Shown here: positions 1 to 64,000 of the stretch, piece after piece
Numbering within the stretch: the stretch's first letter is position 1
Layout of the letters: every line of letters starts with the position of its first letter
DNA from: an uncultured bacterium
GTDB taxonomy: Bacteria; Joyebacterota; Joyebacteria; Joyebacterales; Joyebacteraceae
Reading direction: 5' to 3'
Assembly (NCBI GenBank): GCA_964562405.1
Contig: CAZLTC010000006.1
Span: forward strand, 1,372 to 65,371
Length of the DNA stretch: 64,000 bases
The notes under the pieces: generated by a model
Told to the model about the DNA's origin: nothing
What the model saw: the letters and a program-made list of their open reading frames with translations, nothing else
Databases searched by the model: none
Program-made: the position numbers and the translations under genes

Positions 1-627
1 CTGGACCGCGGGTTCGTCTACGGCATCGCGCACGTGCGCGGTGGGGGCGAGATGGGAGAGGAGTGGTACGACGACGGCAAACTCCTGCACAAGCGGAACA
101 CGTTCACGGACTTCATTGCCTGCACCGAACATCTCGTCGCGGAGGGCTACGCGGACCCCTCGCGCGTCGCGATGTCGGGTGGGAGCGCGGGCGGCCTGCT
201 CATCGGAGCCGTGCTGAACATGAGGCCTGAGCTCTACTCGCTCGCCATCGCCGACGTGCCCTTTGTCGACGTCCTCAACACGATGCTCGACCCGTCGCTG
301 CCCCTGACCGTTGGCGAGTATGAGGAATGGGGAGACCCGAACGATCCGGTCTATTACGACTACATCAAGTCCTACTCGCCGTACGACAACGTGGGGCGCT
401 ACGACTATCCGGACATTCTTGTGACCGGCAGCCTCAACGACCCGCGCGTCCAGTACTGGGAGCCGGCCAAGTGGACCGCGAAGCTCCGCGCCAACTGGGT
501 GACCGACTCCGTGCTCCTACTCAAGATGAACATGGGAGCGGGCCACGGCGGCGCCTCCGGTCGATACGAGCGCTATAGAGAGAGCGCATTCGAATACGCG
601 TTCATCATCGACCGCATGAACAGGTAA
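1..627 (+). CDS. S9-family serine peptidase (oligopeptidase B / prolyl-oligopeptidase-like), C-terminal catalytic domain; 5' end cut by window edge
   Basis: Frame is open from nt 1 (LDRGFVYGIAHVRGGGEMGE...). GGSAGGLL nucleophile motif, then NDPRV (Asp) and GAGHGG (His) triad elements typical of S9A peptidases; stop at 625-627. Confidence 0.8.
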   Translation: MDRGFVYGIAHVRGGGEMGEEWYDDGKLLHKRNTFTDFIACTEHLVAEGYADPSRVAMSGGSAGGLLIGAVLNMRPELYSLAIADVPFVDVLNTMLDPSLPLTVGEYEEWGDPNDPVYYDYIKSYSPYDNVGRYDYPDILVTGSLNDPRVQYWEPAKWTAKLRANWVTDSVLLLKMNMGAGHGGASGRYERYRESAFEYAFIIDRMNR

Positions 628-658
628 CGGGTGCGCGTCAATGCGGGCACGTGCGCCC

Positions 659-687
659 TTGACGGGAGGGCGCACGACCTGTATCCT
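659..687 (+). promoter_or_regulatory. Candidate sigma70-type promoter TTGACG-N17-TATCCT upstream of rsgA copy 1
   Basis: Hexamers and spacing read directly from the sequence; located about 230 nt upstream of ATG 919. Confidence 0.3.
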
Positions 688-918
688 ATGAGCTGTCGTA
701 TTCACCAACCCGCCTTGAAAGGAGGTGCCTTGTGTCGGTGACGAGAGAATCCCGTTCGGCGGAAGCGCACCTCGAGATGCCTGCCAACTAGTCGGTTTCA
801 CCCAGCAGCACACCGGCAGCTATCCTCGGGTCCGGAGCCCCTTTGCCAGGGGAGCGTCCTCACGTGCGCTTCCGCTCGCTTGAGCCCACAGACATGTCCC
901 AAACAGGGAGCAAGAGAG

Positions 919-1914
919 ATGCAACGCGATCTCGATGGAGACGGGCGTCTCGTGATGGGCGTCGTCTTCAGGAAGGCGCGCGGTCTTTACGACGTCAACG
1001 GCATCGACGGACACGTTCGATGCTCGATATCGAACAGGCTGCGGAAGGAACTTGTGTACCCGTTGTCCGACCCCAACTCGGGGACCTCGCGCGGTGTGAG
1101 GCGCGTGGAGGACATAAGCATGGTGGACCCGGTCGCCATCGGCGACGAGGTGCTCTACGTGCCTGCGGGGCAGGGACAGGGCCAGATCCGGGAGGTGAGG
1201 CCGAGGCGAAACGCCCTGACGCGCTGCGTCCAGGACGTCAAGCGCAGGGGCGAGGGCAGGTCGGTCGACCAGGTCATCGTCGCGAACGCCGATCAGATGG
1301 TGGCGGTCTTCGCGGCGGCCAAGCCCAGGCCCACGTGGCACCTCCTGGACCGCTATCTGGTAGGCGCCGAGGCCTCCGAGATAAGCGCCCTGATCTGCGT
1401 CACCAAGATGGACCTGGATGCCGGCGGGCTAACTCGAGCCGACCTGGCCATCTACGAGAATCTAGGCTACCAGGTCGTCTTCACGAGCGTTGTGACCGGC
1501 GAGGGAGTCGACGCGATGCGTGGCGCCCTGGACGGCAGGATATCCGTGTTCGTAGGCAAGTCGGGAGTTGGGAAGACCTCTCTTCTGAACGAGCTGCAGC
1601 CAGGGCTAGGCCTGTACGTGAAGGAGGTGAGCGAGAGCTCCGGAAAGGGGAGGCACGCTACGACCCACCTTGAGATGTTCCCGCTGGATGGTGGTGGGGG
1701 TGTGGTGGACACGCCCGGCATGAAGCTCTTCGAGCCGGCCGCAGACGCCATGGAGCCCGCCTTCTACTTCCGCGAGTTTCGACCGCTTCTTGGTAGCTGC
1801 CGCTTCGGCGCCGACTGCTCACACACGCACGAACCAGGGTGCGCGATAAAGGAGGCGGTCCAGGCAGGCGAGGTCAGTGAGAGAAGGTATCAGAGCCTCC
1901 TCAAGATGCTCTAG
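919..1914 (+). CDS. rsgA: Ribosome small-subunit-dependent GTPase A (circularly permuted GTPase RsgA/YjeQ), copy 1
   Basis: OB-fold N-terminus (GVVFRKARGLYDV...CSISNRLRK), P-loop GKSGVGKTSLLN, C-terminal Zn-finger C-x5-C..H..PGC. ORF is open from 880; ATG 919 has GGGAG 8 nt upstream and is preferred. Confidence 0.85.
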   Translation: MQRDLDGDGRLVMGVVFRKARGLYDVNGIDGHVRCSISNRLRKELVYPLSDPNSGTSRGVRRVEDISMVDPVAIGDEVLYVPAGQGQGQIREVRPRRNALTRCVQDVKRRGEGRSVDQVIVANADQMVAVFAAAKPRPTWHLLDRYLVGAEASEISALICVTKMDLDAGGLTRADLAIYENLGYQVVFTSVVTGEGVDAMRGALDGRISVFVGKSGVGKTSLLNELQPGLGLYVKEVSESSGKGRHATTHLEMFPLDGGGGVVDTPGMKLFEPAADAMEPAFYFREFRPLLGSCRFGADCSHTHEPGCAIKEAVQAGEVSERRYQSLLKML

Positions 1915-2073
1915 GCGAGGCCAAAGAGGCCCGGGACTGGGCCCGGCCGTGTGGTGACGCGTCCAGCGGGCGCGCAGCGGCCGGGCCCAAGCGTCCCGTA
2001 GCACGGCCGAACCGTCCTGTGCTAGAATCGCGAGCACCGCTACGGAAGAGCAGCACTCACACAGGAGGCACTC

Positions 2074-5000
2074 ATGTCCAGCGCCGTGAAGCGTGGAGCG
2101 TTGTGCGCCGTCTTGGCTTGTCTGGTATTCGCCGCGACGGCCTCTGCGGAGCCCGTGACATTCACGTTCAAGCCCCCGGAGAGCATGCAGGTCAACACCG
2201 TGTCCCTTAGGGGGGATTTCAACAACTGGGGCGAGACGCCGATGGTGAAGGGCGACGGAGACGTTTGGAGCGTCACTGTCGACCTCACTCCCGGGGATCA
2301 CCAGTACAAGTACTTCATCAACAGCGAGTGGCCGCAGGACATGTCCACGTGGCTGGACGGAGGTCCGGTGGACCCGGAGGCCGACGACTACATAGACGAT
2401 GCGAACGGTGGGCTGAACGCGGTGCGCAGCGTGGGCGGCGCCAAGCCCGCTCAGAAGCAGGTGTTCGAGGCGGCACCGCCTCTCAAGGACGGCTTCCTGA
2501 GGATCCACTACGACCGTCCCAAGGGTGGGTACGACGGGTGGGGCCTGCACGTCTGGCAGGACGTCGTTCCGACGGTCGAGTGGACGAGTCCGCTCCCTCC
2601 GACGGGACGTGACAACTTCGGTGTCTACTGGGACGTCGAACTCACGAAGGACGCCAAGAGCGTTGGCTTCATCGTGCACAAGGGCGACACGAAGGACCCG
2701 GGTCCCGACATGTTCATCGACATAGCCAAGCAGGGGACCGAGGTGTGGCTGGTCTCAGGGTCGCCCGTCATCAACACGGAGGAGCCAGACGTGTCATCTC
2801 TCGCCTTCGGCAACCTCGACCGCCAGCGCGCCCACTGGGTTGACCGTTCCACGATCGCCTGGAAGGTGAAGTCGGGCGACGGCGACGTGTTCACGCTCCA
2901 CGTCGGCGGCGCGGACGGGCTGACGCTGACGAAGGACGGAGTGACCGGAGGAGAGGACATCGCTCTCACCATGTCGGGAAGCAACCTGCCCAGGGAGACG
3001 CTGGCGAAGTTCCCGTACCTCGCGGGCTGCAAGGCGCTGACTCTGCCGAGTGACAAGCTCGACGCGGTCCCGTCGTTCCTCAAGCAGGAACTGGCGGTCT
3101 CGGTGAAGGGTCCCGACGGCGTCGTGAGCGACGCGACGGGCCTTCAGATACCCGGTGTGCTCGACGACGTGTTCGCGTACGACGGGCCGCTCGGCGTGAA
3201 CTGGGGCCAGGGCGTTCCAACCGTGAGCGTCTGGGCGCCCACGGCTCAGAAGGTCTGGCTACACGTGTTCGACACGTCCGATGCGCCGGAGTCCTCGGCG
3301 GTTCTCGAGATGGCCGAGGACACGGGCGTGTGGAGCGTGACCGGAACACCCGACTGGAAGGACAAGTTCTACCTCTACGAGGTCAAGGTTTACGTGCCGT
3401 CTACGCGCGCGGTCGAGCGCAACATGGTGACGGACCCCTATTCCAGAAACCTCTCGATGAACAGCAAGCGCAGCCAGTTCGTCGACCTCGACGACCCCTC
3501 GCTCAAGCCCGAAGGATGGGACGGGCTGACGAAACCGACGCTCGAGGCACCGGAGGACATCGTCCTCTACGAGCTGCACGTGCGCGACTTCAGCTCCAAC
3601 GACCCGACCGTTCCTGCGGGCCACGTCGGGACGTTCGCGGCCTTCGCAGACGACACGAATGGCGCACGTCACCTGCGCGCGCTGGCCGAGGCGGGTCTGA
3701 CACATGTGCATCTCCTGCCCGCGTTCGACATAGCTTCTGTAGACGAGGACAAATCGACGTGGAAGGGGCCCGGGGATCTCTCGATCTATCCTCCCGACTC
3801 CGACCAGCAGCAGGCGGCCGTAGCCCGCATCCAGGGCGTCGACGGCTTCAACTGGGGCTACGACCCCTACCACTTCGGAGTGCCTGAGGGGAGCTACTCG
3901 ACCGACCCGGACGGCACGGCCCGCATAGTCGAATTCAGGATGATGGTCAAGGCTCTGGCCGACATGGGGCTCCGCGTCGTGATGGACGTCGTGTACAACC
4001 ATACGAACGAGAGCGGGCTGGGCGACAAGTCGGTCTTCGACAAGATCGTCCCCGGCTACTATCACAGGCTCAACGCCGACGGCTTCGTGGAGACGAGCAC
4101 TTGCTGCCAGAACACGGCCAGCGAGCACTACATGATGGGGCGGTTCATGGTCGACGACCTCGTTCACTGGGCGCGTGACTACAAGGTGGACGGCTTCCGC
4201 TTCGATCTCATGGGCCACCACATGAAGAGCAACATGGTCGAGATTCGCGACGCGCTGCACGCGCTGCGTCCTGAGACCGACGGTGTCGATGGTGATACCA
4301 TCTACCTGTACGGTGAGGGATGGGACTTCGGCGAGGTTCAGGGCGGCAAGCGCGGCGTCAATGCGACGCAGCAGAACATGGCCGGCACCGGCATCGGCAC
4401 GTTCAATGACCGCATAAGAGACGCGATACGAGGCGGCTCGGCGTTCGGCGACAGACGTGACCAGGGTTTCGCCACCGGGCTGTATACCGACCCCAGCGGT
4501 TTCAACGGTTCCGGCCCGAACGAGCGCGAGGCGCTGCTCAAGTCGATGGACCGCATCCGCATCGGCATGACCGGCAACCTCCGCAACTATCTTCTCATCG
4601 ACTTCCGGGGCAACGAGGTGCGCGGCGGGAACATGGAGAACGTCGGATACACGACGGACCCTCAGGAGGTCATCAACTACGTGTCGGCCCACGATAACGA
4701 GACGTGGTTCGACAAGGTCCAGTTCGCCGCGCCGAAGCAGGCGACGATGGCGCAGCGCGTCCGGATGCAGAACCTGGGCCTGTCGGTCGTGGCGTTGGGG
4801 CAGGGCATACCGTTCTTCCACGCCGGCTCCGACATGCTCCGCTCCAAGTCCATGGACAGAGACAGCTACAACTCGGGCGACTGGTTCAACAAGGTCGACT
4901 GGTCGTATGAAGCCAACAACTTCGGAGTGGGACTCCCCATAGCCGACAAGAACCAGGATCGGTGGAACATAATGAGGCCGCTCCTGGCGAGAGCCGACAT

Positions 5001-5415
5001 CACGCCAGGCCGCGACAGCATCATGGCCGCCGTCCACCACTTCAGGGAGCTCCTGGCGATCAGGAAGAGCACCGTGCTGCTGCGCCTCAGGACGGGGGAG
5101 GACGTGCAGGCACGTGTCCGATTCCACAACGTCGGCCGCGATCAGGTGCCCGGACTCATCGTCATGAGCGTATCTGACGTGGTGCCGGAGCTTCGTCCGA
5201 TCGACCCGAACTACAAGAACGTTGTGGTGGTGCTGAACGCGACGCCGAAGACACAGGTCTACGGAGAGAACGGCTGGAAGGGGAGCGCCTTCGAGCTGCA
5301 TCCGGTGCTCAGCATGTCACACGATGAGGTCGTCAAGCAGTCGAGCTACGATTCGAACGATGGGACCTTCAGTGTTCCCGCAATGACGGCCGCCGTGTTC
5401 GTCGAGCCGGAGTAG
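2074..5415 (+). CDS. Secreted pullulanase-type GH13 glycoside hydrolase (type I pullulanase-like) with N-terminal carbohydrate-binding modules
   Basis: Signal peptide MSSAVKRGALCAVLACLVFAATASA. GH13 conserved regions DVVYNHT, GFRFDLMGH, YGEGWDF, YVSAHDN. AGGAGG 6 nt upstream of ATG. Confidence 0.85.
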   Translation: MSSAVKRGALCAVLACLVFAATASAEPVTFTFKPPESMQVNTVSLRGDFNNWGETPMVKGDGDVWSVTVDLTPGDHQYKYFINSEWPQDMSTWLDGGPVDPEADDYIDDANGGLNAVRSVGGAKPAQKQVFEAAPPLKDGFLRIHYDRPKGGYDGWGLHVWQDVVPTVEWTSPLPPTGRDNFGVYWDVELTKDAKSVGFIVHKGDTKDPGPDMFIDIAKQGTEVWLVSGSPVINTEEPDVSSLAFGNLDRQRAHWVDRSTIAWKVKSGDGDVFTLHVGGADGLTLTKDGVTGGEDIALTMSGSNLPRETLAKFPYLAGCKALTLPSDKLDAVPSFLKQELAVSVKGPDGVVSDATGLQIPGVLDDVFAYDGPLGVNWGQGVPTVSVWAPTAQKVWLHVFDTSDAPESSAVLEMAEDTGVWSVTGTPDWKDKFYLYEVKVYVPSTRAVERNMVTDPYSRNLSMNSKRSQFVDLDDPSLKPEGWDGLTKPTLEAPEDIVLYELHVRDFSSNDPTVPAGHVGTFAAFADDTNGARHLRALAEAGLTHVHLLPAFDIASVDEDKSTWKGPGDLSIYPPDSDQQQAAVARIQGVDGFNWGYDPYHFGVPEGSYSTDPDGTARIVEFRMMVKALADMGLRVVMDVVYNHTNESGLGDKSVFDKIVPGYYHRLNADGFVETSTCCQNTASEHYMMGRFMVDDLVHWARDYKVDGFRFDLMGHHMKSNMVEIRDALHALRPETDGVDGDTIYLYGEGWDFGEVQGGKRGVNATQQNMAGTGIGTFNDRIRDAIRGGSAFGDRRDQGFATGLYTDPSGFNGSGPNEREALLKSMDRIRIGMTGNLRNYLLIDFRGNEVRGGNMENVGYTTDPQEVINYVSAHDNETWFDKVQFAAPKQATMAQRVRMQNLGLSVVALGQGIPFFHAGSDMLRSKSMDRDSYNSGDWFNKVDWSYEANNFGVGLPIADKNQDRWNIMRPLLARADITPGRDSIMAAVHHFRELLAIRKSTVLLRLRTGEDVQARVRFHNVGRDQVPGLIVMSVSDVVPELRPIDPNYKNVVVVLNATPKTQVYGENGWKGSAFELHPVLSMSHDEVVKQSSYDSNDGTFSVPAMTAAVFVEPE

Positions 5416-5640
5416 CGGCTCGGCGATCACGAATGGAGCTTGTGGATGGGGGTCGGGCCGCATCGGTCCGGCCCCCGTCCGTCCAGAGGAGAAGCGGATG
5501 CGTCGTCGAATGGCGCCGGTCGCCCTCCTGCCCTAGGGTGAGCCACAACCGCCGTGGCGTGAGCGGCAGGCATCGCCGGTCGACCTGACCGCGCGCGGCA
5601 CTCCGTGGGCGCCCGAACCAGGCGAATCCGCAGGCCCTCC

Positions 5641-5669
5641 TTGCGCATCTAACCTGAATGTGGTAAACT
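5641..5669 (+). promoter_or_regulatory. Candidate promoter TTGCGC-N17-(TG)GTAAACT, extended -10, for the M6-like protease gene
   Basis: tTGtGGTAAACT extended -10; AT-rich island in a GC-rich context, 70 nt upstream of ATG 5739. Confidence 0.4.
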
Positions 5670-5738
5670 ATGAATTGGCGGCGGGTTAGCGGTAGTGACC
5701 CGGCGTTCGGCGGATTTGGCACATGCTTGGAGGAAAGT

Positions 5739-8585
5739 ATGCGTGGTCCAGCGCTCCCGGCGCCCGCGTTTGCCGTGTTGGTGGCCGGATTAATGAGCCT
5801 TGCAGCGGTCTCGGCGCTTGCCGCGCCGATGAACGGGGACATTGTGACGATTCGCCAGGCTGATGGGTCGTTCATTGACCTGGCGGTCTGGGGTGATGAG
5901 TTCTACGCGGTCGGGGAGACGCCGGACGGTTACACGGTCGTGCGCGATGACGTGACCGGCGTCTATTGCTACGCGAAGGTCTCGGCGGATGGGAACAAGC
6001 TCGTGTCGACGGGCATCCCTGCGGCGATCGGGCAGGTGCCCGCGGGCCTCTCGAAGCACGTCCGAGTCGACCGGGAGGCGGCTAGCGCGAAGGCCCGCGA
6101 GGTTAGGCAGGCCTTTGAGGCGCGCGAGCTGCAGGATTTGTCTGTTCTGCCCGAACCTCCCGGGCGCTCGCGCGGGACGTCGACGGGCAGCGTGACGGGG
6201 CTCACGCTCATCGTCGACTTCTCAGACGATGTGGGGACGATACCGCCCAGCTCCATCGATGACTTCTGCAACCTCGAGGGGTACACCGGATACAGCAACA
6301 ACGGTTCCGTGCGCGACTACTTCGATGACGTATCCGGAGGACTGCTCGACTATACCAACTATGTTTCGACCGCGTACTACCGTGCTGCGAACCCGAAGTC
6401 CTACTACACCGATCCCTCGGTCTCCTACGGGACCCGGGCCGTCCAGCTGATCAAGGAAGCGTTGAACGCTCTCGATGCGGCGGGGTTCGATTTCAGCGCG
6501 TACGACGCGGACGGGAACGGGAGCATAGACGCTCTGAACTGCTTCTACGCCGGCGCGACCTGGAACAACTGGGCCGAGGGCCTGTGGCCTCACTCAGGCT
6601 GGATGTCGTGGTGCGCGGACGGAGTGTGCACGCAGCGATATCAGATCTCGAACCTGGGAAGCTCTCTCAGGCTCGGCACGTTCGTGCACGAGAACGGCCA
6701 CATGCTGATGGGTTGGCCGGATCTCTATGACTACGACGGGGACTCGGCGGGCGTCGGCCAGTTCTGCGTGATGTGCTCGGTCGGACCGGGTACGAATCCG
6801 ATCGAGCCTTGCGCCTACATGAAGTACACGGCGGGTTGGGCCGACTTGTCGATGCCGACCGGCTACGAGAACGGCCTCTCCGCACCGAGTGCCGGGAACG
6901 TCGTCTACAAATTCGACAAGCCGGGCGCGCCCAACGAATACTACCTCGTTGAGAACCGGCAGAAGACCGGACGGGACAGCGCGATTCCAGACAATGGGCT
7001 TGCCATATGGCACGTCGACGAGAACGGCAGCAATGACTGGCAGCAGCGGACGCCGGACTATCACTACGAAGTCACTCTCGTGCAGGCCGACGGAGACTGG
7101 GATCTCGAGCACTACAACAACAATGGTGACAGCTACGACCTCTACGCGGCCACCGCGGAGACGGAGTGCACTCCCACCACATACCCCAACACCGACTGGT
7201 GGGACGGGAGCGAGTCGGGTTACTACTTCACGAACATCAGCTCGTCGAGCTCCGTGATGACGTTCGACTTCGCAGATGGTCCTCCGTTCAACCCCGAGTT
7301 CACCGCGCCGGTCTTCGCGTGCGAGATCGAGAAGTCGGGCTCGGCGACTTATCTAACCACTATCAGAAACCCCGGTAGTCTGTCCGGCAACGCCGACGTG
7401 GATATCGAGCAGGAGATCCTGCCCGACGGCGTCACGGACACCGACTGGACCGCCACCTACAGGCAGGTCGGCGGGCCGTGGCTCTCCACTCCCTCGTCCT
7501 TTTACCTTGGTCCGGGCGAGGAGATCGATATGGAAGTGAGGTTCGAGGACGGCATGGGTACCATGGAGGGGATGTGCCTGACGACGCTCACCGCGACCGT
7601 CAGCTCCGACCCGACGCTCTCGAACAAGGGATCGTTCGCGACGTTCGTGGACATGCCATGCGTGGCGATCATCGACGACGACAACGGAGCCGCGAACGAG
7701 ACATACCTCGCCACCGCCCTGGAAGATGCTGGATACTGCGCCAGGGTTTGGGACGCCTCGTCCCGCGGCCGGCCCAGCATCGAGGAGCTGTCGTCGTACA
7801 GCGCGGTCTTCTGGACGACGGCCGGAGGTGACGCCTCGTATCTGAGCGCGGACGACGAGCAGAACCTGATGGACTATCTCGACGGGGGTGGCGACCTCTT
7901 CATGTCCAGCATGGGCTACCTCACGGCCAGGACAGCACCCAACGCCTTCACCCAGGACTACCTGCACCTGGACTCGTGGCAGGACGACGTGGTCGCCTTC
8001 TCGGCGGCCGGGGTTGCCGGCGACCAGATATCCGATGGCATGAGTCTCATGCTCCTGGCGGGTCCCGTTTCCTCGAGTGGCTCCGATGCGATGGTGCTGG
8101 ACACACCGGCCGAGGCCATCTTCAGCGCGTCGTCGAACGTGACGGGCCTCAAGGTGGCGGAGGGCGACCACAAGATCGTCTTCCTCTCATTCGCCTTCGA
8201 GAACGTCAAGACCGCCACGGAGGACCCGAACAACCAGAGGACTCTCGTCTCCAGGGTCATGGACTGGTTCATGAACACGACGGGAGTCGATGATCTCACG
8301 ATCGGACGGCTCGCACTCGGGCACAACTACCCGAACCCGTTCAATCCGACCACGAACATCGCCTTCTCGGTGCCTGATGGGACCGAGCCCGTGGCTCTCC
8401 GGGTCTACAGCGTGGACGGCCGTCTGGTGAGGACGCTCGTGGATGGAGCTGTGCCTGCCGGGCCGCATACCGTGCTCTGGGACGGGACGAATGATGCCGG
8501 CGTGAGCGTGGCCTCTGGTGTCTACTTCGCGCGTCTGAGTTCGGCGGGAGAGACGAAGCAGACGAAGATGGCGCTCCTCAAGTAA
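5739..8585 (+). CDS. Secreted M6-like (immune-inhibitor-A-type) zinc metalloprotease with shared C-terminal sorting domain
   Basis: HENGH zinc motif followed by PDLYDYDG as in the M6 family; hydrophobic signal after M at 5739 (GGAGGAAAG upstream). The ORF-track start 5670 sits directly on the predicted -10 element and is unlikely. C-terminus NYPNPFNPTTNIAFSVP...GVYFARL...KMALLK. Confidence 0.75.
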   Translation: MRGPALPAPAFAVLVAGLMSLAAVSALAAPMNGDIVTIRQADGSFIDLAVWGDEFYAVGETPDGYTVVRDDVTGVYCYAKVSADGNKLVSTGIPAAIGQVPAGLSKHVRVDREAASAKAREVRQAFEARELQDLSVLPEPPGRSRGTSTGSVTGLTLIVDFSDDVGTIPPSSIDDFCNLEGYTGYSNNGSVRDYFDDVSGGLLDYTNYVSTAYYRAANPKSYYTDPSVSYGTRAVQLIKEALNALDAAGFDFSAYDADGNGSIDALNCFYAGATWNNWAEGLWPHSGWMSWCADGVCTQRYQISNLGSSLRLGTFVHENGHMLMGWPDLYDYDGDSAGVGQFCVMCSVGPGTNPIEPCAYMKYTAGWADLSMPTGYENGLSAPSAGNVVYKFDKPGAPNEYYLVENRQKTGRDSAIPDNGLAIWHVDENGSNDWQQRTPDYHYEVTLVQADGDWDLEHYNNNGDSYDLYAATAETECTPTTYPNTDWWDGSESGYYFTNISSSSSVMTFDFADGPPFNPEFTAPVFACEIEKSGSATYLTTIRNPGSLSGNADVDIEQEILPDGVTDTDWTATYRQVGGPWLSTPSSFYLGPGEEIDMEVRFEDGMGTMEGMCLTTLTATVSSDPTLSNKGSFATFVDMPCVAIIDDDNGAANETYLATALEDAGYCARVWDASSRGRPSIEELSSYSAVFWTTAGGDASYLSADDEQNLMDYLDGGGDLFMSSMGYLTARTAPNAFTQDYLHLDSWQDDVVAFSAAGVAGDQISDGMSLMLLAGPVSSSGSDAMVLDTPAEAIFSASSNVTGLKVAEGDHKIVFLSFAFENVKTATEDPNNQRTLVSRVMDWFMNTTGVDDLTIGRLALGHNYPNPFNPTTNIAFSVPDGTEPVALRVYSVDGRLVRTLVDGAVPAGPHTVLWDGTNDAGVSVASGVYFARLSSAGETKQTKMALLK

Positions 8586-8640
8586 CGCTGCCCGGCGTCC
8601 GCACCGCGGACGCTGGAACATCGCGAGTCGAGAATGCGGC

Positions 8641-8692
8641 TGTTGCATCGAGACGCCCTGTGCGAAAGCACGGGGCGTCTTCTTCAATGCAA
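8641..8692 (+). terminator. Long GC hairpin (inner stem GAGACGCCCTGTGC / GCACGGGGCGTCT, GAAA loop, outer arms GTTGCAT / ATGCAAC) followed by TCTTCTTC; terminator after the M6-like gene
   Basis: Inverted repeat seen directly; a second smaller hairpin lies at 8594-8612. Confidence 0.5.
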
Positions 8693-8806
8693 CATCGGGA
8701 AACGGTTGTCACACTTCACTCGTCTGGTACGGCACTTGCCCTGCTTGTGCACAATGTGTGTCAGGAACGTCTCACGTCACGAACGGGGGAAGGGAGATAC
8801 GGCGAG

Positions 8807-9901
8807 ATGAGAACATCGATCGTCCTAGTCTGCGCGGCAGTTCTGTGTGTCCCGGCGATCTGCGCCGGCCAGGAGTCCTACATCACGCTCGAGGAGAACA
8901 CCTGGGGCAACGCGCACAAGGAGTTCAACCTTGTGACGATACCCGATTGGATCGACAGCCTGGTGACGACCGGGTCGCCGCTCGTCATGGGGAAGCCAGG
9001 CCGGTCTCTGACGTTCGCGGACGGATCCGAAGAGGCGATACTCGCCGCGCTCCCGGCGTCGGGCCAGCCGGCCGTCCTGCCGGAGGACCTCGGCGACGCT
9101 CTGGTCGACTCGACGTGCGCCCTTCCCGAAGGGCTCCCGGCCAGCAAGAAGGGCAAGCTCAAGAACTCGCTTCTAGGTGAGACGATGGCGCTGGCCCTCA
9201 ACGCGAGGCTCGACCCGGAGCTGATAGACCTGGACGTCTGCTCCGTGATGATGACCGTAAACGTGCTGGCGGGCCCAGATGAGCTCTACGGTACAGAGGA
9301 CGACTCGCTGTGCGCGATGTGCGACACGATGACGATACGCATCCCGGAGGCCGTTCTGTCCGCGCTCCAGGATAGCATGGGCGTGGAACCTACCGTCGGG
9401 AACGTCCTCGAGTTCGCGAACATGGCGCTCGCGGGAGAGGGCACGTACGACGCCACCCTCAAGGGCGTATGGCACGCGGTGAAGAACATCAATCGTGGCT
9501 TCAAGAACTACCGCATGCTTGTCTACTGCGAGGGCGATACGGGCGGAGTGCCGATCGACATCAAGGGCGCGCCCGGCACTTCCGGAGGTCCTGAGGATCG
9601 CGCCGAGTCGATGGCGAGCGCCGTCGCGCTGTCGGCCTCGAGTCCGGTGAGCGACCGGGCGTTCGTCTACTTCACGGTGCCCGAGGCCAGCCGAGTGACG
9701 CTCTCTGTCTACAACGTCGCCGGCCGCGAGGTGGCGACTCTCCTGAACGGTCAGGTCTTCCAGGATCGCGCCACGGTGGAGATGGCCGCCGACAATCGAA
9801 GTGCCCTTCCGTCCGGAGTCTACTTCGTGAGAATGACGGCGGTTGGCGTCGCCAGCGGTGCCGAATACAGACAAACGGCCAAGATGCTGGTGGTTCGCTG
9901 A
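8807..9901 (+). CDS. Hypothetical secreted protein with divergent copy of the shared C-terminal domain
   Basis: Start MRTSIVLVCAAVLCVPAICAG (signal peptide) with GGGGGAAGGGAG upstream. C-terminus ...VYFTVPEASRVTLSVYNVAGREVATLL...GVYFVRM...KMLVVR. The ORF-track 5' extension from 8660 lacks an RBS/signal. Confidence 0.6.
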   Translation: MRTSIVLVCAAVLCVPAICAGQESYITLEENTWGNAHKEFNLVTIPDWIDSLVTTGSPLVMGKPGRSLTFADGSEEAILAALPASGQPAVLPEDLGDALVDSTCALPEGLPASKKGKLKNSLLGETMALALNARLDPELIDLDVCSVMMTVNVLAGPDELYGTEDDSLCAMCDTMTIRIPEAVLSALQDSMGVEPTVGNVLEFANMALAGEGTYDATLKGVWHAVKNINRGFKNYRMLVYCEGDTGGVPIDIKGAPGTSGGPEDRAESMASAVALSASSPVSDRAFVYFTVPEASRVTLSVYNVAGREVATLLNGQVFQDRATVEMAADNRSALPSGVYFVRMTAVGVASGAEYRQTAKMLVVR

Positions 9902-10006
9902 CCCCGGTCCAGCCCCTGACCCCGGTGCCCTCCTGGCACCTTCCTCGGCCGCCGCCCCCAACCTCGGGGCGGCGGCGCCTCGTTTACTTCCCCCTGCAGA
10001 TTCCCC

Positions 10007-10054
10007 TTGACAGCCTGCGACAGTCGTCGCAGAATATGTGTGACAGTTGTCGCG
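10007..10054 (+). promoter_or_regulatory. Promoter -35 (TTGACA) plus two GACAGTYGTCGC dyad repeats: candidate BlaI-family operator upstream of blaI-blaR1-like genes
   Basis: GCGACAGTCGTCGC (10017-10030, perfect palindrome) and GACAGTTGTCGC (10042-10053), 11 nt apart, between TTGACA and the ATG at 10077. Confidence 0.35.
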
Positions 10055-10076
10055 GACCCCCGAACAAGGAGTCGCC

Positions 10077-10538
10077 ATGAAGTCGCTTCCCAGCCTCTCG
10101 CGGTTCGAGCTTCAGTGCCTGCGGAAGCTCTGGAACCGCAAGGAGGGGACGGTCAGGGACATTCACGGAGACCTCGCCGACCCCCCGAGCTACTCGACCG
10201 TCAGGAAGATCATGGACCGCCTGGAGGAGAAGGGCGCAATAGAGCGCGTCCGCAAGGAAGGGAAGGCGTGGGTATACCGCTCCAGAGTCTCCCCACGGGA
10301 GATGCTCCGCAAAGAGATAAGGCAGTTTCTCGATGTGGCGTTCGATGGCTCGGCGGCTCCGCTCGTCGCGCAGCTGGCGCGTATGCAGGAGCTCACCGTC
10401 GAGGACTTGAGAGAGGTCGAGAGGGTCCTGGCTGGTGACAGAGCCGCCGCTTCCGAGACTGACTCCCACGACGAGAACGGTGTTCGCTCGCGCAGCGAAG
10501 GTCCGTCCACCGACGACAGGCACGAGGAACAGGTCTGA
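10077..10538 (+). CDS. BlaI/MecI/CopY-family winged-helix transcriptional repressor
   Basis: MKSLPSLSRFELQCLRKLWNRKEGTVRDIH...YSTVRKIMDRLEEKGAI...WVYRSRVS matches the penicillinase-repressor family. AAGGAG RBS before ATG 10077. Confidence 0.75.
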   Translation: MKSLPSLSRFELQCLRKLWNRKEGTVRDIHGDLADPPSYSTVRKIMDRLEEKGAIERVRKEGKAWVYRSRVSPREMLRKEIRQFLDVAFDGSAAPLVAQLARMQELTVEDLREVERVLAGDRAAASETDSHDENGVRSRSEGPSTDDRHEEQV

Positions 10539-10584
10539 CATATCGCGCGTGGTGGAAGGACCCCCGCGCGTCGGAGGTACGACG

Positions 10585-12099
10585 GTGAACGAGGTGCTCG
10601 AGTACGCGACCGGTTACTGGATGGCGGTTGCGTCACATCTGTGGCAGACGACCATGCTTATACTCTTCCTCTCGGGTCTCGCCCTGATCTTGAAGCGGGC
10701 GCCGGCGCGCGTGCTCAACGCGCTCTGGTGGGTCGCGCTGGCGAAGCTCGTCGTGCCCGTATCCATCGTCGCGCCCGCCGTCAGCCGCGCGCTGGGTCCA
10801 GTGCTCGATCGACTCGAACAGGGCTCGGCCCCGATGGAGGCCGTGACCGTCTGGCTGCACAGGGCCGGCCCCGTCCTGGATCCCATCGCGTCCGTCGCTC
10901 GTCCCACCCCGGGACTGCCCGGCGCGCTGGGTCTCGCACTCCTAGTCGCCTGGGCTGTCGGCGCCTCCTGGTTCGCCGTCGTCTGGCTGCGCTCGAGAGA
11001 CTGGAGGGTTGTCGGAGAGTCGCGGCCGATCGACGGTCTGTCGACCGCGGCAGCGCGCGGGGCGTTGGATGCGCTGCAAGGCACGCGCATACCGGCCGGC
11101 GCGGTGCTGGTCACGCGCGAGCCGCTCACGCCCTCGGTCGTCGGTATCTTCCGCCGCAGGATCATCCTCTCGGTGGACGTCATCGAGAGACTGGAGCCGC
11201 ATGAACTGAGGGCCATCCTGCTTCACGAGGACGCACACCGGCGCCGGTTCGAACCGCTGCAGGTGCTCGTCCAGAGGGTGGCCGTGGCCGCGTTCTACTT
11301 CTTCCCGCCGCTCTGGCCGGTGCTCCGGCGGCTGCGGGAGACCAGCGAGATGGCGTGCGACGAGGCCGCCGTTCGTCAGGGCGTGCGCCCGGAGCGTTAC
11401 GCGACCGCCCTGGCAAGGACTCTGAACATTGGACTGGAGCCTCTCGGGCTGGCCGTCGGCCTCGCGCGAGGGACTCCCACGCTCACGCGCAGCAGGTTTG
11501 AGCGGCTGCGGAACGAAGGGAGGTTCACACCGATGAGATGGCATTGGGCATGTCTCGTGGTGGCCGTGCTCGCTGCTGTTGCGACCGCCGTGCTTTCGGC
11601 CATTCCGACGATCGCAGGCGAGCCGGAGGGTGGGGCTACCTCTGTCAAGACCGAGGTCACGACCGACGAGAACGGCGACAGGGTCATGGAAGTGACCATA
11701 GAAGGAGAAGAGGAGGAAGAGGCCACGTACACGGTGACCCTTCTTCACAGCGAGCCCCCGGAATACCCGGAGGACGCAAAGACGGACGGCGTCGGCGGCA
11801 GGGTCGTTCTCGAACTCATGATCAATTCCGACGGGACAGTCGGCGAGGTCACCGCCGTCCAGGAAGTCGAGGACTACCCGTCGCTCACCGAGGCAGCGAC
11901 AGAGGCGGCCAGCCAGTGGACGTTCGAGATCCAGGGCGAGGTCGACGGTGAGCAGACGCTCGAGGTCATCGTTCCCATCGAGTTCAAGATGGATGGCGAG
12001 AAGACCAAGACGATCAAGATCACCGTCCCGGACGCGACCGAGGCGCCGGAGGCCCCCGGCGAGCCGGAGGAGCCCGACGAGGCGGACGCGCCCGAATAG
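10585..12099 (+). CDS. BlaR1-like M56 family membrane metallopeptidase/sensor fused to a TonB C-terminal-like domain
   Basis: Multi-TM N-terminus, HEDAH (HExxH) zinc motif. C-terminal EPPEYPEDAKTDGVGGRVVLELMINSDGTVGEV resembles the TonB_C fold, preceded by a Glu/Pro-rich linker. GTG 10585 with GGAGG 7 nt upstream; the ORF-track start 10435 overlaps blaI. Confidence 0.7.
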   Translation: MNEVLEYATGYWMAVASHLWQTTMLILFLSGLALILKRAPARVLNALWWVALAKLVVPVSIVAPAVSRALGPVLDRLEQGSAPMEAVTVWLHRAGPVLDPIASVARPTPGLPGALGLALLVAWAVGASWFAVVWLRSRDWRVVGESRPIDGLSTAAARGALDALQGTRIPAGAVLVTREPLTPSVVGIFRRRIILSVDVIERLEPHELRAILLHEDAHRRRFEPLQVLVQRVAVAAFYFFPPLWPVLRRLRETSEMACDEAAVRQGVRPERYATALARTLNIGLEPLGLAVGLARGTPTLTRSRFERLRNEGRFTPMRWHWACLVVAVLAAVATAVLSAIPTIAGEPEGGATSVKTEVTTDENGDRVMEVTIEGEEEEEATYTVTLLHSEPPEYPEDAKTDGVGGRVVLELMINSDGTVGEVTAVQEVEDYPSLTEAATEAASQWTFEIQGEVDGEQTLEVIVPIEFKMDGEKTKTIKITVPDATEAPEAPGEPEEPDEADAPE

Positions 12100-12183
12100 G
12101 GGGTGCCGAGGCAGTAGAGAGAAGAGCAGGGGCCGCTGCGGCTCCGGGAGGCCGGCAGATAGGGTCTCTCCGGGGCCGCGCGC

Positions 12184-13689
12184 TTGTGTTATGCTCCTTG
12201 TACGCAGTCGAGGTGGGTACAGCATCCAGGGGAGTGGACTCTGGGCAACTGGTACACCACGGAGGGGATATACAACTCCCTCCCGATACCGCTCCAGAAT
12301 GCCTGTGTGGCCTGGCGCGGGTGGCGCATATACCGGGAGCGTTTCGGCCGCAGGTACGAGGAGCTTGCCGAGTTCCTCGAGCGGTCCGAGACCGCGTCGG
12401 TCGACACGCACAGAGAGTACCAGGAGACGCGCCTGCGCGAGCTCATACTCCACGCGTATGAGAATGTGCCTTACTACCACGACGTCATGGACGCCCGCGG
12501 CCTCAAGCCGTCGGACGTCGTGTCGATAGAGGACCTGGCCAAACTCCCGATCCTGACGAAGAAGGACGTTCGCGAGGCAGGCGACAGGCTCGTCTCGCGG
12601 ACCGTCGACCCCAGGAAGCTCCGCGTGGCATGGACGTCGGCAACGAGCGAGACGCCTCTGCCGGTGAAGTGGGACCACTCCGTCGCCCTCGTGAACCATG
12701 CCAGCTACATGCGAGTGCGGCGGTGGGCAGGCGTTCCGTTCGGTCATCGTTACGCGACCATGCAGGGGACGCCGGTCGTACCCATCACGCAGCGCAAGCC
12801 TCCTTTCTGGCGTTCGAACCCTCTGTGGCACCAGGTGCTCTTCTCTCAGCTGCACCTGAGCGACGAGAGCCTGCCTCACTACGTGAGGAAGATGCGTGAG
12901 GCCGGTGTGGAGGATCTGGAGACGTACGCATCGTGCGCCTACGTGATGGCCAGGTATCTGGAAGATCGAGACGAGTACCTGCCGCTGAAGGCGGTCATCA
13001 CGACCGGCGAGCCGCTCTTCCCGGAGGAACGCGCTCTCATGGAGGAGAGGTTCGCGGCCCCGGTCTTCGACGCGTACGGACAAGCGGAACGCGTCATCTT
13101 CTCCTGCGACTGCGAGAAGCACGAGGGACATCACGTGTTTCCGGAGTACGGCATTACCGAGTTCGTCGACGGCGATGGTGACGTCCTGCCACGAGGCGAG
13201 TGCGGGTTCATGATCGGGACCGGACTCCACAACTTCGCGATGCCGCTCATCCGGTACGCGTGCGGAGACGTGGGGGCTCCGTCGGACCGGACCTGTTCGT
13301 GCGGGCGGACGCTGCCCATGCTCTCGACCCTCACCAGCAGGGCCGGTGACATTCTGGTGACGCCGGACGGCCGCATGGTCCCGCCCATCATGGTCACCTG
13401 GATCGTGAAGTTCCTGGAGGGCGTCCGCGACTGGCAGGTCGTCCAGGAGGCCGTGACCGAACTCCGCGTGCTGGTAGTCCGGGATGCGCCCGTGACGAAG
13501 GCCGAGTTCGAGGGCCTGAGCGGCTATCTCTCCAGGAGGCTCGGCCCGGAGGTCCACATCGAGATCGAGCCGGTGCCGGAGATACCACGCGTGGGCCGGG
13601 GCAAGACCCGCCACGTGATCTCAAAGGTGCCGCTGGTCTGGGGCGTTCCCAACCGGTCGAGCTGCGGCGCCGTTCCCGACTCTGAGTGA
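12184..13689 (+). CDS. Phenylacetate-CoA ligase / coenzyme F390 synthetase-like (CapK-like) adenylate-forming enzyme with degenerate P-loop
   Basis: N-terminal LPIPLQNACVAWRGWRIYRERFG and YENVPYYHDVMDARGLKPSDVVSIEDLAKLPILTKKDVRE are typical of the PaaK/F390-synthetase family. The position of SSGTTGKP is occupied by TSATSETP. TTG start is uncertain. Confidence 0.6.
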   Translation: MCYAPCTQSRWVQHPGEWTLGNWYTTEGIYNSLPIPLQNACVAWRGWRIYRERFGRRYEELAEFLERSETASVDTHREYQETRLRELILHAYENVPYYHDVMDARGLKPSDVVSIEDLAKLPILTKKDVREAGDRLVSRTVDPRKLRVAWTSATSETPLPVKWDHSVALVNHASYMRVRRWAGVPFGHRYATMQGTPVVPITQRKPPFWRSNPLWHQVLFSQLHLSDESLPHYVRKMREAGVEDLETYASCAYVMARYLEDRDEYLPLKAVITTGEPLFPEERALMEERFAAPVFDAYGQAERVIFSCDCEKHEGHHVFPEYGITEFVDGDGDVLPRGECGFMIGTGLHNFAMPLIRYACGDVGAPSDRTCSCGRTLPMLSTLTSRAGDILVTPDGRMVPPIMVTWIVKFLEGVRDWQVVQEAVTELRVLVVRDAPVTKAEFEGLSGYLSRRLGPEVHIEIEPVPEIPRVGRGKTRHVISKVPLVWGVPNRSSCGAVPDSE

Positions 13690-13765
13690 GCCCGGCGTCC
13701 CTCGACCGCGCGGACCGCAGCATCCGCAGCGCCGATCCGCCGGCCGCCACATCAGGACACCAATC

Positions 13766-14695
13766 GTGCGCGAACTCACCCACCTGAAGGTACTCGGGAT
13801 CAGATACCGGAACGCCCGTCCGGCGCCCGACGACGAGAGAGGCCTGGACGCCCTCCTGGCCTCCGGGGCATACGAGTCCGCGGGAGTTCCCTTCGACATC
13901 AGCGAGCCACGGTTGTCGGAGGCCGCTCAGTCAGCGCCCGAGAACGGGGAGCCCGGCGGCGACGAGGCGGCTCGTACCCTCGATGCGAAGCAGACGGGCG
14001 CGCTGTGCGGGCTCATCGCCGCTGATGTGGCGTCGGCCGTGAGTGCCGGCTCCGGCGTGCTCGTGGTCGGCGGGAACTGCTCTCACGGTCCCGGCGTCGT
14101 CGGGGGATTGCTGCAAGCATACGGGGCGGAGACGCGCGTCGGTCTCGTCTGGTTCGACGCGCACGGCGACTTCAACACGCCCCGGACGAGCCGGTCGGGC
14201 AGCCTCGGCGGCATGCCCGTCGCGGTCCTCGCCGGCCTGGCGTACCCTGACTGGAGGATGCGAGCCGGCGTCGCGCGGCCGCTCCCCGCCGAGAGCGTCC
14301 TGCTCGTCGGCTGCCGCGACCTCGACGAGGGGGAGGGGCGTCTCCTGGAGGAGTGCGGCGTGCGCGTGGCCGGAATGGGTGATGCGGGTGCGATGGTCGA
14401 CCTGGTGGAGCGCTCGGACGTGATCTGTCTCCACGTTGACATCGACGTGCTCGACGCTGCCCTTGTCCCGGGGCACAGGTCGGCAGTCGCCGAAGGTCCG
14501 TTGGTGGCCGGGTTGCTCGCCGCCATGGAGACGGTTCTCGCGACCGGGAAGGTCGCGGCTATCGCTGTCGTGTCCACATCCTCGGCCGGTGAACTTGGAC
14601 ACACTACCGTGGAGTCGGCGGCCGATGTCATCCGCGGCGCCCTCCGCGCGTGGCGATCGCACGGGTTGCCGGAAGCGGCCGGAGGCCGATCATGA
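13766..14695 (+). CDS. Arginase/agmatinase/formiminoglutamase-fold (ureohydrolase) protein with atypical first metal motif
   Basis: VVGGNCSHG (in place of GGDHS), WFDAHGDFNTP (DAHxD), HVDIDVLDAALVPG (DxDxxD) in the canonical order and spacing of the arginase family. GTG start. Confidence 0.65.
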   Translation: MRELTHLKVLGIRYRNARPAPDDERGLDALLASGAYESAGVPFDISEPRLSEAAQSAPENGEPGGDEAARTLDAKQTGALCGLIAADVASAVSAGSGVLVVGGNCSHGPGVVGGLLQAYGAETRVGLVWFDAHGDFNTPRTSRSGSLGGMPVAVLAGLAYPDWRMRAGVARPLPAESVLLVGCRDLDEGEGRLLEECGVRVAGMGDAGAMVDLVERSDVICLHVDIDVLDAALVPGHRSAVAEGPLVAGLLAAMETVLATGKVAAIAVVSTSSAGELGHTTVESAADVIRGALRAWRSHGLPEAAGGRS

Positions 14696-15855
14696 ACAGG
14701 AGACGCATGGCGCGTCTCGCGGTGACCGCGGTTGCCGCGTTGGCCATTCTGCTTCTCTCATCGCGCATTCACACGGCCTACCTCGCCGCGCTGGTGCTAG
14801 CTGAGTCCGCCAGCCCGGAGGTTGACGGGCCGATCGCGACGCGATTGCCCGACCCAGTGGTCGAGGGCGTGACGTTCGCAGGTCCCGGCAAGACGATGGT
14901 CGCCGATGTCTACAGACCGGAGACCGGCGGCAAGCATCCGGGCATAGTGCTCAGCCACGGCGTGGCCGCCAGGGGCAAGGACGACCCGCGCCTGGTGAAC
15001 TTCGCCGACGCGCTGGCGCGAGCGGGGTACGTTGCTCTCGTTCCCCAGTTCGTAAACATGAAGGAGTTCCGCGTCCGGCCCTCCGACATCGACGAGCTGG
15101 TGGCCTCCTATGAGTATCTTGAGTCCCGCCCGGACGTTGACCCCACTCGCGTCGGCCTGTTCGGCTTCAGCTACGCGGGCGGGCTGTCCGTGCTCGCGGC
15201 CGCCGACCCACGCATCGCCGACCGGATCCGCTTCTGCTTCCTGCTGGGCGGCTACTACGACCTCGTGAGCGTGGTCACGTACATGACGACAGGGATGTAC
15301 GAGCGGGACGGAACGTGGGTACACCTCGAGCCCAGGAACACCGGGCGCTGGGCGTTCCTCCTGAACAGCTCGGATCTCATCGAGGACGTCGCCGACCGTG
15401 AGACGATCGCCGCGCTCGCGCGCCGGAAGCTGGACGGTCCCGACTCCGACGTTTCTGACCTGGTGCGGGGGCTCGGGCCGGAGGGGGCGAGCGTGTACTC
15501 TCTCATGGTCAACACGGATCCGGAGCAGACCCGCCGTCTTGTCGAGGGTCTGAGTCCACGGGTGCGGCAGTACTTCGACGAGCTGACGCTTGCCGGACGC
15601 ATCGACGGCCTGCGCTGCCGTCTCATCATCGGGCACGGCCGTGACGACGACCTCATTCCGTATACTGAGAGCCTGAAGCTCGCGAGGAACGTCCCCGAGG
15701 GCACGGCCGTCCATCTGGCCATTCTTGAGTCGTTCCATCACGTCGACTTCAGGTTGGGTGGAGTGGGCGGGCCGCGCGGGCTTCTCGCCTCGCTTGCCGA
15801 GATAGGCAGGCTCTACTCGATCACGTACGATCTGCTTGCGCAGGGGCTCGTCTGA
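14692..15855 (+). CDS. Alpha/beta-hydrolase (dienelactone hydrolase / S9-like esterase-peptidase fold), probably secreted or membrane anchored
   Basis: N-terminal hydrophobic segment, GFSYAGG (GxSxG nucleophile elbow), later Asp/His candidates. ATG 14692 overlaps the previous stop (ATGA) with GGAGG upstream. Confidence 0.6.
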   Translation: MNRRRMARLAVTAVAALAILLLSSRIHTAYLAALVLAESASPEVDGPIATRLPDPVVEGVTFAGPGKTMVADVYRPETGGKHPGIVLSHGVAARGKDDPRLVNFADALARAGYVALVPQFVNMKEFRVRPSDIDELVASYEYLESRPDVDPTRVGLFGFSYAGGLSVLAAADPRIADRIRFCFLLGGYYDLVSVVTYMTTGMYERDGTWVHLEPRNTGRWAFLLNSSDLIEDVADRETIAALARRKLDGPDSDVSDLVRGLGPEGASVYSLMVNTDPEQTRRLVEGLSPRVRQYFDELTLAGRIDGLRCRLIIGHGRDDDLIPYTESLKLARNVPEGTAVHLAILESFHHVDFRLGGVGGPRGLLASLAEIGRLYSITYDLLAQGLV

Positions 15856-15870
15856 TGCACGGCTGGGTCG

Positions 15871-18360
15871 TTAGCGCAGGAGCACGAGCTTCGAGGAGGA
15901 GGCGCCGCAATCCGTCTCGAGCCTTGCGAAGTAGACCCCCGACGCCACGGGTCTGCCGCCGCCGTCGCGACCGTCCCACGCCACGGCAGACGCGCCGGCC
16001 GCGAACTCGCCCCCGGCGAGCGTGCGGACCAACCGCCCGGCGGCGTCGTAGATCGATACGCTGCCTCGCGAGCGCGAGGGGAGCAGAAGGGATATCGAGG
16101 TTGAAGGTCCGAACGGGTTGGGGTGCGTGCCGGAGATGCGCGGAGCGACCGGCAGGCCAGCCTCGGCCTCGTCATCCGGGACGTCTGACTGTGTCCCGTA
16201 GGCGAGCACGATGAGTCCCATCCCGGGCAGCTGCACCACGGCCGACTGTGCATACCCGTCCTCCGCGACCGCCTCCGAAGAGATGACGCCGGGGTTCTCC
16301 ATGCCGTTTCCGTCGTAGGCGGCGGCCTGGCTGTTGAGCGCCTCGTACCAGTCGCCGGCCTGCGGGAGGCCGATGCGGTAGCTTCCGTAGTCGGAGTCAC
16401 CGAAGTTCGCGAGGACGACCAGCACGTCTCCGGCTCCGCTCCAGCGCTGCCACGCGATGACGTTGCCGCTCTCGTTGAGGTGGAACACTTCATGTCCCGC
16501 GTCGGCGCGCAGCGCGTCGTTCCCCGTCCGCAGATGAATGAGGTCGCGGTAGTAGTTGAAGATGGGCGCATAGGTCGTCTTCTTGGACCAGTCGATGCGG
16601 TTCTCGTAGTCGGTCCCGAAGTCCGTGTCCTCGAGCCACTCGGTTCCCATCAACATGGCGGGGATGCCCGGAGCAGTCATGACGATACCCTGCGCGAGCT
16701 TGCTCCTGCCCTTGGCCCACTCGTCGTCATGGGGCGCCGTAGCGTCTATCGATTTGACGATGCGCTGGCCGCCGCTGGAGGGCCAGGCCTCGTCGTGCAG
16801 CTCGACGTAGTTCGTGACGTAGCCGTTCTCCAGATACTGGCCACCCCCGTTCACGATGTCCCTGATCTTCCATACCTCCGGGTCTCCATAGGCGGCGTCA
16901 AAGATCTCCTCGCGCAGGCGGTCCGTGAACACATCGTAGTACTGCGAGTCAAAGCCGGCTCCTCCCAGGCTGGTCGGGCGCGTCACCCAGGAGTTGTCCG
17001 GGAGCTGTTCGGCGATGGCGATCTTGTCGACCCACCTTCGGTCCATCTCGTCGTTCATGCGCTGCATGAGGCTCCAGCCCGAGGCCTCCTGAGGGTAGAT
17101 GTTCATGTAGCCGGTGGCGTCCATCCGGAACCCGTCGACCTTGAACTCCTCGAGCCAATAGAGAGCGCTGTCGGCAAGGTAGTCACGCACCGGCTCGTCG
17201 TCGAAATCGGGTTGACTGCCCCACGGTGTCTCGACCGCGGGGTCGTCGAAGTAGGCTTGCGTCCCGTCGTACTCCCAAAGGAAGTTGTCGCTGTAGGAGA
17301 AGTGGTTCCAGACGATGTCGAGGATGACGGCGATGCCGTAGGAGTGCAGGGTATCGATCATCTCCTTGAGCTCATCCGGCGTGCCGTACGCCCACTCCGG
17401 TGCCCACTGGGAGATCGGATTGTATCCGGCCGAGTAGTCCCAGGGGAACTCCGTGATCGGGTTCAGCATGACCGCGTTGACGCCCAGCTCGGAGAGGTGA
17501 GAAGCTCTCGCCGCTACCTCGGGGTAGCCGGCCGGGAAGGGCGCCGTGCCGTACGGGTCGTTCCTTCCGGAGAACGTGCCTACATGGAGCTGGTAAACGA
17601 CCATCTTCTCGAAGTCGGGTGTGTCGAAGTCGTCCATCTGCCAGTCGTACCTGAAACGATCCTCGATGTGGGTGTTGAGGTTGTCCCCGGAGTTCAGCGA
17701 CTTCCCGCGCGCGTCGGGCTTCCAGATCGAACCGTTGAAGTAGTACTTGTACATCTGGCGATTCGAGGCCGAGGGCACGTACGCGGCGAAGTACTCGCCG
17801 TCCTTCGTCATCGGGCTGGAGGTGCCCCAGCTGTTGAACTGGCCGCGGACGTAAGCAGTCGACGCACCGGGCGCCCACACCCGGAAGACCGCGCCGCCAT
17901 CGACCAGCGTCGAGCCGAGCGGGGCGTGCTCAAGGGTGTCAAAGTCGAGCACGAACCCGCCGTCGGTCGGAACACCGTCGGTCATCCCGCCGGCGCTCAG
18001 GTAGTCGACGTCCGCGCCGTCGGTCAGCTCGATGTAGTAGGAGAGGGTCGTGGACGACGTCGATGGGATCTGCGCCGTCCATACATCAAACGGCCCGCGT
18101 GCGGCTGTCTCAACGGCTCCGATCCAGGCGACGTCGCCGTCTTCGACATGTACGCGGGCCGAAGCTATGTCATCGTGGTAGGTCTGGAAGAGGATCTCGA
18201 AGCTCTGGCCGCTCATGGGGCACAGCGGCCTTCTGTCCTGCCACCAGACGTGAGATATGCCGTTCCACTCTATGTTGCCGTCGGGGCCTGCGGCCCCCGC
18301 AGTCATGCAAAGGGCGGCCACCAGGGCCGCTGCAGCTCCAGTGAGCCTGAGCGACTTCAT
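15871..18360 (-). CDS. Secreted GH13 alpha-amylase-family glycoside hydrolase with shared C-terminal sorting domain
   Basis: Signal MKSLRLTGAAAALVAALCMTAGAAG. GH13 motifs AVILDIVWNHFS, GFRMDATGYM, YVELHDE. C-terminus HPNPFGPSTSISLLLP...IYDAAGRLVRTL...GVYFARL...KLVLLR. Confidence 0.8.
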   Translation of the reverse strand: MKSLRLTGAAAALVAALCMTAGAAGPDGNIEWNGISHVWWQDRRPLCPMSGQSFEILFQTYHDDIASARVHVEDGDVAWIGAVETAARGPFDVWTAQIPSTSSTTLSYYIELTDGADVDYLSAGGMTDGVPTDGGFVLDFDTLEHAPLGSTLVDGGAVFRVWAPGASTAYVRGQFNSWGTSSPMTKDGEYFAAYVPSASNRQMYKYYFNGSIWKPDARGKSLNSGDNLNTHIEDRFRYDWQMDDFDTPDFEKMVVYQLHVGTFSGRNDPYGTAPFPAGYPEVAARASHLSELGVNAVMLNPITEFPWDYSAGYNPISQWAPEWAYGTPDELKEMIDTLHSYGIAVILDIVWNHFSYSDNFLWEYDGTQAYFDDPAVETPWGSQPDFDDEPVRDYLADSALYWLEEFKVDGFRMDATGYMNIYPQEASGWSLMQRMNDEMDRRWVDKIAIAEQLPDNSWVTRPTSLGGAGFDSQYYDVFTDRLREEIFDAAYGDPEVWKIRDIVNGGGQYLENGYVTNYVELHDEAWPSSGGQRIVKSIDATAPHDDEWAKGRSKLAQGIVMTAPGIPAMLMGTEWLEDTDFGTDYENRIDWSKKTTYAPIFNYYRDLIHLRTGNDALRADAGHEVFHLNESGNVIAWQRWSGAGDVLVVLANFGDSDYGSYRIGLPQAGDWYEALNSQAAAYDGNGMENPGVISSEAVAEDGYAQSAVVQLPGMGLIVLAYGTQSDVPDDEAEAGLPVAPRISGTHPNPFGPSTSISLLLPSRSRGSVSIYDAAGRLVRTLAGGEFAAGASAVAWDGRDGGGRPVASGVYFARLETDCGASSSKLVLLR

Positions 18361-18422
18361 CGAATCCCCTAACCCGGTTCACAGGAGCAGCCTCAAGACG
18401 TCATCTCTTGACGTCCTTAATC

Positions 18423-18451
18423 ATTATAGCGAAAGGGGTAGACGTTATCAA
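18423..18451 (-). promoter_or_regulatory. Promoter TTGATA-N17-TATAAT (minus strand) for the GH13-CTD gene
   Basis: Perfect -10 and 5/6 -35 with 17-nt spacer on the minus strand; AT-rich island. A second TATAAT lies at 18508-18513 (minus). Confidence 0.45.
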
Positions 18452-18670
18452 GTAGCGCTGTCCGGCAGGTGATCGCCGCGGCCGGCTCGAGGGTTCCACA
18501 TGCATTATAATTTAGCATGATGGATGTCGCGGTCTTGTTCTGTTGACGCGCTGTCTCTTACATGATATCGTAGCTCATGTTCGATGGTTCGGGCCGGGCC
18601 CGAGGTGGGGTCAGCGAGATCCCCCGAGGCCCTTCCGCCCCGGGTTCGAGTCGGTCGGGCGACGCAGAGC

Positions 18671-18702
18671 GAAAGGCCCTCCTCTTCCGAGGAGGGCCTT
18701 TC
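18671..18702 (-). terminator. Perfect 14-bp GC hairpin GAAAGGCCCTCCTC-TTCC-GAGGAGGGCCTTTC downstream of the BNR-CTD gene
   Basis: Inverted repeat seen directly, 54 nt after the minus-strand stop (18756). No U-tract, as is common in GC-rich genomes. Confidence 0.45.
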
Positions 18703-18755
18703 GCATCTCACTCTGTGCTGACGCCCTGACTGCCGCGGGTGAATGAGAGGGCGCC

Positions 18756-20067
18756 TTACCTCAGCAGGACGAGCTTCACAGGGTCGGCACCCGACCCGGC
18801 AGCGAGCCGCGCGAAGTACACACCGGAGGGCAAGGGGCGTCCAACCGAGTCCCGGCCGTCCCATTGGGCGGCCGCGAGGGGGGACGCCTCGAGGCGCCGC
18901 AGCAGTCTCCCCGAGATGTCGTACACGTTGATGGCGTGCGCTTCACTTGAGGGCGTGGCGGGCGCCAGGAAGATCGCCTCGCGGAACGGATTCGGCCAGC
19001 ACCGGAGGACCGGGGGCGCGACGGCCACAGGGGCGTCCGCCGAGTCTCCGGGTATGTCCGTCGGAGGATCCAGCAGGGCGAAGTGGACCTGCATGTTGCT
19101 CTGCGTCGTGCCGCGCGGCCAGGCGAGAGCTACGATGCCGCTCGAGAGCGTCACTGGGTGCGGCTCCGTGTCCCAGCCCGCGTAGCTCAGCCAGTTCTCC
19201 TCGCTCGCCCAGGCGTAGCCGTCGTCGGAGACGCGCGAGTACAGATCGTAGGGGTCGCCACCGGTCGACGTTGCGTAATAGAGCCCGTACCGCCCGTCAG
19301 CCAGCTCGATGGGGAAGGAGTCGTGCGAGTTCTGCGTGTAGGTGACGCGGTTCTCTGCGCTCCAGTTCAGCCTGTCGGTCGACGTCTTCGTGAAGATGTC
19401 TATCTGGTAGTACCAGATACCGGTCTTGCGCTGATAGCTCAAGACGTACGTCCCATCCGAGTGGCGCATGATGCGGTTCAGTGAACCGGTGCTGGCGTTC
19501 GTCTTGTCGTGGTCCCATGTCGTCCCGTCCTCCGAGTGGGCCACGTGGCCCCCGTTCGAGAGCAAGTCGTAGCTCATGGTCAGGGATCCGTTGTTCTCGG
19601 AGAAGACGGTGGGGTTTACAAGGTCCTCGGTCGTCCACCCGAGGTCCACGATGCCTCGACGCGTCCAGGTCGTGCCGTCGGGGGAGTCGGCCATGTGTAT
19701 GCGGTAGCCGCCCGTCTCATCCGACAAGTAGTAGAGCTGGTACGTCCCGCCGGGCAGCTGAATGACCGATGGATGCCTCTCGTTCCCAGACGTGGCGACG
19801 ATAGCGCGAGGTGGGGACCACACCGCCCCGTCGGACGACACCGTCAGCATCAGATCACCGTTTTCATAGTTCGAGTCCAGCCTCTCATACACGATCATGA
19901 GGGAGCCATCGTCGCACTCGAGAAGCGAGGGCATGTAGTTCAGGTACCCGTCGTCGGTCACGGGCACGATGTCATAGGAGCACGCGGCCGATGCAATGAG
20001 CGCCAGTGCGCAGCATGCACTTGCCGCGGCCATGTGCGGACGGTGAACCGGCGAACGTGCAGACATG
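18756..20067 (-). CDS. BNR/Asp-box repeat (sialidase-like beta-propeller) protein with shared C-terminal sorting domain
   Basis: Four Asp-box repeats (SSDGAVWS, SPDGTTWT, SEDGTTWD, SDDGYAWA). Signal MSARSPVHRPHMAAASACCALALIASAACS. C-terminus WPNPFREAIFLAP...VYDISGRLLRRL...GVYFARL...KLVLLR. The ORF-track extension to 20735 is antisense to yajC and rejected. Confidence 0.7.
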
Positions 20068-20114
20068 AGTACCCCCCGGGGTCCTGTCCTGGTTTGCGCT
20101 GCGGGACGCTCACT

Positions 20115-20126
20115 ACCATTATAGCA
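20115..20126 (-). promoter_or_regulatory. Extended -10 element aTGcTATAAT (minus strand) upstream of the BNR-CTD gene
   Basis: Perfect TATAAT with TGn, ~50 nt upstream of minus-strand ATG 20067; no good -35. Confidence 0.3.
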
Positions 20127-20145
20127 TACTGTGGGCGCGGCGCTC

Positions 20146-20174
20146 TTGACTCGCCGGACGCTCCCTGATAACAT
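20146..20174 (+). promoter_or_regulatory. Candidate promoter TTGACT-N17-TAACAT for the small ORF / yajC-def-fmt operon
   Basis: Read directly; divergent from the BNR-gene promoter 20-30 nt away. Confidence 0.35.
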
Positions 20175-20267
20175 CTCCCGGTTGAACGGTAACAACGTCC
20201 AGGAGGCCATCTGGCGTTCAAGAAGGCGAAGCGCAAGGACGAGAAGCCCGGTTCGGGGATCATACTC

Positions 20268-20471
20268 GTGAAGGACGGCGTCAAGAGGGAGGTGACGTTC
20301 GAGGAGCTTGCGCTCTCGAACACGCTCTCCCTGGAGGCGCTCGTCCGCGTGCTGGCGAGGACGGGCGAGATCGACCCCAAGGAGCTGCTCGAGGAGATGG
20401 AGAAGGTGAAGGCCGAGCGGTTCCGTGACGGGTCCGAACTCCCGAACGCGGGTCCTGACACCGCTCACTAG
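20268..20471 (+). CDS. Small hypothetical protein upstream of yajC (start unclear; frame open back to a CTG at 20211 behind AGGAGG)
   Basis: Open frame with charged helical sequence (EELALSNTLSLEALVRVLARTGEIDPKELLEEMEKVKAERF). It sits 12 nt upstream of yajC and downstream of a predicted promoter. No ATG start is available. Confidence 0.35.
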   Translation: MKDGVKREVTFEELALSNTLSLEALVRVLARTGEIDPKELLEEMEKVKAERFRDGSELPNAGPDTAH

Positions 20472-20483
20472 GAGGCGTGGCTG

Positions 20484-20816
20484 ATGCTGTTTCTGACAAT
20501 GCTCTTCCCGGACGTCGCACACGCGATGGGCACGCCCGGCGCTGGTGGCGAAGGCGGCGGTGGCAACACGTCGTTCTTCTTCATGCTCATAGCGATCTTC
20601 GCTATCTTCTACTTTCTGATGATCCGTCCCGAGTCCAAGCGGCGCAAGGAACGGCAGCAGATGATCGACTCGCTCAAGCGGCACGACAAGATAGTGACGA
20701 TCGGCGGTCTTTACGGCGAGATTCTCGACGTCCACGACGACAGGGTAGTCGCCAAGATCTCGGATGGTGTGAAGGTCGAGATCGCGAAGTCTGCCGTGAC
20801 CGGCGTGAGGGAGTAG
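20484..20816 (+). CDS. yajC: Preprotein translocase subunit YajC
   Basis: Single TM followed by MIRPESKRRKERQQMIDSLKRHDKIVTIGGLYGEI, the YajC signature. GGAGG RBS. Confidence 0.85.
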   Translation: MLFLTMLFPDVAHAMGTPGAGGEGGGGNTSFFFMLIAIFAIFYFLMIRPESKRRKERQQMIDSLKRHDKIVTIGGLYGEILDVHDDRVVAKISDGVKVEIAKSAVTGVRE

Positions 20817-20824
20817 CTTTCGGA

Positions 20825-21343
20825 ATGGCGATACGGGACGTGGTGAAGCAGGGGAGCGTCTCTCTCCAGGGTAACGTCGAGCACATCGAGAGGATCGATC
20901 AGGGTGTACTGGATCTGATCGATGACCTCATTGACACGATGAGAGAGGGCGCCACGCCCGGCGTCGGTCTCGCGGCGCCCCAGATCGGTGTAGCACGCGC
21001 CGTGATAGTGGCGCAGCCGCCCCCCGAATACGAGGGGGCGGAGGCCATCTACCGCGGAGTCGTCGCTCTTGTGAACCCCGAGATCGTGCTCGCGTCTGGA
21101 GCACCGGTCGTGATAGAGGAGGGGTGTCTGTCCTGCCCCGGCGTCACCGCCGAGGTGGAGCGCCCCGGAAGTGTGATAGTGAAGGGGCTGGACCGGGATG
21201 GCAAGCCGGTCAAGCTGGAGGTGTCGGGAGCACTGGCCAGGATCTTCCAGCACGAGATAGACCACCTCAACGGCAAGTTCTTCTTCGATCACCTCAATCC
21301 CATCAAGAGGCAGCTCGTGAAGGCGCGGATCAGAAGAACCTAG
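20825..21343 (+). CDS. def: Peptide deformylase
   Basis: GVGLAAPQIG, EEGCLSCPG and QHEIDHLNG motifs. ATG 20825 with GGGAG upstream; the ORF-track 5' extension from 20477 overlaps yajC in another frame. Confidence 0.85.
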   Translation: MAIRDVVKQGSVSLQGNVEHIERIDQGVLDLIDDLIDTMREGATPGVGLAAPQIGVARAVIVAQPPPEYEGAEAIYRGVVALVNPEIVLASGAPVVIEEGCLSCPGVTAEVERPGSVIVKGLDRDGKPVKLEVSGALARIFQHEIDHLNGKFFFDHLNPIKRQLVKARIRRT

Positions 21344-21386
21344 GGCCGTGACTGTCCTCAATCGGTCCCAGTGAGAGTTGCCGACC

Positions 21387-22325
21387 ATGCGCATCGTGTT
21401 CATGGGGACGCCGGATTTCGCTGTCCCCTCACTCTTGAAGCTCCACGAAGCGGCACACGACGTGCCGCTCGTCGTCACGCAGCCCGACCGCCCGGCCGGG
21501 CGCGGGCGCAGGCTCAGGCCGCCTGCCGTGAAGGTGGCCGCGCTCTCCCTCTGTCTGCCCGTAGAGCAAAGCGACGACATCAACGACGAGGCGTTCGTCG
21601 AGAGGCTCCGCTCGGTGGCCCCCGAGCTGCTCGTGGTCGTCGCATTCGGGCAGATACTACGGCGCGCACTCCTGGAGGTCCCCTCGAGGGGCGCCGTCAA
21701 CGTGCACGCCTCCCTGCTCCCCCGATATCGGGGCACGGCGCCGATCAACTGGGTCATCGTGAACGGCGAGACGGAGACCGGCGTGACCACCATGTTCATG
21801 GCGGACAAGGTCGACGCCGGAGAGATCATCCTCGAGAGGACGACCACGATCCGGGACATGGAGACGGCCGGCGAGCTGTCCGATCGGCTGGCCGAGCTCG
21901 GGGCGGAGCTGCTTCTGGAGACCGTCGCCCTGATCGAGAAGGGAGAGGCTCCGCGAGTCGCGCAGGACGTCTCTCGGGCCTGCTACGCGCGGAAGCTCAG
22001 GAAGACCGATGGGGAGATAGACTGGACGGAGCCTTCAAGGCGCGTCCTGGACAGGATAAGAGGTATGACCCCGTGGCCTGGGGCGTACACGTGGTATCGC
22101 GGGAAGCGGCTCGTCATCGAGCGCGCCGCACAGGGGCCGCCGGCGGCGGGCTCTCCGGGAGAGGTCCTGGCCGTGACCCGTGATTCCATAGACGTCGCGA
22201 CCGGGGACGGCGTGGTGCGCCTGCTGGAGGTGCGGCCGCAGGGCCGGCGTGCGATGAAAGCCGACGCTTTCGCCAGGGGATACCGCCCCGAGGTGGGCTC
22301 GTTCCCGTTCTCGGCGGAGGGATAG
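21387..22325 (+). CDS. fmt: Methionyl-tRNA formyltransferase
   Basis: MRIVFMGTPDFAVPSL N-terminus, HASLLPRYRGTAPINW catalytic region, C-terminal tRNA-binding domain. Immediately follows def. Confidence 0.9.
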   Translation: MRIVFMGTPDFAVPSLLKLHEAAHDVPLVVTQPDRPAGRGRRLRPPAVKVAALSLCLPVEQSDDINDEAFVERLRSVAPELLVVVAFGQILRRALLEVPSRGAVNVHASLLPRYRGTAPINWVIVNGETETGVTTMFMADKVDAGEIILERTTTIRDMETAGELSDRLAELGAELLLETVALIEKGEAPRVAQDVSRACYARKLRKTDGEIDWTEPSRRVLDRIRGMTPWPGAYTWYRGKRLVIERAAQGPPAAGSPGEVLAVTRDSIDVATGDGVVRLLEVRPQGRRAMKADAFARGYRPEVGSFPFSAEG

Positions 22326-22331
22326 TCCGCG

Positions 22332-23093
22332 ATGATGGAGCTGGGCGAAAAGCGCCTCTTCATTCTGGTCTCCGCGGGAGGGCTGCTGTTGCTGGGCCTT
22401 CTGGCATGCGCCGCGTGGTACCTGATAGCGCCAAGGCTTGCGGAGCTGCATCCGGAGCTTCCAAGGACCGTTGCCGCCGTTGCCGCCGCCGCGTTCCTCA
22501 TAATCGCGTTCGGGCTCGGCCTCATAGCGCTGTCTGCGCTGACGGGTCGCCGGGTTCTGTTCAGCCAGAGGATGACCGCAACGGTCGTGCGCATCCTCTT
22601 CCCGCTCGTCCTGATGTTGTCGGCGCTCATCAGGCTCGACACGGAGGCGGTCAAGCGTTCGTTCGTCGCCGTCAACAACGCCCTTGTCAAAGCAGGGCTC
22701 GACACGATACGGAAGGGTAGGCTGCTACTTCTTCTTCCGCACTGCCTGCAGGCGACCACCTGCCCTCACAAGATCACGGGCGGTCTCATAGACAACTGCA
22801 AGGGGTGTGGACGCTGTGTCATTGCGGGGCTTCTGGAACTCGCGCGCGAACACGGATTGGCTCTCACCGTGGCCACCGGCGGCACGCTGGCGCGTCGAGT
22901 GATCGGGGAGATCAACCCGGCCGCCATCATTGCAGTGGCCTGCGAGACGGATCTCACGAGCGGCATACGGGACAGCTACCCGCTGCCCGTCCTCGGGATC
23001 CTGAACGAGAGGCCGCACGGTCCGTGTCGCGACACCACGGTCGACCTCGCGGCGGTGCGCGGCGCCGTGCGTTTCTTTGCGGGACTGGAGTAG
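22332..23093 (+). CDS. DUF116-family membrane protein (Cys-rich, between fmt and rsmB)
   Basis: Two N-terminal TM segments, then LLLLPHCLQATTCPHKITGGLIDNCKGCGRCVIAGL..., the conserved Cys pattern of DUF116 proteins found in fmt-sun neighbourhoods. Confidence 0.6.
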   Translation: MMELGEKRLFILVSAGGLLLLGLLACAAWYLIAPRLAELHPELPRTVAAVAAAAFLIIAFGLGLIALSALTGRRVLFSQRMTATVVRILFPLVLMLSALIRLDTEAVKRSFVAVNNALVKAGLDTIRKGRLLLLLPHCLQATTCPHKITGGLIDNCKGCGRCVIAGLLELAREHGLALTVATGGTLARRVIGEINPAAIIAVACETDLTSGIRDSYPLPVLGILNERPHGPCRDTTVDLAAVRGAVRFFAGLE

Positions 23094-23098
23094 GGGAC

Positions 23099-24565
23099 AT
23101 GGACGCAAGGCAGGTCGCGCTTCTGAGCCTCACGGAGTGGGAGTCCGGCGACCAGAAGATAGACGTGGTCCTCGAACGCGAGCTGGCGAACGCGGCGCTG
23201 GACGACCGCGACACCGCGCTGGCCCAGAACCTGACGTACGGCGTGCTCCGCTGGAAGGGCAGGCTCGACTGGGTGCTGGACCAGTACGTGAAGGGCGGCC
23301 TTCGCTCGCTTCCGCTTCCCATACGAAACGCGCTCAGACTCGGTCTCTATCAGATCGACTACCTCGACAGGATCCCGGCGCGGGCCGCGGTGAGCGAGTC
23401 CGTCAACCTCGCGAAGCGCTACGGGCACAAGGGGACGGCCGGGCTGGTCAACGCCGTGCTCCGGAACGTCCTCACGAGTCTGCGGCCGGATTTCCCGGAC
23501 ATGAACGCCGATCCCGTGGAGCACATCAGCGTCGTATACTCGCATCCGTCGGTCCTGGTGCAGCGGTGGATAGAACGGTACGGGGTCGACATGACGCTCG
23601 TCTTCTGCGAGTACAACAACGAAGTGCCGCGGCTGGTGGCGCGCGCAAACGGACTGCGCTGCTCACCTTCGGCACTCGAGACCGCGCTCAAGGCCGAGGG
23701 GCGCGAGACCCGACCCGGCAGGTACTTCGACGAGTGCCTCGAGGTAATGGGTGGTGGAGACGTCGCCAACCTGCGGTGCTTCCAGGACGGGCTCATGCAG
23801 GTCCAGGATGAGAGCACTCTGGCCGCGGTCCGGCTGCTCAACCCGTCTCCGGGCGAGGAGATCATCGACATGTGCGCGGCTCCGGGCGGCAAGACGACCT
23901 ACATCTCGGAGCGCATGGGCGGCGACGGTCGCATAAGAGCCTTCGAGATATCACGGAGGCGCTCGCATCTCCTGAACGAGAACCTCACGAGGCTCGGCAT
24001 CACGAACTGCGAGGTGCTGTGCGGCGAGGCGACCGCGGCCGTGACCGACAAGGCCGACGGGATACTCCTTGACGCCCCGTGCTCGGGAACGGGCACGCTC
24101 GGCCGCAGGATCGACTCGCGCTGGAAATTCGACCTGCGCGCGAGAGAGAGGATGAAGCAGGAGGTGGCCGACCTCGAGCGGATACATCCTCGCCAGATCT
24201 TCGCACACCAGGCGAGCCGCCAGCTCCGTCTGCTCCTGAACGCCGCGGATCTTGTGAATGATGGCGGCCGTATCGTATACAGCACCTGCTCGATGGAACC
24301 GGAGGAGAACGAACTAGTCATCAGCCATTTCCTCAAGAAGCGGCCTGAGTTCGTCATCGAGGACGCCGCACCTTACGTTCCGGGCATGTTCGTCGATGGC
24401 GGGTTCGTTAGGACCATGCCTCACAAGCACGCCATCGACGGGTCGTTTGCGGCGCGCCTCGCCAAGCGCGGCGGTGAGGCCTTCGAGATGGAGGCGGAGG
24501 ACGAACTCGATCTGCCGGAGCACGCTACATCGATGGACCTCGAGATAGCCGAAGAGTTGGCCTGA
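23099..24565 (+). CDS. rsmB: 16S rRNA (cytosine-C5)-methyltransferase RsmB/Sun with NusB-like N-domain
   Basis: N-terminal NusB-like region (RDTALAQNLTYGVLRWKGRLDW). SAM motifs DMCAAPGGKTT, DAPCSGTG; catalytic YSTCS. ATG 23099 just after the DUF116 stop. Confidence 0.85.
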   Translation: MDARQVALLSLTEWESGDQKIDVVLERELANAALDDRDTALAQNLTYGVLRWKGRLDWVLDQYVKGGLRSLPLPIRNALRLGLYQIDYLDRIPARAAVSESVNLAKRYGHKGTAGLVNAVLRNVLTSLRPDFPDMNADPVEHISVVYSHPSVLVQRWIERYGVDMTLVFCEYNNEVPRLVARANGLRCSPSALETALKAEGRETRPGRYFDECLEVMGGGDVANLRCFQDGLMQVQDESTLAAVRLLNPSPGEEIIDMCAAPGGKTTYISERMGGDGRIRAFEISRRRSHLLNENLTRLGITNCEVLCGEATAAVTDKADGILLDAPCSGTGTLGRRIDSRWKFDLRARERMKQEVADLERIHPRQIFAHQASRQLRLLLNAADLVNDGGRIVYSTCSMEPEENELVISHFLKKRPEFVIEDAAPYVPGMFVDGGFVRTMPHKHAIDGSFAARLAKRGGEAFEMEAEDELDLPEHATSMDLEIAEELA

Positions 24566-24624
24566 GATGGACGTCAGGCATCTTTGAGTGGGATGGGTCG
24601 GCCGTGAGAGTACCCGGACGTGAC

Positions 24625-25371
24625 ATGGAACTTAGGATGCCTGCTATCGTGCGGAAGGTCCTCTTCACGCTGTCCGCCGTCGTTGCGGCGCTCGTGTGCG
24701 CGGCCCTGGCCGTGAACTACATCGTCATGCCCATACTGGTGGGCCGGGGGGATCTCGTTCCGGCGCCGGACCTCGTGGGACGTTCGCTCGTGGAGGCCAA
24801 GCGTGTGGTGGATGAGGTGAGGTTGGCCATCAGAGTGGAGTCCGTGCAGCCTGACCCCATGCTTCCCGCGGGCGCGGTCGTTCGGCAGGCCCCGGCGCCC
24901 GGAGTGGACACGAAGCGCGGGAGAAGCATCTCCGTGGTTGTGAGTTCAGGCCTCGACATGAAGGTCGTGCCTCCTCTGTCAGGTCTGACCGCGCGCCAGG
25001 CTCAGCTGGATGCGGAGTCGGCCGGCTTCGCGATCAGCTCGGTAGCCGAGGTCCACACGCCCGAGGTCGAGCGCGGCCGGGTCGTCGGCACGATGCCGCG
25101 CAGCGGCTCCGTTCTGCCGGCAGGGACCGGCATCAGCATGGTCGTGAGCCTGGGGCCGAGGCCGATGGCGCTGATCATGCCCTCTCTGGTCGGCCGCACT
25201 CCAGAGGAGGCGCGGCTCATCGTCGAGGAGCTGGGGCTCGTGGTGAGGTCGGTAAGGTACGGTCAGGGCAGGAGCGATTTCCTGAGGGATGTCGTGCTCG
25301 TTCAGGAACCGGTTGCAGGCGCCAGGGTGGTGGAGGGCGAGAGCGTCACGCTCCGGGTCGGCAAGGGGTAG
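24625..25371 (+). CDS. Membrane-anchored protein with three PASTA domains (no kinase/PBP domain)
   Basis: N-terminal TM (VLFTLSAVVAALVCAALAV) followed by three ~65-aa repeats beginning PDLVGRS..., PLSGLTAR..., PSLVGRTPEEA..., matching the PASTA fold. Start 24625 or 24637. Confidence 0.65.
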   Translation: MELRMPAIVRKVLFTLSAVVAALVCAALAVNYIVMPILVGRGDLVPAPDLVGRSLVEAKRVVDEVRLAIRVESVQPDPMLPAGAVVRQAPAPGVDTKRGRSISVVVSSGLDMKVVPPLSGLTARQAQLDAESAGFAISSVAEVHTPEVERGRVVGTMPRSGSVLPAGTGISMVVSLGPRPMALIMPSLVGRTPEEARLIVEELGLVVRSVRYGQGRSDFLRDVVLVQEPVAGARVVEGESVTLRVGKG

Positions 25372-25434
25372 CGGTCGTCTCCGCCTCGGCCGGACCTGTA
25401 CTGCCCGGGCCTACGCCGGAGAGGGAGTCAAGGT

Positions 25435-26121
<687 letters not shown>

Positions 26122-26137
26122 CCACGTTCTTTTCTCC

Positions 26138-26166
26138 TTGCGCCATATCTGTCGCTTTGGTATATT
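26138..26166 (+). promoter_or_regulatory. Candidate promoter TTGCGC-N17-(TG)GTATATT upstream of the ffh-rpsP-rimM-trmD-rplS operon
   Basis: Extended -10 tTGgTATATT in an AT-rich island within the 227-nt rpe-ffh gap. Confidence 0.4.
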
Positions 26167-26348
26167 CTCTAGGCTGTATCAGTTGCAGGCCCGGAGCTTG
26201 ACGGCTCGTCGGGATGGTGCATCATTGTGTCCGTCTCCGAGACGTCAGTGGGTTCGTTTGCTCACGCTCTGCAACCCTTTCGTCCGGCAAGTCCTTACGG
26301 TGTGGGGCGGCGGACGTGCGGAGCGATCCCGGAGGTGGTGGCGGGCGC

Positions 26349-27674
26349 ATGTTCGATCAGCTTTCTCAGAGACTCGACAGTGCATTCCGCGCGCTGACCG
26401 GTAGGGGCAGACTCACAGAGGCGAACATAGAGGACGCCCTCCGCGAAGTCAGAAGGGCGCTGCTCGAGGCCGATGTCAATTTCAAGGTCGCGCGCGGGTT
26501 CACAGAAAACGTTCGCGCGCGGGCCGTCGGCCAAGAGGTTCTCAGGAGCCTCACCCCAGGCCAGCAGGTGGTGAAGATCGTCCACGAGGAGCTTGTCAGT
26601 CTCCTCGGTGGAGCGTCGGAGCCCTTCCGGCTCTCAGGTGCAACGCCGGCCGTGGTGATGGTCGTGGGCCTCCAGGGGTCCGGCAAGACGACCTTCTGTG
26701 GGAAGCTTGCGCGGCACCTGAGGAAGCGCGGTAGGAGCCCGCTGCTCGTGGCGGCCGATACGTACAGACCGGCGGCGCAGGAGCAGCTAGCGACCCTCGC
26801 CAGGGGGCTCGGCCTTCCGGTCCACACCGGTCGGTCCGGCGCCGATCCTGTCGAGATCGCGAAAACGGCGCTCACGGTGGCGCGCGACGGGGGCGCGGAC
26901 GTCGTCATCCTCGATACGGCTGGCAGGCTGCATGTCGACGAGAAGATGATGGATGAGCTCTCGCGAATCAGGGAGGCGACACGGCCTTCCGAGATCCTGC
27001 TCGTGCTGGATAGCATGACGGGGCAGGATGCGGTCAACGTCGCGACGGAGTTCCTGGGGCGGCTCGATTTCACCGGGGCCGTGCTCACGAAGCTCGACGG
27101 CGACACGCGCGGAGGGGCGGCAGTATCGCTCCGCGCCGTGACCGGGAAGCCGATCAAGTTCGCCAGCGTCGGCGAGAAGCTTGACGCTCTGGAGCAGTTC
27201 CACCCTGATCGGATGGCCTCCCGCATCCTCGGTATGGGCGACGTGCTGACCCTCGCCGAACGCGCGCAGGAGTCGGTCGATCTGGAACAGGCCGCGAAGC
27301 TCGAGGAGAAGCTCCGGAAGCAGAGCTTCACGCTCGAGGACTTCCAGGAGCAGCTCGCGGCCCTCAAGAAGATGGGACCGCTCGACCAGCTCGCGGGAAT
27401 GATTCCCGGGGTGGGCAAGCTCGGGCAGGTGGCCATCGACGAGAAGGCGCTGAAGGGGGTCGAGGCAATGATCCGATCGATGACGCCGGGCGAGAGACGT
27501 GACCCGGGTATCATCGACGGTAACAGAAGGAAGCGGATAGCGCACGGGAGCGGGACGACCGTGCAGGACGTGAACCGCCTCCTCAAGCAGTTCGACTCCA
27601 TGAAGAAGATGATGAAGCAGTTCGGGAAGATGGGGAAACGCGGGAAGCTCCCGCTCATGAACCCCTTCGGATGA
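26349..27674 (+). CDS. ffh: Signal recognition particle protein Ffh
   Basis: MFDQLSQRLDSAFRALTGRGRLTEANIEDALREVRRALLEADVNF; NG-domain motifs GLQGSGKTT and DTAGR; Met-rich M domain at the C-terminus. Confidence 0.9.
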   Translation: MFDQLSQRLDSAFRALTGRGRLTEANIEDALREVRRALLEADVNFKVARGFTENVRARAVGQEVLRSLTPGQQVVKIVHEELVSLLGGASEPFRLSGATPAVVMVVGLQGSGKTTFCGKLARHLRKRGRSPLLVAADTYRPAAQEQLATLARGLGLPVHTGRSGADPVEIAKTALTVARDGGADVVILDTAGRLHVDEKMMDELSRIREATRPSEILLVLDSMTGQDAVNVATEFLGRLDFTGAVLTKLDGDTRGGAAVSLRAVTGKPIKFASVGEKLDALEQFHPDRMASRILGMGDVLTLAERAQESVDLEQAAKLEEKLRKQSFTLEDFQEQLAALKKMGPLDQLAGMIPGVGKLGQVAIDEKALKGVEAMIRSMTPGERRDPGIIDGNRRKRIAHGSGTTVQDVNRLLKQFDSMKKMMKQFGKMGKRGKLPLMNPFG

Positions 27675-27743
27675 TGCATGGCCAACCCCTGCTGGGGGTG
27701 CAATACGCAGTTCCCGGAACACGAGGAACCTGAAGGAGGACGA

Positions 27744-28376
27744 GTGTCGGTAAGGATCAGACTGCAGCGGAAGGGCGCCAAGCACATGGCCTTCTACCGC
27801 ATCGTCGTGGCGGACTCGAGATCTCCGCGCGACGGACGTTTCGTTGAGCAGCTCGGCTACTACGACCCGCTCCGTGATCCACCGGAGATCAACATCGAGA
27901 CGCCGAAGGTTATAGACTGGCTCTCGAAGGGCGCCCAGCCTTCTGGCACCGTCGAGTCGCTTCTGCGCCGCGTCGGGATCATGCAGATGTGGCATGAGGT
28001 CAGGAAGGGTAGGTCTCTCGATGAGCTCGGTCACATAGAGGACGAAGCCAGGAAGCGCATCGACGCCAAAGCGTCGATGGACAAGCGGCTCAAGACGGAA
28101 GCCAAGGTCGACAAGGTCACGAAGAAGGAACAGGACGCGAAGCCCGAAGCGCCGGCGGCGGAGAGCGAGGCGGCTGGGGAAGCCCAGAGCGCACCGCCGG
28201 TGGCGGAGCCCGAGACGACGGAAGCGAGCGCGGGGCCGGACGAGGGCGAGGGGACCGATGGCGGCGACGCCACGTCCGGGTCGGACGGCGGCGCATCCCA
28301 GGATGAGGCCGCTCAAGAGGCCCCCGCGGGTGCGGAGGAAGAGCCCGCAGCGTCGGAGGAACAGAAGCCGGAGTAG
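27744..28376 (+). CDS. rpsP: 30S ribosomal protein S16 with ~130-aa Ala/Glu/Pro-rich acidic C-terminal extension
   Basis: VSVRIRLQRKGAKHMAFYRIVVADSRSPRDGRFVEQLGYYDP core. GTG 27744 with GAAGGAGGA upstream. The tail ...PEAPAAESEAAGEAQSAPPVAEPETTEASAGPDEGEGTDGGDATSGSDGG... is low complexity. Confidence 0.8.
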   Translation: MSVRIRLQRKGAKHMAFYRIVVADSRSPRDGRFVEQLGYYDPLRDPPEINIETPKVIDWLSKGAQPSGTVESLLRRVGIMQMWHEVRKGRSLDELGHIEDEARKRIDAKASMDKRLKTEAKVDKVTKKEQDAKPEAPAAESEAAGEAQSAPPVAEPETTEASAGPDEGEGTDGGDATSGSDGGASQDEAAQEAPAGAEEEPAASEEQKPE

Positions 28377-28495
28377 CGGGAGCGAACGGAGACGGCTCCC
28401 AGTCCCATCGCGGGGGAGGATGTGCCGGAACCAGAGCCGGCGGCCGGCCGCGTAGGGTAGAAGACCATGTCTCCTTAAGAGAGGTCACTGGACCC

Positions 28496-28771
28496 ATGTT
28501 CGAAGACGAGATCAAGACTCCAGATTCGACCGAAGCCTCGCTCCAGGCGCTCGTCGAGTACATCTCGCGGGGCCTTGTGACGCACCCGGACGACGTTAAT
28601 GTCACGCAGTCGATGAAGGGTGACATGATCGTCTACGAGGTGCGGGTCGCTGACGAGGACAAGGGCCGGGTGATTGGCAAGAACGGCCGTACCGCGAAGG
28701 CCCTGCGTGCCATCATCGGCGCCGCGGCGACCAAGAACGAAAAGAAGGCGACCGTCGAGATCATCGACTAG
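28496..28771 (+). CDS. KH-domain RNA-binding protein (UPF0109/YlqC-like)
   Basis: VIGKNGRTAKALRAIIG (GxxG KH loop). Conserved position between rpsP and rimM. Confidence 0.8.
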   Translation: MFEDEIKTPDSTEASLQALVEYISRGLVTHPDDVNVTQSMKGDMIVYEVRVADEDKGRVIGKNGRTAKALRAIIGAAATKNEKKATVEIID

Positions 28772-28819
28772 GTCGCCCGAGGTCCTCTCCGGGCCGAATC
28801 CCACGAGATCCGGGGCTGC

Positions 28820-29350
28820 TTGATGAGTGAGCGTGACAACTGGATCGAGGCGGGCGTCCTCGTACGTCCGCACGGGGTGAGGGGAGAGATCGTCGCCGAC
28901 GTCAAGAGTGACCTCGTCGACCTGCTGGTGGACGGTATGGGCATCCGGCTCGTTTCCCAAGCGGGGGCCGAGAGCGTGCCCAAAGTTGAGCAGGTCCGTG
29001 TGCACCAGGGACGCGCGGTCATCAAGTTCGAGGGGGCCGATTCCCGCGAGGCCGCGGAGGCCCTGAGGGGAAGCACTCTCTGGCTCACCAGGGAGCAGAT
29101 AGGCGAGCTGCCCGAGGGGCGCTACTTCGTGGAGGACATACTCGGGCTCAAGGTCTACTGCGAATCCGGTGAGTTGCTGGGCCGGATCGGCGAGGTGCTG
29201 TGCATGCCGGCCAGCGACATATACGTGGTGCGCGGTGACGGAGGTGAGATACTGCTTCCGGTCATCGACGAGGTGATACTGAGCGTCGACATCGAGGGCG
29301 GCAAGGTGGTCGTCCATCTGATGGAAGGCCTCAGGCGGGGGGTTGAGTGA
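28820..29350 (+). CDS. rimM: 16S rRNA processing protein RimM
   Basis: WIEAGVLVRPHGVRGEIV N-terminus, PRC-barrel C-terminus. Its stop overlaps the trmD start. Confidence 0.85.
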   Translation: MMSERDNWIEAGVLVRPHGVRGEIVADVKSDLVDLLVDGMGIRLVSQAGAESVPKVEQVRVHQGRAVIKFEGADSREAAEALRGSTLWLTREQIGELPEGRYFVEDILGLKVYCESGELLGRIGEVLCMPASDIYVVRGDGGEILLPVIDEVILSVDIEGGKVVVHLMEGLRRGVE

Positions 29351-30141
29351 GGATCGATGTGCTCACGCTCTTCCCCGAGATGTTCGAGGGGCCCCTGTCT
29401 GAGAGCATCATCAAGCAGGCCCGCGAGAAGGGTCTCCTGAAGATAGCTCTCACCAACATCAGGGACTTCGCGAAGGACCGGCACCGGACCGCTGACGACT
29501 GCCAGTACGGGGGCGGCAGCGGGATGGTGATGAAGCCGGAACCGATCTTTGAAGCTCTTGAGAACGTGCTCGCCCCGCCCTCCGCGGACACGGTGGCGGG
29601 TGGTCCCACGCCGGAACCGATCGAAGCAGGGACGACGTCCGAAGCGGTGGTCGTCCTGCTCTCGGCTCGAGGCAGGCTTCTGGACCACGCCCTTGCAGCG
29701 GAGCTGTCGCGCGAGCCGCGCCTCGTTCTCGTCTGCGGCCGGTACAAGGGCGTCGACGAGCGGGTAGCCTCTCTCGCGACGCACGAGGTCTCTATCGGCG
29801 ACTACGTGCTGACGGGCGGCGAACTCGCGGCGATGGTGCTGATAGACGCCGTCGTCCGCTTCGTGCCTGGAGTGCTGGGCGACATCGAGTCCGCCGAGAC
29901 CGACTCGTTCTTCGAGGGGATACTCGGGCCGCCAAGCTACACGAGGCCCGAGGAGTACCGCGGCATGAGCGTCCCTGACGTGCTCGTGTCCGGCCACCAC
30001 GAGATGATACGACGCTGGCGCAGGAAGGAAGCCCTGAAGGCGACCAGAGAGCGCCGGCCCGAACTGCTGGAGCGCGTCCGCCTGAGCGACGAGGACGAGG
30101 AGCTGCTGGCAGAGATAGACGTTGAGGAGAACACGATCTGA
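29347..30141 (+). CDS. trmD: tRNA (guanine37-N1)-methyltransferase TrmD
   Basis: [31 protein letters not shown]...[17 protein letters not shown]..., the SPOUT-fold TrmD signature. GTG start overlapping the rimM stop (GTGA). Confidence 0.9.
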
Positions 30142-30178
30142 GAATGGCCACAACGCCGAACAACCGAGGGAGTTAGAA

Positions 30179-30529
30179 ATGAACGAGAAGGTAAGGGCCA
30201 TAGGCGACCGCGCGCTGCGCGACGACCTGCCCGATTTCGCCATAGGAGACACGGTTCGGATACACGTTCGCATCAGCGAGGGTGAGAAGGAGCGGACTCA
30301 GGCGTTCGAGGGCACGGTGTTGGCGAGAAGGGGCTCGGGCGCCGGTGAGACGTTCACGGTCCGCAGAGTGTCGCAGGGCATAGGTGTGGAGCGCACGTTC
30401 CCGGTATGCTCTCCGAACGTGCAGTCCGTGGTCGTAACACGCCGCGGCAAGGCGCGTCGCGCCAAGCTGTACTACCTCAGGGACAGGACCGGCAAAGCCG
30501 CGAAGACGAAGGCCAAGGATTTCAGGTAG
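30179..30529 (+). CDS. rplS: 50S ribosomal protein L19
   Basis: [47 protein letters not shown]...; GAGGGAG RBS. Confidence 0.9.
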
Positions 30530-30539
30530 CGAACCACTC

Positions 30540-31595
30540 GTGGGGTCTTCCGTGGTTTCCGACGGAGCAGCCCATACGGACGGGCCGTCACGGCCGGATG
30601 AGGTCGAGACGACGTCTCATCGCCCTTCCGTCTGCGAGCTGAGCCTGAGAGAGGTGAGGGAACTCGTCGCCGGCGCTCCACCGGAGCCCGGCGACTCTCT
30701 TTGGCTCGAGCTGCGGGCGGACCCGCGGAGGGGCGTCGCGCGCCTCTGCGAGGAGATCGTCCGGCGCCGGGAACGCGAGTCCGCGTCACGCGAGCGAGAG
30801 CGGCGTCTCAGGCGTCACGAGTCGGAATTGTGGGAGAGGGGCCTGGAACTCGTGGCCGGCGTGGACGAGGCCGGACGGGGGCCACTCGCCGGGCCCGTCG
30901 TCGCTGCCGCAGTGGTGCTTCCCCGCGAGCTTCCGTTCGACGGCATAGACGACTCGAAGAAGCTGACCGCGGCGCGGAGGGACGAGCTGTTCGCGCTGAT
31001 CCACGGGCACGCCCTGGCCATCGGTGTCGGCAGCTCCTCCGAGAAGGTCATAGACGACATCAATATCCTCCGGGCCACGCACGCGGCCATGCGGCAGGCG
31101 GTCGCCGCTCTAGGGATCGAGCCGGACCACTTGCTGATCGACGGAGACCCAGTACCCGATCTCCCCGCTCCCCAGACGGCGATACATCGCGGCGACGAGC
31201 AGTCCGCCGCTATCGCCGCCGCTTCGATAGTGGCCAAGGTCACCAGAGACAGGCTGCTCGTCGAGTACGACACCACGTATCCGGGATACGGATTCGCACG
31301 CCACAAGGGATACGGCACCCCCGACCACATGGCGGCGCTCACCCGTCTCGGTCCCTGCGAGATCCATCGCAGGTCGTTCGCCCCGGTGCTGGAATCGGGC
31401 GGAGGGCACTCCGAGGAGTTCCGGAGGTTCCGCAAGCTCATGCTCGACGCCGATACGCCCGAGCGCCTGCAGGAGATCGCCGAGGACATCGCGAAGCACA
31501 GAGAGGCGCTCGCGGCCTATGAGCTGTCGAAGCTGCGTGGCTTGTACAAGCGCTCCCACAGACGCGTGACGGTCGGCCTCGTCCGTTCGCGTTGA
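30540..31595 (+). CDS. rnhB: Ribonuclease HII with N- and C-terminal extensions
   Basis: LVAGVDEAGRGPLAGPVVAAAVVL catalytic motif, DDSKKL. GTG start; extension length is uncertain. Confidence 0.75.
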   Translation: MGSSVVSDGAAHTDGPSRPDEVETTSHRPSVCELSLREVRELVAGAPPEPGDSLWLELRADPRRGVARLCEEIVRRRERESASRERERRLRRHESELWERGLELVAGVDEAGRGPLAGPVVAAAVVLPRELPFDGIDDSKKLTAARRDELFALIHGHALAIGVGSSSEKVIDDINILRATHAAMRQAVAALGIEPDHLLIDGDPVPDLPAPQTAIHRGDEQSAAIAAASIVAKVTRDRLLVEYDTTYPGYGFARHKGYGTPDHMAALTRLGPCEIHRRSFAPVLESGGGHSEEFRRFRKLMLDADTPERLQEIAEDIAKHREALAAYELSKLRGLYKRSHRRVTVGLVRSR

Positions 31596-31655
31596 CAGCC
31601 CCGCCCCCGTTTCCCGAAGACCCGCTATCGATCCTCCCCAGGACACCAACACGGC

Positions 31656-32030
31656 ATGAACAAGAGAAGAGTTGGGACGCTCGCGGAGCGCATCGCCGCG
31701 CGCTTTCTGGAGATGAACGGCTATTCGATACTCGTGACCGGCTACAGGTTCCACGGTCGCGAGATCGACGTGATAGCCAAGCGTGGAACGACCGTGGCGT
31801 TCGTGGAGGTCAAGTTCAGAAGCGGGGCCGGAAGAGGCGCTCCTCGCGAGTCCGTGCGGGCGACTAAGCGCAGCCACATCGTGCACGCGGCGAAGGGCTT
31901 CCTCTCGCAGGCACGGCTCCCGGCCCCTAGATGCCGGTTCGACGTGATCGAGATACGGATGGTGAGGGGAGGCCAGGCGATGAGCATAGAACACCTGGTC
32001 GGGGCCTTCGATGCCGACGCCTGGGGATGA
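31656..32030 (+). CDS. YraN-family (UPF0102) putative endonuclease
   Basis: GTLAERIAARFLEMNGYSILVTGYRFHGREIDVIAKRG...VAFVEVKFR, the typical YraN sequence. Conserved position after rnhB. Confidence 0.8.
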   Translation: MNKRRVGTLAERIAARFLEMNGYSILVTGYRFHGREIDVIAKRGTTVAFVEVKFRSGAGRGAPRESVRATKRSHIVHAAKGFLSQARLPAPRCRFDVIEIRMVRGGQAMSIEHLVGAFDADAWG

Positions 32031-32045
32031 GCGAGGGGAGGGCTA

Positions 32046-33572
32046 ATGCTGGCGACCGTGCTTAGTGGAGGGGTCTGCGGGATCGACGGGTATATCGTGC
32101 GGGTAGAGGCGGACGTAAGCAGGGGGCTTCCGTCGTTCTCGACCGTCGGACTGGGTGACAGCGCGGTACGCGAGGGCCGCGACCGCGTCGCATCTGCCAT
32201 ACGAAACTCCGGTTTGAGCTTCCCGGTCGACCGTATCACGGTGAACCTCGCGCCCGCTGACGTGCGCAAGGAGGGCGCGGGATTCGATCTCCCGATCGCG
32301 CTGGGCATCCTGGCCGCGACGGGGCAGGTCGAGAGCAGGCTCCTGGCGAGCTTCGCGGTCGTCGGAGAGCTTGCGCTGGACGGGACGACGCGCGGACTGA
32401 GCGGAGCGCTCCCCGTGGCCGCCGCGGCGGCCCGCGAGCGACTTCGCGGGATCATCCTTCCTGCCGGCAACGCTCGAGAGGCCGCGGTGTTCGGCGACCT
32501 CGCGGTGCTGCCGGTCCGCAACCTCAGGGGCGCGGTCCGCGTGCTTGCGGGTGGGCCGCCCGACGAGCCGGAGGAGGCGGTCCACGCGGCCGTCGCCCCG
32601 GACCGCGCGTCCGACCTGTCGGACATCCGCGGTCAGGAGCACGCGAAACGCGCTCTCGAGATCGCTGCCGCGGGGGGACACAACCTGCTCATGGTCGGCC
32701 CCCCCGGCGTGGGCAAGACGCTCCTGGCTCGCGCGTTCCCGACGGTGCTCCCCGGACTGACGCGCGAGGAGTCGCTCGTAGCGACGATGATCCACAGCGT
32801 GGCCGGCGAGCTTCCGCCGGGGAGTGGACTGCTCGAGGCGAGACCGTTCCGGGCACCGCACCACACCGTGTCGTTCGCGGGGCTCGTCGGCGGCGGCAGG
32901 GTCCCGCGACCTGGCGAGGTCAGCCTGGCGCACGCCGGCGTTCTTTTCCTCGACGAGATCGCCGAGTTCAGGCGCGACGCCCTCGAGGCCCTCAGACAGC
33001 CGCTGGAGGACGGCCGCACGACCGTCACGCGGGCGGCCGCGACGGCCACGTTCCCGGCGGATTTCACGCTCGTGGCGAGCATGAATCCCTGCCCGTGCGG
33101 GCATCTCGGTCACCCGACCAGGCCCTGCAAGTGCGCACCGTCGGCGGTCAGGCGCTACAGGGGCAAGGTCTCGGGGCCGGTCATGGACCGCATCGACGTC
33201 CAGGTGCCGCTTCATCCGCCGACGTTCGACGAGCTGTCGCCCGGCAGGGGAGGCGAGGCGAGCGTGGACGTGAGAGCGCGCGTCCTGGAGGTGAGGGGAC
33301 TCCAGGCCGAGAGATGGAAGGCCTGCCGCAATCCGCTCAATGGGCGCGTTCCGACCGCGCTGCTCGTGGAGATGGTACAGCTCAGGGGGAGGGCGCGCGT
33401 GCTCCTGAGACGTGCCGTCAGCGAACTCGGCTTCTCTGCTCGCTCGTACCACAAGGTGCTCCGCATCGCACGCACCATCGCCGACCTCGCGGGCGAGGCG
33501 GAGGTCCGTGCCGCGCACGTGGCGGAGGCCGTCCAGTACCGCAGTCTGGACCGCCAGATCCCCTCGGGCTGA
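32046..33572 (+). CDS. comM: YifB/ComM-family Mg-chelatase-like AAA+ ATPase
   Basis: MLATVLSGGVCGIDGYIVRVEADVSRGLPSF N-domain, Walker A GPPGVGKT, Walker B VLFLDE. Confidence 0.85.
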   Translation: MLATVLSGGVCGIDGYIVRVEADVSRGLPSFSTVGLGDSAVREGRDRVASAIRNSGLSFPVDRITVNLAPADVRKEGAGFDLPIALGILAATGQVESRLLASFAVVGELALDGTTRGLSGALPVAAAAARERLRGIILPAGNAREAAVFGDLAVLPVRNLRGAVRVLAGGPPDEPEEAVHAAVAPDRASDLSDIRGQEHAKRALEIAAAGGHNLLMVGPPGVGKTLLARAFPTVLPGLTREESLVATMIHSVAGELPPGSGLLEARPFRAPHHTVSFAGLVGGGRVPRPGEVSLAHAGVLFLDEIAEFRRDALEALRQPLEDGRTTVTRAAATATFPADFTLVASMNPCPCGHLGHPTRPCKCAPSAVRRYRGKVSGPVMDRIDVQVPLHPPTFDELSPGRGGEASVDVRARVLEVRGLQAERWKACRNPLNGRVPTALLVEMVQLRGRARVLLRRAVSELGFSARSYHKVLRIARTIADLAGEAEVRAAHVAEAVQYRSLDRQIPSG

Positions 33573-33678
33573 ATGCGCAGTGGCCCGCCGCGTTCGGAAG
33601 ATCGGGCGCCAACGGCCGAGGGCGAAGCGAAGCGCCGCAGAGCGGTTGTCTCCGGGTTCGGGCCGTAAGTCGCACGGG

Positions 33679-33707
33679 TGGACAGGATTATGCTAGTATG
33701 CTATAAT
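33679..33707 (+). promoter_or_regulatory. Promoter TGGACA-N17-(TG)cTATAAT for the C1 peptidase gene
   Basis: Perfect -10 with TGn; AT-rich island (tatgctataataatac) 30 nt upstream of the RBS. Confidence 0.5.
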
Positions 33708-33738
33708 AATACAAACGGTCAAGGAGACAACCGGAGGC

Positions 33739-36273
33739 GTGACAATGCACGGCATCGGTAGGGTATGCGCATGCTTGGCGGCTGCGGCCGCCCTGGCTTT
33801 GTGCGCGGGTTCGGCGCTCGCGGACGAGAAGGCGGCCGGCGACCCCGAGATAGAGGCTCTTCAAAGGCAGATCGATGGCCAGGGTCTGAGCTGGACGGCC
33901 AAGCACAACTGGACGTCCGATCTCTCCACGGAGGAGTTCAGGGCTCTCCTGGGAACGCGAGTACCGCCCGAGGTTCAGAGGCGCTTCGACGCTCTGGACC
34001 CCCAGGACTTCCCGGTAGCGCGCGACCTGCCGGACAGCTTCAGCTGGCGGACGCAGGACATAATGACGGCCGTGAAGAACCAGGCCTCGTGCGGGAGCTG
34101 CTGGGATTTCGCGGGAGTGGGCGCCCTCGAGGCCGTGATAAAGCAGAGCACCAGCATCGAGCTGGACCTTTCCGAGCAGCAGGTTCTCTCCTGCGCTACT
34201 CCCGGATACGGGTGCGGCGGTGGCTGGTACGCGTGGGCTTGGAGCTACTTCCGGGACTACGGCGCGGTCAGCGAGTCGTGCATGCCGTACGAGGCCGACG
34301 ATGAGGTTCCCTGTGCCGACTCGGGATGTGAGAAGGTCGCGACGGCCAAGAACTGGATCGACATACCGGACGACGTCGAGGTCATCAAGACCGCGCTGCT
34401 CACCGCTCCGATCGCTACGACCTTCACCGTCTACGACGACTTCAGCTCATACGGATCCGGCTGCTACGAGCACGCGGGCGATGACCCGATCAACCACGCG
34501 GTCGTCATCGTCGGATGGGACGACAACAAGTGCGGCGCCGGCGACGGCGCGTGGCTCTGCAAGAACAGCTGGGGCAACTGGTGGGGCGACCTGGGCGGCT
34601 ACTTCTGGATCAAGTACGGCAGCTGCAACATAGGTTCCAACGTGCAGCAGGTTTTCTACTATCCGGGTGTCGACGTCGTCCACGACTCGCACGAATTCAG
34701 CGACACCGCGGGTGACGACGACGGCTGGGCGGATCCTGGCGAGTCGATCGATCTGTCGGTCACGCTCAAGAACGAGATAGTGGCTCCCGATCGCACGGGC
34801 GTGTCGGCCACGATCAGCACGAACTCCCCGTACGTAACGGTGACGCAGAATGCCGCGTCGTTCGGAAACCTCGACGCGGGCGAGACTGCGACCGGAGCGC
34901 CCGCGTACGAGTTCGTCGTGGACAAGTTCGCTCCTGCCGGCGAGGAGGTGGAGTTCGTCCTGTCGATCACCGGCGGGGCACGCTACGCGAACTCGGACAC
35001 GTTCGCTATCGTGCTTGGTCCCATCCCGGTCCTCCTCGTGGACGACGACGCGGGCGAGTCGACCGAAATGTGGTTCGAGGACTCGCTGAGGAGGGTCCGC
35101 CCTGTCCACAAGTCCTGGATCGAGGACGTGCAGGGCCCGATCTCCCTGGCCGAACTGAACCGGTACACCGCCGTCATCTGGGACTGCGGATGGGGTGGCA
35201 AACTGGACGCAGACAATAGGACGACCCTCGAGTCGTATCTCGACGGTGGCGGGACGATCCTCTTCTCCGGTGAGGACATGGGCTGGGCGCTCAACTACCA
35301 GAACGACCCGGACGAGATCCAGTTCTACAACGACTACCTTCATGCCGACTACATCGCCGACGACTCGGGCTACCGCAGCGTCGACGGCGTCTCGGGCGAC
35401 CCGATAGGGGACGGCCTGTCGTTCACGCTCAACGGCACCGACAGCGCCATGAACCAGTTCTATCCCAGCGAGATCGAGCCGAGGACGGGCGCGACGGGCA
35501 TCTTCGAGTATGCGCCCGGGACCGAGGGAGCGCTGCGCTACTCCACGGGCCATCGCGAGGTCTATCTCGCGTTCGGCTTCGAGGGAGTGACCGGCGCCGC
35601 CGTGCGCGACACGATCATGCGCAGGGCGCTCGAGTGGCTCGTCGATGGCGACTGGCCGGATGTGACGCAGCCGACCGTCGAGGTGACGGCGCCGAACGGT
35701 GGCGAAGAGTACTCCATTCACGACACCGTCAGAATAAGCTGGGACGCCGGTGACGACGTTGGGGTGACGGAGCTCGAGCTCTACTACTCGACCGACGGAG
35801 GAGCGACGTATCCGGACACCATTGCAATCCTGACGGCGCCGGCATCCTACTACGACTGGCCTGTGCCCGATGAGGCCGGCGAGACGTCTCGGGTGCGTGT
35901 GGTTGCGCGTGACGCGGCGGGACTGGCCGCGTACGACGACTCGGACGCGGATTTCAGCGTGGTCGACCCGGGCAGCGGTATCGTTGACGCGCCAAGGGCG
36001 CTTGCCCTAGGGCAGAACATGCCCAACCCGTTCAATCCCGTGACCCGCATAGCCTACTCGATACCGCGTCCCGCTCACGTTCGCCTTACGATATACGACG
36101 TCAACGGGAGGGTCGTGAGGAGTCTCGTCGATAGGTCGATGATGGCCGACGACTACGTCTCGGTCTGGGACGGCAGGACCGATGGCGGCGGCGAGGCCGC
36201 TTCGGGTATCTACCTGTACAGACTCACCGCCGATGGCACGGAACTCGAGCGGAAGATGATCCTGCTGCGCTGA
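33739..36273 (+). CDS. Secreted papain-family (C1A) cysteine peptidase with Ig-like middle region and shared C-terminal sorting domain
   Basis: Signal peptide. QASCGSCWDFAG catalytic Cys motif, HAVVIVGWDD His, NSWGNWWGDLGGYFWI. C-terminus QNMPNPFNPVTRIAYSIP...IYDVNGRVVRSL...GIYLYRL...KMILLR. RBS AAGGAGA. Confidence 0.8.
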   Translation: MTMHGIGRVCACLAAAAALALCAGSALADEKAAGDPEIEALQRQIDGQGLSWTAKHNWTSDLSTEEFRALLGTRVPPEVQRRFDALDPQDFPVARDLPDSFSWRTQDIMTAVKNQASCGSCWDFAGVGALEAVIKQSTSIELDLSEQQVLSCATPGYGCGGGWYAWAWSYFRDYGAVSESCMPYEADDEVPCADSGCEKVATAKNWIDIPDDVEVIKTALLTAPIATTFTVYDDFSSYGSGCYEHAGDDPINHAVVIVGWDDNKCGAGDGAWLCKNSWGNWWGDLGGYFWIKYGSCNIGSNVQQVFYYPGVDVVHDSHEFSDTAGDDDGWADPGESIDLSVTLKNEIVAPDRTGVSATISTNSPYVTVTQNAASFGNLDAGETATGAPAYEFVVDKFAPAGEEVEFVLSITGGARYANSDTFAIVLGPIPVLLVDDDAGESTEMWFEDSLRRVRPVHKSWIEDVQGPISLAELNRYTAVIWDCGWGGKLDADNRTTLESYLDGGGTILFSGEDMGWALNYQNDPDEIQFYNDYLHADYIADDSGYRSVDGVSGDPIGDGLSFTLNGTDSAMNQFYPSEIEPRTGATGIFEYAPGTEGALRYSTGHREVYLAFGFEGVTGAAVRDTIMRRALEWLVDGDWPDVTQPTVEVTAPNGGEEYSIHDTVRISWDAGDDVGVTELELYYSTDGGATYPDTIAILTAPASYYDWPVPDEAGETSRVRVVARDAAGLAAYDDSDADFSVVDPGSGIVDAPRALALGQNMPNPFNPVTRIAYSIPRPAHVRLTIYDVNGRVVRSLVDRSMMADDYVSVWDGRTDGGGEAASGIYLYRLTADGTELERKMILLR

Positions 36274-36485
36274 CGTGGGTGGGACGTCCGCCGAGCCGCG
36301 GAATCCATGGGGGCCTGGACGGTGACGTCCGGGCCCCGCTCGTTGGGGCGGGGGTGCGTCGCCGCGCGCCGGCCCGCCATGTCCCGGCGCTCCTCCCCGG
36401 GACCGCCCGCGGCCGTCACGCCCCGACATGCCGGGCTTGATTGCCCCGGCCGATGCCGCTACCATGAACTGAACCGACAGTCCCC

Positions 36486-38261
36486 TTGGACCTGAGAGCG
36501 ATCCACCTGCAGGCGCGGGCAGCGCCGCGCGAGAGAAGACCCGTGAATACGCGAGCACACGCCGTCATAATCCTGGTCGTCATGGCCTTCTTCGTCGGCA
36601 TCTTTCTCTGGCAGGAGCACGCTGCCACGGGGACGTTCGGTTTCCCTCTCGACGATGCCTGGATTCACGCGCAGTTCGCCCGGAACATCGTGCTCGGCAA
36701 CGGGTTCTCTTACAACCCGGGCGTGCCGGCCTCGGGATCGACGGCGCCGCTGTGGACGTTCGTGTCGGCGACCGGGTTTCTTCTGACCGGCGATCCCGTT
36801 CTCGGCGCGAAGGTCATGGGCGTCCTCTTCCTTGGTCTCACCGTGTTCCTCGTCTACTTCATCGTGAGGGCGATCACGGGCGACGGGAGGGAGGCGCTCT
36901 TCGCCGCCGTGATAGCGGCGTCGCTCCCCAGGCTGCTCTGGGCGAGCGTCTCCGGGATGGAGGTGACGCTCGCGGTCTCGCTCTCTCTGGCTGGCATACT
37001 TACTCACATCCTCTACTCCAACACGTCGGACAAACGGCAGTACCTCTCGACCGCGCTCTTCGGACTCGCGACGCTCGCCAGGCCCGAGTGCGGGATCTTC
37101 TTCGGCGCGGCTCTGCTCGACCGCACGCTCGTGCGCGTCCTCATCCGCTGGCGCGGGCTGGCGGCGCGCGAGTGGGCCGTGCCAATGCTGCTGCACGTGG
37201 GGCTCTTCGCTCTCGTACTGCTTCCGTTCCTCGTGTTCAGCAAGCGCTTCGGCATAGGATTCCTGCCGAACACAGCCTACGCCAAGGCGCTGTTCTGGAA
37301 CAGGGGACTCATCTCGGCCTTCATCAAGTCCAGCCCGCTGGAGCTTCTGAAGTCACTGACCGTGTACCCGTTCAATTACTACCTGTCGTTTCTCGAGGAG
37401 AGCTCGCGGAACAACCCCGTCCTCTTCGCCATGGTTGCGTTCGGTTTCTTCAAGCTGACGCTCTCGATGCCGTACGGCCGCACGACGCGATACCAGTCGT
37501 TCATCCTGCCCCTTGCGGTGATCCTCTTCCCGCTCGTCATGGGCATCGTGGCGCCGTTCGGCGAGGCATCGTTCCAGGAGGGCCGCTACGCGGCGCCCGT
37601 GGCCCCGCTCATGCTCATAGTGGGCACGATCGGCATCTACTCGGCGGCCAGCTACGGCGCGCGCATATTCAGCGAGGCCAAGTTCATGGGAAGTCCGGCC
37701 AGGCTTGTACTCGAGCGCAGCCTGATCTGGTTCCTGATGGCGCTGACGCTGTTAGCGCAGGGGAGAAACGTCTGGTACCAAAGCAAGATTTACGGAAAGG
37801 AAGTGGCGAACATCGAGGACATGCAGGTGACGCTCGGCAGATGGATAGACCAGAACCTGCCCCGCGATGCGGTGATCGCGGTCAACGACGTCGGCGCTAT
37901 AGCGTACTTCTCCCAGCGCAAGGTCCTGGACACCGTCGGCCTCATATCACCCGAGGTGCTGGCATACCGCAGAGAAGGTCAGTCCGCCGACACGGCGATG
38001 TTCAGTCTGCTGGAGTCCGAGAGGCCTGACTATGCGGTGCTGTTCCCCGCGTGGTATCCGCAGTCGGTTCGCAGGGACGTCTTCGAGCCCATCCATCGCG
38101 TCGTGCTCCACGACAACGTGATCTGCGGAGGTGATGAGATGGTCGTCTACAAACTGGACTGGGACAGGCTGGGCGACACAGACGAGGCGCCGAAGAGGGT
38201 TCCGGAGGGCGACGGCGGAGCGGCCGCCGAGCGTTCCCGCGAGGAGGTCCCGGATGGCTAG
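36486..38261 (+). CDS. Polytopic integral membrane protein (GT-C-like putative glycosyl/lipid transferase; function unknown)
   Basis: More than 10 predicted TM helices with a DDAWIH acidic loop motif after TM1. The start may be an internal GTG. Confidence 0.5.
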   Translation: MDLRAIHLQARAAPRERRPVNTRAHAVIILVVMAFFVGIFLWQEHAATGTFGFPLDDAWIHAQFARNIVLGNGFSYNPGVPASGSTAPLWTFVSATGFLLTGDPVLGAKVMGVLFLGLTVFLVYFIVRAITGDGREALFAAVIAASLPRLLWASVSGMEVTLAVSLSLAGILTHILYSNTSDKRQYLSTALFGLATLARPECGIFFGAALLDRTLVRVLIRWRGLAAREWAVPMLLHVGLFALVLLPFLVFSKRFGIGFLPNTAYAKALFWNRGLISAFIKSSPLELLKSLTVYPFNYYLSFLEESSRNNPVLFAMVAFGFFKLTLSMPYGRTTRYQSFILPLAVILFPLVMGIVAPFGEASFQEGRYAAPVAPLMLIVGTIGIYSAASYGARIFSEAKFMGSPARLVLERSLIWFLMALTLLAQGRNVWYQSKIYGKEVANIEDMQVTLGRWIDQNLPRDAVIAVNDVGAIAYFSQRKVLDTVGLISPEVLAYRREGQSADTAMFSLLESERPDYAVLFPAWYPQSVRRDVFEPIHRVVLHDNVICGGDEMVVYKLDWDRLGDTDEAPKRVPEGDGGAAAERSREEVPDG

Positions 38262-38850
38262 CTACCTGGGCCAGATCGACCACTGGCTCTTCCTGTTGCT
38301 GAACGGCAGGCTCACGAGTCCCTTGCTCGACAAGGTGATGCCGTTCGTGACCACACAGGAACACTGGTATCCACTGCTCCTGGTCGTCCTCGTCGCGCTG
38401 CTCATATGGGGCGGTCGGCGCGGACGCATAGCGGCCGTGCTCCTCATCGTTGCCGTGGCCTTGGCCGACCAGATCTCCTGCTCGCTCCTCAAGCCGCTCG
38501 TCGGCCGCATCCGTCCCTGCAATGCTCTGCCCTCCGACCAGGTGCGACTTCTCGTGGGTTGCTCGAAGGCCTTCTCATTCCCCTCGGCGCATGCCGCCAA
38601 CTCCTTCGCCATGGCGTGGGTCGTTTCCTGGGGCATGCCCAGGCTCTCCTTCTTCGCCTTCCTCCTGGCCATCGCCGTGGCGTACTCGCGTGTCTACGTC
38701 GGCGTGCACTACCCGCTGGATGTCCTGGGGGGCGCGGTCCTCGGCCTGCTCATCGGCGGTCTTCTGACCGCGCTCGGGCGAGTGGTCGAGAGGAAGCTGA
38801 GGCGGAGGAGACTGGCGGGGGAGGGCACGGAGTTCGGGCATGGGAGGTGA
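38254..38850 (+). CDS. PAP2-family (type 2 phosphatidic acid phosphatase-like) membrane phosphatase
   Basis: KPLVGRIRP, PSAHA, SRVYVGVHYPLD: the three PAP2 motifs. GAGGAGG RBS. Overlaps the preceding membrane-protein gene by 8 nt. Confidence 0.75.
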   Translation: MASYLGQIDHWLFLLLNGRLTSPLLDKVMPFVTTQEHWYPLLLVVLVALLIWGGRRGRIAAVLLIVAVALADQISCSLLKPLVGRIRPCNALPSDQVRLLVGCSKAFSFPSAHAANSFAMAWVVSWGMPRLSFFAFLLAIAVAYSRVYVGVHYPLDVLGGAVLGLLIGGLLTALGRVVERKLRRRRLAGEGTEFGHGR

Positions 38851-38890
38851 CCGGGAACAGGTCGGTCTTCGACAGCGGACATCAGGCAGA

Positions 38891-38918
38891 ACGCCCGGCA
38901 GGATCTCCTACCGGGCGT
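38891..38918. terminator. Hairpin ACGCCCGG-(12-nt loop)-CCGGGCGT + TTTCG between convergent PAP2 (+) and M16 (-) genes; candidate bidirectional terminator
   Basis: 8-bp GC stem seen directly; located in the 114-nt convergent intergenic gap. Confidence 0.4.
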
Positions 38919-38964
38919 TTCGCTGTCCTTACGCGTCCGTGATTCGAACCGCTTCCTGAAGGGC

Positions 38965-41583
38965 CTACTCCGTTGACGAGGTCGCCTCGTCACTCTCGGC
39001 GGGCCGCGGCCGTCTCAGCACTGTGACCGGATTGTTCAGGTACTTCTTAGCGACGCGGAGCACGTCGTCCTTGGTTACCGACTCGATGCCCTGAGCGTAG
39101 TCTCTGTTGAAATCGTACCCGAGTCCGTACAGCTCGGCTACCGCCACGTCCTGAGCCTGAGCCTCGTTGGTCTGCTTCGACGTCTTGTCCATGACGACGC
39201 AAAGCTGCTTGGCGTGCTCCAGTTCCTCGTCGGTGACAGGGTCCGTCGCGATCTGCTTCATGTACTTGTTGATGATGGAGAGCGACTGGTCGAGCGCCTC
39301 GTCATAGGTCGCCGCGTAGATGCCGAAGTAGCCGGTATCGAACCCGGTCCAGTTGTAGGCATGCACCACGTAGACCAGCGAGTTCCCTCTGAGGTCCGAG
39401 TGCAGCCATCCGCCTGGGTAGTAGATGCCTGACGTAACGGCATCCAGAACGTCCATTGCGCAGCGGTCGCCGGACGAGTACGGCATCCCCTTGTAGCCCA
39501 TGAAGATGATCGTCTGTGCGCGATCGTGATAGCTGGTGAGCGTCTTGGCCTCCACGGCCTCGGGCTCCACCGCGATGCCAGGGCCGCGCTCACCATCGGA
39601 CTGCCAGTCCCCGAACGCGTCCTCGACCATCGCCAGCGCATCGTCGTAGTCGATGTCGCCGAACACCGTCACGACCGTGTTGTGGGGCGTCACCAGCGCG
39701 TCGTGATGCGCGACGAGGTCGGCACGGGTCATCGCGGCCACGCTCTCGGGCGTGCCCACCGGTGGTCTGCCGTACGGATGGGTCGGGAATAGCTCGGCGA
39801 GCATCCTGTCCATGGCGTCGGTCGTCCAGTTGTCACCGCGAGCCAGGATGGCGGCGTCGATCAGCGGGCGCTCCTTGTCCATCTCCGCCGTGTCGAAGCG
39901 GGGGTTCATCAGGATGTCGGAGAAGAGGTCCATGCCCTCGCCGAGGTCCTCGGTCATGACGGTCATGCCCGACTGTATGCGAGTGTGGTTGGCCGAGCAC
40001 GCGTACTGCGCTCCCATTTCGTCGATCTCGAGCGCGATCTCGTCGGCGCTGCGGCTGTCCGTGCCTCGCGGCATCATCTCGGCCACGAAGTTGGCCAGGC
40101 CGTTCTTGTCCTCGAACCTGGCGCCGGCCATCGAGTAGCTGCCCAGGAAGACGATGGGATTCGTGCTGTTGCGCTTGATGAGGACCGTGAGGCCGTTGTC
40201 GAGGACGTGCTTCTCGACGTCGCCCACTTCCGGCGCCTCGACCGACACCTGCGCCACCTCCGCGGACTGCTCGGCAGTGGGCTCGAGCACGGCGATCCCA
40301 AGATTGTCATCATAGAAGTACTTCTTCACCACGTCGCGGATCTGGTCCGCTGTGACGTCCTGTATGTGCGCCGTGTAGAGCTCGTCGAAGTCGGGGTTCC
40401 CCGCCGTGATCTCGGAGCGACCGAGGCTCGACGCGAGGCTCTCCAGGTCCTGCCTGCTGAAGTAGAAGTCGGCCGTCTTGAGCTTCTTGGCCTTGTCGAT
40501 CTCCTTCTCGGAGACCCGCTCCGTGGCCAGCTTGTAGACCTCCTCCGTGACCGCGTCTATGGCCGCGTCGATGTTGGCCGGATCGAGGGTCATCGAGACC
40601 GCGAACGTGCCCGCGTCGTAGGAAGGAGTGTGCGACCAGGAAGACACGCTGTATACGAGACCGAGGTCGTCGACGAGCTTCTTGTGAAGCCGCGAGCTGT
40701 TTCCCTCGGACAGCACGTGGGAGAGGATGTCGAGCGGGTACAGGTCCGGGTCCGAGAGCGGAACGGTGTGCCATCCCATGAGGATGTACGCCATGTCGAG
40801 GTCCCGCTGCTCCATCAGCACGCGGCGGCCAAGCTGGGGCGGCTCAGGGACCAGGGCGGGCATGTCGACCGGCTTCCTGGCGAAGTCCTTGAAGGCGTCG
40901 GCGATCTTCGCCATCGCCTCGGCGGAGTCGAGGTCGCCGACGGCGACGAACACCATGTTGTCCGGCACGTACATCCGGTCGTGGTACTTCACGAGGTCGT
41001 CGCGCGTCAGCTTGAGGAAGTTGTCCAGATAGCCTATCACCGGGTACTTGGCCGGATGCTCGCGGAACATGACCTCTTTGAAGAGGTTGTAGATCCGCCG
41101 GCCCGGCTCGTCGTAGCCCATGTTGATCTCGCGCGTGATGACTCCGTGCTGCGCATCGACCTGCTCCTGCGGAAGATTGACGTTCATCGCCTGGTCGGCC
41201 AGCAGGTCGAGGGCCTCGTCGAAGTTATCGGTGGAGGTCTCTATGAAATAGCAGGCGTGGTCGTTGGTCGTGTACGCGTTGTACCCGCCGCCGATGGCCT
41301 CGACCTCCTTCTCGATCTGGTCGAGCGTGCGGTTCGTGGTCCCATCGCTCATCATGTGCTCGAGGTAGTGAGTGATGCCGCACCCGAGGTACTCCTCCTC
41401 GTGGATGCTGCCCGACTTGACGTAGAAGCGGAGGTTCACTACCGGAGACGAGTGGTTCTCGCGGACGATGACGGTCATGCCGTCGGGAAGGACCTCCCTA
41501 ACGGTCTCCGTCGCCTGGACCGCGACAGAAGCGAAAAGCACCAAAGCGGTGGCCAGCCAGACGGCTGCGACTGCGGCTCTCAT
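38965..41583 (-). CDS. Secreted two-module M16-family (pitrilysin/insulinase-like) zinc peptidase
   Basis: Signal MRAAVAAVWLATALVLFASVAVQA. Inverted zinc motif HYLEH. About 870 aa consistent with tandem M16 active + inactive halves. GGGAGGG RBS on the minus strand. Confidence 0.8.
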   Translation of the reverse strand: MRAAVAAVWLATALVLFASVAVQATETVREVLPDGMTVIVRENHSSPVVNLRFYVKSGSIHEEEYLGCGITHYLEHMMSDGTTNRTLDQIEKEVEAIGGGYNAYTTNDHACYFIETSTDNFDEALDLLADQAMNVNLPQEQVDAQHGVITREINMGYDEPGRRIYNLFKEVMFREHPAKYPVIGYLDNFLKLTRDDLVKYHDRMYVPDNMVFVAVGDLDSAEAMAKIADAFKDFARKPVDMPALVPEPPQLGRRVLMEQRDLDMAYILMGWHTVPLSDPDLYPLDILSHVLSEGNSSRLHKKLVDDLGLVYSVSSWSHTPSYDAGTFAVSMTLDPANIDAAIDAVTEEVYKLATERVSEKEIDKAKKLKTADFYFSRQDLESLASSLGRSEITAGNPDFDELYTAHIQDVTADQIRDVVKKYFYDDNLGIAVLEPTAEQSAEVAQVSVEAPEVGDVEKHVLDNGLTVLIKRNSTNPIVFLGSYSMAGARFEDKNGLANFVAEMMPRGTDSRSADEIALEIDEMGAQYACSANHTRIQSGMTVMTEDLGEGMDLFSDILMNPRFDTAEMDKERPLIDAAILARGDNWTTDAMDRMLAELFPTHPYGRPPVGTPESVAAMTRADLVAHHDALVTPHNTVVTVFGDIDYDDALAMVEDAFGDWQSDGERGPGIAVEPEAVEAKTLTSYHDRAQTIIFMGYKGMPYSSGDRCAMDVLDAVTSGIYYPGGWLHSDLRGNSLVYVVHAYNWTGFDTGYFGIYAATYDEALDQSLSIINKYMKQIATDPVTDEELEHAKQLCVVMDKTSKQTNEAQAQDVAVAELYGLGYDFNRDYAQGIESVTKDDVLRVAKKYLNNPVTVLRRPRPAESDEATSSTE

Positions 41584-41859
41584 CTATCCCTCCCTGTACC
41601 GGGTTGCACTGGAACGGGCAGCCTCATCCGCGTTTCCAGGAGCACCTGAACACGGGCCGCCGACAAGGCTTCGCAGTGCCCTGAAGCGGCGGCCCCTCAG
41701 CGACTTTGACCCCAGTATAGACAGGCCGGTTGCAGCGGTCAAGGAACCGGGACGGCTGAGGGCGCGAGGGCACCCTTAATCTCGTTGCGAGACCGCGCGA
41801 TGCCCCTTAGGATGTAGGCGATTCTGCCGTACTGACCGCTGTTCGGGGAAGGAGCCTCA

Positions 41860-42627
41860 GTGAGGGACGAGACCAGGCTGGCGGCCGACGCCGCCAACGC
41901 TGCGGGCAGGCAGCTCAGGGAACGCTTCGAACGGTCGCATGAGGTGGAGAAGAAGAGCCGGCGTGAGCTCGTCACCGAGATGGACCGCGCGTCGGAGGGG
42001 ATCATCCTCTCCGCGATCCGGGCGGAGTATCCCGACGACGCCGTGACAGCCGAGGAGAGCCGTCCGGTGCAGGGATCGTCCGGACGCGCCTGGATCGTCG
42101 ACCCGCTGGACGGGACCAACAACTACGCGCACGGGTACCCGTTCTTCTCGGTCGTCGTCGCGTTCGAGGAGGGCGGAGAGGTCGTCTCGGGCGTCGTCTA
42201 CGACCCTCTCAGAGACGAGCTGTTCGCCGCCGAGGCCGGCGCCGGAGCCACGGTCAACGGTTCGCCCATCAGGGTCTCCGAAACCGACTCGGTCGCGGAC
42301 TCGATCGTCGCGACCGGATTCCCCTACGACCGCACCGCTCTGAACGACAACAACCTCGCAAACCTCAACAGATTCATACTGTCGGTCCGCGGCATACGGA
42401 GGGCCGGCTCCGCCGCGCTCGACCTCGTCTACGTCGCGTGCGGCCGGCTCGACGGCTACTGGGAGCTGGCACTCAATGCCTGGGACGTCTCCGCCGGCGG
42501 CCTCATAGTGCGGGAGGCGGGCGGCCACGTTACGAACTTCGCATCGAAGGGTTGGGACCATCGCCGAGGCGACATCGTCGCCAGCAACGGTCGGATACAC
42601 GACGAGATGCAAAGCCTGATAGGGTGA
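41860..42627 (+). CDS. Inositol monophosphatase-family (SuhB/IMPase-like) phosphatase
   Basis: WIVDPLDGTNNYAHGYPFFSVVVA metal-binding motif, WDVSAGGLIVREAGG. GTG start with GGAAGGAG upstream. Confidence 0.8.
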   Translation: MRDETRLAADAANAAGRQLRERFERSHEVEKKSRRELVTEMDRASEGIILSAIRAEYPDDAVTAEESRPVQGSSGRAWIVDPLDGTNNYAHGYPFFSVVVAFEEGGEVVSGVVYDPLRDELFAAEAGAGATVNGSPIRVSETDSVADSIVATGFPYDRTALNDNNLANLNRFILSVRGIRRAGSAALDLVYVACGRLDGYWELALNAWDVSAGGLIVREAGGHVTNFASKGWDHRRGDIVASNGRIHDEMQSLIG

Positions 42628-42649
42628 GTCTTCACGCTCGGAGATTCTG

Positions 42650-44095
42650 ATGAGAGTGTTCACGGTATTGCCGGCGGCCGCGTCGCGTGCTGCGCTCGCG
42701 GTGGCCGCCGCGGTCACCGTCGGCCTGACGCCGGCGCTGGGCGTCCTGCTGTCGCCAGGCGCCGCCCTCGCGGCGGAGGATCGCGAGTCTGAGGTCCTCA
42801 CGCTCGACGTCGCGGTCAGCATGGCGCTCGAGCGCAACCTCGGCCTGGAGGCGGCGCGCGAGGACTACGAGTCGGCCAAGTGGGGTCTTCGCTCAGCGAG
42901 AGCATCGCTCTTCCCGTCGGTCGGTCTGTCGTCCACGGCACGCCGCGTCGATCCGGAGACCTACAGACGCGCCAACGCCTCGCTGGACTATATCGAGGAG
43001 TTCGGAGTCGACCTCGATCCGTTCCTGTACGAGACTACCTACGAGACGAGTTTCTACCTGACGGTGCCCATCTGGAACGGCGGGAAGCTCTGGGGCGCCG
43101 TAGGAGCCGCCGGCGGGGGACGTGACGCGGCCAGGCAGGCATACGAGTCGAAGAGACGGGCGGTGATCGTCGATGCGGAGTCCGCGTACTTCGATCTGCT
43201 GAGAGCGCAAGATCTCGTGGACGTGCAGACCCAGGCGGTGTACGCCGCCTCCGACAATGCCACCGCGGCCGCGCGCAGGTTCGAGGTCGGGCTGACGAAC
43301 CGTGCCGAGGCGTTGCGTTGGGAGGTGCAACGCGCGGACGAGGAGCGCAAGCTCGTGGAGGCCGAGGGCGCGCTAACGCTGGCGCGGACGAGGCTTCTCA
43401 ACGTTCTGGGGTTGCCGCTCGACGCGAGCCTCACGCTTGCGGACGTGTCAGAGGATCTGCTCGCCGCGGCCGCGGACCGGTACGATGCCACGGTAGGGAG
43501 GGGCGACCTGACAGAGGAACGGGCGCTCGAGTTGCTCGCGGACAACCCTGAGCTCTTGGCCATGGACGCGGTCACCCGCTCGAGCGAGTCCGGCGTGGCC
43601 ATCGCGAGAGGCTCTTTCCTGCCGGCCCTGAACGCATCGGCAAGCTACGGTTGGAAGGCGGACGACGACATCGATCCGGACGACGGGACCGCATGGTCCG
43701 TGACCCTGGCGCTTGACGTCCCAGTGTTCACGAGTTTCAAGAACCTCTCCGACTACCAAAGCAGCAAGCGCGCGTACTTCGCGTCGCTTCGTAGGCAGGA
43801 GGACGGCGAGCGCAATCTCGTGACCGCGCTTCGGGCCGCGGACTCCACCGTTCGCTCCTCGCTGAAGCGCGTCGCAGCCGCCCGCGTAGAAGAGGAGCTG
43901 GCAGCCGAGCTTCTGAAGAACGTGCGAAATACGTACACGCAGGGGATGGCGACCAACACCGAGCTGGTCGATGCCGAAGTGCTCTATGGCCTCAGCCGCG
44001 TGAGCGCGGTAGACGCGCTCTACGATTGCCTGATCGCCCTCGCCGAGACCGAGAGGCTCATCGGCCCGCCCGCCGAGAACGAAACCGGAGAATGA
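42650..44095 (+). CDS. TolC-family outer-membrane efflux protein
   Basis: Signal peptide; two repeated coiled-coil/beta-barrel halves typical of outer-membrane factors. Translationally coupled to the downstream MFP. Confidence 0.75.
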   Translation: MRVFTVLPAAASRAALAVAAAVTVGLTPALGVLLSPGAALAAEDRESEVLTLDVAVSMALERNLGLEAAREDYESAKWGLRSARASLFPSVGLSSTARRVDPETYRRANASLDYIEEFGVDLDPFLYETTYETSFYLTVPIWNGGKLWGAVGAAGGGRDAARQAYESKRRAVIVDAESAYFDLLRAQDLVDVQTQAVYAASDNATAAARRFEVGLTNRAEALRWEVQRADEERKLVEAEGALTLARTRLLNVLGLPLDASLTLADVSEDLLAAAADRYDATVGRGDLTEERALELLADNPELLAMDAVTRSSESGVAIARGSFLPALNASASYGWKADDDIDPDDGTAWSVTLALDVPVFTSFKNLSDYQSSKRAYFASLRRQEDGERNLVTALRAADSTVRSSLKRVAAARVEEELAAELLKNVRNTYTQGMATNTELVDAEVLYGLSRVSAVDALYDCLIALAETERLIGPPAENETGE

Positions 44096-45222
44096 TGATG
44101 AGACGATTGGCGACCTTGCTGTCCATGTTCGTGGTTGTGCTTATGCTCCCCCCGGCACTCACCGGTTGCGGCGGTCGGCCCGGAGACGGCGAGGCCGCTG
44201 GAACCGCCGAGGCGCGCACGCCCGTCGAGGTGGACGTTGTGGAGCCGCACACGGCGGTTCTCGAGATCTCAGCGGTGGGCACGATCGAGGCGCGGGAGGA
44301 CATCCTCGTTAGCTCGGAGGCAGCCGGTCAGGTGGTCGATGTGCCCGTGATGGTGGGGGACGGGGTGGCGGAGGGTGACGTTCTGGTCAGGCTTGACGAC
44401 GAACTGGCTGAGCTCTCGGTCCAGCAGGCCGACGCCCAGCTCCTGCTCGCAGAGGCCGACCTTGACAACGCTGAGGCCAACCTGAAGCGTGTGACCAACC
44501 TCTGGAAGGGCGGCGACGTCTCCGATTCCGACCACGAAGCCGCCGAGAGAGCGGCCAAGGTCGCCAGGGCCGGTCACATGGCGGCCGCCGCGGCGCGAGC
44601 GAGCGCCGGCAGGCAGCTTCGCAACACCGAGATCGGCAGCCCGATCGACGGGGTCGTCGCGTTCGTCCACGTCGAGGGGGGGCAGCTCGTCGGCGTCGGC
44701 ACTCCGATCGCCCAGGTCGTCAACGACGAGACCGTGCAGGTGGAGATCGGTCTCAACGAGAACGAGATCGTCGACGTCCGCCGTGGCGCGCCCGCGTCGG
44801 TTCGTATCCGGGCGCTGCCTGGCGAGACGTTCGCCGGTACCGTGGAGTACGTAGGTCCCAAGGCCGACGAGATGACCAGTACCTATCCCGTTCGGGTCGT
44901 CGTCCCGAATCCAAAGGGGCGCCTGCGGTCCGGCATGGTGGCGGAGGTCACGCTGACAGCCCGGCGGTTTGAGGATTCGATCGTGATAGAGCGGGACTGG
45001 GTCGCCGAGCGCTTCGGCGAGCCGTCCGTGTTCGTGGTCGTCGACTCCACAGCGGCGGTCAGGAAGGTGAGACTGGGCCGCATCATCGGTGACGGTGTGG
45101 TGGTGACCTCGGGGCTCGAGTCGGGCGATCGAGTGATTTCGTTCGGGTACGACCAGCTGACCGAAGGTGCGCCCGTCGACGTGCGCAACGAGAAGGTCGA
45201 CGTGGGCGACGAAGGGGAGTGA
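44092..45222 (+). CDS. Efflux RND periplasmic adaptor (membrane fusion protein), lipoprotein
   Basis: MMMRRLATLLSMFVVVLMLPPALTGCGG lipobox; HlyD-like biotinyl/lipoyl and beta-barrel segments. ATG overlaps the tolC-like stop (ATGA). Confidence 0.8.
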   Translation: MMMRRLATLLSMFVVVLMLPPALTGCGGRPGDGEAAGTAEARTPVEVDVVEPHTAVLEISAVGTIEAREDILVSSEAAGQVVDVPVMVGDGVAEGDVLVRLDDELAELSVQQADAQLLLAEADLDNAEANLKRVTNLWKGGDVSDSDHEAAERAAKVARAGHMAAAAARASAGRQLRNTEIGSPIDGVVAFVHVEGGQLVGVGTPIAQVVNDETVQVEIGLNENEIVDVRRGAPASVRIRALPGETFAGTVEYVGPKADEMTSTYPVRVVVPNPKGRLRSGMVAEVTLTARRFEDSIVIERDWVAERFGEPSVFVVVDSTAAVRKVRLGRIIGDGVVVTSGLESGDRVISFGYDQLTEGAPVDVRNEKVDVGDEGE

Positions 45223-45285
45223 TGACCGCCTCGCCGGACGCGTGGCGGGAGCCCTGCCCGACGGGAGTCTGAACGGAGCCAGAGC

Positions 45286-48200
45286 GTGCACATAGGTGAG
45301 TTCTCCGTACGACAGCCGGTGCTCGTCAACCTCGTGTTCATAGCCGTCCTCGTGGTCGGCGTGTTCACGTTCTTCAACATGCCCGCCGAGCTCCTCCCGA
45401 ACGTCAATATGGACGAGGCCGTCGTGGTCGTCTTCTACGCGGGTGTATCGCCCGAGGAGATGGAGACGCTCGTCACGAAGCCCCTCGAGGAGGAGATAGA
45501 CGCCGTAGAGGACATCGACAGCGTGTCATCGACGTCGGGAGAGAGCCGGTCCATCATCGACGTCAGGTTCAAGCCCGGCCTTTCCGACGACGAGTTCGAC
45601 CGCAGGATCCTTGACCTGCGTTCCGCGGTCGGGAACGCGAGATCCGAGCTTCCGGAGGACGCCGGCGACCCCGAGGTCGTTCCCATCAAGCTGGGCGAGG
45701 TCATTCCTATCCTGTCGCTGAGCATCGGTGGGCCCGTCAGCGACACCGTTCTGCGGGAGGTCGCCGATGACCTGCGAGACGATATCCTCGACGTCGACTA
45801 CGTGCGCGCTGTCGACGTCGTGGGCCAGCGCGAACGCGAGATATGGGTCGAGCTGGACGCCGACAGGCTGGAATCGTACGGGCTGCCCATAGGTCAGGTC
45901 GTGGCTTCGCTTTCGTCCCGCAATCTGAACGTCCCGGCGGGAACGCTCGACCTTGGTCAGTCCGAGTACATCGTGAGGACGCTGGGCGAGTTCGAATCTC
46001 TCACCGACATCGAGGACAGCGTCATCGCGTCGGACCCGTACGGAAGGCAGATCCGGATCAGGGACGTCGGCGCCGTCCGGGACACGCTGGAGGTCCGCCT
46101 ATCGGCCGCCCGACTGGACGGCGAGAAGAGCGTGACCCTCTGGGTGATGAAGGACAAGGAGGGGAGCGTTGTAAACGTCGTCGACGACGTGAGGGCCGTT
46201 GTCGATTCATACGGAAAGCGGCTCACCGAAGACGTCAGCTTCGAGATCCGGAACGACACGTCGATAGAGGTCCGCGACGTTCTGCACATCCTCGAACGCA
46301 ACGCGGTGTTCGGCATCATTCTCGTCGCTCTCATCCTGTTCGTTTTCATCGGCTTCAGGAACGCGGTGCTCGCGTCGATCGGCATCCCGTTCAGCTTCCT
46401 GGCGGCCTTCATCCTGATGAACGCGGCAGGAGTGACCGTGAACACGCTGTCGCTCTTCTCGCTGGTTCTCGTTCTCGGCATGCTGGTCGACGACGCCATC
46501 ATCGTCATAGAGAACATCTATCGCCACATGGAGCATGGCATGCCCGCCAGACAGGCGGCCGTGGTTGGGACCGGGGAGGTCCTGGCTCCGGTCACGGCGG
46601 CCGTGCTCACCACGGTCGCGGCCTTCCTGCCCCTCCTCCTCATGTCAGGGCTCTGGGGCAAGTTCATGAGCGTGATACCGAAGGTTGTCACGTTCGCTCT
46701 GCTTGCATCGCTCGTTGAGGCATTCCTCGTGCTCCCTTCGCACATGGCTGACTTCGCGCGCGTCACCCCCAGGGCGACCAGGTGCCACCCGCAGTTCGTG
46801 TCGTTCACCAGATGGTACGAGCGCATTCTCCGTCGCGCGCTGCTGAGGCGCTATCGCACGATGCTGCTCGTCGGCGTCCTCGCTCTCGTTGCCATCGGTC
46901 TGGTCTTCACTCTCGACGTCGTCATATTCCAGGAGGAGGACCTCAACCAGATCGAGATTCGCGCTCAGACTGCGGTCGGGACGCGCCTCGATGTCACCGA
47001 CCGGGTGGCTCGCGAGATAGAACAAGTCCTCTTCGAGCTGCCTTCCGACGAGGTCGAGGCCGTTGTGACGAGGGTCGGCTTCATGATCCGCAATTACCGT
47101 GGGGAGCTGGCCTCGAACAACATGCAGTTCAACGTCGACCTGGTCGACTACGAGCTGCGCGACAGGTCCGACGACGAGATCATGGAGGCCGTGCGGAGGC
47201 GTATCTCGTCGGAGGTGCCGGGACTGACGTTCCTTTCTCTGTCGAGGCCGCAGCAGGGGCCCCCGTCAGGGCGACCTGTCGAGGTGCGCGTGAAGGGCGA
47301 GGACCCCGGTGTGCTGCGTCGCATAGCGAACGAAATGGAGGCGCTCCTGGCGACTTATCCCGGCGTCGTTGACATCGACGACGACATGACGCCCGGCAAG
47401 TCTGAGCTGAACGCGAGGATCATTCCCGAGGCGGCGGCGCTCTACGGCCTCACCGCGTACGATATCTCGTCAACGGTGCGGGCCGCGTTCGAGGGCGTCG
47501 ACGCCACGAAGTACCGGGGAGCCGGCGACGACGAGATCGACATCGTCGTGAGGCTGGAAGAGCCCGACCGGAGCGACCTTGAGGACCTGAGGGGCCTGAG
47601 GGTCATCTCACCGACCGGCCGGTCCGTGCCGCTGGGCGCAGTAGCGGAGTTCTCAATAGACGCGGCTCCGGCGGAGCTGCACAGAAGAGACGGGGACCGT
47701 GTCGTCACCGTGACCGGCGGTGTCGCCGGAGCGACGACGTCGACGGAGGTCAACCGCATGCTCCAGAGGGACCTTGCCGACGTCCCGGACCGCTACCCGG
47801 GCTATCGTCTGGACTTCGGTGGCGAGTACCAGGAGACGCAGGAGTCGTTCGCGTCGCTCCTCATGGCGTTCCTGGTTGCCATCATGCTCATCTACCTGAT
47901 CCTCGGCACCGAATTCCAGTCGTTCATCCAACCCCTCATAGTCATGTTCACGGTGCCGTTCGCCTTCATCGGTGTCGTCATAGGGCTCGTCGTCATGCGT
48001 TACCCGTTCACGCTGAACGCGGGCGTGGCGATCGTGGCTCTCGCGGGAGTGGTCGTGAACGACTCCATCGTGCTCGTCGACTTCATCAAGAAGGCCAGGG
48101 CCGAGGGTGTGACGCGCTGGGAATCGGTGGTGCAGGCCGGCTGCATGCGTCTTCGGCCGATTCTGCTGACGTCGATCACGACGATACTCGGAGTGCTGCC

Positions 48201-48429
48201 GCTCGCGATGGGGTGGGGCGGCGTGTCGGTCACCTGGGGACCGATGGCTGCGTCGCTGGCCTGGGGTCTGGCGTTCGCGACCGTGCTCACGCTGTTCGTG
48301 ATACCGGCGCTCTTCTGCATCGTCGATGATGTGCGGGCCCGCTTCGGCAAGCTTGACGTGCCCGGCGGGCGCCAGCCGGACCAGGACCTCAAGGTCGTCG
48401 AGGCGTTGTGCCGTGACCTGGAGGAGTGA
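45286..48429 (+). CDS. RND (HAE1/AcrB-like) efflux transporter permease
   Basis: 1047 aa with 12 TM segments and two large periplasmic loops; AcrB-family conserved segments. Confidence 0.85.
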   Translation: MHIGEFSVRQPVLVNLVFIAVLVVGVFTFFNMPAELLPNVNMDEAVVVVFYAGVSPEEMETLVTKPLEEEIDAVEDIDSVSSTSGESRSIIDVRFKPGLSDDEFDRRILDLRSAVGNARSELPEDAGDPEVVPIKLGEVIPILSLSIGGPVSDTVLREVADDLRDDILDVDYVRAVDVVGQREREIWVELDADRLESYGLPIGQVVASLSSRNLNVPAGTLDLGQSEYIVRTLGEFESLTDIEDSVIASDPYGRQIRIRDVGAVRDTLEVRLSAARLDGEKSVTLWVMKDKEGSVVNVVDDVRAVVDSYGKRLTEDVSFEIRNDTSIEVRDVLHILERNAVFGIILVALILFVFIGFRNAVLASIGIPFSFLAAFILMNAAGVTVNTLSLFSLVLVLGMLVDDAIIVIENIYRHMEHGMPARQAAVVGTGEVLAPVTAAVLTTVAAFLPLLLMSGLWGKFMSVIPKVVTFALLASLVEAFLVLPSHMADFARVTPRATRCHPQFVSFTRWYERILRRALLRRYRTMLLVGVLALVAIGLVFTLDVVIFQEEDLNQIEIRAQTAVGTRLDVTDRVAREIEQVLFELPSDEVEAVVTRVGFMIRNYRGELASNNMQFNVDLVDYELRDRSDDEIMEAVRRRISSEVPGLTFLSLSRPQQGPPSGRPVEVRVKGEDPGVLRRIANEMEALLATYPGVVDIDDDMTPGKSELNARIIPEAAALYGLTAYDISSTVRAAFEGVDATKYRGAGDDEIDIVVRLEEPDRSDLEDLRGLRVISPTGRSVPLGAVAEFSIDAAPAELHRRDGDRVVTVTGGVAGATTSTEVNRMLQRDLADVPDRYPGYRLDFGGEYQETQESFASLLMAFLVAIMLIYLILGTEFQSFIQPLIVMFTVPFAFIGVVIGLVVMRYPFTLNAGVAIVALAGVVVNDSIVLVDFIKKARAEGVTRWESVVQAGCMRLRPILLTSITTILGVLPLAMGWGGVSVTWGPMAASLAWGLAFATVLTLFVIPALFCIVDDVRARFGKLDVPGGRQPDQDLKVVEALCRDLEE

Positions 48430-48478
48430 ACGGGGCCGTGCGCGCGAGCGCGAAGATGAGGCCTTCGAGGAAGATGCT

Positions 48479-49438
48479 GTGACGGAGACACTTGGAAACC
48501 GGGCGGCGCGTGGTGCGGACGACGGTAGCGAGATCCGGGGGCAGGTTCTCGCGTGCTTCCACGACGAGTGGGAGGTCGCGCTGTCGGGAGGCCCGATCGT
48601 CCGCGCGTCGATCCGGGCGCGGCACTTCCTGGGCCTTCCGCGCGAGGAGAAGATCCTCGTTGCCGGAGACCACGTTGAACTCGCGCGCGTGAGAGACGTA
48701 GCCTACGTCATCGAGCGGCGTCTGCCGAGGTCGACCATCCTCTCCAGGCTCCTGCCCGGAGCCCGGCGCGACAAGGAGCAGGTGATCGTGGCCAACGCCG
48801 ACCTCCTCGTGGCCGTCGGCTCGCTCTCCTCGCCGGCGCTCAACAGGCGCCTGCTCGATCGCTTTCTCGTGATCGCCGAGGACGCTGGTCTGGAGTCGGT
48901 CGTCGTCCTGAACAAGGTCGACCTCGTGAGCGAGTCGGACTGGTCCCATGTCGCTCTGGGCTACGCGGCCGCGGGATACGCTGTGATCGCGACCTCCGCT
49001 ACGGAGGGCCGCTGCGTCGAGGAGCTGTCCGCGCGTCTAGCCGGCCGTTTCACGGTCTTCGCCGGTCCGAGCGGAGCGGGGAAGAGCTCCTTGCTGAACG
49101 CCATCGAGCCCGGCCTGGGCCTCAGGGTCAGAGAGGTGAGCGCCAAGACCGGCAAGGGGAAGCACACAACGTCCAACGTGACCGTGCTCAGGTTGGATGA
49201 TGGCTCTCTCGTGGCTGACACTCCGGGCTTCCGGGAATTGGGCTTCTGGAGGATCGACCCGGGCGAGCTGGACCAGCTCTTCCCCGAACTGCGCGCTCTC
49301 GCGCCGCAGTGCAGGTTCAGGGGATGCAACCATATCCCGGAGCCCGGCTGCGCCGTCACACGCGCGCTCGAGGAAGGCCGTCTTGATGGTGAGCGCTACG
49401 AGAGCTACGTGAAGCTCTTCGAGGAGCTGTCCGGCTGA
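48479..49438 (+). CDS. rsgA: Ribosome small-subunit-dependent GTPase A, copy 2 (RsgA paralogue)
   Basis: Same architecture as copy 1: OB-fold, P-loop GPSGAGKSSLLN, Zn-finger CRFRGCNHIPEPGC. GTG 48479 with GAGGAAG upstream; the ORF-track start 48326 overlaps the RND gene. Confidence 0.75.
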   Translation: MTETLGNRAARGADDGSEIRGQVLACFHDEWEVALSGGPIVRASIRARHFLGLPREEKILVAGDHVELARVRDVAYVIERRLPRSTILSRLLPGARRDKEQVIVANADLLVAVGSLSSPALNRRLLDRFLVIAEDAGLESVVVLNKVDLVSESDWSHVALGYAAAGYAVIATSATEGRCVEELSARLAGRFTVFAGPSGAGKSSLLNAIEPGLGLRVREVSAKTGKGKHTTSNVTVLRLDDGSLVADTPGFRELGFWRIDPGELDQLFPELRALAPQCRFRGCNHIPEPGCAVTRALEEGRLDGERYESYVKLFEELSG

Positions 49439-49486
49439 AGACGATGAGGCCGGGCGGCGTCGCACCGTATTGAGAGGAGTCGAGCA

Positions 49487-50716
49487 ATGCAGGTAGTTCT
49501 CTACGAAGACGCATCGGTCCGCACCCTCGGTCCGTTGGCGCTGCTTCGGCCCGTCTTCGAACTCAGGTGTGGGGCCCTCCTCCTGCGAGAGAAGCTCGAG
49601 ATGAGGCGGCCGGAATGGCGCGTGGCGCTCTCGCCTCGTCCGGAACTCGCGCGCGTGGTCTCAGATGAGCAGCCCGGGCGGGAGGCGTTCGGGCCGCAGG
49701 GCGGCCCCACGCTCTTTCTGTCAGCCGCTGTGCTCGTCGATGACGGGCTGCTCGACTGGGTGGAGACGCTTGGGGAAGGCCGGACGCTCTTGAGCCGGGG
49801 GCGGGTCGTGGGTGCCTACGTGCAAAGCTGCGCAGAGGTGGAAGGCGGCGGCCCGGACATCGCGGCTTCAATAGAGCGGCTGCGCCACGAGCCGGCGGAG
49901 TGCCCGACGATTCGCGTTATCCGGTACCCGTGGGAACTGGTGGAGGAGACCGCCGGCGAGATTGGGCGCGACGCGGCACTGCTGAAGGAGCGCGGACGGA
50001 TAGCGGGAAGCGTGAGCGGAGACGCGTCGGTCGTGGAGCCCGGACGATTGACGGTGGGCCCGGGCAGCGAGGTCGGACCGGGCGTCGTCATCGACGCGTC
50101 CGCCGGCGATGTCATCCTCGGTCGCGAAGTCACAGTGCTGCCGAACTCGGTGCTCATCGGGCCGCTCTCGGTAGGCGATGGCTCGCTCGTGAGAGCGGGC
50201 ACGCGCATCTATGGCGGGACCTCCGTGGGGCCCGTGTGCAAGGTCGGTGGGGAGATATCGGCGTCAGTGATCCAGTCGCACTCGAACAAGCAGCACGACG
50301 GATTCCTGGGGCACTCGTTCGTCGGGAGCTGGGTCAACCTCGGCGCCGGAACGGACACGTCCGACCTCAGGAACGACTACGGTCCCGTGAAGGTCGAGCT
50401 GGACGGGGAGACCATCGAGACCGGCTCGCTGTCGGTCGGCGCCATCATCGGCGACCACTCCAAGACGGCGATCGGCACGAAGCTGAATACCGGGACGGTG
50501 GTAGGCGTGTTCTGCAGCGTGTTCCCCGGCATCTTCCCGCCGAGGTGCCTGGCGTCCTTTTCGTGGGGCACGGCGGACGGGTTCGTGCGCTACGAGCTCG
50601 AGCACGCCATAGAGACCGCCCGGACCGTGATGTCGAGGAGGGGAGTCGACCTGTCGGAGGCCCGCGAGTCGCTCATCAGGAGCGTCCATGGGCGAACGGT
50701 GGGCACCGGAGCCTGA
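49487..50716 (+). CDS. Left-handed beta-helix (hexapeptide-repeat) protein with degenerate N-terminal nucleotidyltransferase-like domain (GlmU-like)
   Basis: N-terminal MQVVLYEDASVRTLGPLALLRPVFELRCGALLL resembles a sugar-nucleotidyltransferase fold lacking a clear GxGxR motif. The C-terminal half is [LIV]GxxxxI hexapeptide repeats. Confidence 0.6.
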   Translation: MQVVLYEDASVRTLGPLALLRPVFELRCGALLLREKLEMRRPEWRVALSPRPELARVVSDEQPGREAFGPQGGPTLFLSAAVLVDDGLLDWVETLGEGRTLLSRGRVVGAYVQSCAEVEGGGPDIAASIERLRHEPAECPTIRVIRYPWELVEETAGEIGRDAALLKERGRIAGSVSGDASVVEPGRLTVGPGSEVGPGVVIDASAGDVILGREVTVLPNSVLIGPLSVGDGSLVRAGTRIYGGTSVGPVCKVGGEISASVIQSHSNKQHDGFLGHSFVGSWVNLGAGTDTSDLRNDYGPVKVELDGETIETGSLSVGAIIGDHSKTAIGTKLNTGTVVGVFCSVFPGIFPPRCLASFSWGTADGFVRYELEHAIETARTVMSRRGVDLSEARESLIRSVHGRTVGTGA

Positions 50717-50806
50717 CCCTGCGGCGCACGAGTTGCCCCCCGCCGAGCTGGACGGCGGGGGGCGAGGGAGGGGAGATGAGCTTATCGCTTCATCCCTCGG
50801 TACAGC

Positions 50807-51868
50807 CTAGTCCTTCTTGAGCTTCTTCAGTTCTTCCTTCATCTCCTTGAGCTCCGCTCGGAGTTCGGCCATCTCCCTCTCGAGATCCTCACGGTCCTCG
50901 GTCATGATGATGGCCTTTGAGCTTGCGGCCTTGCTCAGCTCCTCAGCGTGAGCCTGGAGCGCCTGTTCGTATTCCTTGATGGTCTTGTCGTAATCGCTCT
51001 CGCCGACGACCGCTGTGACAGTGATCTCCTTGCCCTTACGGACCACGACGATGGGAGTCTCCTCGTCAGTCTGCATGTCGGCGATAGCCTCTACCAGACT
51101 AGCGCGGTCCTCAACGCGGTCGCCGTCGACCTTGATTATGATGTCACCGGCCTTGATGCCGGCCTTCTCGGCAGCGCTTCCCTTGACGACGTCCTCGACG
51201 AGCACTCCCTTGCCTTCTGGAACCTCGAAGTAGTCGGCCAGCCCATCACTGAGGTCGTCGATGTAGACGCCGAGCCTACCCCTGCCGCCCGTACCCGACA
51301 GGCCTATCTCCAGCCACGGAAGCGCTACGTCTCCCAGGACCGCGAGGCCCTTGAGTCCCTCCAGGCCACCCTCCAGGCCTTTCAGGAAGCTGCCGCTGTT
51401 GATGTAGTATTCCTCCGGACGGCTTCCGAGCTTCGCCATCAGAAGCTGCTCCTTGCCGTCCCGGGACACCGTGATGTCGATCTCGTCACCGGGCTTCTTG
51501 TCGCCGATGATGGCGATGAGGTCCTTGATGCCGCCCGTGGTCTTCGGGCCGATCTTCTGAATGACATCTCCGGCCTCGAGGCCCGCCATCTCCGCCGGGC
51601 TGTCCTCGTGGATCTCGGTTATGTACACGCCTTTCGCGTCGCCGTTGAGCTTCGCGTCGCCGCGCAACTCGTCATTCAGATCCGAGATGCCGACGCCGAG
51701 CCACGCCGCGTCGGAATCGGTCTCTACGACGACCTTGATCTCCTTCTTGTCGTCCTGCGGAGTGTAGACCCTCACGACGTTCGTCTTCTCGCCGGCCATG
51801 GATGCCGGTGCGACGAGAAGCAGGCAAACGCCCGCGAGGACCGCTCCCGCCACAATCCTCCTGATCAT
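50807..51868 (-). CDS. Secreted tandem-PDZ domain protein with C-terminal coiled-coil (no protease domain)
   Basis: Signal MIRRIVAGAVLAGVCLLLVAPASMA; two PDZ domains (GVYITEIHEDSPAEMAGLEAGDVIQKI.. and GVLVEDVVKGSAAEKAGIKAGDIIIKV..); Lys/Glu-rich helical tail. GGAGGTGG RBS on the minus strand. The ORF-track 5' extension to 52531 is rejected. Confidence 0.65.
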   Translation of the reverse strand: MIRRIVAGAVLAGVCLLLVAPASMAGEKTNVVRVYTPQDDKKEIKVVVETDSDAAWLGVGISDLNDELRGDAKLNGDAKGVYITEIHEDSPAEMAGLEAGDVIQKIGPKTTGGIKDLIAIIGDKKPGDEIDITVSRDGKEQLLMAKLGSRPEEYYINSGSFLKGLEGGLEGLKGLAVLGDVALPWLEIGLSGTGGRGRLGVYIDDLSDGLADYFEVPEGKGVLVEDVVKGSAAEKAGIKAGDIIIKVDGDRVEDRASLVEAIADMQTDEETPIVVVRKGKEITVTAVVGESDYDKTIKEYEQALQAHAEELSKAASSKAIIMTEDREDLEREMAELRAELKEMKEELKKLKKD

Positions 51869-52102
51869 GAAGCCACCTCCAGATGCCCGTGTTGCCGCGC
51901 GCTCGGCGGGCTCAGGCGCCTTCTTCCGCCGACGGTCTGTGGCGTCTCGTCCCGTCGGCAATTGCCGACTCTCTTCCGGAGCGGCGAACGGCCGCTCACG
52001 AAATTGGACACACCGGCAGCTGTGCGGTTGAAGGTTCGTTTCGCGTGGAGGGCCCGTGTCACCGCGATAGGAGAGCCGGCGCGGCGCGGCAAGACGAGGA
52101 AA

Positions 52103-52126
52103 GGGCGGGGCACTTGGGCCCCGCCC
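52103..52126 (-). terminator. Hairpin GGGCGGGGC-ACTTG-GCCCCGCCC downstream of the Yip1 gene (minus strand)
   Basis: 9-bp GC stem; the minus-strand transcript would read ...hairpin-UUUCCUCGUCUUG. Confidence 0.4.
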
Positions 52127-52155
52127 TCTTCGGAAATCTCTGGCCGCGGCCGGCT

Positions 52156-52677
52156 CTAGCGCAGCAGGGCCAGTCCTATGGCTGCGCCTATGGCCGCGAA
52201 GATACCCATCACGATCACTCCCAGCACGAGCGGCACCGCGAGCGCTATTACCGCCTTGCCGCGGTCGAGCCCGTAGATGTGCTCCATGGCGAGAACCGAA
52301 GGGACCAGCATCCACAGACCGGCGACGACGGCGAGGAAAATGGCGAGCGGCGGGAGCGGCAGTATGGCGACCCACGTCACCATGGCAGCCAGGCCGACCG
52401 GTGCCATGAGCTTCTTGAAGTCTCCCTTGCCACCAAGGAATGAGGTCGCGACGAAGTGCGCGATGCCGAAGAAGATGAAGAAGCCGATGAGCCTCACGAT
52501 CGGTAGGACTATGAGACCGAGAGCGTTCCATGTGCCTATGGCGAGGCAGACACCGCTTATGGCGACGACTCCGATGGCCGGACCGAGCGCTTTCTCATCG
52601 GCGGCCATCTCGGTGATGACCTCCTTGTTCAGCTTGATTATCTCCCACGCCTTCTTCAGGTAGTCCATGAACGACAT
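52156..52677 (-). CDS. Yip1-domain integral membrane protein
   Basis: MSFMDYLKKAWEIIKLNKEVITEMAAD.. N-terminus followed by 4-5 TM helices, typical of the bacterial Yip1/DUF1282 family. GGAGAGGAGG RBS. Confidence 0.6.
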   Translation of the reverse strand: MSFMDYLKKAWEIIKLNKEVITEMAADEKALGPAIGVVAISGVCLAIGTWNALGLIVLPIVRLIGFFIFFGIAHFVATSFLGGKGDFKKLMAPVGLAAMVTWVAILPLPPLAIFLAVVAGLWMLVPSVLAMEHIYGLDRGKAVIALAVPLVLGVIVMGIFAAIGAAIGLALLR

Positions 52678-53105
52678 TCGAAGGTCCTCCTCTCCAGGGC
52701 CGGCCGGGGGGAGCAGGCGTGCGCCCCTCGGTTCGGCATCCCGCAACGCACGACGGTTTCTCAGCCACTGACGGCGCCACTATAGGTGAACCGAGCAGCG
52801 GTGGGCAAGGGCAAAGCGCGGCGGCCACACGCTGGGGCTCTTCTCGCCCCAGCCTGTGATGGCCGGAGGGGCGGCACACGTGGAGCGCTTGCGGAACACG
52901 GGGCGCCGCTGAACGGCTGCTCAGGCTGTCCGAGTGCCTCATACTGGCATAGTCTTTGCAACTTGGCGCAGTACAAGGAGTGTTGCGTATTCTGGGGGTG
53001 TGCCGTGGCGCCCGCGGCGACGCCGTTGCGGCTCCAGGTATGGGCGTGAGGGCACACGGTTGGACCGCCCCGGTCATGAGGCCGGAGGCAGAGGAGGAAC
53101 GCATT

Positions 53106-53567
53106 ATGCGAAGCAGGCGAAGACTGATGCATGGCGCAGCGGTAACCGCCGCCGTGGTCACTGTCGCCCTTCTGGGCGTGACCGGCTGCAGCATGGTGGA
53201 GCCGGAGTCGTCCTGGACGGGCAGCGATGGTTCCATCACGGGTGTCGTCAGCTCGACGACCGGGTCGGCGCTCGTCGGCGTAGACGTGAGGATGTGCGCT
53301 CAGACCGACGATGGCCAGTGCCTTGAGTACTACACGACCACCGGCCCCGACGGGGTCTACTCCATCGACGGTCTTGAACTCGGCAATGCGCATGCATACG
53401 AGAAGGCCTACGTTGTCTACGTCAACAGGACGACGTCGAGCGCCATTCCAGTCGTGTCCGGCTATGGAACGCACGTCGCTACCGTGCCGGTGACGTCGGA
53501 AGGCAGCTCCTACGATGTCACGATCACGGCCCCGGGACCCGGCGACCCCAACGACTTCCTAGAGTAG
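53106..53567 (+). CDS. Lipoprotein with carboxypeptidase-regulatory-like (transthyretin-like) beta-sandwich domain
   Basis: MRSRRRLMHGAAVTAAVVTVALLGVTGCS lipobox; GSITGVVSSTTGSALVGVDV...TGPDGVYSIDGLELG pattern; strong GGAGGCAGAGGAGG RBS. Confidence 0.55.
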   Translation: MRSRRRLMHGAAVTAAVVTVALLGVTGCSMVEPESSWTGSDGSITGVVSSTTGSALVGVDVRMCAQTDDGQCLEYYTTTGPDGVYSIDGLELGNAHAYEKAYVVYVNRTTSSAIPVVSGYGTHVATVPVTSEGSSYDVTITAPGPGDPNDFLE

Positions 53568-53646
53568 CCGGCGGGACCAGGGTTGCAGTCGCGGGCCAGC
53601 AGGCAAGGAAGAGGGGCCGTCCTCAGGACGGCCCCTTCTCATTGCG

Positions 53647-53734
53647 TGGTACCGGAGGCCGGGCTCGAACCGGCACGGGCCAGAGGCCCTCGGGATTTTG
53701 AGTCCCGCGCGTCTACCAGTTCCGCCACTCCGGC
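53647..53734 (-). tRNA. tRNA-Leu (anticodon CAA), 88 nt incl. encoded CCA
   Basis: Reverse complement folds as acceptor GCCGGAG / CUCCGGU, D-arm, anticodon stem CGGGA/UCCCG with loop CUCAAAA, long variable arm GGGCC..GGCCC, T-arm GCCGG-UUCGAGC-CCGGC, 3' ACCA. Confidence 0.85.
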
Positions 53735-53751
53735 GTGGTGGCGCAGAGGAG

Positions 53752-53780
53752 ACTCTAGCATCAGCGCAGTGGCCGGTCAA
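53752..53780 (-). promoter_or_regulatory. Promoter TTGACC-N17-TAGAGT (minus) driving tRNA-Leu
   Basis: Read from the reverse complement; -10 lies ~17 nt upstream of the tRNA 5' end. Confidence 0.45.
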
Positions 53781-53826
53781 GGCGCGCGCATCGCACGAGA
53801 TGGAGGGCGACGCGCGGACATTGAAC

Positions 53827-53854
53827 TTGACTGGAGGGCCGCAGATGCTAGAAT
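53827..53854 (+). promoter_or_regulatory. Promoter TTGACT-N16-TAGAAT driving tRNA-Ala
   Basis: -10 lies ~25 nt upstream of the tRNA 5' end; shares GATGCTAGART with the tRNA-Leu promoter. Confidence 0.45.
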
Positions 53855-53879
53855 ACTCAGACACACAGGATTCAAACTT

Positions 53880-53956
53880 GGGGCCATAGCTCAGTTGGGA
53901 CGAGCGCTTGACTGGCAGTCAAGAGGTCGCGGGTTCGATCCCCGCTGGCTCCACCA
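53880..53956 (+). tRNA. tRNA-Ala (anticodon GGC) with G3:U70 identity pair, encoded CCA
   Basis: GGGGCCA acceptor pairing with UGGCUCC (G3-U70 wobble), anticodon stem CUUGA/UCAAG with loop CUGGCAG, T-arm GCGGG-UUCGAUC-CCCGC, 3' ACCA. Confidence 0.85.
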
Positions 53957-54092
53957 GATGCCGCGAGTCTCGGTCGCCGGGAGACCTCTGACAAGGCCTC
54001 CCGGCGGACTCGTCTGGAGGCGGTGTGCCCGGGCGCCGGGGCGGATGCTCCCGGTCCGGAATACCCTCCGGGGGTGCTGAACGCCCAGCGTC

Positions 54093-54121
54093 TTGACACG
54101 GCGGCGTGACTGTGCTACACT
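54093..54121 (+). promoter_or_regulatory. Promoter TTGACA-N17-(TG)cTACACT for the C25/FG-GAP giant gene, followed by a ~200-nt leader
   Basis: Consensus -35, 17-nt spacer, TGn + TACACT; leader contains hairpins GGGATT-GTGA-AATCCC and GGAAC-AG-GTTCC. Confidence 0.5.
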
Positions 54122-54321
54122 GTATTGTAGGGATGCAGACGGGATTGTGAATCCCGCGAGACCACGGAAGCAGGAGCTTGCCACCAAGGATCACTGCTAT
54201 CGCTCAGCTTCATAGTCTGATTCCGGCACGACGAATGCCGTATTGACTGTGAGGAAGCGAGGCCGTTGGTTCATTGGTGGAACAGGTTCCTGCTTCTGCG
54301 TATTCAGGAGGGTGCTGTCAG

Positions 54322-57300
54322 ATGCGAGGTCATCTTGGGGCGGTGGTCGCTGCCGGCATCGTCTTGTCCGTCGCGGCAGTCGTTCAGTCGGCGCCTGGTG
54401 TCGCGCGCGTTTCGTTCGATGCGGCGGATCTTCACATATCGAGGCTTGGTGGCTTCGAGAGCGTGAGCATGGCGGGGTGCAGTTCGATGTCGCAGGTTGG
54501 GGAGCCGGAACTCCCGGTCATGGTCTTCCGGTTCGTTATCCCGGCCGACGCCAGGGTGGAGGACGTACTTGCCGAGTTCGATGAAGTCGACGTGCCGGGC
54601 GTGCATTCGGTGTCGCCCGCACAGCCCGAGGTCCCCATAGGGGAGGCCCCCGAGCGCGCGCAGCCGGACCCGGTGATCTATGGAAGCAGCGAGCCGTTTC
54701 CCTCCAGCCGCGTGCGCTACCTGGGTGACGGGTATCTGGGCGGATATCGCATCGCGAGCGTGGCGGTCTATCCACTGCAGTACGCCCCGAAGGAGGGACG
54801 CCTGACGCTGGCTACGGACGTCTCGGTTGAGTTGGTGCTTGCGCCAGGCGCCGAACGCGCCCGTCCGCGTCACAGAATGTCGGCCGAGGCGCAGCGGCTG
54901 TACGCCAGTCTGGTCGAGAGCATCGTCGAGAATCCGGGTGACGTCGTGACCTCGAGATCGGGCGCGGTCGATATCGTGGAAGACCAGGGGGACGTCGGTT
55001 TCAGTCCCCGATACACTCCGTCGCTTGAGGGCAGCCTGGTCGAGTACGTCATCATCACGAACGAAACGCTCGAGCCGTACTTCCAGCAGCTCGCCGACGC
55101 CAAGACGGCGAAGGGCGTGCCCGCGGTGGTGCGTACGGTCTCGTGGATCGAGGAGAACTACCCGGGCGGATGTGACCTGCCGGAGCGAGTGAGGATGTTC
55201 ATCCAGGACGCATACTCCTCCTGGGGAACGGTCTACGTCCTGCTCGGCGGGGACACGGACATCGTGCCGGTTCGCAAGGCGCAGACAACGTACTACGGTG
55301 GCGAACTGATCCCGTGTGACCTCTATTACAGTGACCTCGACGGCAACTGGAACGACGACGGCGACAGTTACTTCGGAGAGGCGTACAGGGGCGAGACCGC
55401 TCCGGGCGACAGTGTGGACCTGTATCCCGACGTCTTCGTTGGACGTGTCCCCGCGAGGAACTCCATCAACGTTCAGTCGTTCCTGGACAAGACCGACGCC
55501 TACGAGAATGACCCTGTTCCGAAGTTCACAGACAGAAACCTCTACCTGGCGGAAGTGCTGTTCCCCTACGACTGGGACGGCGGCGTCTACAGCCTGGACG
55601 GAGCAGCCGACATCGTCGAGCCGGGACTTCCGTTCGTGCCTCCGTCGATTCACAACGCGCGGCTCTATCAGAACCAGGCGGAGTTTCCGGGCTCGTATAG
55701 CCTGAGTGCTCAGGCCCTGGTGGACTCGTTCAACCTGGGCTACAACATCGCTGTTCACGTAGGCCACGGGAACAAGGACATTATGAGGGCCAGCAAGGAC
55801 AGCTATCTCTCGATGTCCGACGCGTCTGAGTTGTCCAACGGCATCGACAAGGCCTCGTTCCTATGGATGCTGGACTGCTCGACGACGGCCATTGACTACG
55901 ACTGCATTGCCGAACGGTTCATGAACAACCCCGACGGTGGTACCATGGCGCTCTTCGGACCCACCCGGTACGCCTTCCCAGCGACCTCGAGAACGTACTA
56001 CTGGGACTGGCTGGACCTTCTGTACAACCAGGGCATCACGAGGGTAGGTCCCCTGTGCGCCGCCTCCAAGGCTCTCCACGCCAGCTACGCGGAGTCCGGC
56101 ACCGACAACACCGACCGATGGACTCAGTTTGCGACCGTCACGCTGGGCGACCCTGAGCTACCACTCTGGACGGGAAGGCCGCAGACGCTGGCCGTCGGTC
56201 ACCCGTCGGGTCTGCGAGTCGGCGACTCCGGGATGACCGTCACGGTGACCGACCCGAGTCCGGTGGACAGCGCTCTCGTATGTGTGAGCAAATCCGGGGA
56301 CGTCTACGCTCGCGGCTACACCAACGCTTCAGGGCAGACAACGCTGTCGTTCGTTCCCCACACGACAGGAACGCTCAGCGTGGTCGTGTCACGTCCCGGC
56401 TATGAGCCCCACGAGTCGACCGCGAACGTGACGGCCGCCTCCGGCGCGCACGTCTACCTGACATCGGTGGCGATCGACGACGACGCCTCCGGTTCGAGCG
56501 TTGGCAACGGCAATGGCGAGTGCGAGGCGGGAGAGACGATCGAGCTCGACATCACAGCGCGCAACGGCGGCAGCGCGTCCGCCGCATCGGTGACGGCCAC
56601 GCTGACGTCGGTCGACGGCTACGTCCTGATCGAGGACGACACGGCCGTGCTGGGTACGATCGCCGCATCGGGCACGGCCTCATCCGACGCAGCCTTCAGA
56701 TTCCAGACGTCGATCGACACCCCGAACGAGCACGACGCCGCGTTCACGATCCAGTTCAGCAGCGGATCGCGAGTCGTCTGGACGGAGGATTTCGACCTCA
56801 GGATATACCGCCCGATTCTCGGCCAGATTCATGTCGACCTCGACGACTCGACAGGCAACGGCAATGGGGTGCCCGAGATGGGGGAGACCGTCGATGTCGT
56901 CATCGAGCTCCTGAACGACGGCAACGGGCAAGCTGGAGCCGTCGCGGGCGTGCTGCGCTACCCCTCGGCCGGGGCAACCGTGGCCGACAGCGTCGATACG
57001 TGGGGCGACATCGAGGCCGGTGCGACGGCGGTCGGGTCCGGTGGCTTCTCATTCACGGTGAACGGCCCGCTCACCAACCACTTCCGGCTCACGCTCAGCG
57101 ACGAGCGAGGAGCCAACTGGACCTCGTACCTCGACTTCATGAGGCCTTCGGGGCCCGATACTCTCTCGGGAGTGGTCGAGGGCACCACCATAGGGCTTTC
57201 CTGGGACGTAACCACCGACGCGGATCTTCGAGGCTATGACATCTACCGCTCGCAGTCGGTGAGCGGCCCGTACGAGATCGTGAACGGCGCAGTCGTGGAG

Positions 57301-64000: not shown

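Follow-up and report, generated by a model that had tools for sequence, protein, structure and literature searches.

What might a protein that joins a gingipain-like C25 peptidase to FG-GAP/VCBS repeats and a C-terminal sorting tail be doing in an uncultured environmental bacterium? Almost everything known about gingipain-type C25 proteases concerns their part in the virulence of a single oral pathogen, and the gene that raises this question lies in a 64,000-nucleotide stretch of DNA, here called the window, from a member of Candidatus Eisenbacteria. Our analysis leads us to propose that the encoded protein is probably a secreted or cell-surface cysteine endopeptidase of the gingipain-like type with an inactive zymogen as its precursor. 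The computed basis of this proposal consists of domain identity, predicted folds and conservation; from it we infer the mechanistic part, namely transcription, latency and cleavage, catalysis, the function of the stalk and the propeller, and the role of the export signal. The coordinates of all features are collected in Table 1.

Gene boundaries and product

The open frame on the plus strand begins either at a TTG (position 54274) or at an ATG (position 54322) and runs to the stop codon at 59058. We take the ATG to be the real start because it is preceded by an AGGAGG motif (54306-54311), because an identical entry in the public protein collection (P0001) has the corresponding length, and because the orthologues keep Met1 and the ATGCG start. 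The product consequently comprises 1578 amino acids. The figure of 1594 amino acids in the initial annotation has to be corrected, since it is the length of the maximal open reading frame from the TTG, while positions 54322-59058 encode 1578 residues. All six motifs quoted there (YVLLGGDTDIVP, HVGHGN, WMLDCSTT, ADIDGDADLEIVMG, ADLDHDGRSEIIL and MDLDGDGDVEVVVGG) are present in the translation. The GC3 of the gene (0.82) is like that of the other genes of this window with its 65% GC. In the protein collection, the entry for the window protein carries no name.

Table 1. Positions of the features of the C25 peptidase gene, its leader and its product within the window (aa, residues of the 1578-residue protein; a slash marks a cleavage site).
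Feature	Position	Strand	Basis or remark
Sigma-70-like promoter, TTGACA-17-TACACT, extended -10 TG	54093..54121	+	Consensus scan, 10/12 matches
5' untranslated leader, ~195 nt	54128..54321	+	Start site inferred from the -10 region; kept in orthologous loci
Rod-like leader hairpin, ~135 nt	54162..54302	+	MFE -75.6 kcal/mol, z = -10.6; covariance model R1
Shine-Dalgarno sequence AGGAGG	54306..54311	+	Read from the sequence; 10 nt 5' of the ATG
Coding sequence, 1578-aa C25 peptidase/propeller/CTD protein	54322..59058 (incl. stop)	+	ORF list, domain search, 100% identity to P0001
Sec-type signal peptide, aa 1-23 (MRGH, hydrophobic stretch, VQS/A)	54322..54390	+	Sequence; cleavage site predicted
Gingipain-type prodomain, aa 24-230, ends at conserved P-R230/Y231 junction	54391..55011	+	PF08126, Foldseek, RgpB alignment
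C25 catalytic domain, aa 231-620; His482 codon 55765-55767, Cys519 codon 55876-55878	55012..56181	+	PF01364, RgpB alignment, Foldseek
Ig-like domain, aa 621-705, as in gingipains	56182..56436	+	Weak PF03785 and PF13620; Foldseek to RgpB/Kgp catalytic + IgSF; RgpB profile match 367-705
Two beta-sandwiches, aa 711-829 and 833-937, CARDB-like in homologues	56452..57132	+	AF2, TIGR03900; PF07705 in homologues
Fibronectin type III domain, aa 949-1032	57166..57417	+	Weak PF00041; family profile to solved fn3, E = 2e-10; AF2 strands agree
Eight-bladed FG-GAP/VCBS beta-propeller, aa 1045-1455, DxDxDG-type loop per blade	57454..58686	+	
Disordered linker, aa 1471-1482, propeller to CTD	58732..58767	+	AF2 C-half pLDDT below 50, fragment residues 771-782
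T9SS type-A CTD, aa 1485-1578, Ig-like beta-sandwich, ends RKMVLLK	58774..59055	+	TIGR04183, FlgD_ig, profile to solved CTDs
Weak terminator-like hairpin	59134..59146	+	Pattern scan; 1 site versus 2.5 expected by chance; no sign of function

The N-terminal half resembles a gingipain zymogen

From its N- to its C-terminus, the protein consists of a signal peptide, a gingipain-type prodomain, the C25 catalytic domain, an Ig-like domain, two beta-sandwiches, a fibronectin type III (fn3) domain, eight FG-GAP/VCBS blades, a disordered linker and a T9SS type-A C-terminal domain (CTD). A domain search bore out the composition that had been read from the translation by eye: it recovered full-length Peptidase_C25, Propeptide_C25, and FG-GAP and FG-GAP_3 matches, and the T9SS type-A tail passes when scanned alone. 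For the catalytic domain, PF01364 reaches 188.8 bits (cutoff 23; E = 2e-55), and all of the model (1-374/374) is matched over residues 242-615; the prodomain scores 48.9 bits with PF08126, whose cutoff is 22. The AlphaFold2 (AF2) model of the N-terminal half (pLDDT 90.1, pTM 0.88) presents a caspase-like alpha/beta fold followed by an Ig-like domain, as in the C25 family, and superposes in Foldseek on Kgp (6i9a, 4rbm) and RgpB (1cvr, 4ief) with E-values of 1.5e-27 to 1.6e-26 and TM-scores of 0.76-0.83. The prodomain has a fold like that of its counterparts in Kgp and RgpB (5mun and 4ief_C; TM 0.60-0.70), and the signal-peptide region is modeled as a helix (residues 2-20) with low pLDDT.

The gingipain-like catalytic dyad that had been suspected in HVGHGN and WMLDCSTT is upheld by these comparisons; its two residues, His482 and Cys519, are 37 rather than about 35 positions apart. 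In the phmmer alignment to RgpB (4ief_B; E = 2.7e-5), they fall on H211 and C244, and both are invariant in 69/69 homologues with 35-79% identity, as are the G-H-G and N/D-C motifs and the acidic residues E411, D426 and E531. The equivalent of Glu152 of RgpB is moderately conserved among these homologues. Our statements on the Cys-His geometry and on the S1 pocket rest on the sequence alignment together with the global fold match. In the same alignment, R230/YTP coincides with the mature N-terminus (YTP) of RgpB, and the junction residue is an arginine or a lysine in 49/49 sequences of the close clade; this conservation suggests that the prodomain would be removed after the basic residue.

In gingipains, a conserved acidic S1 residue (Asp163 in RgpB, Asp516 in Kgp) determines whether arginine or lysine is preferred. 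We had considered D430, which occupies the column of Asp163 of RgpB, as a sign of arginine specificity, an assignment that we dropped. Since this column is a mixture of aspartate (29), histidine (19) and gaps (20) among the 69 homologues, it supports neither arginine nor lysine specificity.

A putative stalk of Ig-like and beta-sandwich domains precedes a predicted eight-bladed propeller

The Ig-like domain, the two beta-sandwiches and the fn3 domain fill the roughly 420 residues that separate the propeller from the catalytic domain. The beta-sandwiches follow from the secondary structure of the AF2 model of the C-terminal half, where pLDDT is above 90; TIGR03900 matches this region partially (residues 731-902), and PF07705 is a precomputed assignment on homologues.

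The FG-GAP-like repeats that follow are real. Their number had been given as more than eight and their extent as about 700 residues; there are exactly eight, and they span about 410 residues (1045-1455). The blades start at residues 1056, 1111, 1168, 1225, 1272, 1321, 1368 and 1415, which corresponds to a spacing of 47-57 residues, and FG-GAP_3 (79.4 bits versus a cutoff of 26.9) and FG-GAP (45.9 versus 22.1) both score well above threshold. A seven- or eight-bladed propeller had been anticipated; according to the predicted structure, the repeat region is a propeller that closes with eight blades. The profile of the family links it to VCBS/FG-GAP propellers and lectins, with matches to Cake10 (1e-41), PHL (6.5e-16) and integrin alpha-V (3e-4). 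The most likely role of the propeller is in binding, be it to a substrate, to a glycan or to a surface. It is the best-conserved module of the C-terminal half.

The C-terminal tail is shared with other proteins of the window

Type-A CTDs are compact Ig-like beta-sandwiches with a conserved glycine at the beta3-beta4 turn and a lysine in the last strand (PMC11285876), and the tail of our protein has both the glycine and the lysine feature as they are defined in that work. Scanned alone, the tail scores 27.1 bits with TIGR04183 (cutoff 23), whereas the whole protein stays below the cutoffs of this model (20.0 bits) and of PF18962 (14.7 versus 27); FlgD_ig reaches 35.7 bits. With TIGR04183, each of the eight tails that we aligned reaches E <= 0.01 (best, 3.5e-9), and two neighboring proteins and a paralogue at locus L003 pass with the whole protein (29.7, 23.2 and 30.5 bits). 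All eight tails have the G and the R of the ..AGRR.. motif, and they retain the K/R-x-x-L-L-K/R end. A profile of these tails matches the solved CTDs of PorU (5e-6), RgpB (7e-4) and PorZ (2e-3), and AF2 predicts an all-beta domain for residues 1499-1576, in which blocks of 10 residues have pLDDT values of about 80-94.

As the initial annotation had it, this sorting tail is shared: six other proteins of the window carry a homologous domain of some 90 residues at their C-terminus (blastp, E 1e-9 to 1e-28), which amounts to seven tailed proteins per 64 kb. Hydrolases figure among them; they include an amylase, a papain-family (C1) protease and a protein with an M6 metalloprotease domain. Genes for the type-IX machinery (SprA, PorV, PorK-N) were not found within the 64-kb window.

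A conserved promoter and leader RNA precede the gene

The gene had been described as standing behind a consensus promoter and a structured leader of about 200 nt, and both hold up. The -35 hexamer and a TGTGnTAnAnT -10 region are invariant in seven orthologous loci, and the leader as a whole folds with a z-score of -5.6, its hairpin core with one of -10.6. The basal stem of this hairpin forms through pairing of positions 54167-54180 (GAAGCAGGAGCTTG) with positions 54283-54296 (CAGGTTCCTGCTTC); it is 90% paired, compared with 35-53% in slid controls, with compensatory changes at five pairs, and an invariant ACUGCUA lies inside the hairpin. Our covariance model R1 detects the structure in 11 distinct loci with scores of 74-126 bits. 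Since a search with R1 across 89 sources (1.0 Mb) yielded no leader outside these 11 known ones, the leader appears to be restricted to one subclade of the orthologues. A pattern scan of metagenomes returned 54 stretches, of which four are true instances and the rest chance matches, and no instance of the leader before any other gene was present among them. In the search against Rfam, no family matched the leader and only two tRNAs were above threshold. We regard the conserved hairpin of about 135 nt as a candidate for a new, gene-specific cis-regulatory RNA. The idea that the 3' strand of the stem (CUCCU) alternately sequesters the Shine-Dalgarno sequence found no support: locus L008 alone shows the predicted pairing clearly, the window shows it in part, and most loci lack it.

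Relationship to known proteins and alternative explanations

Among characterized proteins, the gingipains RgpB, RgpA and Kgp of Porphyromonas gingivalis (MEROPS C25) have the most similar layout, with a signal peptide, a prodomain of about 200 residues, a caspase-like His/Cys domain, an Ig-like domain and a C-terminal T9SS sorting domain; even the R/YTP junction recurs at the maturation site of RgpB. The differences are nevertheless considerable. Identity to the gingipains is 18-19%, the residue that determines their S1 specificity is not conserved in the family described here, and the gingipains come from Bacteroidota while our protein stems from an uncultured environmental phylum. In place of the hemagglutinin/adhesin (cleaved-adhesin) domains of gingipains, none of which was detected in our protein by the domain search, it carries two beta-sandwiches, an fn3 domain and the eight-bladed propeller. 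The VCBS/FG-GAP superfamily to which this propeller belongs provides further comparators (Bap1, PLL/PHL lectins, ITFG2 and integrin alpha); the biofilm adhesin Bap1 of Vibrio cholerae (PDB 6mlt) and the PLL/PHL lectins are stand-alone binders that have neither a protease nor a T9SS tail, and integrin propellers possess seven blades instead of eight.

The relationship to PorU, the C-terminal signal peptidase/sortase of the T9SS (NF033707, PDB 6za2), demands closer attention, as PorU, too, belongs to the C25 family and retains its own CTD (PMC4560394, PMC11285876), and it shares with our protein both the C25 core and a type-A-like CTD. One might thus envisage a functional counterpart of PorU: a sortase that removes the tails of cargo proteins, keeps its own, and docks with its propeller to the secretion/attachment complex or to a surface glycan. 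With seven tailed cargoes per 64 kb, the host would need an enzyme that removes such tails, and the tail of our protein matches the CTD of PorU best among the solved CTDs. In bit scores of the family profile, the C25 core of PorU (63) lies between those of RgpB (83) and Kgp (54), so that sequence alone does not place our C25 core firmly with the gingipains over PorU. Furthermore, the three types of C25 paralogues that we examined in Eisenbacterial genomes all score about 80 bits with the PorU model and none does better, which leaves none of them as a PorU equivalog; a 1133-residue paralogue encoded beside P0052, tested as a true PorU, reached the same 80 bits and was non-discriminating. Against such a sortase function stand the score of our protein with the NCBIfam PorU model, which at 78.4 bits is far from the cutoff of 420, and a fold match to PorU (E = 5e-10, TM 0.18-0.26) that is much inferior to that with the gingipains. 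PorU has an N-terminal region of its own of about 365 residues and no propeller. Our protein has a putatively removable prodomain of the gingipain type with a conserved basic junction. Moreover, several paralogues with the full architecture coexist per genome in the clade studied here, unlike what one would expect of a single-copy machinery component, and a porV-like neighbor is absent from the four gene contexts that we read. Taken together, we consider a PorU-like function unlikely, and we see equally little chance for the wider notion that our protein or an Eisenbacterial paralogue is the missing CTD peptidase/sortase of a type-IX-like system outside Bacteroidota, whose propeller would dock at the surface and whose synthesis the leader RNA would gate.

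We weighed two further explanations. In the window and in the orthologous loci L004 and L001, mraZ follows the gene either directly or after one other gene, the same genes for tRNA-Leu and tRNA-Ala are found on the opposite side, and this position beside the mraZ-rsmH-ftsL-ftsI-mur (dcw) cluster could hint at a housekeeping protease of the cell envelope that serves division or wall synthesis. The linkage to mraZ is lost, however, in the more distant orthologues and paralogues at L003 and L002; a conserved promoter and leader of its own precede the gene, gaps of 300-480 nt set it apart from its neighbors, and a signal peptide, a prodomain, an adhesin-like propeller and a secretion tail make up the architecture of an exported enzyme. 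As the synteny is confined to the close clade, we rejected the idea that the gene is functionally tied to the dcw cluster, and we hold a housekeeping role to be very improbable. Scarcely credible, finally, is a non-catalytic adhesin, in which the C25 fold would be a mere scaffold of a pseudo-protease and the function would reside in the propeller. The high conservation of the propeller would suit such a protein, and there is a precedent in the curated Bacteroidota family NF052323 (T9SS-dependent M6-like inactivated metalloprotease), which likewise combines a peptidase-like head with an FG-GAP propeller and a type-A CTD and matches our propeller and tail with 113.8 bits over four stretches, a score that falls well short of the family cutoff (600). 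The head of that family is, however, an inactivated M6 metalloprotease, whereas ours is an apparently active C25 cysteine peptidase with a different fold. The invariance of His482 and Cys519, of their flanking motifs and of the three acidic residues across the homologues, together with the conserved zymogen prodomain and its junction, indicates selection for catalysis.

A model for synthesis, export and activity

The gingipain-like endopeptidase that we favor lends itself to the following scenario. Transcription would start at the conserved sigma-70-like promoter and proceed through the structured leader of about 195 nt. The Sec signal peptide would then direct the protein to the periplasm, from where a type-IX-like pathway that reads the type-A CTD may carry it across the outer membrane. 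The prodomain (residues 24-230) would hold the catalytic domain latent, as it does in RgpB and Kgp, until it is cut at the P-R230/Y231 junction. The caspase-like C25 fold would use Cys519 and His482 as its catalytic dyad, the four beta-sandwich domains may serve as a stalk, and the propeller with its calcium-type loops would take the place of the hemagglutinin/adhesin domains of gingipains, with binding as its most likely function. Since its host, one of the Candidatus Eisenbacteria, has many tailed hydrolases, the protein likely functions in extracellular protein degradation and/or adhesion.

Distribution of the protein family

The orthologues make up a large family whose members occur in Candidatus Eisenbacteria and Krumholzibacteriota and are automatically annotated as 'C25 family cysteine peptidase'. 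The C25-propeller-CTD fusion noted by the initial annotation is thus real, and it is unusual only in part, as the architecture is common in genomes of these two groups. Clustered at 50% identity, the matches come to 2,642 clusters at E <= 1e-30 and to 12,029 at E <= 1e-3. The module of prodomain, C25 domain and Ig-like domain constitutes a large environmental family across candidate phyla of the FCB group; in Eisenbacteria and Krumholzibacteriota, it is fixed to the eight-bladed VCBS propeller and the T9SS-type tail. Full-text searches of the literature returned no description of the C25-propeller family or of a T9SS in Eisenbacteria.

These findings extend a known design to new lineages and do not overturn the current understanding of it. 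The family is a candidate for the means by which uncultured heterotrophs attack extracellular protein, a candidate case of a protease whose targeting modules have been swapped (adhesin domains versus a propeller), and a candidate for CTD-dependent secretion outside Bacteroidota. Paralogues also occur within single genomes: loci L005 and L011 stem from one metagenome-assembled genome, and L018 and L003 contain tandem copies, a within-genome paralogy that is typical of diversifying secreted enzymes.

Domain Architecture of the C25 Protein

The stop codon at 59058 closes a plus-strand ORF that opens either at TTG 54274 or at ATG 54322. ATG 54322 is the true start of the 1578-aa product, since it is preceded by a Shine-Dalgarno-like AGGAGG, is conserved among orthologues, and yields a protein identical to P0001, a nameless 1578-aa entry of the public protein collection. 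The 1594 aa reported in the initial annotation represent the maximal ORF and disagree with its own coordinates, which give 1578 aa; the motifs that it quoted are all present in the translation. Its GC3 of 0.82 is similar to that of the rest of the genes in the window, whose GC content is 65%.

Pfam searches and AlphaFold2 models of the two separately modelled protein halves (69-sequence alignment as input) delineate the domains compiled in the table. Both models are confident (N-half: pLDDT 90.1, pTM 0.88; C-half: pLDDT 91.6). The proposed C25 identity is borne out by the full-length Peptidase_C25 match, by phmmer alignments to solved structures that pair His482 and Cys519 with His211 and Cys244 of RgpB, and by Foldseek matches of the catalytic and Ig domains to the gingipains Kgp and RgpB (E 1.5e-27 to 1.6e-26, TM 0.76-0.83), to whose prodomains the N-terminal domain likewise corresponds (TM 0.60-0.70). 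D430 aligns to the S1 residue Asp163 of RgpB, in a column that mixes D, H and gaps among homologues. Phmmer also aligns R230/Y231-T-P with the Y-T-P of the mature RgpB N-terminus; the residue at this prodomain junction is R or K in 49/49 close-clade sequences, and the distant clade has S or T there.

A motif scan detected exactly eight FG-GAP/VCBS repeats at a spacing of 47-57 residues, and the repeat region therefore comprises ~410 aa and eight blades; eight inner strands are present in the predicted propeller. Hence, FG-GAP repeats do exist as claimed earlier, yet their number had been overstated as more than eight and their extent as ~700 aa. Family profile matches to Cake designed propellers (1e-41), Photorhabdus PHL/PLL lectins (6.5e-16 and weaker), Bap1 (7e-9), ITFG2, integrin alpha-V and YesX place the propeller in the VCBS/FG-GAP superfamily, with which the Foldseek results are consistent.

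Features of the C25 locus (nucleotide positions refer to the window unless an L number, denoting a genomic stretch with a homologue, is given; aa positions refer to the C25 protein)
Feature	Position	Strand	Remark
tRNA-Leu(CAA)	53647-53734	-	just upstream of C25 promoter
tRNA-Ala(GGC)	53880-53956	+	just upstream of C25 promoter
GC-rich hairpin	~53975-54012		conserved; after tRNA-Ala(GGC)
C25 promoter	54093-54121
AGGAGG	54306-54311		upstream of ATG
C25 gene	54322-59058	+
Propeptide_C25	aa 25-178		Pfam
Peptidase_C25	aa 242-615		Pfam, E = 2e-55
Ig-like + CarboxypepD_reg	aa 620-708		Pfam, weak
Two beta-sandwiches	aa 711-829, 833-937		AlphaFold2 C-half
fn3	aa 952-1025; aa 949-1032		Pfam, weak; AlphaFold2 C-half
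FG-GAP + FG-GAP_3 repeats			Pfam
Eight FG-GAP/VCBS repeats	aa 1056-1455		motif scan
Disordered linker	aa 1471-1482		AlphaFold2 C-half
FlgD_ig	aa 1499-1562		Pfam
Terminal beta-sandwich	aa 1499-1576		AlphaFold2 C-half
M6 metalloprotease domain protein	5670-8585	+	homologous tail
413-aa protein of unknown function	8660-9901	+	degenerate tail
Alpha-amylase	15871-18360	-	homologous tail
659-aa protein of unknown function	18756-20735	-	homologous tail
Papain-family C1 protease	33739-36273	+	homologous tail
DUF7901/GEVED protein	59539-61740	+	homologous tail
Pullulanase-type enzyme	2074-5415	+	PUD/CBM48 domains
RsgA-family GTPase	880-1914	+
RsgA-family GTPase	48326-49438	+
Head of dcw cluster	62041-63976	+
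STAS-domain gene	62611-62970		between mraZ and rsmH
L003 tandem, first gene	6465-9866		1133 aa
L003 tandem, second gene	10001-14725		1574 aa
Leader hairpin, window	54162-54302	+
Leader hairpin, L004	9838-9980
Leader hairpin, L006	1472-1613
Leader hairpin, L005	211-351
Leader hairpin, L099	6365-6507
Leader hairpin, L001	9826-9966
Leader hairpin, L008	5731-5873
Leader hairpin, L102	3301-3438
Leader hairpin, L010	742-885
Leader hairpin, L007	5768-5903
Leader hairpin, L016	5846-5982

The Shared C-Terminal Tail

As the initial annotation had proposed, the protein ends in a shared tail, a T9SS type-A-like domain of ~90 aa whose homologues are found in six other proteins of the window; together, the tailed proteins account for about one-sixth of its genes. 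TIGR04183 passes its cutoff of 23 bits on the tail alone (27.1 bits) and falls slightly below it on the whole protein (20.0 bits). The tail profile matches the solved CTDs of PorU (5e-6), RgpB (7e-4) and PorZ (2e-3) and likewise FlgD Ig domains. Both functional CTD motifs, a conserved Gly and a Lys in the last strand (PMC11285876), are present. No T9SS machinery genes were found among the genes of the 64-kb window.

Several peptidases (S9, M16, M56/TonB_C) are encoded close to the pullulanase-type enzyme and the tailed alpha-amylase, a gene content that fits a polymer-degrading heterotroph.

A Putative Gingipain-Like Zymogen

The earlier interpretation is essentially right and the finding real: judged from sequence and modelled structure, the protein is probably a secreted or surface-located gingipain-like cysteine endopeptidase zymogen. 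Its export would use Sec first and a type-IX-like, CTD-dependent route second; the protein would be activated by removal of its prodomain at the conserved basic junction, and would be directed to a putative ligand by an eight-bladed calcium-type propeller, which it carries where gingipains possess adhesin domains.

A PorU-like sortase is an unlikely alternative reading of the same C25 fold. The family profile does score PorU (63 bits) between RgpB (83) and Kgp (54), but the Foldseek match to PorU (6za2; E = 5e-10) is much weaker than those to the gingipains, and the NCBIfam PorU model yields 78 bits, below its cutoff of 420. Sequence comparison assigns the protein to a deep C25 branch; it is not a gingipain orthologue. 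The propeller might suggest a non-catalytic adhesin, an idea to which we give hardly any credence, as His482 and Cys519 are unchanged in 69/69 homologues ranging from 35 to 79% identity.

Slightly less far-fetched, and still very improbable, is an envelope protease linked to the dcw genes. Gene order around the C25 gene is identical in the window and L004 (70% identity): RND efflux genes, RsgA, a nucleotidyl-transferase, a PDZ protein and the two tRNA genes lie on one side, and the DUF7901/GEVED gene, mraZ, the STAS-domain gene, rsmH, ftsL, ftsI and mur genes on the other. L001 (58% identity) is without the DUF7901 gene, and gene order is wholly different at more distant loci. We therefore read the dcw proximity as inherited gene order and set a functional link aside.

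The divergent tRNA pair keeps its position in L001 and L004. Both also carry the STAS insertion at the head of the dcw cluster, an unusual member of this otherwise very conserved gene group. Two RsgA-family GTPase genes reside in the window.

Distribution and Paralogues

All of the best 120 database matches share the architecture; most have 1565-1600 aa and 49-78% identity, and a second clade has ~1700 aa and 37-40% identity. Those with a name in their source are called "C25 family cysteine peptidase", "VCBS repeat-containing protein" or "hypothetical", and all of these come from Candidatus Eisenbacteria. Our literature search found no published description of the family. Automatic annotation already labels this uncharacterised protein type as C25, and it is common across its phylum.

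Among species-representative genomes, at least 530 stretches code for relatives. The collinear order prodomain-C25-Ig-beta-sandwiches-propeller-tail occurs in Eisenbacteria, Krumholzibacteriota and a small number of bins that carry the label Fibrobacteraceae or Gemmatimonadota; the propeller is missing from relatives in WOR-3, Ignavibacteria and Zixibacteria. Searching the N-half against 1.84 billion representatives (50%-identity clustering) retrieved 12,029 proteins at E <= 1e-3 (2,642 at E <= 1e-30), whose lengths of ~600 to >3,000 aa indicate that this module is joined to many different C-terminal regions. Full-length paralogues occur within one genome (L005 and L011 share one MAG), and L018 carries two full-length copies in tandem. 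In the L003 tandem, 135 nt separate the genes, and the shorter paralogue (33% identity to the window protein) has the same tail and no propeller.

Promoter and Leader RNA

The promoter-like site and the structured leader noted in the initial annotation are both present. Seven orthologous loci share an unchanged -35 hexamer and extended -10, and the leader contains a predicted rod-like hairpin (MFE -75.6 kcal/mol, z = -10.6). Combining nhmmer with a metagenome pattern scan and a covariance model yielded 11 distinct instances of this ~135-nt hairpin, each directly 5' of a C25-gene orthologue; none of the Rfam families matched it. Its basal stem of 14 bp pairs GAAGCAGGAGCTTG with CAGGTTCCTGCTTC and is 90% paired across sequences, versus 35-53% with slid partners. 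Compensatory changes are seen at five pairs, but shuffling is no more than a moderately convincing control (21-34 of 500 shuffles reach the observed values). Predictions from an anti-SD switch test were inconsistent between sequences.

The conserved leader makes the finding slightly more interesting, as does the question of what enzyme takes the tails off cargo proteins in these phyla. Three blocks of the hairpin, AGCAGGAG, an internal ACUGCUA and UCCUGCUU, are invariant. The leader can credibly be regarded as a cis element specific to its clade, and its hairpin is a candidate for a new cis-regulatory RNA.
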